Source: Entomortierella parvispora E1425
Lineage: Eukaryota; Fungi; Mortierellomycota
Reading direction: 5' to 3'
DNA: 64,000 nt
NCBI GenBank assembly: GCA_020891255.1
Contig: BQFW01000005.1
Location: 682,001-746,000, forward strand
Part shown: one piece after another, positions 1 through 64,000 of the stretch
Position numbering within the stretch: the first letter of the stretch is position 1
How the letters are laid out: every line of letters starts with the position of its first letter
Notes under the pieces: model-generated
What the model saw: only the letters and a program-made list of their open reading frames with translations
Databases searched by the model: none
What the model was told of the DNA's origin: nothing
Position numbers and translations under genes: made by a program

Positions 1-2513
1 CACTTACTTTGAAGAGTCTGGGCTCACAAGGAATCCCTCACTAAGAGGCACAAACATATCATTTACGTCCGACACAACCATCATTTGCGCTTGATCCAAG
101 CTTGGCTAGAAAACAAAGGTAAAAAAAAGTTGACTAAAAACATTCAAATGATATTCTTGAGCCCATTTTCTTTTGTAGATTAATCCTTACGTGGAGGTTG
201 TAGAAATGAACGTGCTTGTCATAGGTCATGATACCGATCTGGGCTCCAGGAACCAAACGCGATGCGCCATTGTCATCCCAAATGGCGCTCTTGATGGCCT
301 GCACGCACTGGCTCAGCATGCCGCTCTGGATCGCGTTCCAAGACACGTCAATCGCGAAAACGTAGGCAGCAGGGGCGGGAGTCTTGTTCCAGTATTCCTT
401 TGGAACTGCAAACTCAATAGTTCCGTTCCTGAGCTCTGGTCTTTGCTCCAAGTCCAAACGACGACCGTTCATGTCCAAGTTGCAGAAATAGCCGGGCTCG
501 ATCTCGTTCTCGAAAAGACACATGTTGCAGACAAAGCGCTGTCCACCATTCGTAAAGATCATATAGGGGTTGATGTATGCTTTGCATCGACGGCATCGGG
601 CTGGACCAGCGTCGCCAAAATCGACAGTCTCGACAGGAGCCTGTTTTTAAAATATAAAAAAAGCAGTGTTATGATCAAGATCAAGGTAACACTTGAGCAA
701 ACTCACCAGATATGTGGCGGAACTATACCTCTTCTGGACGAAGCTTCGCCAGTGGCTGAATAACAAGTCCCATGGGCATTTGAGCAGTGCTCAAAAGATC
801 CTCCGTGTTAGGAACGTTGTAAGTGGTCATCCTGAAGAAACGGGGATTACAGTTGCCTGTATTGACGATGGTATTACAAAAGAACAATAGTTAAGATCAC
901 GTTGGATCCCATACAACTTTTTTGTTTGCATCAGGTCAACATTACCTCCATCGACTGCAATAAAGTCTGAGCTTGCCAAGGGTGTAGCGTGTGTCCTGGA
1001 CGAGGTCACAAAAGGGGTGTCTTCCCACTCTTGCTGGTCAGCCTCCTGCACTGCCACAGGCGATGGGATCTGGTCAGGGTCTATCCTTGACTTTGAGCCG
1101 GGCTGAACTGGTGCCTGAGGTCTGAACTGCTGCTGGGGTTGTTGATGTGGCTGCTGCTGCTGCTGTTGCTGTTGCTGGTGCTGAGGGTACACAGGTGGAA
1201 CCATGGGCTGCTGAGGTTGAGGCTGATGCTGTTGTTGTTGGTATGGAGGAGGAGGAGCCATAGGTTGCTGCTGCTGATGTGGCTGAGGATATCCATTGTT
1301 TGCAACAGGGGCAGGCTGTCCAAAGTTCTGAGATCCGTAGGGCTGCTGCTGTTGCTGCTGCACTGGAGTTTGAGCATCAAATGTGTTCATTCCTGGCAGA
1401 GGAGGCATCATGCCAGCCTGTCCTTGCGAAGGTGGGGGTGCGGATGGGTCAGCGGCGAACACTCGCTTAGCCCTTGCTCCTGTCTTGGCCTTGAACTACA
1501 ATATCATGGGATTGCCCTTTGGTTAGAATCGGGCAGCTAGATCCAACGATATGTCCATCAAGATATTCCATACAATTAATTATCCTCAACATACCTCGGT
1601 TTGCACTGGTGGTCCAGCAGGTGGCATGGCAGAGAAAGTGTTGGGCTGCTGATCTAATCCTCCGTTGGATCCAACATTCATGTTGGACATTTGGTTATAC
1701 AGGCCATTCATATCTCCGCCGTTCTGATGACCTTGTGCCGAAGAAAGGGGTGATGCTGGCTGGGGGGCCTGCTGCTGAAGTGGCTGCTGTTGGTGCTGTT
1801 GGTGCTGTTGGTGCTGCTGCTGCTGATGGTGTGGCTGTGGCTGTGGCTGTGATGAAGGAGGAGCATTATGTCCAAGGGGTGTTGCGGCACGCTGGTAGGA
1901 AGGCTGCTGGTGTCCGGATGGTTGCCCAGGGGCCGATCCAGGAGCTCCCATAGGCGAAGGAGCCTGGTTGACGTTGACAGGGCGAGGAGAAGGAGCATGC
2001 GACATTCCAGGCTGTTGACCCGGCAGTGGGGACGCCGTCCTGATCTGCTGGTTCGAGGGCATAGGGGGGCGAGGGCCCATTGGAGGTCTTGCCGCTGAAG
2101 GCGAGCCTGGGTTGGGGCGAGGTCCTCCTGGCTGCTGATGGGCGCCGTTGACGGGGGGTCGCGCTAGAGAAAAAGGAAATGTGAGTCCGAGATCCATCGA
2201 AATTACTCAGCTCAGCCTTTGGCTGATGTCTAGGTCCTGGTACATAATAAAACGGAAACTGATTTCGGGTACCTGGCTGCTGCTGCATGGGTGGCCGCAT
2301 TCCTGGCTGCATGGGGCGGACAGCAGGGTTGCCCTGCACAGGTGCTCCTGGGCGGACATTGGTGAAGGGGGCCCCTGGAGGCCTCTGCTGCTGGTGGTGT
2401 GGCTGTGGCTGCTGCTGTCCGTTAGGAGGAGCGAACTGGCCCTGACCCGGCTGGCCTGGGCCAGCGTAATAGGGACGGGGCTGCTGCTGCTGTTGCGGAG
2501 GGGCAAAAGACAT
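1..2513 (-). CDS. SEC24: COPII cargo adaptor Sec24 (SEC24C/D, Lst1/Sfb3-like); multi-exon, 3' end outside the window
   Basis: Pro/Gln-rich N-terminus from ATG 2513, then IDPDQIPSP, a zinc-finger CNMC, PAPAAYVFAIDVSWNAIQSG and IGIMTYDKHVHFYNL. The exon at ~8-105 reads LDQAQMMVVSDVNDMFVPLSEGFLV. GT-AG introns lie between these blocks. Confidence 0.93.
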
Positions 2514-3247
2514 TGGTGTGTCTATCTGATGCGGATGAGGTTGGAGAACAAACAACGGTTAGAGGATGGATGCAAGGCACTCAGTCGCAAAGGGGAGCAA
2601 AAGCAGGCAGGCCGAGGAGTCAATGTGATGGATGGATGGATGGATGGATGTGCACACTCCAAGAGAACATTCTCCCCGAGTCGAGTCCAGTGCAGTGCAG
2701 TCGAGTCCGCGATGGTTGGCAAGGTACCTTTTGAAAGATGGGCGATGGATGGAAAGGAGAGGATGTGGTTGAGAGTGCCCCGCAAACGAGTCCGTGTCTC
2801 TAGTCAGTCGGTCTACGTGTGTGCGTGTCGAGGGGCGGGATGCAAAGAGGGCGGGCGAGAGAAGGGAGAAGGAGAAGGAGAAGGAGGCGAAACAAACGAA
2901 GATGATGCCAGGATGCGATGTGATGGATGGACGTGTCAGCCAACGAGCGAGCGAGGTGTGGAGGACAATTAAGGGGCCACGTCGACATACATCCCGTCCT
3001 TGCGGCGTGCAGTCCCCGCTCCTTTTGACCTAGCTCAGCTGCTCAGCTCTTATTCTCTCATCAATCACCGCGAAGACATTGCCACCAGGAGCAGCAAGGA
3101 CTCATATACACGGCAACAATACCAATAGCAGTGGCAGCAAACAGAGACAACGTCAAATATAGCAACAATGTAGGCATATCCATGGATGAATGGCATCGCG
3201 GAAACTAGACAGAAATCGATCCTAATTCATTCCTCCTACACATTCCA

Positions 3248-3916
3248 ATGAATAGGGTCGCAAGAGGAAAACAGGGAGGAAGAGGTCGGTTCGGTCGCAA
3301 AAGCAAGGATGAGGACGACGACGCCACAGGAGCGTCCTCCATGGCATCATCAATGACTGCATCTCCTACCAGCTCCAGTAACGGCCAAACAGATAATTCA
3401 CCACCTATTGGAGTGATCAACATGGCCCATACCAACAAACCCTTCAAAAAGCCAGGCTATACGCCAAAAAAGACAAGAAATCTCAAACAGATCATCACCC
3501 TCGAGAAGGCCAAGGAGTGGAAGACGAGTACACCGACCTGTAAGAGATATGCCTTTGACATGTTTATTCTTGAAAAAAAAATGGATAGGACCACTGATCC
3601 AACCAACCCTCCGTTTCCTTCACAAACTAGACTGGAATATTGAAGCACTTCCATCAATGACTCCTCAGAAGAAATACTGCGATATCACAGGACTAGAGGT
3701 AAGAGAAACACCGATGCTTCATACCTAATGACCTATGCGAGATACAAAGAACTAACATTTCGCTGCACTGGGTCTATAACACAGGCAAAATACACAGACC
3801 CCAAGACTCGCTTGCGATACCATTCAACAGAGATTTACCAGTCCATCAAGAGCCAGCCTATTGGAGTAGTACAACAATTCCTTGGCCTTCGCAACGCCGC
3901 CGTTGTTCTTAAATAA
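3248..3916 (+). CDS. IES6: INO80 complex subunit Ies6/INO80C (YL1_C domain), 3 exons
   Basis: Spliced reading KTRNLKQIITLE...TPTY|WNIEALPSMTPQKKYCDITGLE|AKYTDPKTRLRYH...FLGLRNAAVVLK; donors gtaaga at ~3541 and ~3700. Confidence 0.92.
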
Positions 3917-4318
3917 ACAATTTGTAATATTCTTTCCCAATGGTCTTACCTCAGTTGTGCTCTTGGTCGGAACGTTCTACGGAGTGCCTACTACGTAGTG
4001 TTTGCGAGAATACGGTCCGCGTAAATATGGCTATTAGGTCATATTGGCCGTTTTGATCGCTTGACCTTAGGAGACGATCGACCAAGTAACGTATCTGTTG
4101 TATCTGTGGATCGTCATGGACCGGACAACAATATTTTAAGCCTAGGTCTGGTTCGATGCTCCTCAATGAAACACATCTGTATAGTCGGCCTTGCCACTGA
4201 CAACCAATTGAGGATGTGGCACACCCATGAATCTCATAGGATGTTCTACTTATGATCGCGGCATCGGCATTCTGGTATTATTTTTTTTTTCTCGTATAAT
4301 TTTATTTCTTCCAAGGAC

Positions 4319-5686
4319 CTAATGCAGAGCAATTGGGACGGGCTTTTCTGTCACCCAGACAATCGCCCATCGGAACTGCCACCTCGCAAACGTGCGGGAG
4401 ATATGCAGTAAGGTCGGCAACAGACAAAACATGAACGGTATCGTCAGAGCACCAAACACGACCAAGATGCAAAACACCGGAATCGCAAACAAGACCTTCC
4501 AGATCAAGAAATAGGATAAACTCTTGAGTGTATGACCGCTTCGGATCGTCTCTCCTAGATGATTCGAACCCTTGTCCCACACGTTCTTGGACCGTCTTCT
4601 TGGAGGACTATGTCGACCGCCACTACCAGACGAGCCTGGTGGGGATGTTGCCTCCGTATCCGAGTGCAGGGAGACAAAGACGCTTGCGGTCCTGTACGGG
4701 TGCTTATTCCGAACAGAGTGCGGTACCAACATTTTGGAAATCTCCAGATCCGCACGGGCCAAGGCACGCCAGGAGGTAACGGCCGCGACCACAAACACAT
4801 AACCGACTGGAGGGACGATCATGGTGATCAGAGCAATGATCATGGAGAGCAAGGTCCAGACAAAACAAAACAAGCTCCAGGGCAGCAGGATCACTATCAT
4901 GTATGTCAGGGACATCCAGGCTTTACCCTCGCCCACCACGCTCCAGTGTGATTCTGGTTCGTCATCCTCGTCATCCAGGTCGGGATGGTGAGCGTTTTGA
5001 CCGCGTGGGTCGTTAGGCTGGGATGCAGCGGAAGAAGGTCCCAAGAGTCGATCAACGTCCCTCGCATAGGCTGCATCGTCTTGTTGATGTCCTGGGGCTG
5101 CGGTCTGGTTCTGCAGCAAGTGGGGGGCTGAAGGTTGAGCGAGAACTGCCAAGTGTGGGCTCTGTGACACAGCTCCATAGGATCGACTTGCACTGCTGCC
5201 ACCAGCCCCACTTCCACCGCCACTGCCCCCGCCAGACTGGTAATGTTCTGCAGGAGTCGAGTCGAGGGGTATCCTTGTCTTGATATCCACGCCCCGTTGT
5301 CCAGCAGGTCCTCGCAGATGGTCGTAATTGTCATGGATCTGAGGGATATTTCTAATGATAGTGGCCTCATACGAGGGAGGCAGGTCATCGAAGGAAGCGT
5401 CTGCAGGGGCGGGTTTTGCTCGGGTCTTCCCGTTTGAGGCGGATGCGGTTGCTGCGGGAGTGGTTGCTGAAGAAGAGGGTGCAGAAGGTTGGGCCAGATG
5501 GAGGACTGGGGCCGAGGGTATATGTTGAGGGTTGCCCCGATATTGCGCATCACTGGTATCGGTCACAGAGGGAGACGCCAAGGAAGTGGACGGAGGATCG
5601 AGCTCAGTTGGCCTTGACCAGGCTGGGTTGGAGGGCACGCCCTGCCAATGCTGGCCGTTGTCGAAGGGATCGGATGGCGACGACAT
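4319..5686 (-). CDS. Membrane protein with disordered N-terminus, PPSY motif and a C-terminal hydrophobic region resembling the 'putative sensor' domain
   Basis: Single 455-aa ORF containing DDLPPSYEA. Two hydrophobic blocks: GKAWMSLTYMIVILLPWSLFCFVW...WRALARADL and LSYFLIWKVLFAIPVF...ARWQ. The domain name is from recall, not a search. Confidence 0.7.
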   Translation of the reverse strand: MSSPSDPFDNGQHWQGVPSNPAWSRPTELDPPSTSLASPSVTDTSDAQYRGNPQHIPSAPVLHLAQPSAPSSSATTPAATASASNGKTRAKPAPADASFDDLPPSYEATIIRNIPQIHDNYDHLRGPAGQRGVDIKTRIPLDSTPAEHYQSGGGSGGGSGAGGSSASRSYGAVSQSPHLAVLAQPSAPHLLQNQTAAPGHQQDDAAYARDVDRLLGPSSAASQPNDPRGQNAHHPDLDDEDDEPESHWSVVGEGKAWMSLTYMIVILLPWSLFCFVWTLLSMIIALITMIVPPVGYVFVVAAVTSWRALARADLEISKMLVPHSVRNKHPYRTASVFVSLHSDTEATSPPGSSGSGGRHSPPRRRSKNVWDKGSNHLGETIRSGHTLKSLSYFLIWKVLFAIPVFCILVVFGALTIPFMFCLLPTLLHISRTFARWQFRWAIVWVTEKPVPIALH

Positions 5687-6022
5687 GGAATGACTCGGGG
5701 GGGCTGGCTGTACCTTGAATGCAGGCTGACTAGGTACTACAGCGTGCGCCTTCTCGGTTGGGATGAGGAATGACGATTGCGATGTGGGGGAAAGAAGGAG
5801 GACACAAAGAAGAGAAGAACAAAAAAAAAAAAAAAAAAAATCGCGGCGCGGCGCTTTTCACACCGATACCAAAATCGCTTGGCACTTCCTCCCTTAATGG
5901 AGACTGTATTGGGCTCAGGGATGATTGCCAATTGAGGAGAACAATGCCATTTGCATGTCTTTTTCTCTCTTTCTCGATTTCATTCATCCTCTTTCTCTCT
6001 ACTCTTCTCTACTCTACTCTGT

Positions 6023-8623
6023 CTACTGTCCTTCTACCCGCAGACTGGTCAAATGTAACCATTCGAGTCGCTCCAGCTTCTTTGTCACGACCCGCACCAG
6101 TGCCAGGTCCACAACGTCCAGTCTCAGCTCCAGTCGTTCCATCGCCTTCATCTGCTCGACCGCCAGCAGGATCCCACCAATGGTCGTGCCCACAGTCTCG
6201 AGCAGCGTCAGCTCCTGCAGTCGTGTACAGCAGTCTGCTATTTGCCTCAGCGCATGATCCGGGATGTGCCAGTCCCCTGAAAGATGGAGGAGACGCAACC
6301 GCCGCAGCTTGGCAATTTGATGCATTTCGCGAGACCGAATATAGAACAAGAGATTCGACCCCGGATCCTGGAATCGAAGAGACGATGCCGCACTGCCTTG
6401 ACCGCTGCTCTGCCCGCTGTTGTTGCCCTCACTGCTAGAACCGCCAAGAGGACCTTGTGAAAACATAGTTGCTAACGGTGAGGTTGTCGATGGAAACGTG
6501 CAGCTCGAATCCATTGCGGCTGAGGCGGCCATCAACTGACTACTTGGCGAGGACGATGAAAAGATGGAAAGCCACAGCTCCACGATCGCCGGACAGTCGG
6601 CCAGTGAATCCAGACTGAAGTGTAAACTAATTTCGCCTACTAGCTTAAGTCGCGTTAACCTCCTCATTGTCCACTGAAAGTCGAGCGTGGTTGGCTGCCA
6701 GATCTTCAGTCGAGAATGGACCTCTAGATCCTCGAGGGTATCCTGGAATGCGAACGCCGCGTCCTGAACACAGTCCACCAGATCCAAAGTCGGTCCTTGG
6801 AGATGAATACGTCTCATATTTGGTAGACGCTTAGTTCTGGGCCCTGCCAAGATCGGTGCACAGATCTGTGCTGTCTTCTTTTCAAGTGCTGCCCATCGGA
6901 ATACATCTGCTCTGCGGATGGGGACTCGAAGCTGCTGGAGCTGTCGACAACGTTCCAGAGACTCTGCCAGTCGCGCTGCTGGAGAATCCGCTGATTCTGA
7001 GGCGGGGAAATGGAAAGAAAGCCAGAGGGATTGCAATCGGGCCAGTGGCAAGCGATTAACATAGAGAATACAGCTAGGCCATGCCGTGGCATCGAATTGC
7101 TCTAGGTCCTTGATCGCGTCCAATATGGAAAGAATGTGGTCGTGCATCGCCAATGGTCGGGTATAGGCCGCAAAGGGTGTTGGCATGGCATTGGAGACGA
7201 CCATGTTGGGCGTGGACTTTGACCCAGAAATGTTGCTGTTCCCCCCACCATTTCCGGCGGAGATAGCAACTGCGGCTGTTGTTACAGTTCCAGAATTGGC
7301 CGTTATCACAAAGGGCGAGGTAAGAGAGAGCGGTGCTTTCGTTGTGGCATTCGTTTCTGACCCTGGTAGAACTCCTTTAGACTCTGCCAGTGTGATTCCT
7401 TTCAAGATAGGTCCAAACAACAGGCGATGGGATTGTATAAAGTCGAGGATCATATCCACGCGAAAGTCCTGGTCCAGATCCCTCAGCTCGAGCCGAGTCA
7501 CCTTGGAGAGATTGGCAACTGATTTCGTGGCGTGTTCTACTGTGTTTGGGGCTGAAAGAGAGAGTGTCTCGATTTGAGCTCCTGCCCTGGTGATAAACGC
7601 CTTTTGGATCTGATACAGGACCTTGTACGCTTCATTGTCTGGAGGGGGGAATGGGTATATTGGCTGGCCATCGGCATCCGTATTTGGACATCGGATGAGG
7701 TCTGCAAAGAGCAGGGCGAAGCATTGGATTACAATGTGAATCCCCCGATGATCCACAAAGTATTGCAAGTAATCGACTTTGCAAGGAGGCCGGACCCAAT
7801 GCTGACCATACCCTGGATACCGTAGTGCAGGCAGCCGAGTTTGAAGCTTATCCACACAGGCGATTAAAAGTTGTAGAAGACGAGCCATCCTTGAAAGCTT
7901 CAATTGCTCTATTGCCACATTGATAACTGGAGTGTTGGCTGAACTAACATTGGTCCATGAGGCTGTAGAAGGTGTGATGGCGCTATTGTAATGGTGACTG
8001 ACGACGGAGGAGGACGTTGCTGTGCTAGAATAAGAATTGTGGCCGCCAGGATATGCCGAGGAAGAGACGCTCCGGTGCAATGTTGGGTGGACAACAGGTG
8101 GCGGCCGTCCTTGGCTTTTACTAAGAGAGGATCGGTGTCGATGAAGGTGCTTCTTGGCTGTGGCGCCAATGGTGGTGGCTATACTTCCTGTGGTGGTGGC
8201 GCTGGTCCGGTCCGAGCAAGAGGAGGTGAGGGAAGCAGTCGAAGAGGTGGACACGGATGAGGATGAGAGCATGTTCTTAGTCTGGACTGTGTGGGCGTAA
8301 TCTGTGGAGATGTGATTATGGGGGTGGGGGTCGGGGTGGGGGTTGTGTGTACGAACATAAGTAAAAGTGACCACGCGTTGTGGTGGTGCTTGTGTCTGCT
8401 GTTGGCGCTGCTGCTGCTTGGACTCGGGTTCTTGAAGGGGAAGACGCTGCCGTGAGAGCCAGCCATTGTACGCCAGAATGGCTCGGAAAGGGGAACGATA
8501 CAGGGTCGGAACGGTGTTGTCAAAGAGCGCGCGACAGGTCAAAAGAAGGCTGTGCTGGTCAGGGAGATCCAGATAAGAAAGGACGTGCCGCAGACACTCC
8601 TGTGGGATCTGGGCCAAGGACAT
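6023..8623 (-). CDS. F-box/LRR (RNI-like) protein, 866 aa, intronless
   Basis: N-terminal F-box pattern IPQECLRHVLSYLDLPDQHSLLLTCRALF; C-terminal LxxLxL repeats; Ser/Thr-rich insertions. Confidence 0.85.
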   Translation of the reverse strand: MSLAQIPQECLRHVLSYLDLPDQHSLLLTCRALFDNTVPTLYRSPFRAILAYNGWLSRQRLPLQEPESKQQQRQQQTQAPPQRVVTFTYVRTHNPHPDPHPHNHISTDYAHTVQTKNMLSSSSVSTSSTASLTSSCSDRTSATTTGSIATTIGATAKKHLHRHRSSLSKSQGRPPPVVHPTLHRSVSSSAYPGGHNSYSSTATSSSVVSHHYNSAITPSTASWTNVSSANTPVINVAIEQLKLSRMARLLQLLIACVDKLQTRLPALRYPGYGQHWVRPPCKVDYLQYFVDHRGIHIVIQCFALLFADLIRCPNTDADGQPIYPFPPPDNEAYKVLYQIQKAFITRAGAQIETLSLSAPNTVEHATKSVANLSKVTRLELRDLDQDFRVDMILDFIQSHRLLFGPILKGITLAESKGVLPGSETNATTKAPLSLTSPFVITANSGTVTTAAVAISAGNGGGNSNISGSKSTPNMVVSNAMPTPFAAYTRPLAMHDHILSILDAIKDLEQFDATAWPSCILYVNRLPLARLQSLWLSFHFPASESADSPAARLAESLERCRQLQQLRVPIRRADVFRWAALEKKTAQICAPILAGPRTKRLPNMRRIHLQGPTLDLVDCVQDAAFAFQDTLEDLEVHSRLKIWQPTTLDFQWTMRRLTRLKLVGEISLHFSLDSLADCPAIVELWLSIFSSSSPSSQLMAASAAMDSSCTFPSTTSPLATMFSQGPLGGSSSEGNNSGQSSGQGSAASSLRFQDPGSNLLFYIRSREMHQIAKLRRLRLLHLSGDWHIPDHALRQIADCCTRLQELTLLETVGTTIGGILLAVEQMKAMERLELRLDVVDLALVRVVTKKLERLEWLHLTSLRVEGQ

Positions 8624-10120
8624 TGTGAGAATGCACTTTGATGAATGTCAATAGCAAGAAGAAAAGGAGAAATGGAGAATGTGGGGGATGGGGGAGCGGG
8701 GTAATGCAACAGGCGGAGGAAAGGAACGGGAAGGAAGGGACTGAGAGTCTTTTTTTTTTTTTCCTCCTTGTGGAAACAAAGAGTTTTATGAAGAGGATGA
8801 CGGATGATAATCAGGGGGGAGAACGAGACTTTAGGGGGAGGAGACATCCGATGTCTGCTCTGTTTGTTCGCTTTCACCTCTCCTCTCTCTCGCACGCGCG
8901 TCCTCTCCTCCCTCTCTGGGAGACTGGGCGCATGCGCCAGGCGTGTCTAACCTTCTTCCCCAACGCACCCAACCCTTGTCTTGGGTGCACGACCCGATCG
9001 TGATCCCACCTTCCTCCCCTCATCTCCCCTTTCTTCAGCTTTAAAATTTACCCATTTCGCTCCCACACCCACACCTCTGTCGCTATCACTTGCGCTCCTC
9101 CTTGCATTCCACCCACAAAAAAAAGAAAAAGTTGAGAATCTCGTACACCTGTGCAACATTGGGGTGCGGCAAAGATGGAACAGGATGAGTAAGTCAAGAT
9201 GCTTCCACCTGTCCCCCGGTTCTTCCGCTCTTTACTGACTTGACGGTTGCACATTGTGTTATCTTTGGCATTCCACACGCTCACGCGAAACGCCGATTTC
9301 AACTGCACAACCCCTCCCTCCCTCTCCCCCTCCCTTTTCTTTTCAGTCATTCATCTCATTCTCTCCCCTGTAGCTGTTTTAACTCTGGAGGGTGTGCACG
9401 CTGGAACCCTTTTTTTTTGTGGTTTTGGGATCATCTTGAGAGAGTTTTTTTTTTGGGAAAGGCATGTGCGCAGGGTTCAAAATCACATTAAACAAAACGG
9501 GGATTTCCACGCACGTTGCGTTTCGCCACACACTTGCTTGTTTTGCCCTTTCCCCCACTCCACAGAGACAAACGCACACAGACCTCTCTCCAATTGTGTT
9601 TCCCAACTCAAAAAATTAACCTGGAAAGTCGTTTTTTTTTTTTTGTTTTTTTTTTTTTTGTTTTTTTTTTTTTTGACAGCGTCTACCATCGTCTTTCACT
9701 TTAAACCAAGGCAGGGTCGGATAAATGATTTCTCAATAGAGATCAGGACAGAGGCATAGAAAACGAAGCAAAACAGATAACGACTTTTTTTCATTTGGTG
9801 TGTGACTTTAAGAAGCGTGGATGAGCAGAACTCGGGGCTGAGGGGAAGATAGGCCTTCCAGCCGAGACTGAAATGAAAATCCTGTATTCACTTTCTCAAC
9901 TTCTTGTTTGCACCCTCAAAAACTTTCGGCGTACTCTCGTTTTGACGTCTGTTTCCACGCATCGGGTTCAGTGTTTTTGGGGCGTTTTATTTTTTTTGCT
10001 TGGCTACAGAGTTAATCGATTAGGTGCATGCTACAAGGGTTTCAAGAGTAGGGAGGATCAGGGGTACCAGAAAGATGCTATTCAATCTAAACCTGGAGAT
10101 ATCTCTTTGGTCTTTGCTGT

Positions 10121-12508
10121 TTAGATGTCCTCCACAATCTTGATTGGAGGCACGTCCTCATAACAGATCTTGTAGATAACTGTCATTAATGGGAATTCAT
10201 GGCAGAGTCCCTTCTTGGAGAGAATGTTGTACATATCCTTGGCAGTGGAAGTGCCCTGCAACTTTTGTCCATTCAACATCTCTTGCTCCAACACATCAAA
10301 CGACTTTCCAGTTGTCACATGAGCCTCGGCCACTTTGCGGTTGCGACCGCCAGCGCAGGTCGTGATCAAATCAGCAACACCGCACGACTCAAAGAACGTC
10401 TCATCCTTAACATCCTTGTAAAACATTTGTGAAAACTTGCGCATTTCGTACAATCCAATGCGAATGATGGCGGCTTTTGTGTTGTCGCCAAGTCTAATAG
10501 AGAGTCAGAATCAAAGAGTTCAAAGAGTCGAGCAGTTAGTTAGATAAGCTTCAAGAGATCTTGACAATAAAAAAAGCAAACCATGAAGTGGAAGAGGGTA
10601 AGGAGAAAATTCTTACTTGAGTCCATCCACAAGCCCTCCTCCGATGGCAATAATGTTTTTGAGGGCTCCGCACAATTCCACGCCAACAACATCCTCGACA
10701 ATGTTGACACGGAAGAAAGGGGTATGAAAGATATCCCGGAACAACTCTCCGTCGGCCTTGTTTCTATAACCAATCGTAGTCTCACAGAACCTCTCTTCAG
10801 CAACCTCGTTTGCAATGTTGGCTCCACTCAGTACACAGGAGCGAACCCCAAGAGCGTCCTGGATCATGTCTGTGATCAATCGGAAGCCATCTTCGTTGAC
10901 ATCAATACCCTTGATAAGCGAAATGGCTTTGCAGTTCTTTGGGATCTTTCCTTTCAGCTGCTTGCAGACACCTGCGACAAACTAGACAGTAGCGTAGCAA
11001 TAAACGTTAGTCAACAAATCCAAAAAAAAAAAATCTATTCATCTTGGTGTGGGTGAACCCCATGGGCCGCCGTCGTGCTCCAGTAACCATAAAGCGCCTG
11101 CTTCTCGTTCCATTTAGCATGTGCATGCTATGGTGTGCAAAAGGTCTGAAACAACTTCCATTCCAGACGTGCATGTGAAAACTCAAGCGAGAACAATGTT
11201 GGTAGTGCAATTCTGAAGAGTGTCAGATCTCCAGCCTGGATATCCTCATTTTTATCTCCGGTAACAGGTCGTTACACCAGATAGATCATCCACACTCTGA
11301 TGCACCCACAAACAGCAGACAATCACAGCGCCTTCCAGAGTTTTAGTTCGGAGTTTTACCTGATGAGGAACGACAAAGACGAGCATGGTGGCATCTTCAC
11401 AAGTCTTGATGAGATCTGGGCATGCTACAATATTCTCGGGAAGCGCGATTCCGGGCAAGTATCTAATGAAAGACGGATGAACATGTCAACATGTTAGACA
11501 ATTGACTTTACTCTGGAGAAGATCGTCGAGGTGCAGTAGGATTCTCGTCCCGGATCTCATTTCCTTCTCTAGATTTCGCAACTGACAAATCTGGCTTGGC
11601 TCTGTGCCACCACCCAAAGTAAATCCATTGCGCCCAAATATCAACGATATCCTTTTACCATATCAATCATTGGAAACCCATCGTCCGAAGGCTGATATCG
11701 AATATGTTTTGTTTTTTGCCCCAGCATGTCTGGTTGTGCCGATGCGTCCGACAGAGAGATAAGGCCAAAGTCCGCCAACCGACTTCTGGTTGCTGTGCAG
11801 GGACATCCCGCAAGGTTCGTTTCGCATATCCACTTTTTTTTCTTTGTCCAGCTCCACTTTGCATTGTGCTGCTCAGAAGACCCTGCAAAGATAGTTTTTT
11901 TACCCCACCAAAAAAATTATGTTGGAAGGATAGAGAGCGAAAGCGAAAGCAAACAACCAACCAACCCCACAACCTTCTTTTCTGAGCAAGAAGGACACGT
12001 CCAACAACGCGCACACATATTCACACGACCCTGCTCTTGCTTCCTTGAGCAGATCGGTGCATCCCATCCACACGTAACTTACCTGACGTTTTCGTGCTTG
12101 GTATTAATGATGTCGGTCAGGTTCTGTCCGTCGACCTTTTCCTCAAAGACCCACATCTTGACCTCCCTGTTGAAATGATCAAAGTGTTGGACATTGCGGC
12201 CAATAGTCTTTGCTACGGCCGAACCCCTGTTGGATAGTGAAGAGGATAGATGAGGGAGCGTTAGTTCATTGCCGAGGGAAAGCTGCATTTCGCTCCATGT
12301 TCAAACCAGATGCCACGGGAAAGAGAAAGTCTGTCCTCCTCCACTCCGTGCATATTATTCCCTCTGCTTTTTATGAGCAGAGAGCAGACCGCCGGCCATG
12401 GCCAGCGGTCCGGTAGTCCTTGTTACGGAGACTCGGTCGTTGAGTAGAGCAGGTGCAGATTAGGCATTACCAGTTTCCGGATCCGATGATGGCGACTTTT
12501 TCGGTCAT
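10121..12508 (-). CDS. GPD1: NAD-dependent glycerol-3-phosphate dehydrogenase, 5 exons
   Basis: Exon 1 is [13 protein letters not shown] (Rossmann GxGxxG). Later exons: [53 protein letters not shown] and [21 protein letters not shown]. Confidence 0.96.
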
Positions 12509-13743
12509 TGTATGAATAGAGTTCTTGTGTAGGCCGCGGTGGGAGAAAGCGCGATGGTGGCGGTGGTGTTGCTGTAGTTTCTGTAGTTGTGGAATGAGGC
12601 ACTGGCTATACGAGGCGAATCTGCGGGTCCAAGATGAGTTTCAAGAGAATGAAAGAAAGAGGAGAGAAAGAAGAAGGAATGAGTGGAGAGGAAGAAGGAA
12701 GCAGGAAAAGAGAAACGTCCGTTCGTGGGTGTGGTGTGGGGCAGAAGGTGGGTGCGAGACTTTTTTTTTTTTTTTTTTCTTGTAAATGTCTTGCGTGCGA
12801 GTGATGCCATCGCCGTTCGCGGTTGCACCTGCCTTCGCTCCTGCTTGTCTCGGGAATACTCGTGAACCGGCGCCGACACTGTCATGGACATAGCCATCGG
12901 CACTGTTGATAGCGAGGTCAGGGTGCTGACGCTTGGGCTCCTGCCGTCGATCCCCCCGATCTGGTTGCAATGGATACGATCACGATCATGATGATGTGGC
13001 TGCTGCTGCAGATCAAACCAAAAAAAATCCCGCGTGGAACATGTCAGTCAGGAGCACAAAGGGAGCATTGGGCATTCAGTCTCTGCTCTCGGTCGCGAAT
13101 CCTCTCGCGAATCGTGACTCGCGATATAGTCGCGAGAACTTTGGCACTACTTTAAAAGTCTGTACCTTTCCCTGACCGATATTGCTATCTGACAATGACA
13201 GAGTCAGCCTTCGCGACTGAAGAACGAAGCGAGCGAGCTGTCTGGGCTGCGGTTTCACGGCAAGGACTCTTGTGGAAAACATTCGCAGTATTTGGGCACG
13301 CGTGGGTGTTAGCGGCTAATTATCAGAAGGGTAAGTGAAAGCACCAAAGGAATGAGGCAAAGTGGATGAAGTGAATGAATGAGGTGTACGATCGGTGCTT
13401 GTCCTTCTCTCAGCCCCTTGGACCCTCCCCTGATTCACCCTCTGGAGATCCATCTGATCTGCTCTTTCGGGCGTCAAGCAGTCACCGCGCAACTCGAATA
13501 AATTTTAAAATATAAATTTATTCTAGATATATCACGCCTTGCAGCGGTTCTTTTATTTTGATGTTGGTTGATGATTGATTGCCATTGTCTGTCTGTCCCC
13601 TCACCTCATCAAAGGTAAATACTAATGATCCGCTTTTGTGAGCGCATGCCAGCGATTGATGCTCGCTCTCTCCAAAAACTCGATGCGATCTGACCGAGAC
13701 TCACTCCAATCTCTTTTTGCTCCAGGCACATACCAATTCAATC

Positions 13744-16046
13744 ATGTCAAAGCGCGGAAACGACAACCAACTCACGAAGGACGAGTACGATCGGGACCAG
13801 GACGATGACAGCAGCGCTGTCATGGGCACTTTCAAACAAGCTTCCAGCGACGAGATGTCACGGCGAGTGTATGTGACAACCTCATGATGAGATACATTGA
13901 ATCAGATGGATTGTGTTGTTAATCTCGCTTACAATTGTCTTTTTATGATCTCCATGCCAGTATCAAAGCGCCTCGAGGAAGAAAGGTATGTCAGGCAAGG
14001 AACGCGATACTGTTTCGATACTGTTTCGATACCCCATTTGACTAGCTGCTGAGAAGACAAATGAATAACACCCTCAATCGCTATTTTTCGTTTCTTGTAG
14101 CTTGGAGGCGCTACTGGTGAAGGTGCACCAAAGCCCTCGCCTTTCTCTGGATTCTCTGGATTTTCAGCCCCAGCGCCATCACTCTCTTCAGGAGGAATGA
14201 CTTTTGGTGCCACAGCTGCCTCTTCATCTACAGCTACGCAGTCTGCAGCCCCTACGTTTTCATTTGGAGTCACACCAGTGTCCACGACTGCAACCTCACA
14301 GCCACCTTCGACCTCGGGCGGATTTTCCTTTGGATCGACTCCAGCTGCTTCCTCGGCAACCCCTTCGTCTGCTGCCCCCTCTTTCAGTTTTGGTATTACC
14401 CCAAAGCCGGATACGAACGTTTCGACCTCTACCGCCACGAGCACGGCACCGATGTTTTCATTTGGAGGTAATTGAATGGGAATACCAGCTGACAGATAAT
14501 GATTAAATTTCTTTCTAAATATTGATATTCTGTGGAAATAGGACCAACAACCTCTTTTGGAGGATTTGGCAAGTCTACTACGACAACAACTAGTCCCTTT
14601 ACCACATCCTTCAATGCTAAAGAGTCCGTCACCAAACCTGCTCCGTCATCGCCGACCATCTCGTTTGCACCCAAGGAATCTGTGAGCAAGGCAACTACCT
14701 CCACGTCTTTATTCTCCTCTGCTACTAAAGATTCTGCAAGCAAACCGGTAGCATCTGCACCTTTGTTCTCTTTCGGATCGTCGACCTCATCAACCTCTTC
14801 AAATCCCTTTGCGATTCAAAAGGCCACCAAAAAGGACGATGCCTCCCTCATTGACGACCTGAACCGTGATCTCAACAATGATCTGACGGAGCTCAACAAC
14901 AAATTTTCTGAAAAGATCCTGAAAGAGCTGAAGAAGAACTCGCATGTAAACCTGGCAGTCCTGTTTACACAGTACACATCTCACAGGCGACAGGTCAAGA
15001 ACCACTATTTGGATCTCATCGAATCAGCCTCTATCAACGACTCGGAGAGCGAGAAGGCCGACGTTACAGATCAGTCTTCAGGATCGGCACCAAAGTTGAG
15101 CTTCGGACTTCCTCTTAGTGAGATCAAGGAGAACGAGCCTGCTAAACCAAAGTTCTCTGGGTTCAATTTTGGAATCGACAAGCCTCTGACCTCTGCATCT
15201 TCGACCAGCTCAGGGGCTCCAGCTTTTGGTGGATTTGGAAAGACAGGATCTGCACCATTCTCTTTTGGCGCGCCTGCTACCAGCTCAACTTCAGAGGCTC
15301 CTAAGGCACCCACGCCCGGTGCTTTCAGTTTTACACTTCCAACTGCGCCCAAAGAAACGTCCCTGTTCTCCACTCCTGCCACCAGCTCGGCGACGACAAC
15401 CACCACATCCAGTTCATTCACCTTTACGCCCAAGCCGTTCTCATTCAACCCTCCTGCATCTACCCCAACCACTTCAGCTGTAACTCCAGCACCCTTTGCA
15501 GGATTTTCAGTTCCGGCATCTCAGTCCGTTGCAAATAACCAAGCTGCCGACAATGAGAAAATGCCCGATGACACAAAATCGGAGCTTGTGGATAGTCGAG
15601 AGGGCGAGGAAGGCGAAGAAACTATCTTTGAGGTGAAGGCTAAGCTCTATGCCTTCCAAGATGGCGAACACAAGGATCTGGGTGTGGGACAGTTCAGGAT
15701 CAATGAGAACACAGAGACCAAGAAACGTCGCATGATTATGAGAACAACTGGAACTGGACATCTTACTCTTAATAGTACGTTCGCATGAAGCTTCCTAGGA
15801 GCTACTGTGCTGGGCTACTTTCATTCTTCTTGGTACTAATCATTCTATTTTCTTTCTCTTCCCCTCTCTCTGTCTCTCTTCCCAGGCTGGGTTATCCAGG
15901 GAATGGGTCCTAAGCGTGAAAAGAACACGGTGACGATTTTCGGTATTGAGAACGGAAAACCCAAGCGATTTGCTCTGAGAGTCAAAGAGGAGCAGTCTGC
16001 TATCGACGTTGTCAAGGAGCTCGAGGCTGCACAGACAGCGAATTAG
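13744..16046 (+). CDS. NUP2: Nucleoporin Nup2/Nup50 (N-terminal importin-alpha-binding region, FxFG repeats, C-terminal Ran-binding domain), ~5 exons
   Basis: MSKRGNDNQLTKDEYD...GTFKQASSDEMSRRV|IKAPRGRK, many FSFG/FNFG repeats, and RanBD EEGEETIFEVKAKLYAF...GVGQFRINEN...RRMIMRT; last exon 15886-16046. Confidence 0.9.
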
Positions 16047-16592
16047 GAGAGTGGATATTTCGGCGGTTTCCATTTGATATCCACCTAGAGCTCCTTCTAG
16101 CGCTTTTGGAGTTTAAGCATCAACACGAGTTGACCACAAACACCAGAACGCAGGAGCGGTCATCACACTTTAGCATCATCACCTAGAAGACAACATCGAG
16201 ATTAAAAAAAAAAAAAAAAATCGACTGGCGACCATGGCATTTAAAGCCTTTAATCCGCAGACCTTGACATCTTCTTCAACTCCCGATTTTTTCGTCCCTT
16301 ATCTACTGTCCGACCCGGTTCTTAATTGCGGATCACGTCCATGCGTCCTTTGATGCACATATCTTGACAGTTTGTCGCTGACGTTGATTGAAAATTGTTC
16401 CATTGGCTGCACCCATGAGTTTTCACACAGTGCAGTTGGACGCCGAGCTTCTTTCTGCCTGGCAGCTGATTCCAAGATGTTGGGGACAGTCTATGGATAA
16501 GCGAACCAAAAAGGAAAGTCCCTTCATGGTCGTCGACTCTCGGTTCCTTTGGGCTCCAAGTCCACGAGGATCAAAAGAAGCAAAAGCAAAAG

Positions 16593-16665
16593 CGCCCAAC
16601 GTGGGGGTCGAACCCACAGCCTTCAGATTAAGAGTCTGACGCTCTACCGATTGAGCTAGCCGGGC
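16593..16665 (-). tRNA. tRNA-Lys(CTT), intronless
   Basis: Minus strand GCCCGGCTAGCTCAATCGGTAGAGCGTCAGACT-CTT-AATCTGAAGGCTGTGGGTTCGACCCCCACGTTGGGCG; stems pair and the T-loop GGTTCGA is present. Confidence 0.96.
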
Positions 16666-16753
16666 AATTCTAAGCTAGCCGGGCCAATTAGATGGCTCGA
16701 TTGGAGATATCAATTAAGTTTCTGTGACCTCCAAGTATCAAAGCTCAATATGA

Positions 16754-16786
16754 TCACGTGACTATTGTTTTGATATAATCACGTGA
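16754..16786. promoter_or_regulatory. Pair of palindromic TCACGTGA (E-box) sites upstream of tRNA-Glu, mirrored at 31215-31245
   Basis: TCACGTGA at 16754, 16779, 31215 and 31238, preserved while the surrounding bases differ. Confidence 0.55.
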
Positions 16787-16846
16787 GATAGGTGAAGAAT
16801 CGTGGTTCCGACACCGGCTCGGAATTCTTCTCTTCATCAAGTTGCT

Positions 16847-16918
16847 TCCTAGTTGGTCCAGTGGTCAGGATTTGTCGCTCTCACCGACAAGGCCCGGGTT
16901 CGATCCCCGGACTGGGAA
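16847..16918 (+). tRNA. tRNA-Glu(CTC), left-arm copy
   Basis: Acceptor TCCTAGT/ACTGGGA; anticodon arm TTGTCG-CT-CTC-AC-CGACAA; T-loop GGTTCGATCC; followed by a T-rich terminator. Confidence 0.95.
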
Positions 16919-17320
16919 TTCTCTTTTGCCTCTTTCTCTTTTTGCTCCTGACCCTGGCCCCTGGCCTGCTGTCTTTGTCGTCCTGTCCTCCGGGCGGATG
17001 TCTCTCAAAGGTCGAGAAAGAGAGCTTTCTTTTTTTTTTTTTGGTCCTTTGGATGTTACAAATGGTCCCAAAGTTGATGGATCAACAGCGGCATCAACTG
17101 AAAACTCAGGGGCAAATATCCTTTTATTGTGAACGCCTGTCTTGGGAGGATAATGTCAAGGATATTGTGATGACTACATATATACAACGCGATCACCGCT
17201 ATATAGATACAACGACACAGGAACGTAGGGTGACGTGAAAACTGGGTAAACTAGAGTACTATTAGAGTAAACTGAGGCCATAGACGACAATGTCAACGAC
17301 CTCAAGGAGCAAACACTCTA

Positions 17321-17575
17321 TCATCGGCTCACCGCATACGCTATCGATGATGTCTGGAAAAGAAACGATGACTTTGCTGCGTTCTGACTGTCAGATATCA
17401 TCGTCCTTGAACTTCCTGCCAAACTGAATTGATCTAGTGAAAGTGATGATCGAGGAGCTGCATTGTTGTGGATTATTGCATCGTGCGACGACAGCCCTGA
17501 ACTACAATGCTCAGATCTGCTCGACCCTCGGTGGCTGTTGGTCATCTTGAGCGACAGAGACGAAAAGATACCCAT
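17321..17575 (-). CDS. Micro-protein family member A (84 aa, ends FQTSSIAYAVSR)
   Basis: Shares the family C-terminal motif. TATATAAG lies ~165 bp upstream, with an A-rich context ACAATG. Confidence 0.65.
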   Translation of the reverse strand: MGIFSSLSLKMTNSHRGSSRSEHCSSGLSSHDAIIHNNAAPRSSLSLDQFSLAGSSRTMISDSQNAAKSSFLFQTSSIAYAVSR

Positions 17576-18382
17576 TGTTATATATGTCGATTGACTTGCT
17601 TGTGTGGATCGAGGACTTGGCTTTGGCAGGGATAAGATCTCGAGAGTGAAGAGGAGACTGCCTTGGTTGCTTCTGTTACTTTTGTTGTGATGTGCTGCTT
17701 GTTTGTATTAGGAGAGAACGATCCACTCCTTTCCTTATATACGAATCCAAACTCATCAATTGTCTCCGGGACCTCTGGGGTGGATTTGTCAGTAAAGTGG
17801 CCCCACCTCAACCTTAATCCTATAGCTCTTTAGCTCCTTGCTTGGATGTCGCCATCCTTGACACTAGAAAAGCATTGCCACCGGCGCCCCATTTCCTCGG
17901 GTGTCATAGTCGGCTCAATTTGTCAGCCCACGACAAAAAAATCCCCCTCCTTCCTTTCTGGGCAAACAATCAGGTCAAGAACAAAAAATAAAAGTAAAGG
18001 AAGGGTGTCATCGATCATTTTTCTAGCCAATAATTACATTGATTGTTTTCCTCCCCTCGCAGCTACAAAAAGCGCAACATGCAAGACACCAACGGTCAGC
18101 GCTGACTCGCTTAATCCATTTAAAGTGCGAGCACACAAAAAATGACACCCTCGTTTTCGGTCCTTGCCGCAATTGCTCGCTCAATAATCATGACTCCTCT
18201 TTGCTTCACTTGTGCTTGAAAATGCAGACACAAGACATGTACGCTGTGCTCTCTCTTCCCCCGAGTTGTTCACTGACTACACAAAAATGTTTATTACTTT
18301 AAAAGTGTTGGCGAAGTTCGTGGGATATGGTACAATGAAAAGAGAAGGTAGCAGGGTAGCGACCAGGTAAAGCGACGGCGCA

Positions 18383-18589
18383 CTACGAGCGTGAAACCAC
18401 GTAGGCCATAGCTGATATCTTGAAATCAGACACAGTCTTGGCCTTGGTTGTTGGCTTCGACTCGGGAGCCGTCAACGTCTCGGCTGAAAGGGAGGATCGT
18501 GGTGTATCGACCAATTCCTCGTACTTGGATGAAGGAGTGTTCTTGCTTGTCTCCTTGGACGGCTTTTTGTTGATGTTGAGGAACGCCAT
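18383..18589 (-). CDS. Micro-protein family member B (68 aa, MAFLNINKK...FKISAMAYVVSRS)
   Basis: Internal ATG at 18589 of track ORF 18383..18904, placed by homology to 29413. TATAAAAA at 18688-18681; family motif present. Confidence 0.75.
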   Translation of the reverse strand: MAFLNINKKPSKETSKNTPSSKYEELVDTPRSSLSAETLTAPESKPTTKAKTVSDFKISAMAYVVSRS

Positions 18590-19355
18590 GGTAGATCTAG
18601 GTGTGAATGCGATTGTGGCTGTAGGAATAACGAGAGTGTATTTGTATTGTCTTGTCTCGGCATTATGAGATGTCGCTGTCTTTTTATACGCCATTTTTAC
18701 TCTGCGCCACCTTCTCCCTCTGATGGTGGGTCTTCCCCGTCTTTGTTGGTTTAGGCGAATATTCATCGAGGAGCAAATACAGCCTTGCGCCACCACCAGG
18801 GACACAGGGGAGTCATTGGGCAAACGAAAAAAAACTCTCATAGGAAGGAAGAGACAATGATACAAGGAAGAGGAGGGGTAGTGCAAGTGCGCTGCGGAAG
18901 CCATCAGATGAGTTTAGGCTGAGTTGACAGACATCGAATACGGGAAGCAAGCACTCCTTTTTTGTCCACCGAAAACAAAGTTGTACTCTTCCTTGGATGA
19001 CACCCCTCTCCTCCAGAGGACACGCCGCGTCCACTATTGGGGCAATGCTTAATTTCTACTGGCTTTTGTAATCCATGCCTATGGATCGACTGTGCAACTC
19101 TCAATTGCTTCCTTTTTACCTTTTCACTCACCGTGACAACCGGGTCAGCCACACCACGAAACCCGGACCAAGGCAATGTAGCCTGAGCTGCGCAAGATCA
19201 GCAAGGGTTTCCTGTTGGACTTCAAAGGTATAAAAGGAACATCACTACCATGTCTCTCTTCTACAATTATCAACAAACCGCATAGCTGAACCAACCAACG
19301 ATCCTACACTCAAACAAACAACGCCTACTTCATCAGGATACCTCACACAATCTCA

Positions 19356-19559
19356 ATGACCTTCCTTCCATCGCTCAAGTCGTCCTCCAAGAATAATAAG
19401 ATCGCGATCGTTTCTACAGAGTCTACCGATACCAAGACTGATTTAAGCAAGAAGAACGAAGACCCATCATCGTCTAGCACAAACGAGGCATCTTCTTCAA
19501 AGAAGAAGGCCGAGCCATTCAAGGTCTCTGCAATGGCCTACGCCATCAGCCGTTCTTAA
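19356..19559 (+). CDS. Micro-protein family member C (67 aa, ends FKVSAMAYAISRS)
   Basis: TATAAAAG at 19229. 48/67 identical residues to 28462..28665 with no indels. Confidence 0.78.
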   Translation: MTFLPSLKSSSKNNKIAIVSTESTDTKTDLSKKNEDPSSSSTNEASSSKKKAEPFKVSAMAYAISRS

Positions 19560-19799
19560 TAAACCTACCCGCCGACTTTCTTCGCATCCTGTAAAGCACT
19601 CAGCAACCATAATAGTATCAAATAAACAAGAAACAGATAGAGAGAAAGATGGAAAGAAGCGAAGAAGAGAAAAAGAAAAAAAAAAACGCGTGGTGAGCGA
19701 TGTTTCACGTGCAGTGACTCGTCCTCTTAATCATCCCATGGGAAAAAACTGGCATTCAATCTTGCATCTCTCATTCCATCCCAGGTCTTCATTTCAGCC

Positions 19800-21596
19800 A
19801 TGTCGACCCTAAGTGTCCTCGAGCGTTTTCTCCTGCTCCCTGAACTAGCCGAGTATCTTTCTGGATACCTCTCCATTAAGGACATTGGTCGACTCTCCGT
19901 TGCAAGCAAACATATTCAATGGTCTATCGCGCCATCCTTTTGGAGGAACTATGTGCTTGACAAACCAGATGATGACGTCCACAGGTTTCCCAGCCCCAGC
20001 CCTGGCCTTTCGCAGAATCTCGAACTTGTACGTTCGATCGAGTTCCGTACTCTTCACACCGGCATCTGGGACATACTCCTGGATCCGCACCTCAAAATAC
20101 AGGCAGGGATAAGGACAGTGGCTGGAGAACTCCCCGTGCCTGCTCCTCTCACTAGTCTCATTTATACCGGATTGCGCCACAACGGTGGAACAAGGCCAGT
20201 TCTCACAGATGAAGAATTTGACAAGTTTTTCTTGCTACTCAAACGAACCCCAACCCTAGAGACGCTCTGCTTGCCAAGCGACCTCTTGGAGGAGATAGAG
20301 AAGTTCATACCCATCCTTGCCCAGATGCCGCATTTAAAGTCGATCACCCTTGTCGAGGGCACTAGAGGACCAATGGAAAACTCGAGGGCCTTTGCCTTCT
20401 TAGGCGCTTGCCTCAGTTTTCAGGATCTGAAAGTCCTTCGCTGCTCCTTCCGCACCTTCAGGGGAGACGACGTTGGGAATGGGGAAGAGCGCCAAATGTT
20501 CGATTGGATCCTCGGTGCCATCAAGATTCATAAGAAGGAGGGCCATTTCCCCTTAGGACTGCATGAGCTCGAGCTCCCCGCTTATCAGGATCGGTACCCA
20601 GAATCGTTCTTGGTTCCTTTTTACACGAGCGGATTTCCTTCCCTGGAGGTATTCCATGTGCCATATATCAGAAGTTCCTACAATGTCCGACTGGAAACTG
20701 CACTGCAGAACCATGTACCCAAGTTACGGGATGTGCAAATGCCAGCCGTGGGACTCCGACACGAAATCCAAGAGGCTAGCACCCTGTTCACCTCCGTGAA
20801 ATGTTGTTCTCGGGGAGAAAATGAGCGGAAGGCTGGGAATGGATGCCGCTCTATCGAGACTATGTTCATGGGCTGGTGCTCTGGCGACACATGGATCTTC
20901 TACTGCCGGAACACACTCGAGTCCTTCATTATGAGCTCCACCCCGGACATCTGGACTCATAATGTTCAGCAAATCCTGTCGATTTGCCCTCGTCTCAAGA
21001 CCATGAAGATCAGTGGCACAGACAACGATGGCTTCTTGTTGGACGTTGAAGACTTTCCGGTATATGACGAGGCGGGTGACGAGAAAGCCGCTAGAGACTT
21101 GGCAACGGATCCAAGGAGACTAATCTATGGAAATGTCACCTTTGGGAACTTTGTTTGCAAAGGAATGAAGACTCTTTCGTTGGTCTCGGGCAGTACATGG
21201 AAGACAGATCCGATGCGTAACCGAGGATTTTATACTCAGCTCGGACAATTGAAGGAACTTGAGGAGCTCACTTATGGATATGAGCTTGCGTACGGGTATA
21301 ACGCAAAGCTCGACAGGGCTCGGCCGGCCTTGCCTGATTTAACCTTAGATTCTCAAGCTGGAGGTCGACTAGACGAATTGAGAGGTCTCAAGAAGCTGCG
21401 AGTGTTGCATATTCAGGGCCGAAGGACACATCATTCTATTGGACAGGCGGAGGTCGAGTGGATGGAACGTGAGTGGCCTCTTCTGGAAAAGGTGATCCTC
21501 AGCCCAAAAGACGAGGACAAGCAGCCCTCTGCCGAATCCGGTCATTGGAAGTGGCTCATGTCAAAGAGACACCGGCTCACAGTTCAGGACCAGTAA
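19800..21596 (+). CDS. F-box-like/LRR protein, 598 aa, intronless, inside the inverted duplication
   Basis: LLLPELAEYLSGYLSIKDIGRLSVASK at the N-terminus. C-terminal LGQLKELEEL...LTLDSQAGGRLDELRGLKKLRVL...EVEWMEREWPLLE. Confidence 0.85.
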   Translation: MSTLSVLERFLLLPELAEYLSGYLSIKDIGRLSVASKHIQWSIAPSFWRNYVLDKPDDDVHRFPSPSPGLSQNLELVRSIEFRTLHTGIWDILLDPHLKIQAGIRTVAGELPVPAPLTSLIYTGLRHNGGTRPVLTDEEFDKFFLLLKRTPTLETLCLPSDLLEEIEKFIPILAQMPHLKSITLVEGTRGPMENSRAFAFLGACLSFQDLKVLRCSFRTFRGDDVGNGEERQMFDWILGAIKIHKKEGHFPLGLHELELPAYQDRYPESFLVPFYTSGFPSLEVFHVPYIRSSYNVRLETALQNHVPKLRDVQMPAVGLRHEIQEASTLFTSVKCCSRGENERKAGNGCRSIETMFMGWCSGDTWIFYCRNTLESFIMSSTPDIWTHNVQQILSICPRLKTMKISGTDNDGFLLDVEDFPVYDEAGDEKAARDLATDPRRLIYGNVTFGNFVCKGMKTLSLVSGSTWKTDPMRNRGFYTQLGQLKELEELTYGYELAYGYNAKLDRARPALPDLTLDSQAGGRLDELRGLKKLRVLHIQGRRTHHSIGQAEVEWMEREWPLLEKVILSPKDEDKQPSAESGHWKWLMSKRHRLTVQDQ

Positions 21597-22195
21597 TCCA
21601 TTGTTGTTGGTACTCGTAGTCTCTGGTATTCGTATAAGCGTATAGCGTACAAGCAATATATCACCAATGTCCTTCGGTCAGAAACCATCCATGTGGCACT
21701 CATATCTCAACAAAACAGGGACAGCAAAGTGGATGATGGCGTTTGCCGAAAGTATTGCAAGACTACTGTCGTGGGCATCAGTCTCTTTGCTAGGAGAGCA
21801 GATGTTCAAATGCTTAGGTCAACTCTCTGATTTGTGGTGTCGCTCTCGCAAGAAAGAATCGTCAACAGATCGGTCCAGAGGTGTCTATCCGGATTGAAAA
21901 TGCGAGTCGATGGACTGTTTCCAAGCCTTTAGAACCCCTCACCTTGTAGTTCAATTTTGTGACTTACGATCGTGCCAATTCTCCTTTTCGTAGCCAGCCC
22001 TTGCCACTGTGTTGAGCCACTGACTAATCCTAAGAGGTAAATATTTCTTTATTAACCAGGAACGACACAAGTGGTCTCAAAACATTGGCATCGAGCCAAG
22101 AAAATTGAATGTGGAAATGAAGCAGAGCAGAGAAAAGCATGAACCTGAAGGCTGGCTATGAAAAAAAGATCACAATTGAGTGGATGGGTGGCATC

Positions 22196-22411
22196 TCAAA
22201 TCGTTTGCCTGATGTCAATGCGGTGGGTGCAGCACCTCCTGCACATGAAGCATCGGCTGCATGTTAATTCTCTGGTACAGCCAACAACAATGCAGATGAT
22301 GACGGGCCCCAGTGAAGTCAAGCAGTTGTCCGAGCCATCCCCTGTGCTAGCACCGCTGTTTTCTGTAGCTGCATCGTAGTCGCCAAAGGAAGCGAGGTTC
22401 TCAAAAGGCAT
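22196..22411 (-). CDS. Small ORF with C-terminal Cys/His cluster (CIVVGCTRELTCSRCFMCRRCCTH); may have an upstream exon
   Basis: 71-aa ORF with an acidic low-complexity N-half, and 7 Cys plus His in 24 residues. Confidence 0.4.
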   Translation of the reverse strand: MPFENLASFGDYDAATENSGASTGDGSDNCLTSLGPVIICIVVGCTRELTCSRCFMCRRCCTHRIDIRQTI

Positions 22412-23118
22412 GTCGAGAGAATCGTTTGGAGTAAGGGGGTGAAGCTGGTCAGTGGAGATGGGGGTGCTTCTGGATAGGACCTTGAGTGGAGAGCTGTGCT
22501 GAGTGCTTCGAAAGGACGGGGAGGTTTGGAGAAAGAGAGTGAAGTGATGGCAGCATCAAGAATCCTTTTTTTTTATGGTTTTCATCATTGCACCTGGAAG
22601 GCACGATGCGGTGTTGCTGCTACATCGACCTGTGGTCTGTCTCGGCATTGGAAGTACAGTGATCAAAGGCATAGAGGAGTGAGAAGGATCGACCATTTCA
22701 TAGTCGTGACCAACATCTACCTTAGGCCATCGATTATCACCGACTGGACCACCGCGGTTCACCCTCGGGGAAGATCGTTGCGACTTGACGATAACTGGCT
22801 TTGGGAGTTCGCCCTTTTGCAAACATAGGCTGGTGTTGGAATCCGAAGTTCATTCAATTCAACATCACGGGACACCAAGCATCAAGGGGTGGGTGGTCCA
22901 TTCTTCCTGCAATCCACTGCCCTTTCCCTCTTTCCTTCAAACAACGCACGTCCTCAACTCAACCAGCCAACCCAACGCTCAAGCAAGAGACCACCTCTAT
23001 CTTCCCAAGCACTTTACCACAACCCTATGTAAGGGACTAACATTATCCACATACAACAGCGCTACTTCTGTGTCTATCAGCCGTTCAAACTCTAACCTCC
23101 TTCCAACGACTCTCTAGG

Positions 23119-23349
23119 ATGCGTTTCCTCTCTTCTTTAATCCTTTTCTCCATCATTGCTTCTGCTATGGGAGCAAAGCCAAGCTGCCCAAAGATATCCG
23201 GAGACAACCAGAGCGTTGGTATCTGCATGGTGCAGCCTGGCGATTGTAATTACTACAACATAGACTGTGGACCCCATGGCGTATGTTGTAGAAAGCCAGG
23301 AGGATGTGGAGATTATTCTTGCTGGAAGGATGGGCATTGGTCAAACTGA
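23119..23349 (+). CDS. Small secreted cysteine-rich peptide (8 Cys), defensin-like spacing
   Basis: Signal-peptide-like MRFLSSLILFSIIASAMG. The mature part has C-x12-C-x6-C-x6-C-x5-CC-x5-C-x4-C with a G-x-C motif. Confidence 0.8.
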   Translation: MRFLSSLILFSIIASAMGAKPSCPKISGDNQSVGICMVQPGDCNYYNIDCGPHGVCCRKPGGCGDYSCWKDGHWSN

Positions 23350-23673
23350 GAAAGCAGCTGTTGAACAACAGCAGTTACCATGCTCGAGAAAAGGAAAGAA
23401 ATAAATATAGCATCTGACAGTCATGGCGCGACATGGCAGAGCCAGTGAATCTGGAGATCAAGTGTGGAGTAGCAATGAAGTGCTGTCACCACTTGCTCGG
23501 TGCTTCTTTCATCCCGGGGAAAGGAGGCGTTTCCAATCTCGGGGCAAAAAGAATTTGTCGCAAACACTGCATTGTGCCACAGTGCATGTGGCTCCACATC
23601 CAGGACCCCACACTTCGCTGTTGATAATGTATTTTTATTGTCCACTGCGCCCACTCTGAATAGCATCCACGCC

Positions 23674-25548
23674 TCACAAAGAAAGGTTGTACCAAGCCCA
23701 ACTTTGCTTCGTCTCTACTTTTTGCTCCTCCCCCCACGGACTTTTGTTTTGCAACTGCTTTTGAGAGCTACTTTTACCGTCATTGATCCTGTCATCCGTG
23801 GGGCTCCTCATCTTGGTCAATCCAGCCACGTTTTCAGCAGCCAGTCTAGCTCGTCTGACTTCCTGAAGCATGTCGAGTGTGACTTGATGAATACAACAGG
23901 AAGCATGGCACCGATTGCAATCCAAGCACATATTGTTTGTACGATCTTGACATCCCTGGCAAGTCAGCGCGTTCATTTCATCCTCCATCAAGTGCTCGTA
24001 ATCAATCGTGATCAGAGCTCTATTGACCACTGTTTTTTTACCGCTTCTCTTGCCGACTCCTTCGCCCCGGTCAACTGCGACCTGACCCTCACTTTCGTCG
24101 CCGTATTGCCCCTTGATCTTGTCTTGCTGGTCTTCGCGGCGTCTCCCTTCTTGATATCTTACTTTCGGTCTCGTTATCTCACTACTGCTTCCCTCTACCT
24201 CACGCAGCTGAAGGTAGTCAAGTTGAGGCACAGGAACACCCTCAAGCCACTCGAGGAGGCGATCAGGCGGTGTAAGGGCAGATTCGGTAAAGCACGCTTC
24301 AATGCCATTGAAAAAAAAACCGTGATATGAACTGGGTGCCTCAATATCTGATAGTGGCGACTGAGGAAGGGAAAATGTGTCATCGCTGACCGGATCATCC
24401 TCCCGAATCAGATCAGCTGCGCCGAGAACACCCTCCTCCTCTTCTTCAAAGTCGCTTCCATGATTGGAATCGGGGCGGAACATGTACCCGGTGTAGGCGC
24501 CGTAACCGCAATACTCATAGTATTCTTTGTGGAGATCGTCCCTTTCTTTGTCACAGTGGATAGGGTCGATACAAGGAGTGGGGTTTACAAGGGGAAGGTC
24601 GACGTTGGGTGTATCCCAAGGCTCAGGTAACGTGCGCTTCGCTCTTCGGATGTAAGATGGATACCTCCAGGATGAAAGGGTCCAAGGGGTCGGAGGGAAA
24701 ATCGCATTGAGATCAGAAGTTTTAGTGAAAAACGGGCCGGTTGGAGAACCAGTAAGCGCTCTCTCTATGGCCCTTGGTTCTCGTATAGCGGAAGTTTCGC
24801 GAGTTGGGGACGAGTTGTTGGACGGAGGATGCTTGTTTACGAAACAAATGATCCTGGGCAACGTGGTCTCGAGTTCGGCCGTGCCGAGGACCCTCTGTGG
24901 TACGCTCTGCTCATCGTTGTAGTAAGGCTCTTTGATATCAACCTCCTCAAGAATCGGTAGTTCATCAACGCGAGCGCTCTCGTCGATTTCTTTCTGCTGT
25001 CCACTGCGGCGGTGGCCACTCTCTAAGGTCGTCTCAGGATCGCAATCGTAACAGTTTGTCGTAATCAAACTGCGCACGTGGATTTCGCTATGTTCAATAC
25101 AAGTCGGCTCGGAGCCATCGACGGCGTGTCTAGATTCGACCACCGCCTTCGAGTCTGGGGTATATGTGATGGAAGTGCGTTTTAGACCTGTTTCTTGTCT
25201 GGTTTCAAGACCATGAGGATAGTAGTGCTTGGAGGGTTCACCACAGGGTAGACGTTCATTCCGCTCAGACGACTCTGCACTCGTGACCTTGGCCTCAATC
25301 AACAATTTATTCGAAGTGCCGTTCTCGACAGCAGGGTGCCCCAGAGGCGCGGTTCCCGCAGGTTGGAAGTCTTCACGATAGTGATTGACGGGTTCTTCAT
25401 TCTGTAAGTTTTGAGAACTCGAGTTGATCGACTCTTGGTGGCCAGAGTCAATCCCGGAATTGTCTGAATTCTCAGTTCCAGAAGGTGTAGCTGGAGAAAC
25501 AAGAACAGAAAGAGTGGGAATTGGGTCACCGTAGCGATGTTTGGTCAT
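23674..25548 (-). CDS. Hypothetical, mostly disordered protein (~624 aa from probable ATG 25548) with a C-terminal Cys/His cluster
   Basis: Open frame 23674..25677 with ATCATG context at 25548. CQGCQDRTNNMCLDCNRCHASCCIH is encoded at ~23887-23961. Confidence 0.7.
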   Translation of the reverse strand: MTKHRYGDPIPTLSVLVSPATPSGTENSDNSGIDSGHQESINSSSQNLQNEEPVNHYREDFQPAGTAPLGHPAVENGTSNKLLIEAKVTSAESSERNERLPCGEPSKHYYPHGLETRQETGLKRTSITYTPDSKAVVESRHAVDGSEPTCIEHSEIHVRSLITTNCYDCDPETTLESGHRRSGQQKEIDESARVDELPILEEVDIKEPYYNDEQSVPQRVLGTAELETTLPRIICFVNKHPPSNNSSPTRETSAIREPRAIERALTGSPTGPFFTKTSDLNAIFPPTPWTLSSWRYPSYIRRAKRTLPEPWDTPNVDLPLVNPTPCIDPIHCDKERDDLHKEYYEYCGYGAYTGYMFRPDSNHGSDFEEEEEGVLGAADLIREDDPVSDDTFSLPQSPLSDIEAPSSYHGFFFNGIEACFTESALTPPDRLLEWLEGVPVPQLDYLQLREVEGSSSEITRPKVRYQEGRRREDQQDKIKGQYGDESEGQVAVDRGEGVGKRSGKKTVVNRALITIDYEHLMEDEMNALTCQGCQDRTNNMCLDCNRCHASCCIHQVTLDMLQEVRRARLAAENVAGLTKMRSPTDDRINDGKSSSQKQLQNKSPWGEEQKVETKQSWAWYNLSL

Positions 25549-26471
25549 GATGATATTGACCTGAGTTAGGGCGGCTATTGATTCGTAGTCTTGGTGGAAG
25601 GTATCTGGGAGAAATAGTTGGCAAGAGGGAGGAAAGCAAAGGATTCTGTGGTAGCTCGTTTTAAGGCGCGTTCGCATGTGCTGTGGTGCAACGAGGAGAG
25701 AGTCGATAATGAAGAGCGACGCGCTTTTAAAATATATCTTGAACGGCTTTTGTACCTTGCTAAATTCCTAATCAGCAACCCGTTTCTCGAGTGCATGCTT
25801 TGTTTGTCTCTTTTTTTTTTGGTCCGACATCGAAGATCCTCATCTGTTTACCGCATACGTCTAAGGACATTTATATTTCAGTAGATGGTTATTCAAGTAG
25901 GGGCGGACTTTCGAAGATAGACCTCATTGTCAAGCCGATCATACTTCATCCTGACATTCTGAAAGATGTTGACGGCAGCGTCAGTTTTCTTTGTAAACCA
26001 TCAACTTTATCAGTCAGAGATGTTCCTCCGGAGACTTCTTGGTTGACCTTTCTTGTAATTGATTTCACAGAGGGGCGATTTACATAATGAGTACCCTATT
26101 GTCGTCTATGAACTTGATTCGAATTGATAAAGGAGATCAGACCGGAGAAAGTTTTGTCAATTGGAGCAAAGGATCAATAAACGAACTTGCAAACGCCACG
26201 TTAATCAAAGAGTGTGGGAAGTGTGGGAGTCCGGGTCTTGTGATATCACTCGGCACAATACCGAACAAGATGAGATGGAAAGATACGGGGGTAACGCGCT
26301 TCATTGTCGGCGAAAGTTCACAAGCCAGCAGCTGGACGCATCCATTTACAGAAAGCCAAAAGCTTCCGCGCTTCCACAATTTTCAGCCGATTTTATTTAT
26401 TTTTTATTTTTTTATTCAAAAGGTCGTTGAAGCAAGAAGGTAAACAGGGGTGAATGTGGGATCAACAGTGC

Positions 26472-26930
26472 CTATTCTTCGGTCATCGACCACGACGATG
26501 AATAAGACATGGAAAAAGAGGTAGTGTCCTCCGAGTCTATATCTTGCTGAGAAAGAGGTCCCAGATCGCGGAGGGTATGAAATTCAACAAAATGGTCGGC
26601 ACTGAATCGTTCGGCGCGATAGTAGTACTGGCACCACAAACAAGTCGTTGGGCAAGCTCTCAAACGGCATCGGGACCCAGCCATACTAGAATTGTCTGAC
26701 TCAACGCCTCCATCGCTTTCACTGTCGCAGTCCCCTTCACAACCGCTGTCGTACGACGATTGAACGTCTTGCGATTCTCGCCATTGATTTCCGTTGATGG
26801 GAGTCGGGACTGGGGAAGTCTTGGGGAGTGTTTCTTTGGGACGAGTCGATTTGGGTCGGCTGTGTTTTGGTAATCGAAGAGGCATGGCTGAATCAATGGC
26901 AGTGGAAGCGAGCTGATGAGTGGGATCCAT
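26472..26930 (-). CDS. Hypothetical 152-aa protein with a CRLRACPTTCLWC motif
   Basis: TATAAAAG at 27021-27014, ~85 bp upstream; Pro/Ser/acidic N-half followed by four clustered Cys. Confidence 0.5.
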   Translation of the reverse strand: MDPTHQLASTAIDSAMPLRLPKHSRPKSTRPKETLPKTSPVPTPINGNQWRESQDVQSSYDSGCEGDCDSESDGGVESDNSSMAGSRCRLRACPTTCLWCQYYYRAERFSADHFVEFHTLRDLGPLSQQDIDSEDTTSFSMSYSSSWSMTEE

Positions 26931-27232
26931 TTTCGATGGGTGAGTGGAGATGACAGTGGGGACATGAAGGTATGATTCGTTGGGTTTGGGGCTCGGCTCG
27001 GACTGTGGGTCAGCTTTTATATCTTCAGATGTGTTGTTGTTTAGTTACAACCATCAGTACTGCTCCAAAAATACGGGAGGATTTTGGAGCTCAAGCTTGA
27101 AGGACGCGCAGCGAAACTCCAGCTAATAGAAAGCGGAGCAATTGGCAGAATGTCACCACTCTTTTCTATCAATACGCATGCCATCATGAGAAAAAAACAA
27201 AGTCGGAGATCTTGGGGGAAAACGTGGGGAAA

Positions 27233-27269
27233 ACCGTAATGTCTCTGCACCGTAATGTCTCTGCACCGT
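27233..27269. repeat. 16-bp tandem duplication
   Basis: ACCGTAATGTCTCTGC twice, plus ACCGT. Confidence 0.9.
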
Positions 27270-27740
27270 GCACGACCATTTACCTTTTAATCTCCATTTC
27301 GCGCTGAAATGACACTGTAGAGTGATATCTTTTGGGGCCTTGGCAATGGAGATGGACGAGGTGATTGTGGAGATGTAGCAGCAGGTTCTTCGACTGCCAC
27401 AAAATACCGCGTGGTTTTTTTTCCCTTTTCGGTGGTGGAAACAACGCTTGGCAGTGTGGACCTTGTAGCTGGGCTACAGACCTATCTCTTTATCGTTTCA
27501 TTCGGTGCAGGAAGGAAATTACGGCTTAAAACCCAACTCTTCGTCAGTCTTGGAAGGTAACCACAGCGCCATCTCGTTCCAGCAAGTAAGCAAAAAAAAA
27601 AAAAAAAATGGCGCCAGCATGGTACACAAAACCAGCGCGTCATTCGATTTCTCCTTCGTTCTCTCCTCTTCTCTCTTGTCACGTTCAAAGTTAACGATTG
27701 CACCACCAGATCAAAAACAGGCCCCGACACTATCACAGCA

Positions 27741-28016
27741 ATGCATTTCCGAGAAGATATCACTGGCATCTCCGACTCCCACCGTGGTCATGCTGGCCGA
27801 CCCGTTTTCTCACCTTCCGTCAACGAGTCAGTTACTCGCCGCGCGAACGAGTGCAGCTATAACGATTGCGCCAAACCTGTGGTCTGCATCCTGGAATACT
27901 GCAAGAAGTGCGATCGGCATTGCCCCCACCCCAACAATGGTGACCGTTGCAGCGTTTACGGGTGTCTTAGTCGCAAGTTGGCTGGTCGCGTCAACTGTAT
28001 TCATCACTGTGTGTAG
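27741..28016 (+). CDS. Small ORF with two tandem C-x4-C-x10-C-x2-[CH] zinc-knuckle-like units; start uncertain
   Basis: CSYNDCAKPVVCILEYCKKCDRHCPH and CSVYGCLSRKLAGRVNCIHHC have identical spacing. Confidence 0.5.
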   Translation: MHFREDITGISDSHRGHAGRPVFSPSVNESVTRRANECSYNDCAKPVVCILEYCKKCDRHCPHPNNGDRCSVYGCLSRKLAGRVNCIHHCV

Positions 28017-28461
28017 ATGAGTCGCGTTACACACGACTTTTGGAGGAGTTTTCCAGCAGCATGAGCAAACAGCCTATCAACAGATTCTGCCTGAGTTTCT
28101 CAAGAATGTCTTCATTTCAAAATAAACCTTCTGAGCTGATGAACTCAGCATCAGATACATTACCTACCCGCACAATCCAATCGACCCTTTCCGATGCATT
28201 CTCATCCGCCATTTTTTTTTTTTACGTCGAAAGAGGCGATCAGCCTTTTCCGCACCTAAAGCGACCACACAATAGAAGTGTGGAGCCAGACAAGGGCCAT
28301 TGGCTTTAAGAGAGAAAAGAAAATGCTAGCTCCCTCCGACCGCGTTGGATTAGGGGTAAGATAGGTTGATACTCGTAAACATGGTTGTTCTGGACAATGA
28401 TGTAAAATATGTTCTTTTGCTGAAGCTATGTCATGCAATTCGTAGTATCGGTCGGCCTCTG

Positions 28462-28665
28462 TTACAAGCGACTGATGGCGTAGGCCATGGCAGAGACCTT
28501 AAACGGCTCGGCCTTCTTCTTGGATGAGGATGCTTCACTTGGGCTAGACGACGAATGAACCCTAGTATTCTTGGCTGACTCGGTCTTTGTGTTGGGAGTC
28601 TTTGCGGAGACAATCGCGACCTTGTTGTTCTTGGAGGATGACTTGAGGGAGGCAAGGAAAGCCAT
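28462..28665 (-). CDS. Micro-protein family member C' (67 aa, ends FKVSAMAYAISRL)
   Basis: TATAAAAG at 28811-28804, ACAATG context; paralogue of 19356..19559. Confidence 0.78.
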   Translation of the reverse strand: MAFLASLKSSSKNNKVAIVSAKTPNTKTESAKNTRVHSSSSPSEASSSKKKAEPFKVSAMAYAISRL

Positions 28666-29412
28666 TGTAATATTGTTCTTTGTGAGAGTGTCTTAATGAT
28701 TTCGAGGTGTTGACAGGCCGCTTGTTTGAATGAAAGATCCTTAGTTGGTTCTTTTGTGCTGCTGATTATGATGGTGGGTCCAATGAAGGTGAAGATAATG
28801 TTGCTTTTATACTTTCATAGCCCCTGCGGGAAGGCCTTGCTGACCATGCGCAGCTCTGACTTGGTTCATGCCTGGTTGTATGGTTGGCCAGTTATCACAG
28901 TGGGTCCATCACTTAGTAGACGCGGCGTGTCCTCTGCTGCTGCTGCTGCTGGAGGCGAGCGTTGTCATTGAGGGGTGTCATCGAGGGGTGTCACCCAAAG
29001 GCGTCATCGGAGTGTAAAGACAAGTAAAGCAAAAGCGGAGAACAGTGCAACTTTGTTTTTGATGAACAAAAAAGGAGTGCTTGCGTGCGAATGTCAATTG
29101 AGCTGGAGCTCGTTTGATGTGCCGCAGCACAATTGACACGATCCCTCTTTGTTTCTTCTTCTTTGTTTGCTGATCTCTCTGTTTCCCCGGGTGAGCGCCA
29201 AATGCTTATTTTTTGAGTCAGATTTGCGCAGGTAGCGTTTGGTCCTCAACTCAAAATCAATATCCACCGCGCACCACCAACCCATTTGTCAGATGGGGGG
29301 ACGACTGAGTCAAGAGGGAGTATAAAAAGACATTGGCAATACCAAAGGACCCAGATGCCACAGACAAAACAATACGAATACAGCCAGGGCCGGAATCACC
29401 GCTGAATCCATC

Positions 29413-29619
29413 ATGTCGTTCCTCAACATCAACAAAAAGCCGTCCAAGGAGACAAGCAAGAACACTCCTTCATCCAAGTACGAGGAATTGGTCGATACAC
29501 CACGATCCTCCCTTTCAGCCGAGACGTTGACGGCTCCCGAGTCCAAGCCAACAACCAAGGCCAAGACTGTGTCTGATTTCAAGATATCAGCTATGGCCTA
29601 CGTGGTTTCACGCTCGTAG
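29413..29619 (+). CDS. Micro-protein family member B' (68 aa, MSFLNINKK...)
   Basis: TATAAAAA at 29321. Protein identical to B except residue 2 (GCG vs TCG). Confidence 0.75.
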   Translation: MSFLNINKKPSKETSKNTPSSKYEELVDTPRSSLSAETLTAPESKPTTKAKTVSDFKISAMAYVVSRS

Positions 29620-30426
29620 TGCGCCGTCGCTTTACCTGGTCGCTACCCTGCTACCTTCTCTTTTCATTGTACCATATCCCACGAACTTCGCCAACACTTT
29701 TAAAGTAATAAACATTTTTGTGTAGTCAGTGAACAACTCGGGGGAAGAGAGAGCACAGCGTACATGTCTTGTGTCTGCATTTTCAAGCACAAGTGAAGCA
29801 AAGAGGAGTCATGATTTTTGAGCGAGCAATTGCGGCAAGGACCGAAAACGAGGGTGTCATTTTTTGTGTGCTCGCACTTTAAATGGATTAAGCGAGTCAG
29901 CGCTGACCGTTGGTGTCTTGCATGTTGCGCTTTTTGTAGCTGCGAGGGGAGGAAAACAATCAATGTAATTATTGGCTAGAAAAATGATCGATGACACCCT
30001 TCCTTTACTTTTATTTTTTGTTCTTGACCTGATTGTTTGCCCAGAAAGGAAGGAGGGGGATTTTTTTGTCGTGGGCTGACAAATTGAGCCGACTATGACA
30101 CCCGAGGAAATGGGGCGCCGGTGGCAATGCTTTTCTAGTGTCAAGGATGGCGACATCCAAGCAAGGAGCTAAAGAGCTATAGGATTAAGGTTGAGGTGGG
30201 GCCACTTTACTGACAAATCCACCCCAGAGGTCCCGGAGACAATTGATGAGTTTGGATTCGTATATAAGGAAAGGAGTGGATCGTTCTCTCCTAATACAAA
30301 CAAGCAGCACATCACAACAAAAGTAACAGAAGCAACCAAGGCAGTCTCCTCTTCACTCTCGAGATCTTATCCCTGCCAAAGCCAAGTCCTCGATCCACAC
30401 AAGCAAGTCAATCGACATATATAACA

Positions 30427-30681
30427 ATGGGTATCTTTTCGTCTCTGTCGCTCAAGATGACCAACAGCCACCGAGGGTCGAGCAGATCTGAGCATTGTAG
30501 TTCAGGGCTGTCGTCGCACGATGCAATAATCCACAACAATGCAGCTCCTCGATCATCACTTTCACTAGATCAATTCAGTTTGGCAGGAAGTTCAAGGACG
30601 ATGATATCTGACAGTCAGAACGCAGCAAAGTCATCGTTTCTTTTCCAGACATCATCGATAGCGTATGCGGTGAGCCGATGA
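30427..30681 (+). CDS. Micro-protein family member A' (84 aa, same translation as A)
   Basis: TATATAAG at 30261; double stop TGA TAG; family motif present. Confidence 0.65.
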   Translation: MGIFSSLSLKMTNSHRGSSRSEHCSSGLSSHDAIIHNNAAPRSSLSLDQFSLAGSSRTMISDSQNAAKSSFLFQTSSIAYAVSR

Positions 30682-31082
30682 TAGAGTGTTTGCTCCTTGA
30701 GGTCGTTGACATTGTCGTCTATGGCCTCAGTTTACTCTAATAGTACTCTAGTTTACCCAGTTTTCACGTCACCCTACGTTCCTGTGTCGTTGTATCTATA
30801 TAGCGGTGATCGCGTTGTATATATGTAGTCATCACAATATCCTTGACATTATCCTCCCAAGACAGGCGTTCACAATAAAAGGATATTTGCCCCTGAGTTT
30901 TCAGTTGATGCCGCTGTTGATCCATCAACTTTGGGACCATTTGTAACATCCAAAGGACCAAAAAAAAAAAAGAAAGCTCTCTTTCTCGACCTTTGAGAGA
31001 CATCCGCCCGGAGGACAGGACGACAAAGACAGCAGGCCAGGGGCCAGGGTCAGGAGCAAAAAGAGAAAGAGGCAAAAGAGAA

Positions 31083-31154
31083 TTCCCAGTCCGGGGATCG
31101 AACCCGGGCCTTGTCGGTGAGAGCGACAAATCCTGACCACTGGACCAACTAGGA
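31083..31154 (-). tRNA. tRNA-Glu(CTC), right-arm copy
   Basis: Exact reverse complement of 16847-16918. Confidence 0.95.
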
Positions 31155-31406
31155 AGCAACTTGATGAAGAGAAGAACTCCAAGCCGGAGTCGGAACCATG
31201 AGTCATCACATGCCTCACGTGATGCTATCAAAAGCAATCACGTGATCATATTGACCTGTATACCCTTAAGAGCCCGAGGAACTGCCACTTTATTGGAACT
31301 TACTGGGAGGAGGATATGGTTGCCAAAGTGTCAAAGACATCCTCCCATGCCTCAGTTAACCTTGAATCCCCCCCTTTTATCCTTTGTCCTTGTAGACAAC
31401 TTCTCT

Positions 31407-34400
31407 TTAGCTTCCAATATAATACATGTTCAGACTGTGGACCTCCCGAGCAACACCCGGCCAGCCCATGGGGTCAAATCGGCCCTTGAGTTGTTGCTCC
31501 CATTGAAGAAGTTCATACATGAACAACAAGTTAGGCTGAATAATCACGCTCAGGCGGCGGGCTCGGACCATCAGGTAAGCGTCCACGAGAGAGAGATGAT
31601 AGTGGGCCATAAGGTACGCGATCACGATCGTGGCTGAGCGAGAGACACCTACGCGACAGTGGATCAGGATCCGACTATTGGCCCTCCGTGCTTCATCTGT
31701 TTTGAGAAAGGTACCATCATAATAGAATGATTAGATTAGATTCTGAGGAACTGGATGGAAAAGAAAAGAAAAGAAAAAAAAAAAACAAAAATAAAAAAAA
31801 AAGGATAACTTACCAACAAAGTCGACGCAGTTCTCCAAGTGTCGCCACAAAGAGTCCACGCCATTGTCATACATATCATCGACCAATTTGACCATAAACC
31901 GCTTCGGTTGGGTATGGGTGTCCAGCCTCTGTGGTTGACTTTCCACATCCATCATTGCATTTTTGTCCTGAGCGCCGTCGTCTACAGACGAGTATTCGGC
32001 GTCGGCCAGACCATGGGCTTCCTCGCCAACGCTGAGCACGTATTGAATCCCAAGACTCTTTAGCAGACCTGGGTTGGAGGCGTGGGCCAAATTGCCCAGG
32101 TACAGGAACGAGAGGATCCGAGAAGGAAATGAGCCTTCAAATTCTGGGTTATAAAACCAACTGAACGCCTGCTCATGACCCGGTTTCAGGAACGGGGGAA
32201 CCTCTGAATCTACGAATTCATCCTCGTCCAGTTCAATCTGAATAGCTTGCTGACCTTCACTCTCCCTGCTGCGCTCAATCCCTTCCATCGTGTCCGTCTT
32301 GGGGGGTAACGTAGGTTGCTGCTGTGGTTGTTGCTGCTGTTGTTGATTCGGAGCCGATCCAGAGGCGGAGGAACCATTCATATTCAACAGCGATGAAAAG
32401 AACGAGGACGAGGACGAGAGTGAAGACGAAAGCGAAGACATTCCTGAAGAGGACGAAGGTGGAGATGAGCCTGGTGAAGGAGATAACGAGACGCCCGAGG
32501 AAATTAGGGCAGCGTTTCCAGCACTGCTGCTCTTGACGACGGCTGCAGACTCTCCTGCTGTCGCGGAGGTAGTTATAGCCTTGGAGGACACTGAAGAGGA
32601 TGTTGAAATAGTTCGTTCGCGAGTTTGTTCACGCTGCTGTTGCTGCTGCTGTTGTTGCGCCGTGGCCAATTGGGCGGCCTCCCGTTCAGCCCGATCTTGC
32701 GCATGAATCCGCTGCCAGATCTGCTTCTCAACCTCCAGCATCATGATCGAATCATTAGGGTATACAAAAAAACTTCGGCCAAGATCGGTCTGGAGTTTGA
32801 GATAGGCCTCGGCCAGCGAGAGTCGGTAGTGAACCATGACCACAGCAAGAGCCAATAAAGCTGTTTCCGTGTAGCCATCCATGCAATGGATCAAGACTTG
32901 ATGAGCGTGGTCCCGGTGTTGTTGCTGCTGCTTTTGATTAGAATGGCGGCGACCCTTCAAGTTGTGTCCCTCATGCTCCGCGTTGATACTTGTGCTAGGT
33001 GAGGCAACAGACTGAACAAAAAAAGCCATGTTGATCAACTGCGTGACCTGGGACTGAAGGATGGACCGTGCCAACTGATGTCCTGATACTAGGTCCGAGG
33101 CCGTACTCCTTCTCACTGCATGGTTCGATGAGATGTCGACCGTGATTTGTCCTGCCAAGGAAGACAACGAGGAAATGGAGGGTGGGAAGAGTTCTGGATT
33201 GACACTGGACGTCAGTGTCCCAAGACATTCCAACTGAAAGATCTCTTTAACGGGAAGGGGTGCAGGTGTTCCACCGACATTGCCGCGAATTCGATCCAGT
33301 GTGAATTGAGTGGGCAGGTTATTTCCAGGTTTGCATTCCACACAGATCGAAGGATGAAAGTTTGTCTGGTCGTTGAAGGAGGGTGGTGTCAATGGTGGGT
33401 ATGCATTCTCATCCGGAGGAGGAGTCGAGGGTATAGCTATGGATGACGAGCGATTGGCAGTAGATGGGCCGTTCTTGTTGGGTATAGACGATGAAGACGA
33501 AGGAAAGAAATAGGAAGAGAAGGACGTTCCAGGTGTAACAGGCGAGACCAGCGAAGACGATGAAGACATGGACCTGTTATTGGTGACTTGAGGGACATCA
33601 GCGTTGTTACCAAGCTAAATATGATGATTGCAAAAAAAAAAAAAAAAAAAAAAAAGAGACGCGACGTGTTAGCAGAAAAAAAAAGGTTCCAGAAAATCCA
33701 CACGGCTGTGTTCTTTTCCCCTTGCTTGCGACTTTGTGTCGCGTGGGCGTGGGCGTGCATGAGATGGACCTGATGCAAAAGCTCCCTTTTTTTATCGTTC
33801 GGGTCAGTGCATCGGGCGCTTTGTTCTCGTGTCGCATTTGCGTGCCACTGCGCTCAGGATCAAGCTGAGATTGTTGCTCCCGCGCGTTCAAACATCAAGC
33901 TAAACTTGAAAGGAACTTACCCAGACACCAGGCGCGATCTCAGAGGCGCGCGTAAGAAGTGACATTTGTTCACGTTCCTGATCCCAAAAGTCAACCCTGT
34001 TCTTGGTGGCCTGTCCCGAACTCGATACTGCAACGAGTTCAGGAAACTTTGACTCAAATGACTGGAACGATTCTATGTCGGTGCAAGAGATCGAAGGAAG
34101 GGAGGAAAGAGGGGAAGGGGGGAGGAAAAAAAGGAAGCGTGAGCACCGACAATCACTCTCAAACAAACCGGCGATAGCACATGGGCAAAGATAGGTACAC
34201 AAAGGGCTTTTCCATTCATGCAAAAAAAAAAAAAAAAAAAAAAAAAAGGAAGCAAGGGCGAGCAGCTTGGCCCACAGCTCTTCCCGCCGTTGTCAAGCGC
34301 GTCGCTTTTCCCGTCAATATCATGACCTCGTTCCAAAACAAACAAACATCATCACCAAGAGCTAGCAACCACAACCACTCTTTCATTTTCCGTCCGTCCG

Positions 34401-35598
34401 TAACAAAATAAGAAAGCAGATCATCAGCAGTAATCCTTTCTCTTCGCGCTGTTTCTTCTCTCTTACCTGACAGCACGAATGTATGACGACGGGCATGGAT
34501 CGACAGCTGTGGGTATTGTTCCTTCATCTCTCTCCAGACCAAATCCTGAGCCTTCGAGATCTGCTGAGCCACAAGTATCAGGATCGGATCCCGTTCGCCG
34601 TCTTTGGTATAGAGGATCAGATCTGACAGCAAGGCGTACCGCGGCACCTGTATCTTGAAGTTCCGGATGTTGATCCCATCGCTCAAAGAGTGCAAAAACT
34701 TGCACTGAAGACGGTCTGCGAATGGGTTTTGGATGGGGTGCCTGTTTTCTGCATTTTGACTGTTGTTATTCTGGGAAGAAGATGGGGGAGCGAATGGGGA
34801 TGTGGTTGAGCCGACGGAAGAGTTGCTACTCGAGTCGTCAGAGATGTCGCTCCAATCAGAGCCACCTCCTTCTTGCTGCTGCTGCTGATCTTTTTGCTGC
34901 TGATGCACGGCCGATACTGCAGAGTATTGCTGGTGGATCTGCGGATGGTGGTTGATGTCGTGTGTGCTAACAACCGGCGCAACGACGACAGCATGTCCTT
35001 TAGCATCGATCGTGGCGGTCGTGGTTGTAGTAGTTGTTGTGGTCGCGATAAACATTGGCGTTGTCGAAGCTACGGGAGAGGATCGAGCGGAAGGAATAAC
35101 AGGTTGAAGAATCTCGGAGGGACCCACTGAGCCCACGAGTCGACCAGGGTCTAGTTCGTTGACATGAACAAACATCAGCCCCCGATGGTCTGGCAACGGC
35201 AGCTGTCCCGTAGTGGCCATCGGAGGGGTTTGTGCTGCACAGTCTCCTGCTTGACCTCCAGATGCAGCAAAGAACTGCTGAGGCTGCTGCTCCTGTTGCT
35301 GATGCTGGAGATCAATACCGAAGAAGTAGTTCTGAGCGCCGCTCGTGCCATCCACGCCATGCAGCCAGGGAAAGAGCATCCGGGACGGGAGCGGGGTCGT
35401 GACAGATTTCTGGTGGAGTTGGAACACCTGGTTGGCGTCGAGGGCTCGGACGGGCGGTTGAGAGCTCACGAGCGGAAGGGAGTCCAGCCCGCCAGCGTCT
35501 GGTCGAGAGGTCGAGATAGGAGACGGATACGGAGACGGAGAGGGCGGGGAGGACAGAGGATCTCTGAGGTCCGGAGGGATAGCGGAAGTGACCATCAT
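31407..35598 (-). CDS. PPS1: Dual-specificity protein phosphatase, Pps1-like, ~4 exons
   Basis: LFPWLHG, INIRNFKIQVPRYALLSDLILY, ASEIAPGVW, degenerate HCMDGYTET and FPSRILSFLYLGN. The last exon reads RILIHCRVGVSRSATIVIAYLM...VRARRLSVIIQPNLLFMYELLQWE. Confidence 0.88.
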
Positions 35599-36523
35599 CG
35601 AGTATTACCCAGAGTTGTTTGTGGACAAGGGGGAAAGAGCGGGAAAGATGAGATGAGCGACAGGGACGATGTCAACTGTCTGTCGAGAGAAGAATTGGAA
35701 TGCCACTCAGGTAGGCAATGGGATGGAGAAAGGGGGGAGGAAGATGCGCGATGCAAAGAGATGATGAGGATGGGAAGAAGAGGGACGGGAGGGGAGTGAG
35801 TGCACTGTTGCACCACTCACGTCTGCTCTGTTTCTTTGTCACTGTGTTCGCAGGGCGTTTTGCTGCTGCAGATGTTGTTGGGTTTGTGTTGTTGTGCCCA
35901 GGAGCAACTCACACACACACACTGCAGGTGCAGAGTGGGGTGCCTGTGCTGCCACCTGCCAAAGAACAGAGAGCAGAGCTGCAAGGCTGACAGCGCGTGG
36001 TGTTTGAGTTGGCAAGGCAAGCAAACAAACCCCATCCTCCTGTCCGCCCAGGGCGCTGGAAGGAAGTTAGAAGCAAAGAGCTCCTGTGAGCACAGAGGGG
36101 CGAATGGTCCAATAGGCGGTCGACTGTTTGGTCGCACACATGAGATGTCCAGGGCTGTCCCAGTTTCGATTTTGTTTTTGACATGCATGCAAGGCAACGA
36201 GGGTGCTGTGTTTGTTCAGTCATCAATATCCTGCAACAGGATTGAAGACCTACAACGTTTTCACCTTTCATCGCCGCCAGCTTGGGCGACGTCGGTCAGT
36301 GGAGGAGGCGGTACCTGGATCCCTGTGACCCTACACTGCTGATTGGCCACATTTGAAAGAAGAGGGAGCAACGGTCTCGCGTCTCAAGCTTCCCCACACT
36401 GTAGTCCGTGGGCGAGAGCATTTCTTCTGCACTCCGCCACTGAAGGTTCTTTCTAATTCTTTGTCTGCTCGCATCGCAATATATTTTCCTCATCATAATA
36501 ATTATTAATAACACCTTTCTAGA

Positions 36524-38412
36524 CTAATTCATAATGATCTTGAACTTTTCCTCACTTGGAACCTGGTTCATTACTGCCCGACCATCGTAGGACAGGGACA
36601 TAAATATCCAGGGATCGACACTGCTCCAAGCGACTTGATACACTGAATCCTCATGCTGATCGAATGCATGGACCAAACCGTCCGTTGGGGCACTTCAAAC
36701 AATGAAAGGTAGGGGTGTTGGTCGGTTAGTTAGATCGGGTTATTACTCTTGAGCAATTACAAACAAAACAAAAAGCCCTCTCTTACTCTTGTTGACCTAT
36801 TTCGGCAAGATCTTCTTCCTCTCCTTGAGAGTGATCATCCTCATTACGGTCATCATCGCCATACTTGTAATCAGCTCCTGTAGAGATCGATACAATACTC
36901 TGCAGGTTTACTTGACAATCTGAACTTGAGGTGAGCACCAGTTGATCATGGAATTTGTTATATGCCACCGACCATACCCTGAAAAATGATTGACAAAGTG
37001 TTAGCAGAAGAATATGACCAAAAATGACGACGACAAAAAAAAAAACAACAACTAATCATTTACCAGTGCGTATGGTCCTGAATAGTCATGATGGGACCCG
37101 TAGTTGTTTCTCGAACATCCCAAATCCTGACCTTACCATCGTCCCCCCCAGTGGCGATTTGAAAAGGCTTGTTTGGGTTGTAGTCAAGACAACGGATCAG
37201 GGCTGATTGCGAATCCTGAATCGTGAATGTTGGCTTTAATGAACTCAGGTTCCAGCCCTGAATCGATCGGCCGTACACAGCGACAACCTCTTGCGCGTGA
37301 GGGTTCATGACTGCACTTGAGAATTTGAAATTCGGATCAGGTATGGCGATTGATCCCGTCCGCTGTAAAGAAGTAGACCTCATATTGTGAGAAGGAGTTG
37401 AAAATTGTTGGCCACCAAAATGTGAATGTCAACATGACATGATTACGAACCTTGGCTGTGCCTTGCTTAATGTCAATGTCCCAAATACAAATCCGCGAAT
37501 CTTCTACAGAGATGACCTCGGTGCTGTCCTGCCAGATTACCCTATTGGAGATTAATATGTCGACCAGGTTAATTTGTTGAAAAATGGCACTCAGTTGCAG
37601 ATAGAGAGGCTGGACAGGCAAGCATACTTTTTGGTGGTTCCATCGCCAACATCCAAGGTGAGAACCAGTTCCAGTTCTCCTCGGGACTGATGTTGGTGCA
37701 TCCGCTCAAGATCAAAGTACTCTTCGCCCTTGTGCCCCTGTTTCATTCTCCACAACGATGCCGTGCTCTGCGACTTCTTGCCATCAATAACTAGTAAAAC
37801 AGCAGAGGTTTGTATGAGTATCATCATGAGCAATCCAGGTCACCTGTCCCTCTTCTTTTATATAGACCATTTTCAAGCAGCATTACCTTGTCTATGACAT
37901 GTAAAGAAAAGATCTGGATCCTCTTTGGAAGCCGAGATATCCCAGATCTCATGTGGATGACTGAATGTCGTTGCGCTGATCTCGAACATATCTTCGTCAA
38001 AAGTCAACAGGTGAATCTATCCGCACGATGAACATGCTCCCATTGTTAGTCCCGAAACTTCATTCGCTGACTGACTATCTTGGAATTGTCACCCTCTGGC
38101 TCAATCCAGTTTCGTCTCTCATGCATTCTCTCATTACCTCGTTTGGCTTCAGGAGTTCCTGTGTCCCAATGATGAACCTGCTTTTGCCATCATTCGACTT
38201 TATAGCAGCGAGGCAGCGTGTCTAGTTGCATTAAGAAAGCAAGCTTGGCTGGTCAATGGAGCTGTTGTCGTTTCAACCCTACTGCATTAATTGGTCCTGA
38301 TTTCCATTTAGCTAGAGGGCGACATGGAGCGACCGAAGCGCGTCCATGTTTTCCTCGGTGTTACCTGATGGCGTAATCCATAAGCGCATGAGCGATGTTC
38401 TGTTGCCTCCAT
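36524..38412 (-). CDS. EIPR1: WD40 protein EIPR1/TSSC1 (EARP/GARP interactor), multi-exon
   Basis: Spliced reading MEATEHRSCAYGLRHQ|TRCLAAI...RFIIGTQ|IHLLTFDED...HEIWDISAS|...IRCLDYNPNK...GGDDGKVRIWD|...AYNKFHDQLVLTSSSD. A last exon absent from the ORF track (36692-36524) reads FDQHEDSVYQVAWSSVDPWIFMSLSYDGR. Confidence 0.92.
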
Positions 38413-39533
38413 CGTTCGAGCTCTATCCTGAAGTCCCTTTGCGCCTTTGTGCTTGATTGCCGGTTCAGTCAATGGTGAGATGCAGTTTAAGGTCAAAAAA
38501 AAGAGGGTTCTCGCCCGTCACATCATTTTGTGCCTTTTTTTTTTTTTTTTGTTTCTTTTCAACATCTTCCTTTCACCAGATACCTAAAGAACGACTCGGC
38601 TATGGGAGTTGAAGGCCATCCACATGCAATAAGCTTCAAGCCAAACGACCATCTACTTTCACTTTTCCTAATATCTGAGCTTGCGTTAACGGAGTAGGCC
38701 TCGCTGAGATCTGTGGTCTGCGGCAGAACAGCAAGAGGGCCGATATCACAAAAGTGGCTTAAGGAACCACAAAGAAAACGGTGATGCAGCTGTTGGAGGA
38801 GCAAGAGGACATTACGACTATACAGTAGTCAGGTTGCACGACGCGTGTAGTAGTGTAGTTATTGCCTCGATGACTCAATCAGCACCCGGAGAGGGTACAC
38901 GAGAGAGGAGAAGGCGAGAAGGGTGGAGTGTATTCAATTGGTGTCCATTGAGTAGCGAGAAATGAGTAACGAGAAAGAGAGACAGCGAGAGTTGGAGCAA
39001 GAGTAGGAAAAGCAAACCAAAAAAGACGGCCCACCACTCATAGACGGGCATCCCCGGCAGCAGACGAGAGCGACAGGCCCCTCCAGAACCAAAAGCAAGC
39101 CAAACCCATTTTTGGAAGTTTCCCACACTCGCGGCGGTGTGTCTGCTGAGGCTGTCTGAGGTGGGGAGAAGGGATGCGGTAGTCGAGCACATGTATCCCC
39201 GTGGGCAGCCACGGAGGGAGGAACCCGACTCTGGGGGGTGGCTCTGGGGCAGACAGGCGAAGGGAAGGGTTGCTGGATGGGGGATGACAGGGTATAAAGA
39301 CGGAAGACAAAGAAAGAGGATCCTCTTCTCTTCTCTTCTCTTCTCTTCATTCTCTTCACCCACTCCTCTTCTCCCCTCTCTTCTCCTCTCTCCCCCTTTT
39401 TCGTTGTTGTCGTTCTTTGTACATTTGTCTTGTTGTTAGTTCGCAAACTCATCTCATTCCAGCCTTCCTTCTTTCATTCCAGCCTCATTTCCATCCCATC
39501 CATCTCAACCCCCCGTTGTAAATCTATATAATC

Positions 39534-41417
39534 ATGTCTTCTATGCTCCTCGGCCGTATTGCCCAGAACAGGACCACGCTCCTTCGCTCTACCGCCTCCA
39601 AGGCCGCGATCCGCTCCATGACCGTCCTCAACTACTCGTCCTCCTCAAAGATCTCGCCCAAGCACAAGGCCATCTTTGACCAGCTCGATCTCCAGTTCGA
39701 TAACAAGGGTGTTTTCAACGGCACCTGGGGTGGCTCTGGTCCCATTGTCGAGTCTATCAACCCTGCCGATGGATCTGTCATTGGTCGTGTCCAGACTGTA
39801 CGTTAAGCTCTGTCTGCATCGCTTTATTCTTCACGTTGGATATTTATCACAGGCTGACAAAACTTGTCTTTGCAAATTATAGGGTACTGTTGCAGAGTTG
39901 AACGAGACTCTCCAAAAGATGGAGGACATCAAGGTCATGTGGCGCGAGACCCCTGCCCCCAAGCGTGGAGAAATTGTCCGTCAGATGCGTGATGCCCTCA
40001 ACGCCAAGCTGGAGCCTTTGGGCGCCTTGGTCTCATTGGAGATGGGCAAGATCCTGCCCGAGGGAAAGGGCGAGGTTCAGGAGTACATCGACATCTGCGA
40101 CTATGCCCTCGGCCTCGGCCGTTCCTTGAACGGTCAGGTCGTGCCCAGTGAGCGCCCTGGACACTTTATGATTGAGCAGTGGAACCCTATTGGAACCGTT
40201 GGTGTCATCTCTGCCTTCAACTTCCCCGTAGCTGTCTATGGTACGTACGCCTTGTACACGCTCTCGCTGAGGTGTTTCTTTCCCGTGGGAATTTCCACCC
40301 CTTCCTGCCTTTTACGGTGATTAACTTTTGTACCTTTTTTTTTTTTTTTTTTTTTTTGACTTCTCTCTCGCTCCCTTCTGGATGACGAAACTGGCTTCCT
40401 CTAGGCTGGAACTCGGCCATTGCTCTCGTCTGCGGTAACCCCGTGGTCTGGAAGGGCGCACCCACTACCAACCTTTCCTCTATTGCTGTGACAAAGATCC
40501 TCGAGAAGGTCCTCGTCCAGAACGGCCTCCCCGGTGCTCTTTGCTCCTTGGTCGCTGGTGGTGCTGATGTCGGTCAGTCCATGGTCGAGGACGAGCGTGT
40601 CAAGCTCTTGTCCTTCACCGGATCCACCGCTGTCGGTCGCAAGGTCGGTGAGACTGTTTCCAAGCGTTTCGGCAAGTCGCTCTTGGAGCTCGGAGGTAAC
40701 AACGCCATCGTTGTCATGGACGATGCCGACTTGGACCTTGCTCTCCGCTCTGTCTTGTTCGCTGCTGTCGGAACTGCCGGTCAGCGTTGCACCACTACTC
40801 GTCGTTTGCTCCTTCACGAGAAGATCCACGATGAGTTTGTTGAGAAGCTCGTCAAGGCCTACAAGTCGATCCGTATCGGTGACCCCTTGGAGGCTGGTAC
40901 CTTGTGCGGACCCCTCCACACCAAGGCTGCTGTTGAGCACTACAAGAAGGGTATCGAGGCCGTCAAGGCCCAGGGTGGAAAGATCTTGACTGGAGGTGAG
41001 GTCTTGGATCGTCCCGGTAACTTTGTCGTCCCCACCATCACCAGCATTAGCGCCGATGCCGATGTTGTCCAGAACGAGATCTTTGTCCCCATCTTGCACA
41101 CCATGAAGGTCAAGTCGCTCGAGCATGCTATTGAGGTCAACAACTCTGTGAAGCAGGGTCTCTCTTCATCCTTGTTCACCCGCAACCCTGAGCACCTCTT
41201 CAAGTGGGTTGGACCCTCCGGATCAGACTGCGGTATCGCCAACATCAACTTGCCCTCGAGCGGAGCCGAGATTGGTTGCGCTTTCGGAGGTGAGAAGGAG
41301 ACCGGTGGTGGACGCGAGTCTGGTTCTGATGCCTGGAAGCAGTACATGCGTCGCAGCACCTGTGTCATCAACTACTCTGGACAGCTCCCTCTCGCCCAGG
41401 GCATCAAGTTCGAGTAA
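39534..41417 (+). CDS. ALDH7A1: Aldehyde dehydrogenase family 7 (antiquitin, alpha-aminoadipic semialdehyde dehydrogenase) with mitochondrial presequence, 3 coding introns or fewer
   Basis: [42 protein letters not shown], catalytic ELGGNNA and [41 protein letters not shown]. Confidence 0.95.
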
Positions 41418-41620
41418 AAAGACACCCCCACCCACATCCGCATGAATACCTAGATCATTTTTTGTTCCTTTTCACCCTTTGTCAATAAAACCACTTCATT
41501 TGTACAGACAGAAAACAGTAGCCAAGACCGATGTTGCAGTCAGAAGACTGATCTAGTTAGAGCGCCTATCTTGTGCTAAAAAAAAGTAGGGGCTTTGCAC
41601 TGCAGAGAAGAGTGGGTATC

Positions 41621-42679
41621 TCACAATCCAAAAAAGTTGATGTTGGCGCCAGTAAACTGTTGATACTGGGTCGAGGTTGTCCATTCGACGTAAGCGGGGA
41701 TAGTTTCGAGATGAGTCTTGACAGCCCAGATACCTGGGGTCAGTTCTTGCGAAATCTGAGGAGTATCGCCACCAAGGCGAATTAGATGTTCGACGATGGT
41801 GCCAGTCTTGATATCAGCCAAAGAGAGCTTTTTTTTGTTGTTTGAAAGAGCGAGAGAGAGAGAGAGAGAGAGAGAGAAGTAAGGAGGAGAGAGGGGTTCA
41901 TTAATTCTCTTGACATTGGAAGGTGGATTTCTCAAGAGATGGAGAAGTACAAGAATGAAAAGAGATGGGAGTTTTTACCTGATCGCCTACGTAGTGGCCG
42001 TTGGAGCCGTTGGCACGGAGATGTTTCTCATGATAGGCGATCCACTCTGGCAGCTTTGACTTTTTGAACCGTTCAAACAAAGCGGGCCGATCTGCTTCCT
42101 TGTTGGGTAAGGAGGTGATGCTGTGGATCAAGAACGAGATCAAGGCATGGGTAGAGCAAGTAAACATCTTGATCTGGTTCTCTTCCCAAAAGTTCTTGCC
42201 CAACAGCGACGAGGATCCCGAGAGAGCGCTTCTCTGGGCGAGGTATTGTTCAATCAAAGTGATCTCGGCCAATTCCAAGGTCTGGCCACAGGGGGTCTCT
42301 TCCCGCAACACAGGGACATGGCCAAAGGGCGTCAATCTCTTTTGCTTCATCCAATCCTACCACATTGACAACACAAAGGGGGAAAAAGAAAGAAGTAATT
42401 TCCAGTTTAGGGTCACAATTGAGCAATCGACACAATGCAGATCAGTATGGGAGGGCATTTGGGCAATCTCCTTACTGGAAAGCTCAGGCACGTAAACTTG
42501 TAGGGCTCGCCCAAGAGAATCAACTGGACGCGAAGACAGCCCACGAGGCCATGGAAGGGAAAGTAAACTAGGTTATGGACATTGGCCTTGCCCTGGATAA
42601 GATCGGTCAAGGCCTTGGAGTCAGCCGTCGTTTTCGTCCCGGCAACAGCCAAAGGAGCAGCGTCAACAGAGGTGGACAT
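41621..42679 (-). CDS. Glutathione S-transferase, multi-exon
   Basis: HNLVYFPFHG...RVQLILLGEPY, TPFGHVPVL, LAEITLIEQYLA, EKHLRANGSNGHYVGDQ|LSLADI (N-capping box). Confidence 0.88.
41852..41877. repeat. (GA)n microsatellite in the last GST intron
   Basis: Uninterrupted GA run of about 13 units. Confidence 0.9.
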
Positions 42680-43397
42680 TGTGTGTTTTTTTCAACAAGA
42701 GGGGGATAGATAAAAGGAATGGAGAGAAGAAAAGGGGTATAAAAAGGCTATTGTGCGATGGTTGGGGAGGGCTTTGTGATTGCTAAGATCACTGTTGGGG
42801 AAGATGTCCTTCCAGGTTCTCTCCCCCCCACTATTTATTTCAACAAGAATGGCTGGCTGGCGGGGAGACATCTGCCCCATTTTGGGCGAAGCCGCTCGAA
42901 TTAAACGGATAAAATTTTGCAAGTATTACCTTGTTGGGTCTCCGAATATCCGAGATGTTGGTCCATTTTGCGCAGCCAACAGAATATTTTTCATCAAACC
43001 TCAAGGCTGACATCAGTTTACTCTCAATGCCATTAGGTGAGCGCAGAAGAGTCGACAAGAGGGCGGTCATGATCTTGTTTTGTTTGCTTTTTATACTTGG
43101 CTTTGCAATGGACCCCCTGTTTGGAAGATCATTTTTAGTCAGCTTTGTCCTTTTTGAGGTACCCTCGGTATCTGCACCTGCCGGAGGCGTGTGGCTCTGA
43201 ATTGTCGAGCGGTTATGTCGTTGGAATCATCTTTAGTCTACGTTGAGATAGCATATCAGACCCTCCAATTGACAAGCAAGCGTTCGCCATCAAAGGCAAC
43301 CAAGACCATTCGTGACCATGTCAGTCAAGTGTGGTTGAGTTTTCTTTTTTTATTCACACATCCAAAAGGATGAAAGGAGGAGAGTGAGAAGATCGTC

Positions 43398-46300
43398 TCA
43401 AGATGCCAACTCCTGATCCCCTGGATGCTCAATCGATGCCAAATGACGCAGCACATCCTTTTTCGTGATCAGTCCCAGGAGCTGCCCGTGTTGAGTGCAA
43501 AGAACATAGCGGACTCCTAGTTTCCTGAAAATTACAATAACCTGATCCATCGGGAACCGATGTGATACTGTGATTGGTGTCTGGTCCATCCATAACCGAA
43601 ACTCGATAAACGCAGGCGTGTTTTCCAGAATCGGTACCACGTTTCCTGCTGGCGTGTTCCCTGGAAGATTTCGTTTCCTGGCTTCGTCAATCGCATACCG
43701 AAGTTCGGTTCTGGAGATATAGCCGACCAGCATCATGTCTCTCAGCGAGTTCACTACCGGGTAACCCTTGTACGCCGTCTCATGCAATAAGTTGTCCAGA
43801 GAATCCAATGTATTGCCGGTTGCTGTCACGACCACAATATCCTCAACGGGTGTCATGACCTGAGAAGCAGTCGTGTTCAACTTGTACTCTTCTTTGTCGT
43901 CCAAGAACGGGTATCCACACAGAAGAATGATGCCGTCAAAGATTCCTTCCTTTCCGAACGCGTCACCTACCCATTTACTCGTCATCACTAGGTTTTCGTA
44001 GAAAAATTATGAAACCATATTAGGCATCTTCATTTGCAGATGACATGGTCAATAAACAAAAAATACATACCAACGATCATAATGGGCAACACGTAAGTCA
44101 ATGCCCCTGTAAGCTCAAACATGATAATAACCAAGGAGACTGTCATGCGAGTGACTCCACCCATGAAAGCGGCGGCGCCGACCATGGCGTAAGATCCGGG
44201 GGTCACGCAAGGTTCGTCAGAAAGACAGGATGCAAAGATCCAGAATCCAGGATGGGCCACTTGCCAAGCCTGGACAACCATTCCCAAGGCACGTCCAAAC
44301 AAGGCTCCAATGACCATCGAGGGCATGAAGATACCAGCGGGAATGGCAAGTCCAAATGTTAAAATTGTCAGCAATCCTTTGACGGCACTCGCAGAGAACA
44401 GAGAAAATACGCGCAAGGTAACGCCTCCCTCACTGAATTGACAACAAAAAAAAAAAAAAAAAAAGGAGTGCATGAACGTTAGAAGCTAGATCAGTCCCAC
44501 AAGACTCGTCTCTACCGGAGACCTCTCTAGACTTACTCGCACAAGCCATGGTAGTTGGTGGCTCCGCTATCGCACGCGCGGAAAAGATTGGCCAAGAGCT
44601 CTGGAGCTTGCACTCTATGAACCAGGAACGTTGTTGTGTTAGTATGAACCTACAGTTGATAAGATAGACGATGTAGTGATCTCTTACCGAGTAAAAATAT
44701 TAAGGTAGCCCACGACAGCTGTCAAAAGACAAACAGCAAAGACCTCATAAATGGGAAAGTATCGCAGCCACGATGTTTTCCTGAACGCCGCCAGTCTCAA
44801 ATTCATTCGAATAAAGAAAGCTCCCCAAAGTCCCTAGAAGGAAGACGTTTGGTTAGATGACCAGACTCAAAAGTAAATCTCAGTCAAGCGCGTCAGGACC
44901 ACTTACTCCAAGAATACCGAGAATCATGTAAAAGAACATCTCGAATCCGTGCCAGTCACGATCGTACGAAACCTGGAAGACAACCAGCTTCTCAGTCCTG
45001 AATGGATCCATTAATTTCAACGCCACAGCGGCAGCCATGGCGCAGAAGAAAGAGTGCCACATCGTATCAGATGAGAAATAATACGACATTTCCTCCAAAG
45101 AAAATACCACCCCACCGATGGGAGCTCCGAACGCGACAGAGATACCGGCCGAGGCAGCAGCAGACAAAATCTCTCGCATCTTGGCCTCGTTCCGCTTAAA
45201 CTTTGGAAAGATTCGCGGCAAAATGTTGCCAATACAACAAGAGATGTGTAGAAGGGGACCTTCCTTTCCCAGCGAGAGTCCAGCTGCAGTTGAAAGAACC
45301 AAGGTCACCGTCTTGATCACCAAAGTCTCCAAACCGAGATAATGACGAATAACAAATCCTCCGAGAATAGTCTTGACCTCTGGGATTCCTGACCCCTCCG
45401 CATACGGTGCAAACGTCTTGACGAGGTATGCAGCCGTCGTCGCAAAGGTGAGCGCAAACATAATATAAAACACGTAGCCCACAAGGAATGTGGCACTGTT
45501 CCATGGTACCCAATCGGTACATGCATCGTCTATTGAGCATGGGATAGACCAGAGTCAACTACCATTTTTTTTTTTTTCATTCCAAGGTAACAGTCATAGA
45601 TATGAGGCATCACTCCTACCTTCTAGACCCCAACAGCAGAAATTTCTGTTGAGATAAAACGCGGTATCACAATATCCTTCCTTGATGTCACCGAGCCACT
45701 GAGAGGCAATATCGGAGCCACCAGCCACAATACCAGCTGCAATTCCAACCGCCAGCACAACGACCCACCCTTGGATCCAATCGTACATGACAGCAATTTG
45801 GCCCGCCACTCCTGGTTGGCGGTGGAGTCTCCGCGTCCTTTGTCGCTCTTCTGCAAAGTCGTGAATCCAATCTATTAGAGAGGGAGAGGGAGAGTAAAAT
45901 GCCGACAAGGATACGTTATCAGAAGGAGATTCCACTGGTTTGTTGGTTGCGACCGTATGGCCTGTTGGTTGAGATCATCCGGCCTGTTCCTTATGTACTA
46001 TTGATTCTTACCAATTGTGGTGAAATCATCATAGGCAACTCGCATTCCTGTCCCTTCCACGACCCAGTCTACTGCATCATCATGATACGGGTTTGGCCCG
46101 CCCGTATAAATGGGACTTGGGTTCGAGCCTCCAGTACTTGGGAAATCAGAGCCGATATTGTCGCTACCTCCAGCAGAAGTACCCCCGTCGCCACTTCCTG
46201 CTGAGCCAGGTTGGCCATAAGATGATGTCCTAGGCAAGAATATTTTCCCAGGATATCGCCCTTGACTTCTCATCCGAGATGCAGAGCTGAAGGGGCCGAT

Positions 46301-47220
46301 TCCTAACCGTGGGGACCCTGTCCTGCCAGAGCCCTGGCCTGCACTGCCTATCATCCCAGAGGATCCGCCAGAGCTGCCGCCCATGGCAGCGGGTATAGCG
46401 ACACCCAGTCGACTCAGGAAGCTGTTGGGTTTAGTCCTGCTCTCGGGTTGGTTCCTGTTCTTGAAGAAATTAAAGTCGTGTCGACTCCTGTCAACAGAGG
46501 AAAGAGAGCAAACAAAACGGGCGCGGGCCACAGAGTCAGTGCACCGCCCATGCATGCAAAGTATAAAAATGTCTGGCAGCTGTCCATTCGCTTCCATCTT
46601 GAGATTCAAGGCGTCTTCAGCCCAAGTGCTTTCTGTTCCCTCGAAGGATATACTTACTCTAATCCTCGAATAGGCTCTTGTGGCTGCAACGGTGTTTCCG
46701 AATCCGCGTCTTCTTCATCGTCCTCATCCTCTTCATCCACACCGTCGATCCTGTCTATGGCCTGATCATCCTCTTCATCCACGGACTGCGTCAAGTTCTG
46801 GAGGGTTCTTGATCCTTTCCGTGTAGCTTTCCTTGATTTGCCGTTCCCGCTCCCAGAAACACGCTTTGGATCCAGTCCTTGTTCTTCCTCCAAGAGGTCC
46901 TCTTCTTCCTCGTCCGCTTCCTCAGGCCCAAAGAGAGCCTTTCTTCTAAATCCTGATCCTCCAAGAGCCAGTCCTAGAGAGGTGCCTCGTTGGATGGCAG
47001 GACTCATCCCCGGTTGGAGTGCCATGTGCGCTAAGGGCGAGTTGACGGATGTGGTGTCATCAAATCCGTAGATAGGCGAAGCAAGGTCGGCGTTGGCCGG
47101 GTGTGGTTCCAGAAGTTGGGATGGGAGGCGTCCAGCGCGGGTATTATTGGAGTTGTTGGAGCGTGAGATTGAGTTTGCAATCATGCCATCGAGGTCATGG
47201 TCGTCATGACTAGAGTCCAT
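43398..47220 (-). CDS. GEF1: CLC-family Cl-/H+ antiporter (Gef1/ClC-3-like) with C-terminal CBS pair, multi-exon
   Basis: YDDFTTI|DWIHD, GSGIPEVKTILGG, GKEGP (gating Glu), FGAPIGGVVFSLEE, GIFMPSM...GALFG, VTRMTVSLVIIMFELTG; CBS domains in 43398-43988. Confidence 0.93.
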
Positions 47221-47839
47221 CTCGAATGAAATGTGCCAAGGCGAGGATGTCCGTTGCGCTGCGAGTCCAATGTAGGAGTGAGAGCAGCAATGTTCAGGCC
47301 CTTGTCGCTGATGTTCCTTCCTGGGTCCTGCTGGGGTGTCCTGAAGAAGTCGAGTGGTGGCCCTGTGGGATGAATGAGCGCCCGTTTGAATGAGAAAAGA
47401 GAGGAGAGAGGGCGAAAGGAGATGCAGTCTTGACGCTCTGGCCGTTGTTCGTGTGGTCCCGCTGGAAGTCGATTCGATTCGCGGATTCGCGGTGACGGTC
47501 ACGTTTTTTTTTTTTTTTCTTTTTTTTCTTTCTTTCATCGACGCGTTTACCGTGATACCTCTTCTTCGTCTCTTGCCTTGCTTTCTTATCCTTTGCAGTA
47601 AGAGAGATGCTAGATCCGGCAGATATCAAAGGTTAGTAGCTGTGTTGTGGCGCGCTTTGTTCTGACCATTAACTTGTTGTTCCCATGATGTTTGTGGGCA
47701 GAAAAAGAAAGAAAAGTTGGCTCCACAAGGCCCAAATCATCTTTCTGTTGCATGCTGGCCATCTCATTTCCAATATAAAAGCAGCTGAAGGGTTACTCTT
47801 TCTCTTCCCCTTGTCTTTCTTTCTTTTTGATCTCCCTCC

Positions 47840-49787
47840 ATGCAGCTCACCAACGATCGTTCGTTAGCACAACAGGAAAGCCGCGATCAAGAATCGGTCC
47901 TACAAGAGCTTTCAAAGTCTATTGAGCAGAGTCGAAAGGAATGTGGCATCCCCGGTATGGCCGTCGCTATCCTTTTCAAGGGGCAGTTGGTCTTTGCAGA
48001 AGGATTCGGTATCCGCAACGAACAGAAGGAGTCATTCACTCCTCAGGTAAACAGCTTGAGCGGTGAAGCGCATGTGCCTTCTAAGACACCAAGAAAATCC
48101 ATAACCAAACGTGAGGGTAGTAATCCCTTTCTGGTTCCGTTAAACACCTCTTGCTTATAGACGCTGTCTCCCATCGGATCCTTGACAAAAGCATTCACAG
48201 CCACAATGATCGGAGAGTTGGTAGCAGAAGGCAAGATGGATTGGAACAAGACCCCCATCAACAAGTATTTGCCCGAATTTGAGCTCCAGGACCCTGCATG
48301 GACTCGAGAGTTGACCATCTCGGATTTACTATCTCATCAAACGGTAGATATGAGGTCTCATTTCGTGGGATGGAAAAGTGGAGAGTCGTTCTGACTGTGC
48401 TTATAGACTATTGATGCAGCTCTGTATATTCTACACTATAGGGCCTTCCCGCGACCTCTTTTCTGTTCCGTCGCAACCAGCACAACCGTCGTGAGACTAT
48501 CAAGGCATTCCAGGACCTAGTACTCCCTGCGAGCCGTCCCCATGTCTCTCGATATCAGTATGGCAACAGTATGTTTGTCGTAGCCGGAGAGGCTGCCGTG
48601 GCCGCATCTGGCATCGACTCTATCGAGGTTGAGGATTTGATCCGCCTCAAAGTCCTGGAGCCTCTCAAGTTACACAACACTGGATTTTCAGCCATGGAAA
48701 TGAAGAAACGATAGCCCCAGAACCGCGCCCGAGCCTTCTTTGCATCGAATCTGGAGCAGGCAAAGGATGAGCAATGGGAGCCGTTAGCGCTGGACGAGTT
48801 TTATTTCGCGAGTGCGGCAGCTGGCAATATGTTTTCGAATGTCTTGGACATGGTGCGATAAGGAAAAGTTGTCATTGACCATGGAAGTGTCGAAGACAAA
48901 GACGAGAAGGAAGGGAACGACGGGAGGAAGGGGAGGCGTCAGATTCTGAACGAAAGGAGCGTTCAAGAGACCTTGACCCCAAAGGTCATAACCCCAGTTG
49001 GTTCACCCAGAACGCCAGAGTTTCCTTTGGTGATTGGATACGCCTTTGGGTGGGGTGGGGTGTCAATTCATTCAAAGGCCAGGCATACTATCATCATAGC
49101 AAGGTGGCACCTCATTATTTCTCTCTACTTCTATCTGAATTAATGAGATGCTCAGTTCCCGATCATCCAACTAAACTAACCTCTGTACACGACCATTTCA
49201 CTCAATTTTAAAGGCGGTGCCATATCTGGATTCTCTTCCTATATATCCATGTTCCCAGACGCGGATCTCGTGATTGCTCAGGTGTACAACATCACGGAGA
49301 ACCAACTTAGCGTCAACCTGACATACCATATTGCGGACGTTCTCTTGGACCTACCTCGAACGCAGGATTGGTTAATGGATGTCGATGTCAAGAAGACAAA
49401 AGACTCGTACATGAACATGGCCAAGCGATCCCGGTACGAACTCCCGAAACAAATCCCAACATGGCGCGATTCCATACGGACATGGAGGCGTACGTGGGAG
49501 AGTTTGTTAGCCCAACCAATCAAGAGATTGTGGTTCGACTGGAAAAAACTCAAAACTCAGAAGGAGAGGAACAAGGAGAAGAACGCCCTCGATTGGTATT
49601 CAAGATGTGGCAGGTTGAGGAGGAGTTGGTGCATTACCACCTTGACTCGTTCGTCATGGACTTGACCGATATGAGCTTGAGAGGTCGTATTTTGGCTACT
49701 TTCCAAACCGGGCCCATGGGAAAGGTGGACGCTATCGTGTTGGGCCACATTAAAGAAGTTTCGATGCTCTTCAAGCGAAAACTATAG
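47840..49787 (+). pseudogene. Beta-lactamase-family serine hydrolase with a C-terminal DUF3471-like region; disrupted
   Basis: GIPGMAVAI, SLTK (SxxK), LLSHQT|GLP and YGN (YxN). In-frame TAG at 48712 and TAA at 48859, a 5-bp GGGGT insertion at 49057-49061, and a further frame change at ~49450-49480. Confidence 0.85.
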
Positions 49788-49923
49788 CTCCTGAATGGAG
49801 ATGAAGATTCCTTTGAGGTTTTTATTTCTTTATCGTCATCTTTGCTCTTTTATCGTGCCCTCCTCTTCTCATTGAATAAACTCCGGAGTTTCACATCCTT
49901 ACCCGGGTCCTTGGCGATCCTGC

Positions 49924-51756
49924 CTAAGAGCATCCCCAAAGAAGTCCACTCAAACGCGTAATCCAATCCACCTCCTGCTCTGACCAGTCCTCCTCACCGC
50001 AAATCACGAGATTCAACATTTTCAGGTCTGGGAGTCGTTTCCCCAAGGCCTCTAGCTGTCCTCCTCGACTTCTTAGCCTTAGATCCAGGCCTGCCATCGT
50101 CCCCCCTCCATCGACTGGAAACGTTTCCTGCCGTGGATACATCTCCAGCTGCTCCAATTTTTTGAGTCGGGTCAACTGTCGAAGAACGAAATACTGTTCC
50201 CGATCATGTTTCCGTTGCAATTCCTCCGCAGGCGTTAGACAAAAGGTGATCTTCAGGGTCTTGATCCCAAGACAGACCCAGTTTCGGGTTCCTCCCTCCA
50301 TGAACCCAAAGTCCTCGCTATCCACATCTTCAACATCTTTATCCTTGGATGGGTCCGAAGCCCAAAGGTTGTTAAAGTCTCTTGACAGGTCCTCCACTTC
50401 ACAAGTGTCCCAGTCCTCCATTTCACAAGTGTCCCAGTCCTCCTCCTTCTCTTTCTCCCTTTGCTCTTCATCTTCACCGTTTTTGTTCATCAGCGCCGAT
50501 TTCGGGACCATGTCTGAAGCAAGAATGTTATCGCCCATGAACTGCTCCAAGGCTGGACAGCTGGCAAGTATATCCAAGATCATTAGACTAGTCACCTCAA
50601 GGCAGTTGTAAAGGTGCAGGATTCGGATTGTTTCCGAATGGTGACACATCAGCGACATGGTCGCATCCTTGCCAAACGAACTCCAGGCCATGATTAACGT
50701 CGTGGCCGGTGCAATCCCATCCAGGACCGCCGCCAAGGCCTCATCAGTCGTCCCGGTGCAGTTCATATCAACTGACTCCAAAAAACGACATGCCTTGTAA
50801 TGTGCCATCCATCTCTGCAGTTCAACCGACACTGGAGGGCTCTTGTCGGCGGGACGCCATCGAAAGGCTCTTAAAGAAGGGCACTGTATCGCCATTTGGA
50901 CCTGGGTTTCGATAGAAAGGGTAGGCAGGGATTCCAGCGTAAGGTTTTCCATATTCTTGAATAGAACATTGACTGGAAAACAGGCCAGGAGAGGATCCAG
51001 CGCATGGTCGACGTTGAACATTGCAGTCACCCTTCGAACAGAGGGATTGGGAAGCGGGATTCCCAGGTTTGAAAAGTGGAGGACAAGGGTCTTAATTTGG
51101 GTCGTGCAGGCTCTCCAGAAAGCGCGCATGTGCGAAGGCTGTACATGGCATCGAGATACATGGAGGGTTCTGATCAGCGGGGTCTCTGCGATCATTGTCC
51201 AAAATTCAACAGGGAGTTGCGATTGGTTATAGAGATGGACGGTGTGGAGACACTGGGCACTTTGCTTCATCAGGTCTACAATGGCTATATAGACGAGATC
51301 TGGAAACTCTGGGGTCCAGAATTCGTTCTCCAGTTTTTTCCATTGGATTTCCTCGAGCGACAGGTCAGAGGCGGTATCTTCAGAGGAGCTATGGGATTTA
51401 TGATCCATTTGTGCAGTGAATCTTAGTCTCCATTCGTCATGCCAGTTCGAGACGACTGAGAGTTTCTCGATTCGAGTGCAGCTGGGGATAGAGTACAAAG
51501 TAAGCGGGATGAGGCCCGAGAACTGTAGATCGCGGATCGAGCGTCCGTAGCTTATGAGAGACTCGCTCGAGGGATTCTTCCAGAATCTATTGAAGGGAAA
51601 GACCTCGACTTTTCGGTAGAGGAGATCACCAAAGATATTGTTCCAGTCTCGGCAGACAAGACAGCAGTTGGCATAGTCATCCCGAGCGAGATAAAGACTG
51701 ATGTGGAGAGCAATCTCGGGGATATTCAGGGGCGAGCGGGCCATGGTCGAGTGCAA
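49924..51756 (-). CDS. F-box/LRR protein, 610 aa, intronless
   Basis: PLNIPEIALHISLYLARDDYANCCLVCRDWNNIF; C-terminal WVCLGIKTL...LTRLKKLEQL...LDLRLRSRGGQLEAL...EVDWI. Confidence 0.87.
   Translation of the reverse strand: MHSTMARSPLNIPEIALHISLYLARDDYANCCLVCRDWNNIFGDLLYRKVEVFPFNRFWKNPSSESLISYGRSIRDLQFSGLIPLTLYSIPSCTRIEKLSVVSNWHDEWRLRFTAQMDHKSHSSSEDTASDLSLEEIQWKKLENEFWTPEFPDLVYIAIVDLMKQSAQCLHTVHLYNQSQLPVEFWTMIAETPLIRTLHVSRCHVQPSHMRAFWRACTTQIKTLVLHFSNLGIPLPNPSVRRVTAMFNVDHALDPLLACFPVNVLFKNMENLTLESLPTLSIETQVQMAIQCPSLRAFRWRPADKSPPVSVELQRWMAHYKACRFLESVDMNCTGTTDEALAAVLDGIAPATTLIMAWSSFGKDATMSLMCHHSETIRILHLYNCLEVTSLMILDILASCPALEQFMGDNILASDMVPKSALMNKNGEDEEQREKEKEEDWDTCEMEDWDTCEVEDLSRDFNNLWASDPSKDKDVEDVDSEDFGFMEGGTRNWVCLGIKTLKITFCLTPAEELQRKHDREQYFVLRQLTRLKKLEQLEMYPRQETFPVDGGGTMAGLDLRLRSRGGQLEALGKRLPDLKMLNLVICGEEDWSEQEVDWITRLSGLLWGCS
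50389..50443. repeat. 24-bp in-frame coding tandem repeat (EDWDTCE[M/V] x2)
   Basis: GTCCTCCAYTTCACAAGTGTCCCA twice, plus GTCCTCC. Confidence 0.9.
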
Positions 51757-51945
51757 CAGGGGAGAGGAAGGAAGGTCGAACGAAAGTTGGTGAAAAACGG
51801 GCTGGTTGCGGGGGCACAGTTTTATAATGAGCTACTAGTGGTAGGCTGTTACCAAAGTGGGCTGTATGAATGAAAAAAGATGGATGGGTGGATGCATGAG
51901 ACGAAGGGCCATGTCAGAGAATGCTGCAATGAGAAAGGCGGTGCT

Positions 51946-52043
51946 CAGCCTTCCTTGTGCGCAGGAAAAGCGACACGGCCCATGCACGGCCCAGCCTTCC
52001 TTGTGCGCAGGAAAAGCGACACGGCCCATGCACGGCCCAGCCT
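51946..52043. repeat. Perfect 46-bp tandem duplication plus 6 bp
   Basis: CAGCCTTCCTTGTGCGCAGGAAAAGCGACACGGCCCATGCACGGCC at 51946 and 51992. Confidence 0.92.
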
Positions 52044-52207
52044 GACCCGGGAATCGTCACTTTCATGCGGCGTGCTGGACGCGTTCAAAGACGCGTAGGA
52101 TGACTCTATTGTTGTATTCTTTTTTTTTTTTTTTTTTTTTTTTTGGCTGTATGGTCTTTGACCTCTATGATAAATGAGAATGAATGACATGCTTATCTCT
52201 GTTCCAC

Positions 52208-54227
52208 CTACAGTCCCCATCCAGGCCCCTGCATCTCGATCAGTCGACTCTCAGCGCGCTGGACAGCAAACTTTTCTTCTTCACCCGAGAAGATGGGACT
52301 CTTCTTGACCTGCGATACTTCGTTCAAGCCCAAGTCGTCCATCATCTGTCGCTGCGCTGGTGTCAGTTCCCCCATTGTTGAAGGATCCTCCTCTGTCGTA
52401 TGGGCGCCTGATCCACCGCCAAAGATATCAGAGATGGGTCCATCCGCAGTGCAAACAAGCTTAACCTCGCATTCGTACAAAGCATCAATGAGTGTGATCA
52501 AACGTCTAGTCTCATTCCTGTGAAGAGTCGTGGGCTTAAGTTTGGGGATGTCGGTGAGGATCAAGGTTTTGACATTGGAGGCGAGGTGCAGATAGTCAGC
52601 TGCGCTGAGTGACTATAAGAACATGAGAGAAGAAAAAAAAAGTATCAGTCAGGGTTCCAAGTGTAATTCAACCACCGTCCTCCAGAGACTGTTCGGTACT
52701 TTACCTTGGCACATAGATCGTTAAAAGAGCACATGGCAATATCGCCGGCTGTCTGAGGAAGAACCAACTCTCGTCCCAAAAAGCCCATTCTCTTCTCATG
52801 GACGGCTCCTCCATTACGGATCGAGTCAAAGTACACCTGGACATCCTTTTGAGTATCTGGTCCTAGTGGCCAGAAGAATCTCTTTTCTTCCACTAACGCA
52901 ATCGCATCTGGTGCCTTAATCTTTGACAATCCTGTTGATGCACCAGCCACAGCCTGTCCAGCAGCACTTCGTTTACTCTTGTCAGCAGGACGAGCCGAAT
53001 GGAAAAAGGTCTTTTTCTCTCGGCGGTAATCAATACCTCCATCCAAGCACTTGACCACGCAGTGTTCTTCCAAGACAGCGATTCCAGGAAGGAAACTCTC
53101 TCTTTGGATGCCGTTCTTGTACAGCTCTGATGGATGCCTGTTACTTGTTGTTACCAGAACTACACCTCGGTTGACCACCAATTCCTCCAACAGACGTCTC
53201 AACAACATGGCGTCCGCAATATCGGTGACCTGGAACTCGTCCAGGCAGAGGACTCGACTCTCCATAGCCAACGAATCAGCCAAAAAGGGGATGGGGTCCT
53301 TATGCTGATGGGTCGTTGTCTTAAGTTGATGAAGTCGTCCGTGTAACTGCAACATAAAGTTGTGAAAGTGAATTCTCTTCTTGTCCGAGCGGGGAAGAGA
53401 GTTGTAAAAGAGATCCATGAGCATTGTCTTTCCAGTGCCGACACTTCCGTACAGGTATAAGCCCTTGGGGATCGCAGCCAAACGTGCTTCTTCAGCTTCC
53501 TTTGCAAGTCTTTCCTGCTCTTTTCTGTTAAAAATGCTTGTGAACTAGAGAAAGGGCAGAAGATAGAATGTCCTGTAAGAAGAAGGGGCCGGATGGTCAT
53601 TAGAAACACCCATGAAGAGTTGCAAGTAGGACTCAAACCTTTGAAAAGATTCCAGAGTTCTCCTCGACAGTCCCTGCTGCTCCTCCTTCGACGATCGGCT
53701 CCGGGGTATAGTTCTTTAATCGATCGTGCAGATCCTGCAGCGTCTCGATAATTGTCCTTTGAAAAGCGTCTTCCTTCAACGATCCTGAGGCAATGAGGGC
53801 ATTGTACTCCTCCAGAGGACCTATAAAAACCAACAGTAGAGAAAGAGGGAGGTTTAGAACAGCTTGCCTTTTTTCTCCGTATTCGCATCCAAAGACGTTC
53901 CGCAACGGTCAACAAAAAACAGGTTAGTGAATTACCAACGGCGGAATCGTCTGATTCATTGGTTGTTGTCGACATGGTGCGCTTTGAATCCAGCATGGAG
54001 AGCAATGAGGAGTTCTTGGTCACAATGGTCTGGGCGAGACGCATGTCAAACGGGGTCTGCTTCACAAAGGAAGACGATGCAAGGGCAGAAGCCGAGATTG
54101 GCCTAGAGGACCGCGAGTGAATCGATCGGGGGTTGGATCCCGATGTTGCTCGGGGCATGGCGCGAAGTCTGGCTGGTGCTCCAGGGAGAGCTGCAGCTCG
54201 CCTGCATGCGCTTGCTGCTCCTGACAT
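52208..54227 (-). CDS. AFG1: AFG1/LACE1-like mitochondrial ATPase, multi-exon
   Basis: Arg/Ser-rich presequence, PLEEYNALIASGSLKEDAFQ, PKGLYLYGSVGTGKTMLMDLF (Walker A), LCLDEFQVTDIADAM (Walker B), TSNRHP, RRLITLIDALYE, FAVQRAESRLIEMQ. Confidence 0.94.
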
Positions 54228-54478
54228 GACTGGGGGTTGAATGGATGAGGGGAGAGAATGAATGAATGAACAAAAGAATGAAGGCGAGGCTGAATATCTG
54301 CAAGCTTCGGCAATGTGTTTCCCCTGGGCGCAAGAGATCGGAGAGCGGAGAGCGGAGAGAGAGAGTGACTGCTGCTTTGAGCACGCACGTCCTTCTCTTT
54401 CTTTCGTTCCTTGCTTCTACAGTATTCACCCTTTCGGCTCGGCCTTCCACCCTCAACTTTTCAGGAACGGACAATGGA

Positions 54479-56800
54479 ATGGAGGGCGTCCAGGGTATCC
54501 TTACTCAGCCATCCACGGAGGAGGCTCTTCGTCTTCCGGAAGTACTGGCCTGTATTCTCTCCTACCTCGCAAACGACAGGCGAGCACTAAGATCTGTCCG
54601 GCTGGTTTCTAGACAGTTCAACACCACAGCCAACCGCTTCTTTCGGATCCATCTCAATGCAAACTATGCCTTGGAGCACCACTGCATCCAAGAGGCGGCT
54701 TCCATTATAGGAGGGCTCTCCGTGACCTTCCCTGAGGTCGACTTTCAATCTGCAAACCGCAATAACGAGACTCCAGAGCAGCCGACCGAACCACGTTGCA
54801 TCGACACAGCCTTTTGCTCCCTGGTGGCCCAAACTTGTATTAATCTCGAAACACTGAAGATTGTACTAGAGGGACCCTACTCTGAGCGAGTGCCACTGTT
54901 TTTCTCAGCCCTGCTCTCACAAGACTTGGAAAGGCCGGCTGTCTTTTGTATCAAGGAGCTTCAAGTGATGCTGAGCAACAACTGTGCTCAGTCTTTCACG
55001 TACAGGGTTTCACAGGCGCAATTTCTCGGCGCCATCACCAAATTGTCCGGGGCAGGACCCCAGTACGCACCGCACGAATCATCGCTGGCTCGTCTCGAAA
55101 AGTTGACGCTGAAAACGAGTTTCTTGCGAAATAACTCGGATTTGTACAAGATTCTGCAGTTCAAGATTTGTCCCGAGGTCGCCATCGCAACCTCCTTTCT
55201 CGGCCCCGTTTTTATTCCGAATGCAACTGAGGACTCTTTGTTGCCAGAATCCTTGAGGGACCCCACCAAACCTTCAAGGACACTCAAGGTCCTAGAGTGT
55301 TCGGCTACAGGATTCAGTGTTGACCAGATCTATCGACTGAAAGAACAGGCACCTGCCCTGGAAGAGTTGCGGATCTGGGAGATATCCAATGCCGTTGGGG
55401 CCGGGTCTGTCAGTGAGGCCATCGCACATGCCAATGCTGAACGGGCTGGATCCTTGAATCTGAAGCAACTGAGACTGGTCAATGCCACAGGACGCAATGT
55501 CAAACTGCTGCTAGGTCGACTATTGAACCCTACTGCTTTGAAATCCTTCCACGTCAATTATATATATCCCCACAGATTGACCTTGCCAGAAGGGGGGAAC
55601 GAGCTTCCAGGAGGAATTCTGAGAGACATCATGGAAGAGATGCGAAGGGACCAGTTCTCAGGATCGCCACACTGGGGATCCATGCAAGAGTTTGGAATCG
55701 GATCATTTGACAGGGAGATAGATCCAATCGACTGGCTTCAGGAGTTGAAGACTATTCCCCGATTGTCTCGATTGGAGAATATCAGTCTGCCATTGTCCGT
55801 CCATGAATTTTTACAGATGTTCGATATGCCCTCTTTGAGAGAGGCAGTGACGGATCCTCGGGTGAATACATCTCCCATCGCCGCCACCGCCGCTACTCCA
55901 ACAATCTCTTCAGGACACGAGGAAGTTTTATTGGGATCACCTTCAACACTGCCTCAACTTCCGTTTCCATCATGCTCTACTCTCATATCCCTGACCCTCA
56001 ACTGCGCTGCCGCCCAGACGAACGAAGCGGGTGATGGTTTACGTCTCGCCAACTACTTGACTCGTTGGTTACCACAGCTAAAACATCTCGACATTCAGGA
56101 AAGCTACTTCCCGGATCTCACCTTTTTGGATGTTATCGCGCCACCCCTAAAGTTCTTGTCACGACCACGAGAGACAAAGTTGTTGTCCTCTCTACAAGTA
56201 GGTGGTCAGAACAGTGGTGACGATTCAACTGGAGGCTTGAATCGCAATGACAGCCACAGCAGCAGTGTGGACGTTGGTAGCGGCCATATGGGTCTTTGCC
56301 AGTTGGAGTCCCTGGCAGTTTCGTTTGTTTTCCTGACTCGGGACGAATTCCTTGGCCTCCCGCGGAGCGATCATCTATTGGAGCTGTTGGACAAAAAATC
56401 GGATCTTTTGGCGAGGCGCTTGGAGTATACGCGAGGACCGGCAGGGGTCCTCGTGTATCAGAATGTTGAAAAATTGATCCGAGCAGAGGAACAAAAAATG
56501 CTGTTAGATGCTCGACCGATTCAGGTCCATGAGGACAGGGTGGATCAAATTTTGGCCTTCCTGGATCGATTTCAAAAGTCAAGCGCGAGGGGTGGGGGCG
56601 CCAAGACCTCGGCAGCGACGGATCAGGACGATGGGGGAGAAATATCGCCTGCAGTCTCAGGATTGAAAAAGATAAAGTTCACTCAAGAAGGAATGCCCAA
56701 CGTGTATTTGAGGAAGTTGGAGCTTCAGGTTGAGTCGCTCTACCCAGAGATCGAATGGCGATCCGCCAGCATTCTGCATCGAATTCCAGAAGGGAGGTAG
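54479..56800 (+). CDS. F-box/LRR protein (~773 aa from ATG 54479)
   Basis: ALRLPEVLACILSYLANDRRALRSVRLVSRQFN followed by LRR-like repeats; head-to-head with AFG1. Confidence 0.82.
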   Translation: MEGVQGILTQPSTEEALRLPEVLACILSYLANDRRALRSVRLVSRQFNTTANRFFRIHLNANYALEHHCIQEAASIIGGLSVTFPEVDFQSANRNNETPEQPTEPRCIDTAFCSLVAQTCINLETLKIVLEGPYSERVPLFFSALLSQDLERPAVFCIKELQVMLSNNCAQSFTYRVSQAQFLGAITKLSGAGPQYAPHESSLARLEKLTLKTSFLRNNSDLYKILQFKICPEVAIATSFLGPVFIPNATEDSLLPESLRDPTKPSRTLKVLECSATGFSVDQIYRLKEQAPALEELRIWEISNAVGAGSVSEAIAHANAERAGSLNLKQLRLVNATGRNVKLLLGRLLNPTALKSFHVNYIYPHRLTLPEGGNELPGGILRDIMEEMRRDQFSGSPHWGSMQEFGIGSFDREIDPIDWLQELKTIPRLSRLENISLPLSVHEFLQMFDMPSLREAVTDPRVNTSPIAATAATPTISSGHEEVLLGSPSTLPQLPFPSCSTLISLTLNCAAAQTNEAGDGLRLANYLTRWLPQLKHLDIQESYFPDLTFLDVIAPPLKFLSRPRETKLLSSLQVGGQNSGDDSTGGLNRNDSHSSSVDVGSGHMGLCQLESLAVSFVFLTRDEFLGLPRSDHLLELLDKKSDLLARRLEYTRGPAGVLVYQNVEKLIRAEEQKMLLDARPIQVHEDRVDQILAFLDRFQKSSARGGGAKTSAATDQDDGGEISPAVSGLKKIKFTQEGMPNVYLRKLELQVESLYPEIEWRSASILHRIPEGR

Positions 56801-57869
56801 ACAGAGTGTAGGAACCAAGGACCATGGCAGGTATTGTAGTAGCGCTTAAAGGAAAATAAAGAAACAGCCATATTTGACATTTTATTCTCATTTTGTATCA
56901 TCCTTGTCATTGATTCTTTCGAATTGGCGCAAGAGCAGAGTTATCTGAAGAGTATCATCTATGAGTGTTTTGACCCAGGTACTGGGTTGCAGTTAAACCG
57001 AGGAGGTGTGCGGTCTTGAGAGTCGTCGTGAATCGGAATAGTCTTGGCCGATTTCATGGCGATGATTACGCATTCATGCGGAGGTAACTAGAGACGTCTA
57101 GCTCTATGCAGCCCATCTCATGTCACGAGTTTGTATGGACCTCATGCCCTGAAATGGATGGATATTGGTAGCGACGGAGAATAGCAACCCAGTTGTTCGG
57201 TAGTTGTCAGTCCCCTCCGACCTGGTCGCAGATGTTTGGAGTTAGCAAGTTGACCAAGTTACCTGTAAGCCACCCTGTGCTCCTCCACGACCTCATTCGT
57301 CCCGTCCGTCTACTTTGGCTAGAGTCGCTCCATCTCGATCTCCAAATGCGTCGGGGAGAGGCCCAAGAGAGTCGACATGCCGAGTTGAGAGAGTCGCCTT
57401 CTTGATCACACTTCCCAGATCCAACACTTCTCCCAATTCTTCGCCGACAAACTCTCTGGTCTCCCATGTCAAACTCTTGACGCTCCTTAGGAGCTCCGCC
57501 AGCTCTTCACTGCAGTCAGATGGTTGTTCCCAGACCTTCAGAAATCAGTGTATCGCACATGTGTCGCGGGATCCCGTTTATTGATCAGGCCTGCTCTCAG
57601 TCAACTTGCTTCCAACGAAGGAGAGCCAAGCTGTGCAGGGCGCGCCGATGAGCAAGCGGCAGGCCATCGCACCCCACTTACCTTGGAGTACATACATCCT
57701 AACCAGTGGTCCAAACAGGATTCAAAAGCATGGGCCCCTTAGCCTCTTGCACTCGATGAAAATCTCGGGTAGATACACTGAGCCTCAAAGAGGCCACTTT
57801 TATTTGAAGGGGACAAAATGGCAAAGAGAAAGAAAAGGAAAACAAACTAGAACGGACCATCGATCAACC

Positions 57870-60800
57870 TTAGTAGTATGGCTGCTGTGGATGTGCCTGG
57901 CCCTGTGGAGGCATGTAGCGCCTGGGCGTTGGGGGCGCACGCGACGGCCTTGAGCCATACGCATCATGGGCACCGCTATGGGGGCCTCCATGAGCTCCAC
58001 CGTGACGACTATCTCCATGCGAGCTATATCCACCGCCGCCATGATGATGAGGACCAGTCATGTGGCCACCCGAAGGGCCGCCCATCGGCCCACCAGCATT
58101 GGGTGCGCCTGACCACGACGCGCCTCCCCAAGGAGTTCCCCACGGAGCTCCAGAAGATGACGTTGACTGATGCATAGGTGGTACCGCCTGGTGACCTCCT
58201 AGATGATGCGCTGCCACGGGCTGGGCATGGTGAGGGACATAGTGATGAGATCCCATGGACGAATTTGTGGATGGATGATGTCCATAAGCTCCAGCTCCAT
58301 GTGATGAGGGGGTGTGGTGGTAGCTATTGTAGTGGGGTCGGTTGTTGGCGACAGGCGCCGCCGATGTTGCTGCTGGTACTGATGCAGCTGCAGGCTTGGG
58401 ACGATTCTTTTGCATCATCATCTCCTTGAAGCTATCCGACAGCGCAATAACGTCATCGCAGTCTTTGCTTGTTGGGCCCTTGAGGACATAGTGATCGGGG
58501 AACACCTTGATCGACCATTCCACAATTGGAGCCTTGGCTCCCAGTTTGAAAACAAGCAAGAAGTAGCCAGCGTATTTCCGGTCCAGCGTAAATCCATAAA
58601 CGGCCGAGCCTGGCTTAGCCTTTGTCTGTGTTTCCAAGAACGACCTCAGCTCCTCTGCATTCTCCTTGTATTTGGGGCTATGCATCAGCGTATCCGTTTT
58701 GCTAAGAATGGCCTCAATGTGGGACACCAGCAGTTCGTCGAGATCACTGTACTTTGTGTTGTCGATTTTCAAAATCTTGCCCAAGCTGACATCGTCCTTC
58801 TTGTCCATCTCCAAGATATCTACAGTTCAATGAGACATGCGCTTAGTAAATATCGTCGGTTGTGCGCATCGTGTACGCTTCTGTCTCCATAGGCTCTTAC
58901 CATAATGTTTGTACAGGTCATCTGCAATCTTGACTGTAACTGTCAAATGGTCGACACCCTTGGTTGAAGGACGGATGACAAGATCACCTCGCGATTTGTC
59001 TGCGAGGAACTTTGTCGCCTCTTCCGACATCATGTTCTTGAACAGAGGATGGTTGATCTTTCGGGCTACAAAGTTTTGCTTCTTGACCTTGGTGTTGATC
59101 TGATTCCGGGCACGGTCTTCTTCGTACTGGTCAAACATCCTGTCGGGTGGCAGCATGCGCTCCTGAAGATCACCATGGCGAAGTTCGCTCTCTTTGCACG
59201 TACAGTCCGCAAAGAACTTCTCCTTCTCCAACCTGAGAATCTTAACCTGCAACGTCTGACCCTCTGAAAGAATATCACTAATGGCCCCGATCTTGGAGTC
59301 CGCAATGTTCTGGATAGCAAGCATGGCGTCAACACCGCAATCCAGTCGTAACATTGCATTCTTGTCCCTGATCCTCGTTACCAAAGCTGGGACGATAAAG
59401 CCAGCTCGGAGAGTCTGATCCGTCTCGCCTGTGAGCATGGTGAAAATCTGGTCTGCAGAAGCTCTTTCAAATGGCCTGCGAGGATCCTTGAAAGGGTGTT
59501 GAAGTTCCACCTTGATGGTCTCGAGAGTCATACGCTTAGGCTTGTGCTGAATCATCTCCAACTGGTGGGCATAGTCCTCCAACAAAAGCTCGTTCAACTT
59601 TTCGGCTCCATCATCCTTCATCAACTCCTCGACGTGCTGGGAGGCATTCTCGTACTCTTCCAGACCTTCTTCATCAATTTCCAGGGCATCAGCAGCCATC
59701 TTTCGTGCCAAGTTGTAATCTTCGGAATGAATACGGGTCTCGTCCAAGACATCTCCGCCATAGTTGGTGTGCACGCGCAAGAAACTGCAGCAGTTCATGA
59801 AGATGTTCCAGGTCAGCAACTTTCTGATAACAAGATCACCACGCTTGTCCAAGCTTCCGTTGTGCTGGTCAGCCTCAATGCTCTTGATTAAACTCTGGGC
59901 CTTGCGGGGTCCGAGACCACAGATGAATTTGAGCATGTGTGCCTTGTATGGGGATTCCACAACAGCATTAAAGTCAATACCAACGGCGTTGATGATATTG
60001 ATCAGAGCGCGGTCAAGAAGTTCCCGAAGACGATCCTCTCCAACCAAGTGCTGAAGAGGGTGCTGGCGAATGCTGATCAGGTCACGTCCAAGAGCAGCAT
60101 ATTCGTTCATAGGGTTCTGAACAAGTCGAGCCAAACTGATGCAGTATCGGGTGAGGGGGTTGGCCTCGGGGTGATCTTCTGCGGCGCGCTTCGAGTTTTG
60201 GTAAAGACGAGCGACTTCATCGTTGATCATGACGACCGAAAGGTCATCTCCACGAAGCTCGCGGAGATCGGCTGCCACCTTTTCGACTTGCTCAAGCAGA
60301 CGTCGAGTCATAACGGTGAAACCGCCCACAACCACGACATCCGGGCGACGGTTATCCAAAAAATCAAGGAGGTCCTTCTGTGATTTCGGATCGCGCAGGG
60401 AATCGATCTTCTTGTGGTCTGCAAACTTGCCCTTGTCATCCACAAAAGCGACTTGGATCGCATCCTTGGCTGTTCCAGGACCATGCGAGATAGCAACAAC
60501 TCTGGGGGAATAGTCGCGGTCAAATTTGACATTGCGGGGCATGTAGGGTGCGACGTTCAGTTTCTAGAAATAAATTATGGGGTCATGGAAGTCAGTGTTT
60601 TTGCTCTTTGCATCAGTATGTCATATCAAATTCTGTTGTTTCCAGAAGGCGTTACCTCCTCCAATGCAACCTGGCACTTCTTGGCAACCCATTCCTCGGC
60701 CTGTGAGCGCAGCTGCTCAGTCATGCTTCTCTCCAGCAAAACCAGGACCTGATCCTTCAGAGCAGATGTAACGATCTTGCGACGGAGATCGTTCCATTTC

Positions 60801-63024
60801 TCAGTGGTCTCGGATGTACCGTCACTCAGCATATAGTCCGAGACTGACTTGAGGTACTCGGCCTCGTTGGGGATCTTGATCTCGAACTTGACAAGACCTT
60901 CCGATTGGGCTTGCAGGATCTGCAAGAATTGGCCATCGTGGAAGTCGCGAACATACTTTTGGTTCAGGCGCTTGAAGGGATAGTAGGGATGAAGTTCATC
61001 GATAACGCCAGCTCCCTTCTCCGTTGGGGTCACAGTAACACAGGCGGAGTTGTCAAATTTGGACCGGATCTGTTTCCGGACGACAGGATCCACGGCGATT
61101 TCCTGGGAGCACATGCTCATGGCCATGGTAATGACTCTGTCGGGCGAATTGAATCCGCCGGTATCTGTAACATAGTCCTGAGCGGCCACTTTGGGATCTG
61201 CTTGAGGATCGTCGGGAAAGTTGATATTGCGACTTTCCTCCAAACATTTTCCAAACTTGGGTGCGTCGACATCAAGCAGCTTGATGAAGCCAGCGAGCTG
61301 CTCACGCTTGGCAAGGTCGTACGTGCCTCCTGATCCTGGACGCTTGAAAGCCTTGGCCTTGTCGATCTGCTTGGCAAAGCGAAGGTTCACATAGTCAAAG
61401 ATATCACCAAGCTCTTCCAACTTTGTAACACGCTCAATATGCTCTGAAAGGTAGCTGTCATTGAGGTTCAGCTTTTCCACCAGGGCCTTGAGGGTCTCCC
61501 GTCGCTCGAGGAAAGAACGGAACTTCAGATCCATGTCGTAAATGTACCAGAGATCGTCACGCGACAACAACTCGGTCAATTTTTGTCCTGCAACGTTGGT
61601 AAAGTAGTCGCGGCGGTGTGTCTCGATGAAAGGAACCTCCAAAAGTTCCTGTGACATGAACTTGAGGACATACTTCACATTTACGTCAAGGAAATGTTGC
61701 TGATCGACGCCCTTCCTGTGGTGGTTCATCTGTGTTGTGACCCAGTAGGCTTCCTCTTCAATCTCGTCGTCCGTAAGCACTCGGTCAGCCTGGATACCAC
61801 GTCGAAGCTGCATGCGCTCTGGAACATCCTTTGCACGAATTATCTCGTCCATGTCTGTCATCATGCGTTCGGCCAAAACACCGGGCTCAAAGACATCCTT
61901 GAGACGCGGCTCTGGCTTTTGATCGTAGTAAGTGTCGTCGCCGTTCTCTTTTCCGAGAGCGTAGGCATAGTCGCCTCCATCACCAAAAACCTCATACCAT
62001 TCGCCCCAAACCCTATAGTAGAGTTAGCATTAGGAGGTTAGTATCAACGGAGGAGGTAATAGTATCATATCAAACGAAAATATTTGTCTCGATCCTTACT
62101 CTTCACTCAAACCCTCGATTGGTGCTCTGCGGGCTCTGGGCTTTACTGGGGCCTTTTCACGACGATCACGGTGTCTGTCATCAATGTCTTCGTCTTCATC
62201 CTCGTCGTCGTCGATGAATCGATCCATCTCATCGTCATAGCCGCCACGATCGTCCAAGCCTTCATCGTCCTCTGGGTCGTCAAAAATCTTTTGAAGAGCA
62301 TCGTGTTTCGGTCCTGACATATCTTCATCTTCATCCTCTTCTTGACGACGCTTCTTCAAACGTTTGAATTTCTAGAAGGCGTAACAGGAATGTACAGAAT
62401 GAAAGACTAATTAGTTTTCTGCAGCCGACTGCACAGGCCGCACCAGTCCGCTGTTCATTGTTGATTCTTACCTCTGGACGCTGGATCTTGACACCAGTGT
62501 TCTCCTCCATGAGGGCCAGATCTTCTTCATCGACGTCAGACTCTATTGATGGCAAAAGTAGTGGGGCAGGTCAGTCACCCATTATTTGCTCGATCTGGTT
62601 CATTCGAGGTGGATGTCCATGATATTCACTTACCGATGGTTTCCTTTCTTCTCTTCTTCTTTTTGGATGTTCTGCGGACGATTCCTTCGTCTTCATCATC
62701 TTCTTCCTCGTCATCATCAACAATGAATCCGTCTCTGACCTAGAGGCAGAGTGAAAAAAAGGTCCATCGATCGAGGACACAATACATGGTGTCAGTGAAA
62801 AAGGCATAAATGCTTATTCTTGAGTTGCTGAAAACTGCACAGGCGAGCAGGTAGTCCAGGGCACTTTGATGTATCCGTCTATCACTGGAGAGAGAGGGAC
62901 TTACTCTCTTGATCTCTTCCTCGTCATCCTCCTCTTCTTCTTCAGAGTCGTCGCGGTCAGAGTCGTCAAAGCCGACATCTTCACCCTCCTCATCAGAAGA
63001 GTTTCTGCGTTCGTCGTCAGACAT
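57870..63024 (-). CDS. SPT6: Transcription elongation factor / histone chaperone Spt6, multi-exon
   Basis: Acidic N-terminus, DGFIVDD, EDLALMEEN, DEIIRAKDVPERMQL, YqgF-like RPDVVVVGG, ICGLGPRKA HhH, S1 domain, tandem SH2 (HPLFKN...GDLVIRPSTKG; YSDLDELLVSHI). Confidence 0.96.
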
Positions 63025-63563
63025 GTCGTAGGTCGTGTCCTTTGGTAAGGGATGGGGCTCGATGGAACGGAGCAAGGGAGTGAAAGCCTCGTGAGTGCTG
63101 CGCTATCCGCGAATTGGGTCGTCTGCCCTGTGGTGATGGGTTGCTTGGGATTGTCCTGTTCTCCTGCTAATGAATTCCCAGTGTTGTTTCCAGAACGAAT
63201 CGGAGTTCGTCAAAGGCGGGTTGGTCCTTGTCCTGTGGGGAGGCGATAGGAGTGGAGGTAAAGAGGGAGGCGGAGGGAGAGAAGGGAAGGGAAAGGAGAG
63301 AGGGAGGGAGAGAGGAAAGAGAGGAAAAGGAGAGGAAGATGAGCAAGAATGGCAGGCCCAACACGTTAAAACAATAGCTCGCTCAATGTGTGCAATGGAC
63401 GCTGATCAATCTTGTGGCCATCTCTGGCCACAAAGTGGGTGACGTACGAGTATCTGCTGATCGCATCTGAAACACGGCACCTTTCGTTCGTCTGTTCGTC
63501 CGTTCCACTCGACCCGCCCCTTCGCCTCTCGCCACCAAATATATTCCTCACAACCCTCATCCC

Positions 63564-64000
63564 ATGACCCGGCCTGCTGGACCACCATCCCCCGCGACCA
63601 AGGAGGCCGCATCCGACCCGGAGCAGGCACCATTGCGTGTCGCTTTCCTTCATCCTGACTTGGGCATCGGTATGTATGCTTTGTACATGTCCTCTTCCTT
63701 TTACGTCCTCGAGTTCAACCCCAGAAACTGATCCTTGTCTTGTCCTTCCATATCATATCTGCTCACTCTAGGTGGGGCAGAGAGACTAGTCGTCGACGCA
63801 GCTGTCGGTCTTCAGAACCTCGGGCACAAGGTGGTCATGTTCACCTCCCATCACGACCCCGCACATTGCTTCGAAGAAACGCGCGATGGTACGTTTAAAG
63901 GCAGGAGCGATGGAGGATCGAAACATTGAATTGGAACTCAAAAGGACCGCTTTGTCGTTTGCATCTTTTTTAGGAACATTGACTGTCCGTGTTGGAGGAA
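63564..64000 (+). CDS. ALG2: Alpha-1,3/1,6-mannosyltransferase Alg2, 5' part only
   Basis: [12 protein letters not shown]|[40 protein letters not shown]. Confidence 0.95.

Follow-up and report, generated by a model that had tools for sequence, protein, structure and literature searches.

Conversion-maintained palindromes are a well-established feature of mammalian sex chromosomes and of a small number of yeast loci. In mammals, arm-to-arm conversion has been described for palindrome P6 of the human Y chromosome (PMC3723533) and for palindromes of the primate X chromosome (PMC8327919), with rare spacer inversions reported as a by-product. In the yeasts Ogataea polymorpha and Komagataella phaffii, mating type is switched in flip-flop fashion via inverted repeats (PMC4238957, PMC5720833), and both orientations have been documented for the flip/flop region on chromosome XIV of Saccharomyces cerevisiae (Salzberg et al. 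2022, PMC9731477). A literature search aimed at the yeast and mammalian cases returned no description of such a locus in the Mortierellaceae or other early-diverging fungi. Here we describe a two-copy chromosomal palindrome in Entomortierella parvispora E1425, which we consider, at a probability of roughly 80%, to be an old inverted duplication whose outer arms have been homogenised by recurrent arm-to-arm gene conversion. As far as searched, this suggests a known kind of structure that is apparently new to this fungal group.

Inverted arms, flanks and spacer

The sequence analysed was a 64,000-nt window of contig BQFW01000005.1, and all positions below are those of this window. A repeat search and self-BLAST identified an inverted pair, 16735-18596 against 31263-29406, with 98.7% identity over 1,863 nt. 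Base-by-base alignment resolved a left core arm at 16825-18585 (1,761 nt) and a right core arm at 29417-31176, which are reverse complements of each other, as the first-pass annotation had proposed. The core arms differ at three places: an indel in a T run at 17030 and substitutions at 18185/29817 and 18458/29544. The annotation was right about the homopolymer and the substitution at 18185/29817, but it counted a single substitution and overlooked 18458/29544, which is synonymous in gene B. The one-base difference in the T run may have arisen as an error of nanopore sequencing or of polishing.

Identity within the core is 99.8%, extending from 21 bp upstream of the tRNA gene to codon 2 of gene B, and falls abruptly on both sides. 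The first inner mismatch, 18586/29416, is the first base of codon 2 of gene B (Ala versus Ser). Weaker homology continues inward for ~1 kb, to ~19600/28430, at 60-78% identity (47-72% when counted per 100 alignment columns, 78% for the aligned C genes), and outward for ~80 bp at ~85% identity (16745-16824 against 31177-31254). The abrupt end at codon 2, the weaker homology on either side and an enclosed segment of ~8.9 kb had all been read correctly from the sequence by eye: 8,902 nt separate genes C and C', and the distance from core to core is 10,831 nt.

Each core arm carries a tRNA-Glu(CTC) gene and two micro-protein genes. The tRNA genes, predicted by ARAGORN and Rfam, lie at 16846-16919 (+ strand) in the left arm and 31082-31155 (- strand) in the right. 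Upstream of the left copy, two TCACGTGA boxes start at 16754 and 16779, and in the right outer tier the boxes start at 31215 and 31238. Such boxes also occur upstream of tRNA-Glu in the metagenome contig L002 from a relative, and a single ATCACGTG is found in a Gryganskiella contig (L003). Gene A (84 aa, 17321-17575, - strand) is identical to A' (30427-30681, + strand), and gene B (68 aa, 18383-18589, - strand) has its partner B' at 29413-29619 (+ strand). It should be noted that the deposited annotation gives gene B 103 aa by starting at an upstream ATG. The diverged left inner tier (18586-19600) comprises the divergent promoter region between genes B and C and gene C itself, a third paralogue (67 aa, 19356-19559, + strand). 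The right inner tier (28430-29416) comprises gene C' (67 aa, 28462-28665, - strand) and the diverged C'-B' promoter region. A Pfam search of the arm genes matched the micro-proteins to no family.

The unique spacer (19601-28429) contains lineage-specific genes. In the deposited annotation these encode proteins of 598 aa (19800-21596, + strand, with a weak LRR), 624 aa (23674-25548, - strand) and 152 aa (26472-26930, - strand). Pfam and structure-atlas searches of the spacer genes gave no Pfam family and nothing above noise, and the atlas structure model for a spacer protein was disordered. The sole homologue found for the 598-aa protein, from Gryganskiella, is 33% identical. These spacer genes are fast-evolving orphans. 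The left flank consists of the gene EMPS_03705, encoding a NUP50/RanBP1-domain protein (13744-16046, + strand; Pfam and annotation), and a tRNA-Lys(CTT) gene outside the repeat (16592-16665, - strand; ARAGORN, Rfam 68 bits). On the right, a dual-specificity phosphatase gene (31407-33569 and beyond, - strand; Pfam and annotation) follows the repeat. A scan for promoters and terminators of bacterial type has no meaning for this fungal sequence.

GC content is 46.7% in the arms versus 48.6% in the spacer. Frequent GC-biased conversion can raise GC, and this comparison of arm with spacer revealed no GC enrichment of the arms.

Copy number of the arms

The E1425 assembly was built from 409x nanopore data and polished with Pilon. 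Independent de Bruijn contigs from short reads of the source sample (Logan) had depths of 73.7x in the flank, 148.4x in the arm and 77.4x in the inner segment, these values being assembler word depths and not strict copy numbers. A single arm contig of 1,694 nt spans 16892-18585 at 148.4x, and the inner segment 18556-29446 is one contig of 10,891 nt at 77.4x, exactly as long as in the assembly. By depth, the genome has exactly two copies of the arm. The ends of the short-read contigs coincide with the assembled boundaries, and the left-flank contigs stop at tRNA-Lys. Short-read contigs cannot bridge identical arms of 1.8 kb, and the Logan contigs break there, none of them linking one side of an arm to the other. 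In a second run of the source sample, one contig runs from the 18458 variant of the right arm into the right inner junction. Three apparent joints in the first run (18590>18947, 19036>19470 and 19549>21200) were rejected as rearrangements, being places where the other end of the inner contig aligns with its diverged twin.

Divergence of the two tiers

The C genes are old. Genes C and C' share 75.6% of their nucleotides (78% when aligned), with dS ~1.1 and omega 0.14, and each is closer to its counterpart in the lineage represented by contig L010 (78-80%) than to the other. Genes B and B', in contrast, are 99.0% identical (dS 0.02), versus 81-82% between B and its counterparts in contigs L002, L006 and L010. 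Comparisons of A or B with L002 gave dS of 0.5-0.7, below the 1.1 between C and C'. Judged by these divergences, the inner tier dates back to the split from the sister lineages or earlier, and the identical tier is far younger. The arms are thus more alike within E1425 than to their counterparts in related lineages, though the duplication predates the split. The small proteins appear in relatives as well: the gene A reading frame is retained in L002 (92 aa) and L010, with omega of 0.25 for A and 0.27 for B against L002.

Gene order in relatives places each arm next to its present flank. Metagenome contigs L002 and L006, which come from one related species, join B-A-tRNA-Glu to the same phosphatase gene. 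On the other side, Gryganskiella cystojenkinii has NUP50 followed by tRNA-Glu(CTC) in the same orientation; the Gryganskiella contig L003 carries NUP50-tRNA-Glu. In Linnemannia elongata the G3PDH-NUP50 flank is present with neither tRNA-Glu nor the palindrome. Contigs of relatives stop at or before the arms: L002 and L006 upstream of gene B, the flank contig of a relative (L004) at tRNA-Lys, and the Entomortierella lignicola contig just past NUP50. The Gryganskiella contigs L003 and L011 break off after 0.9 kb and 0.6 kb of the presumed arm, respectively, with no overlap. The Logan contig L010 extends only from within gene C to within tRNA-Glu. Also found in the metagenome scan was a 1.4-kb contig (L007) with a distant member of the family.

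Homogenised arms in other strains

Arms at about double depth were also found in two further, diverged strains, X3 and X6, again as word depth and with the orientation of the copies assumed. In X3, whose arms are ~8-10% diverged from those of E1425, the arm contigs have depths of 226x and 192x versus 120-127x in flank and spacer, the excess for one of them being only 1.55-fold. In X6 (~80% identity to E1425), contigs carrying genes A, B and C have depths of 166x, 164x and 148x versus 82.7x in the flank. The inner limit of double depth differs between the strains, lying at ~18689 in X3 and extending through gene C in X6. Both strains read G at position 18458, so the C in the left arm of E1425 is a new mutation that arose since the last conversion.

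Origin of the palindrome

From the structure, the copy number, the ages of the tiers and the homogenised arms in diverged strains, we infer a recombination mechanism. In an old inverted duplication, tRNA-Glu(CTC) would have been copied together with genes A, B and C, so that one such cassette lay on each side of a spacer of ~9 kb. Since then, non-allelic homologous recombination in the form of gene conversion would have let each arm serve again and again as template for repair of the other. Such conversion would account for the 99.8% identity of the outer stretch; gene C and the B-C promoter region would have escaped it in E1425 and retained their old divergence. The first-pass annotation had already proposed an old duplication with a recently identical segment, as conversion or repeated inversion would produce, and the conversion reading is strongly supported by the old C/C' pair, the young core and the double-depth arms of X3 and X6. 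The annotation further suggested, by comparison with the Ogataea/Komagataella mating-type loci, that the segment may be invertible. Occasional crossovers during conversion could invert the 10.8-kb spacer, and such inversion as a by-product is plausible. Both arms carry the same sequence, so inversion would be functionally near-neutral. More tentatively, continual homogenisation may have caused the spacer to flip again and again among natural strains, as a side effect; we give this somewhat less than even odds.

Taken alone, the two tiers of E1425 require no more than one recent event, whether the segment was duplicated anew or converted in one long tract. The double-depth arms of two further, diverged strains speak against this: their inner limits are unlike, which calls for separate events in each lineage and makes a single event unlikely. 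Errors of assembly deserve attention at such a locus, as short reads cannot be placed unambiguously in repeats of 1.8 kb and Pilon was used for polishing, so that a repeat might have been collapsed or mis-joined, or its arms homogenised by polishing. The independent de Bruijn contigs nevertheless give depths of 1x, 2x and 1x and agree with the assembly in boundaries and inner length, contradicting the collapsed or mis-joined repeat that the annotation had named as fatal to its reading. In the second run one contig carries both the right-arm variant and the right inner junction, and the pattern is seen again in other strains, leaving an artefact highly improbable.

Two further readings assign the arms a dedicated role. 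In a programmed, reversible flip-flop switch of the Ogataea/Komagataella mating-type kind, regulated recombination between the arms would change the expression of spacer genes. The geometry fits, with arms of ~2 kb and a spacer of ~10 kb, compared with the 19-kb region of O. polymorpha (PMC5720833). However, among the arm genes and all spacer ORFs of 80 aa or longer, Pfam searches revealed neither an HMG nor another mating-type domain, and no recognisable regulator; the locus, ~0.7 Mb from the start of a 1.9-Mb contig, is not telomeric; and the spacer genes are orphans, with the 598-aa gene undetectable at 80% likeness in X6. After inversion every arm gene would keep an identical partner sequence, with the same promoter and coding sequence, and a programmed switch is for this reason very unlikely. 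The least probable reading, to which we attach hardly any weight, takes the island as the cargo of a large DNA transposon and the arms as its terminal inverted repeats. Pfam and structure-atlas searches found no transposase domain in the spacer or arms, only two arm copies are present by depth, and both arms adjoin their present flanks in related lineages. The arm ends are not sharp and fade through the 85% tier, so no target-site duplication can be defined.

This is a small and clean case with an internal clock in the unconverted C/C' tier and with lineage-specific tract limits, one of them exactly at a start codon. It would lend itself to measuring how long conversion tracts are and how often crossover and inversion occur, and to asking whether the micro-protein genes are held identical by selection that allows their promoters to diverge. 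Short-read assemblies of these fungi will break at the arms, and the spacer orientation they give is trustworthy only with spanning long reads.

Comparison with known systems

The mating-type loci of Ogataea and Komagataella share with E1425 inverted repeats of ~2 kb that are able to recombine and invert the enclosed region. In those yeasts, however, the region carries MAT genes and has one end in silencing chromatin; its orientation decides the cell type, and inversion is inducible. No MAT gene was found in the E1425 spacer or arm genes.

Like the E1425 locus, the mammalian palindromes show concerted evolution, with inverted arms that are more than 99% identical, enclose a unique spacer and carry gene families. 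The E1425 palindrome differs in being two to three orders of magnitude smaller, in lying on an ordinary chromosome and in its lack of GC enrichment in the arms. The vegetative nuclei of such a fungus are, to our knowledge, haploid.

The closest known case is the flip/flop region on chromosome XIV of S. cerevisiae. At both loci a unique segment of 10-24 kb lies between two inverted repeats of a few kb, each with a tRNA gene near its outer end and two fast-evolving, lineage-restricted protein genes. In both, the repeats are homogenised within strains and diverge between lineages, and no mobile element is involved. The E1425 arms are shorter (1.8 kb versus 4.2 kb in yeast), and their genes encode micro-proteins of 68-84 aa. 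The homogenised tract in E1425 ends at a start codon with a diverged third paralogue beyond it. Tract limits vary between strains, unlike those of the yeast repeats, whose boundaries do not change from one species to another. Both orientations are known in yeast, whereas the E1425 spacer is known in the assembled orientation alone. If the spacer does flip recurrently, the locus would be a Mucoromycota counterpart of the chromosome XIV region, sharing with it the odd combination of a tRNA gene placed outermost in each repeat and fast-evolving, lineage-restricted small genes kept identical, and it would suggest a general route by which such cassettes arise and persist.

Structure and gene content of the inverted duplication

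The locus lies on the 1,910,511-bp contig BQFW01000005.1 of Entomortierella parvispora E1425 (GCA_020891255.1), with window position 1 corresponding to record position 682,001. SMARTdenovo was used to assemble the E1425 genome from nanopore reads at 409x, with polishing by Nanopolish and Pilon (PMC8759367). A repeat finder and self-BLAST both recovered an inverted pair, 16735-18596 versus 31263-29406, with 98.7% identity over 1,863 nt. Within its core (16825-18585 / 31176-29417), a global alignment in which every difference was listed contained three: a T run at 17030 differing in length by one base, T/A at 18185/29817, and C/G at 18458/29544, which is synonymous in gene B. The first-pass annotation had described 16825-18585 as the reverse complement of 29417-31176, which the data confirmed, and had correctly named the T-run indel and the 18185/29817 substitution. 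It missed the substitution at 18458/29544, the only flaw found in a description that was otherwise right. Identity ended at codon 2 of B, where it had been placed, the first inner difference (18586/29416) being the first base of that codon (Ala vs Ser). The low-identity homology noted for ~1 kb inward through gene C and ~80 bp outward was also recovered: the inner tier had 47-72% identity per 100 columns and reached ~19600/28430, with the C genes aligning at 78%, and ~80 bp of outer tier were still ~85% identical. The cores are 10,831 nt apart and the C genes 8,902 nt, in line with the ~8.9 kb described as enclosed.

The left flank carries a NUP50/RanBP1 gene (+) and then a tRNA-Lys (-). The left arm contains a tRNA-Glu(CTC) (+) and the micro-protein genes A (17321-17575, -, 84 aa) and B (18383-18589, -, 68 aa), followed in the inner tier by a diverged divergent promoter region and gene C (19356-19559, +, 67 aa). 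The spacer encodes a 598-aa weak-LRR protein (+), a 624-aa protein (23674-25548, -), and a 152-aa protein (-). On the right side, C' (28462-28665, -) and its diverged promoter region precede the arm genes B' (29413-29619, +), A' (30427-30681, +), and tRNA-Glu(CTC) (-), flanked by a dual-specificity phosphatase gene (-). A Pfam search of the spacer proteins returned no Pfam family, transposase, or HMG domain, and the 624-aa protein was disordered in its atlas model. Several spacer ORFs (22196-28016) had Cys/His clusters, namely a 667-aa ORF at 23674-25677 (modelled as the 624-aa gene), 26472-26930, and 27741-28016; none matched a Pfam zinc-finger family.

Logan contigs, which a k-mer assembler had produced independently from the reads, were aligned to 15300-21200. 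In X1, a run of the E1425 source sample, the left flank was one contig (73.7x) ending at tRNA-Lys, the arm one 1,694-nt contig over 16892-18585 (148.4x), and the inner segment one 10,891-nt contig (77.4x) starting at 18556. This length is exactly that from 18556 to 29446, i.e., the assembled inner segment plus a 30-nt overlap into each arm. The 1x, 2x, 1x depth and the contig ends at the assembled boundaries thus indicate two arm copies and no more. In a second run of the sample (X2), a contig linked G at 18458 to the right-hand inner junction, in agreement with the assembly. A collapsed repeat or mis-join, which the earlier annotation had raised as a possible artefact, is therefore ruled out by depth, boundaries, inner length, and G-variant linkage. 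Short reads are blind to the orientation of the inner segment, which is taken solely from the nanopore assembly.

A family of conserved micro-proteins

Genes A, B, and C are paralogues with common N-terminal (M-x-F/I-L/F) and C-terminal (F-K/Q-x-S-A/S-M/I-A-Y-x-x-S-R) motifs, and their products are Ser/Lys-rich with conserved termini (C-terminal ...SAMAYxxSR). Omega was 0.25 for A and 0.27 for B against counterparts in a relative, and 0.14 for C versus C'; all three are under purifying selection. An exhaustive profile search of 1.8 billion proteins, clustered at 50% identity, found only four further cluster representatives, all ending in the common C-terminal motif. The low omega and the rare matches with a common end motif mark them as real genes rather than chance ORFs. 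The four representatives lie in other genomic contexts, in Gryganskiella (L011), two NCBI assemblies (L012, L013), and a metagenome contig (L007); in L013, two tandem 71-aa genes adjoin the family member. In the deposited annotation, B starts at an upstream ATG (18694) and has 103 aa (18383-18694), yet B' has 68 aa. Since the extension lies in the unconverted region without a right-side counterpart, 68 aa is likelier to be the true B product.

An old cassette with homogenised arms

Within E1425, C and C' had 75.6% nucleotide identity (dS 1.1), and either was 78-80% identical to a Logan contig of a relative (L010) that starts within C and ends within tRNA-Glu, taking in B and A. B and B' were 99.0% identical (dS 0.02), versus 81-82% between B and L002 (dS 0.5; dS 0.7 for A), L006, or L010. 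The metagenome contigs L002 and L006 share 99.6% identity with each other and ~80% with E1425, and join B-A-tRNA-Glu to the same phosphatase gene as the E1425 right flank. The arms and C form one unbroken stretch of homology, so duplication of the entire cassette dates to the divergence from these lineages or earlier; the outer 1.76 kb was homogenised long after that duplication.

In Gryganskiella cystojenkinii, one contig (L003) carries G3PDH-NUP50-tRNA-Glu(+), and a second (L011) carries a divergent pair of C-like and B-like genes. On L011 (JAAAIG010001020.1, 5328-10206), the C-like (-) / B-like (+) pair has a 652-aa gene 1.5 kb away. This gene resembles the 624-aa spacer gene weakly and is convergent with its C-like neighbour, an arrangement also seen on the E1425 left side; the contig ends 0.6 kb beyond B, short of any NUP50 or phosphatase junction. 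Linnemannia elongata keeps the G3PDH-NUP50 flank without tRNA-Glu or palindrome, so the structure is restricted, within the family, to the E. parvispora/Gryganskiella part.

Two other runs under the same species label were compared. In X3, 5-10% diverged from E1425, depth was 119.9x for the left flank, 126.6x for a 10,716-nt inner contig, and 226.2x (17117-17993) and 191.9x (18000-18689) for the arm contigs, the double-depth part extending ~100 nt farther inward than in E1425. In X6, ~80% identical to E1425, the flank had 82.7x and the A, B, and C contigs 166.1x, 163.8x, and 148x; gene C thus seems to lie inside the homogenised part. It should be noted that these values are assembler word depth rather than strict copy number (one X3 contig reached only 1.55x), and that they cover the depth of two copies, whose relative orientation is assumed. 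Divergence of 8-20% between the arms of different strains, coupled with collapse into a single double-depth contig inside each strain, is the hallmark of concerted evolution, and the differing inner limits argue for separate conversion events per lineage. X3 and X6 both have G at 18458, indicating that the left-arm C in E1425 arose by mutation after the most recent conversion. Gene conversion between the arms is therefore strongly supported, and the first-pass proposal of an old duplication whose outer segment is kept identical by it agrees with both the tier ages (dS 1.1 vs 0.02) and the double-depth arms of X3 and X6.

A GA-rich low-complexity stretch at 19634-19830 (19653-19686, resembling 5806-5839) had raised contig depth in X1 and X3 and was joined to a tRNA-Lys copy by one foreign contig. 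This signal probably comes from a look-alike at another genome site.

Candidate regulatory elements

Each tRNA-Glu is preceded, 60-90 bp upstream, by two TCACGTGA motifs of E-box type spaced ~25 bp apart (16754-16786; 31215-31245), in an outer tier that has otherwise diverged. L002 retains the pair, and Gryganskiella L003 has kept one ATCACGTG and a CTTAAGGGTAT block. This pair may be a conserved regulatory element. In the B-C divergent promoter regions, otherwise 50-60% identical, islands of 89-96% identity occur at 18947-18991 / 29040-29084 and 19014-19036 / 28914-28936, and a GTATAAAAG box is found upstream of both C and C'. The islands and box are candidate shared regulatory sites.

Probable recombination between the arms

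Of the readings considered, non-allelic homologous recombination between the inverted arms has the best support. When one arm breaks, the other would serve as the repair template, so that sequence is copied across, and tracts would end where the partner is too diverged, which would help to hold the boundary in place. The 10.8-kb segment may plausibly have inverted now and then over evolutionary time, and the presence of both spacer orientations among natural strains is possible, at somewhat less than even odds. Since the arms are identical, the coding sequences of the arm genes and the pairing of promoters with their partners would come through an inversion unaltered, and its sole effect would be to reposition the spacer with respect to the flanks. 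Regulated inversion in the style of a mating-type switch is very unlikely, as a Pfam search of the spacer and arm genes gave no mating-type domain and the locus sits well inside its contig. A transposon with long inverted ends was excluded by the lack of a transposase, the graded rather than sharp ends, the exactly two arm copies, and the finding that in relatives both arms adjoin their present flanks.

Geometry is the only feature that the locus has in common with the Ogataea MAT region. Among other structures of the same kind as the one in E. parvispora, the palindromes of mammalian X and Y chromosomes have been well studied. The closest published case is the flip/flop region of S. cerevisiae chromosome XIV. 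There, two homogenised inverted repeats of 4.2 kb bracket a 24-kb segment; each repeat contains two lineage-restricted genes that evolve fast and, at its edge, a tRNA-Ile gene, and recurrent orientation change is a by-product of homogenisation (PMC9731477). The E. parvispora locus has the same layout on a smaller scale, with two additional features: a paralogue tier that escaped conversion and tract limits that differ between strains.

What the first reader, a model, noticed from the sequence alone, without database searches (positions are those of the whole stretch)
17321..30681. Six-member micro-protein family sharing a C-terminal F-[KQ]-x-S-[AS]-[MI]-A-Y-[AV]-[IV]-S-R motif
Seen: three types, each present twice. 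Their C-termini are A/A' FQTSSIAYAVSR, B/B' FKISAMAYVVSRS, C FKVSAMAYAISRS and C' FKVSAMAYAISRL. All are 67-84 aa with a short hydrophobic/basic N-terminus (MAFL, MSFL, MTFL, MGIF), a Ser/Lys/Thr-rich variable middle, and no signal peptide or Cys-rich core. Each has its own TATA box ~90-165 bp upstream. C vs C' is 48/67 identical: residues 44-66 are invariant, while 21-37 are mostly different. The motif survives between A, B and C although the rest has diverged beyond recognition, which argues for selection on the protein. I do not recognise the family. Inferred options: (i) disordered proteins with a C-terminal binding motif or degron, possibly tied to the F-box gene they flank; (ii) precursors with a conserved core or follower peptide; (iii) an amyloid or membrane-active tail.
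Basis: partly seen in the sequence, partly recalled or inferred. Interest (0 to 1): 0.9.

Follow-up and report, generated by a model that had tools for sequence, protein, structure and literature searches.

The report
Conserved tail-motif micro-protein family in Mortierellaceae
Six small genes in this soil fungus (Entomortierella parvispora) belong to a real, selectively maintained family of 60-90-residue proteins that ends in a near-invariant 13-residue tail, occurs in at least five Mortierellaceae genera, matches no known family, and has unknown function.

Summary
All six ORFs exist at the stated coordinates, and the tail motif occurs nowhere else in the 64 kb. They are three paralogues (A, B, C), each doubled by a 2.8-kb inverted duplication.

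They are real coding genes:
- dN/dS is 0.11-0.25 over whole genes and 0.03-0.06 over the tail, where dS is about 1.
- Differences fall mostly at third codon positions.
- A second strain has no indels in the one ORF examined there (A), while its flanks have many.
- Each gene has its own TATA box, and most copies have an A at -3 and an AATAAA.

Relatives turned up in Entomortierella, Gryganskiella, Mortierella, Podila and Haplosporangium. All are "hypothetical" or unannotated, and four of the six copies here are unannotated. The three subtypes also cluster in M. alpina, next to different neighbours, so the proposed link to the F-box-like gene is not supported.

Pfam, PDB sequences and the ESM Atlas gave nothing. 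AlphaFold2 gave low confidence throughout, with one short helix in the tail.

My best reading is co-regulated, disordered, basic, Ser/Thr-rich proteins that dock through conserved terminal motifs. This is inferred, not shown. No RNA or peptide evidence could be reached.

The parts
17321..17575 (-). Gene A (84 aa, type A; tail FQTSSIAYAVSR-stop)
   Evidence: ORF. Orthologues in L002, L004 and strain X3. dN/dS 0.23 against L002. X3 shows no indel in this ORF, against 25 gaps elsewhere in the 877 nt of its contig that were laid.
30427..30681 (+). Gene A' (identical copy of A in the right arm)
   Evidence: Lies in the homogenised outer arm.
18383..18589 (-). Gene B (68 aa, type B; tail FKISAMAYVVSRS). 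NCBI annotates it with an upstream extension to 103 aa.
   Evidence: P0005. The conserved start codon is shared with B' and the orthologues.
29413..29619 (+). Gene B' (68 aa). With B, one of only two copies annotated in this genome, and the only one with these boundaries.
   Evidence: P0001 is identical to it and is on record for BQFW01000005.1. dN/dS 0.14 against L002.
19356..19559 (+). Gene C (67 aa, type C; tail FKVSAMAYAISRS), unannotated
   Evidence: Orthologues in L002 and Gryganskiella (P0007). dN/dS 0.11.
28462..28665 (-). Gene C' (67 aa; tail ends SRL), unannotated diverged copy of C
   Evidence: codons 44-66 show 9 synonymous and 0 non-synonymous differences from C. dN/dS for C against C' is 0.14.
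16735..19560 (.). Left arm of the inverted duplication. It carries tRNA-Glu(CTC), A, B and C.
   Evidence: Double depth of the outer arm in runs X1 and X3.
28460..31263 (.). Right arm of the inverted duplication (C', B', A', tRNA-Glu)
   Evidence: L004 shows the same order, B-A-tRNA-Glu-phosphatase gene, in a relative.
19229..19235 (+). TATA box of C (TATAAAA, -127). The other five: A 17735-17741(-), A' 30261-30267(+), B 18682-18688(-), B' 29321-29327(+), C' 28805-28811(-).
   Evidence: A TATA element at a similar distance is kept in the L002, L004 and Gryganskiella orthologues.
29852..30218 (.). B'-A' spacer with conserved blocks and repeated TGACA-core motifs (GGGTGTCA x3, CTGACAAAT x2). Mirror copy at 17784-18150.
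   Evidence: Three-species alignment. CTGACAAAT: 6 found against 0.77 expected, 5 of them in the cluster. GGGTGTCA: 11 found against 2.2 expected, 9 of them in the cluster.
28963..29084 (.). Conserved block in the divergent C'-B' promoter region (GGGTGTCA repeats plus a 45-nt element). Left-arm counterpart at 18947-19005.
   Evidence: (I4).

Best explanation
A, B and C (each doubled by the inverted duplication) are independent, intronless, TATA-driven genes. They encode a Mortierellaceae-restricted family of small (about 60-93 aa), basic, Ser/Thr/Lys-rich proteins that are probably intrinsically disordered.

Each protein carries conserved short motifs embedded in a faster-evolving linker:
- An N-terminal M-[ASTG]-[IFL]-[LF] cap. 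It is probably exposed and N-acetylated after loss of Met, and forms a short amphipathic turn.
- In types A and B, a [ST]-P-R-S-S-hydrophobic-S-x-[DE] block that looks like a phosphorylation cluster. In type C, S-S-K-N-K-V-A-[IV]-[IV]-S instead.
- An almost invariant C-terminal tail, [FY]-[KQ]-x-S-[AS]-[MI]-A-[YL]-[AV]-x-S-R plus 0-1 residue, then stop.

The most likely mode of action is that the tail folds into a short helix or strand when it docks onto a conserved partner, with the linker and N-terminus tuning or localising that interaction. In other words, a small disordered regulator or adaptor working through short linear motifs. The three subtypes are expressed together from promoters that share TGACA-core elements.

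Shown: the genes exist, they are under purifying selection as proteins, they are conserved and clustered across genera, and they resemble no known family.

Inferred: disorder, docking by the tail, phospho-regulation and co-regulation. The partner and the biological role are unknown.
For: Coding and selected:
- dN/dS (Nei-Gojobori) is 0.23 for A, 0.14 for B, 0.11 for C and 0.14 for C against C'.
- Over the last 14 codons it is 0.03-0.06, with dS of about 1 or saturated.
- C against C', codons 44-66: 9 synonymous and 0 non-synonymous changes.
- Third-position excess in all 9 pairs, p = 0.045 to 0.00016.
- Between species, only the ORFs, the tRNA and a few promoter blocks still align by blastn.
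- Strain X3 has 0 gaps in the A ORF, against 25 gaps elsewhere in the 877 nt of its contig that were laid.

Gene-like layout: a TATA box at -92 to -166, A at -3 in four of the six copies, and AATAAA 62-193 nt after the stop in five of six.

Family range: an HMM search of 1.84 billion representatives and two word-index searches returned only Mortierellaceae or unnamed environmental proteins, apart from one bacterial chance hit. The genera are Gryganskiella, Mortierella (alpina, antarctica, polycephala and two unnamed species), Podila (three species) and Haplosporangium.

Subtypes co-cluster. The order C-B-A-tRNA-Glu is seen in L002, C-B in Gryganskiella, and five members lie within 3.3 kb in M. 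alpina.

Disorder and no membrane segment:
- AlphaFold2 with 18 sequences gave mean pLDDT 58 and only one helix, residues 60-66.
- S+T is 23-41% and net charge is +2 to +9.
- The highest 19-residue Kyte-Doolittle mean is below 1.0.

Shared cis elements are enriched in the cluster.
Against: - No transcript, ribosome or peptide evidence was reachable.
- A low-confidence AlphaFold2 model is only weak evidence for disorder.
- No partner is known, and no conserved neighbour suggests one.
- As a helix, the tail has large hydrophobic residues on both faces and only a modest hydrophobic moment. Self-association or strand addition is therefore equally possible.
- Type A looks less constrained at short range. 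E1425 against strain X3 shows 6 synonymous and 8 non-synonymous codon changes, including A79V inside the tail, and E1425 has lost the final Ser to a stop.
- The family tree is poorly resolved, so the three-subtype scheme rests mainly on motif signatures.
Confidence: 0.5

Rival explanations
1. The tail is a self-assembling or membrane-active element. That would mean an amyloid-like signalling motif or an in-plane membrane or lipid-droplet anchor, with the proteins acting by oligomerising or coating a surface rather than by docking onto one partner.
For: Alternating small residues (S-A-M-A-Y-A-I-S) suit a strand packed on both faces. Large hydrophobic residues lie on both faces of a putative helix. 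The N-terminal M-x-I/F-L/F cap gives a short amphipathic turn, with a helical moment up to 0.6. Two type-A orthologues begin M-G-I-F-x-S, a form that could be myristoylated.
Against: - No adjacent NLR or other protein carries a matching motif. Neighbours differ between genera.
- No Gly/Asn/Gln pattern of the known fungal amyloid motifs.
- Mean hydrophobicity of the tail is low, and no 19-residue window comes near membrane values.
- The M-G start is not conserved. L004 has M-S and all other types have M-A, M-S or M-T.
Confidence: 0.13
2. The tail is a C-terminal stability or phospho-dependent recognition signal. Candidates are a C-degron read by a cullin-RING ligase, or a 14-3-3 'mode III' site (phospho-Ser followed by one or two residues and the C-terminus). 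The proteins would then be short-lived, signal-controlled regulators.
For: The invariant Ser-Arg is followed by zero or one residue and then the stop in nearly all members (SR, SRS, SRA, SRV, SRL). This matches the spacing rule of 14-3-3 mode III as I recall it from the literature. TATA-containing promoters fit inducible genes. The genome has many F-box-like genes.
Against: - Twelve to thirteen residues are conserved, far more than a C-degron or a mode III site needs.
- There is no basic residue upstream of the Ser, as most mode III kinase sites have.
- The distance of the motif from the free carboxylate varies (SR against SRS).
- The neighbouring 598-aa gene has no detectable F-box and is not a conserved neighbour.
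Confidence: 0.12
3. They are precursors of processed peptides (RiPP-like: conserved leader and follower around a variable core, or a conserved core at the C-terminus).
For: Both ends are conserved and the middle is more variable. The genes are small, multi-copy and clustered. Y-A-I-S and Y-V-V-S in the tail are superficially like the Y-A-I-G and Y-V-I-G cores of ustiloxins (recalled from the literature, not tested).
Against: - No signal peptide, Kex2 sites or flanking prolines.
- The middle is 35-60 residues of low-complexity sequence and is itself under purifying selection between orthologues (omega 0.06-0.28).
- No tailoring enzyme (prolyl oligopeptidase, DUF3328, methyltransferase) is a conserved neighbour.
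Confidence: 0.06
4. They are not genes: chance ORFs, transposon fragments, or exons or antisense of larger genes.
For: Four of the six copies are unannotated in this genome. Some gene models in other species extend beyond the tail (P0020, P0025, P0026).
Against: - dN/dS is far below 1 and differences show third-position periodicity.
- The ORFs are conserved across five genera while intergenic DNA is not.
- No transposon domain in any ORF of the arms.
- The long gene models are fusions of a type-C ORF with the antisense strand of the convergent type-A gene, so they are annotation artefacts.
Confidence: 0.03

Closest known systems
Small heat-stable disordered regulators acting through short linear motifs (ENSA/ARPP-19/Igo1, PKI, PP1 inhibitor-2/Glc8 type)
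   Same: Size of 60-120 aa, hydrophilic and probably disordered. One or two short, strongly conserved motifs sit in an otherwise fast-evolving chain, with Ser-rich likely phosphorylation sites.
   Different: No sequence similarity and no Pfam hit to any of these families. The key motif is at the extreme C-terminus. The family has three old paralogue types kept in one cluster and is restricted to Mortierellaceae. No target is known.
MSDIN-type cycloamanide/amatoxin precursor genes of Amanita (RiPP precursors)
   Same: A small multi-copy gene family with conserved N- and C-terminal segments around a more variable middle.
   Different: The middle is 35-60 residues, low in complexity and under purifying selection. 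There are no flanking prolines and no processing enzyme nearby.
Fungal amyloid signalling motifs (HET-s/HRAM, PP, sigma) at the C-terminus of small effector proteins
   Same: A short conserved motif at the very end of a small protein. The genes are clustered.
   Different: No partner NLR with a matching N-terminal motif next door. The composition is unlike the known motifs. The known systems are described from Dikarya and bacteria (from memory).
Deposited 'hypothetical proteins' of Mortierellaceae (e.g. KAG0042646.1 / BGZ83_000233 and BGZ83_000232 of Gryganskiella cystojenkinii; BGZ70_009128 of Mortierella alpina)
   Same: True homologues with the same N-terminal cap and C-terminal tail.
   Different: None has a name, domain or publication. 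Several models are wrong: two tandem genes merged in P0008, antisense fusions in P0020, P0025 and P0026, and N-terminal extensions in P0002, P0005 and P0014.

Membership tests
Any curated protein family (Pfam-A) or solved structure | Significant profile match | tested here: not met
   No Pfam family for the window members at E <= 1. Only two isolated sub-threshold hits among 18 members. No PDB chain at E <= 10 with the family profile. Atlas best scores of 0.73 and 0.55 are at chance level.
RiPP precursor (MSDIN-like or dikaritin-like) | Hypervariable short core flanked by conserved recognition sequences or processing sites | tested here: not met
   The middle is 35-60 aa with omega 0.06-0.28 between orthologues. 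No KR sites or flanking Pro pattern in the alignment.
RiPP precursor (MSDIN-like or dikaritin-like) | Co-located tailoring or processing enzyme conserved across species | tested here: not met
   Neighbours are an LRR-like protein, Cys/His ORFs and a dual-specificity phosphatase here. In M. alpina they are SPRY/CTLH and DNA_pol_A_exo1. In Mortierella sp. AM989 they are a RapGAP and a RING protein.
Fungal amyloid signalling pair (effector C-terminal motif plus NLR N-terminal motif) | Adjacent NLR-type gene whose N-terminus carries the same motif | tested here: not met
   The motif pattern was found only at the ends of the small ORFs in the window and in loci L001, L002 and L004-L007. No NLR gene adjoins the cluster.
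14-3-3 mode III C-terminal ligand | Ser/Thr followed by one or two residues and the free C-terminus | tested here: met
   S-R-stop or S-R-x-stop in nearly all members, where the model does not run on or stop short.
14-3-3 mode III C-terminal ligand | Phosphorylation of that Ser and binding to 14-3-3 | not testable with these tools
   Needs phosphoproteomics or binding assays. There is no upstream basic residue, which argues against it.
Secreted or membrane micro-protein | Signal peptide or transmembrane segment | tested here: not met
   The highest 19-residue Kyte-Doolittle mean is 0.94, all members have negative GRAVY, and there is no hydrophobic core after the start.
Intrinsically disordered protein with short linear motifs | No stable predicted fold; conserved islands in a low-complexity, fast-evolving chain | tested here: met
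   AlphaFold2 mean pLDDT 58, pTM 0.12, one 7-residue helix. Invariant columns are confined to the tail and Met1. Prediction only; there is no biophysics.

The most novel reading that the evidence does not exclude
The 13-residue tail is a portable C-terminal address or docking signal for machinery specific to Mortierellaceae and not yet described. Examples would be a new peptide-processing or modification route, or a lineage-specific receptor. The three co-regulated subtypes would be its dedicated substrates or adaptors, making this a new pathway rather than just an orphan family.
Probability: 0.1. Interest if true: 0.7.

Novelty: new variant of a known kind. Interest (0 to 1): 0.4.

Why it matters
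Mortierellaceae are among the commonest soil fungi. They are industrial producers of arachidonic acid and hosts of bacterial endosymbionts, yet their lineage-specific genes are almost unstudied.

This work defines a micro-protein family that is largely missed or mis-modelled by annotation. Four of six copies are missing here, and several models elsewhere are fused or extended.

The family is conserved across genera, with a tail under very strong purifying selection and a conserved three-subtype cluster. That gives a clean starting point for experiments: a short peptide bait, a small cluster to delete in the transformable M. alpina, and diagnostic tryptic peptides.

It also gives annotators a simple signature for recovering the genes. 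If the function proves ordinary, the main value is better annotation.

Tried and rejected
- **RNA evidence.** No RNA run was listed for the locus. The second search returned only DNA runs. Expression is therefore untested.
- **Exact-sequence look-ups.** A and C are not on record.
- **First word-index search.** With C alone it found nothing, not even C itself.
- **Family and structure searches.** Pfam, PDB sequences and the Atlas gave no lead.
- **Literature.** No paper contains any of five tail peptides.
- **Transposon or larger-gene origin.** Rejected: no domains in the arm ORFs, and the long gene models elsewhere are antisense fusions.
- **Myristoylation of type A.** Rejected as a family feature, because the M-G start is not conserved.
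- **PTS1 peroxisomal signal.** Considered because C' ends SRL, and rejected because the other members end SRS, SRA, SRV or SR.
- **DNA-level conservation of the tail.** Considered because GCCATGGC, which encodes A-M-A, is a palindrome. Rejected because synonymous sites in the tail are near saturation.
- **Phylogeny of 33 members.** Too poorly resolved to prove three clean clades.

Full report
**1. Source**

The window lies on BQFW01000005.1 of assembly GCA_020891255.1. That accession series belongs to Entomortierella parvispora E1425 (PMC8759367). The window is eukaryotic, with SPT6, RanBP1 and several F-box-like genes.

**2.

- The six ORFs are at the stated coordinates with the quoted N- and C-termini.
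- A pattern for the tail matches only these six sites in all six frames of the 64 kb, each directly before a stop codon.
- C and C' are 48/67 identical. Codons 44-66 carry 9 synonymous and no non-synonymous differences. Codons 21-43 carry 15 non-synonymous and 3 synonymous ones.

The six are three paralogues times two:
- They sit on an inverted duplication, 16735-19560 / 28460-31263. Its outer 1.86 kb is 98.8% identical up to the start codon of B, and its inner part has diverged.
- Each arm also holds a tRNA-Glu(CTC).
- In the source run, the 1.7-kb outer-arm contig has twice the depth of the 10.9-kb contig that spans the interior. A second, roughly 91%-identical strain (X3) shows the same two-to-one pattern. 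The duplication is therefore real and shared.

**3. They are protein-coding genes under selection**

A profile search of 1.84 billion representative proteins found B' itself plus homologues in a Logan assembly and in Gryganskiella cystojenkinii. Fetching those contigs gave three comparison loci:
- L002: a syntenic arm, C-B-A-tRNA-Glu, from a relative about 80% identical within the genes.
- L001: the Gryganskiella C-B pair, in synteny with the window's interior.
- L004: a soil-metagenome contig carrying B-A-tRNA-Glu followed by the phosphatase gene that flanks the window's right arm.

Between these loci, blastn aligns only the small ORFs, the tRNA and a few promoter blocks.

The coding evidence:
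- Nei-Gojobori dN/dS is 0.23 (A), 0.14 (B), 0.11 (C) and 0.14 (C against C').
- Over the last 14 codons it is 0.03-0.06, with dS about 1 or saturated, even against Gryganskiella.
- Differences concentrate at third codon positions in all nine pairs.
- In strain X3 the A ORF has 20 substitutions and no gap, while the rest of the 877 nt of that contig that were laid has 25 gaps.
- The 15 changed codons I could place in X3's A ORF are 6 synonymous, 8 non-synonymous and one stop-to-Ser.

Each gene has a TATA box at -92 to -166. A at -3 is present in four of the six copies and an AATAAA 62-193 nt after the stop in five. The orthologues keep a TATA element at a similar distance. No ORF in the arms has a transposon domain.

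**4. Range and architecture of the family**

Two further searches with family alignments found members in:
- Mortierella alpina (many), M. antarctica, M. polycephala and two unnamed Mortierella species
- Podila humilis, P. clonocystis and P. verticillata
- Haplosporangium
- Gryganskiella
- JGI and Logan environmental assemblies

All named sources are Mortierellaceae, and all members are "hypothetical" or unnamed.

Shared features:
- An N-terminal M-[ASTG]-[IFL]-[LF] cap.
- A Ser/Thr/Lys-rich linker.
- The tail [FY]-[KQ]-x-S-[AS]-[MI]-A-[YL]-[AV]-x-S-R plus 0-1 residue.

Three signatures recur:
- **Type A:** [YF]-[KQ]-T-S tail, plus an S/T-P-R-S-S-x-S-x-D/E block.
- **Type B:** D-F-K tail, E-Y-K-E-L and the same P-R-S-S-L-S block.
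- **Type C:** S-S-K-N-K-V-A-I/V-I/V-S near the start, with an E/P-F-K-V tail.

A maximum-likelihood tree gives moderate support for a type-C group (80/74) and a type-A group (86/93), but is otherwise unresolved.

In M. alpina, five members of all three signatures lie within 3.3 kb. Their neighbours are unrelated to those in E. parvispora. The small genes stay together while their surroundings change.

**5. Annotation problems**

- In E1425 only B' (68 aa) and B (extended to 103 aa) are annotated. A, A', C and C' are not.
- P0008 merges two tandem genes into one model.
- P0020, P0025 and P0026 join a type-C ORF to the open antisense frame of the convergent type-A gene.

**6. What the proteins look like**

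- There is no match in Pfam, PDB sequences or the ESM Atlas.
- AlphaFold2 with 18 sequences gives mean pLDDT 58, pTM 0.12 and a single helix at residues 60-66 of B'.
- S+T is 23-41% and net charge is +2 to +9.
- GRAVY is negative, and no 19-residue window comes near membrane hydrophobicity.

**7. Regulation**

The B-A and C-B spacers keep conserved blocks across species.

| Motif | Found in window | Expected | Within the cluster |
|---|---|---|---|
| CTGACAAAT | 6 | 0.77 | 5 |
| GGGTGTCA | 11 | 2.2 | 9 |

Duplication of the arms inflates these counts about twofold. Even so, the motifs recur in independent spacers and in the other species. I infer a shared factor that recognises a TGACA core.

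**8. Interpretation**

The evidence establishes a real, selected, lineage-restricted micro-protein family. It does not establish function.

The best-supported mechanism is a small disordered regulator or adaptor. Its tail would dock onto a conserved partner, and its linker, which carries likely phosphorylation sites, would modulate that contact. I put this at about 0.5.

The rivals are:
- a self-assembling or membrane-binding tail
- a degron or 14-3-3 mode III-type C-terminal signal
- a peptide precursor
- non-genes

The proposed link to the neighbouring "F-box" gene is not supported. Pfam sees no F-box in that gene, and it shows only weak LRR-like similarity to a true F-box-like gene in the window. 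It is also not a conserved neighbour.

**9. Limits**

- No RNA or peptide evidence was reachable.
- The searched protein collections rarely call such small eukaryotic genes, so absence from Linnemannia, Lobosporangium or other phyla is not shown.
- The disorder claim rests on prediction only.

Noticed in passing
window 17321-17323 and 30679-30681: In E1425 both A copies end ...VSR-TGA. Strain X3 reads TCA (Ser) there, and L002 and L004 also end SRS. The final Ser was therefore lost to a derived nonsense change, now present in both arms, presumably spread by gene conversion.
   Followed up: yes
window 18590 / 29412: The boundary between the homogenised (98.8%) and diverged parts of the inverted duplication falls exactly at the start codon of B/B'. 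The two B copies therefore share a coding region but have diverged promoters.
   Followed up: partly
L005:7484-7699 and 9061-9276 (M. alpina); P0020, P0025, P0026: The antisense frame of type-A genes is open end to end. In three species it has been joined to the upstream type-C ORF in deposited gene models. The A-M-A codons (GCCATGGC) and the M-A-I start (ATGGCCAT) are palindromes, so the antisense strand reads similar residues.
   Followed up: partly
window 17784-18150, 18998-19005, 28973-28993, 29284-29292, 29852-30218: TGACA-core motifs (GGGTGTCA, CTGACAAAT) are several-fold enriched and almost confined to the cluster's spacers. They are a candidate binding site for a common transcription factor.
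   Followed up: partly
window 16846-16919 (+), 31082-31155 (-), 16592-16665 (-): A tRNA-Glu(CTC) sits at the outer end of each arm, and a tRNA-Lys(CTT) lies just outside the left arm. The tRNA-Glu keeps this position next to gene A in L002 and L004. Its very high contig depth shows many genomic copies.
   Followed up: partly
It has only weak LRR hits, plus weak C-terminal similarity (E = 0.02) to a true F-box-like gene at 49924-51756.
   Followed up: partly
window 18420-18668 (+) and 29310-29582 (-): ORFs of 82 and 90 aa run antisense to B/B'. They have no family hit and no independent support, and are probably by-products of the codon bias of B.
   Followed up: no
same genome, another piece (note s1-199024): The scan's notes list another cluster of five TATA-driven micro-proteins with a different motif in this genome. 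Clustered micro-protein families may be a recurring feature of E. parvispora.
   Followed up: no
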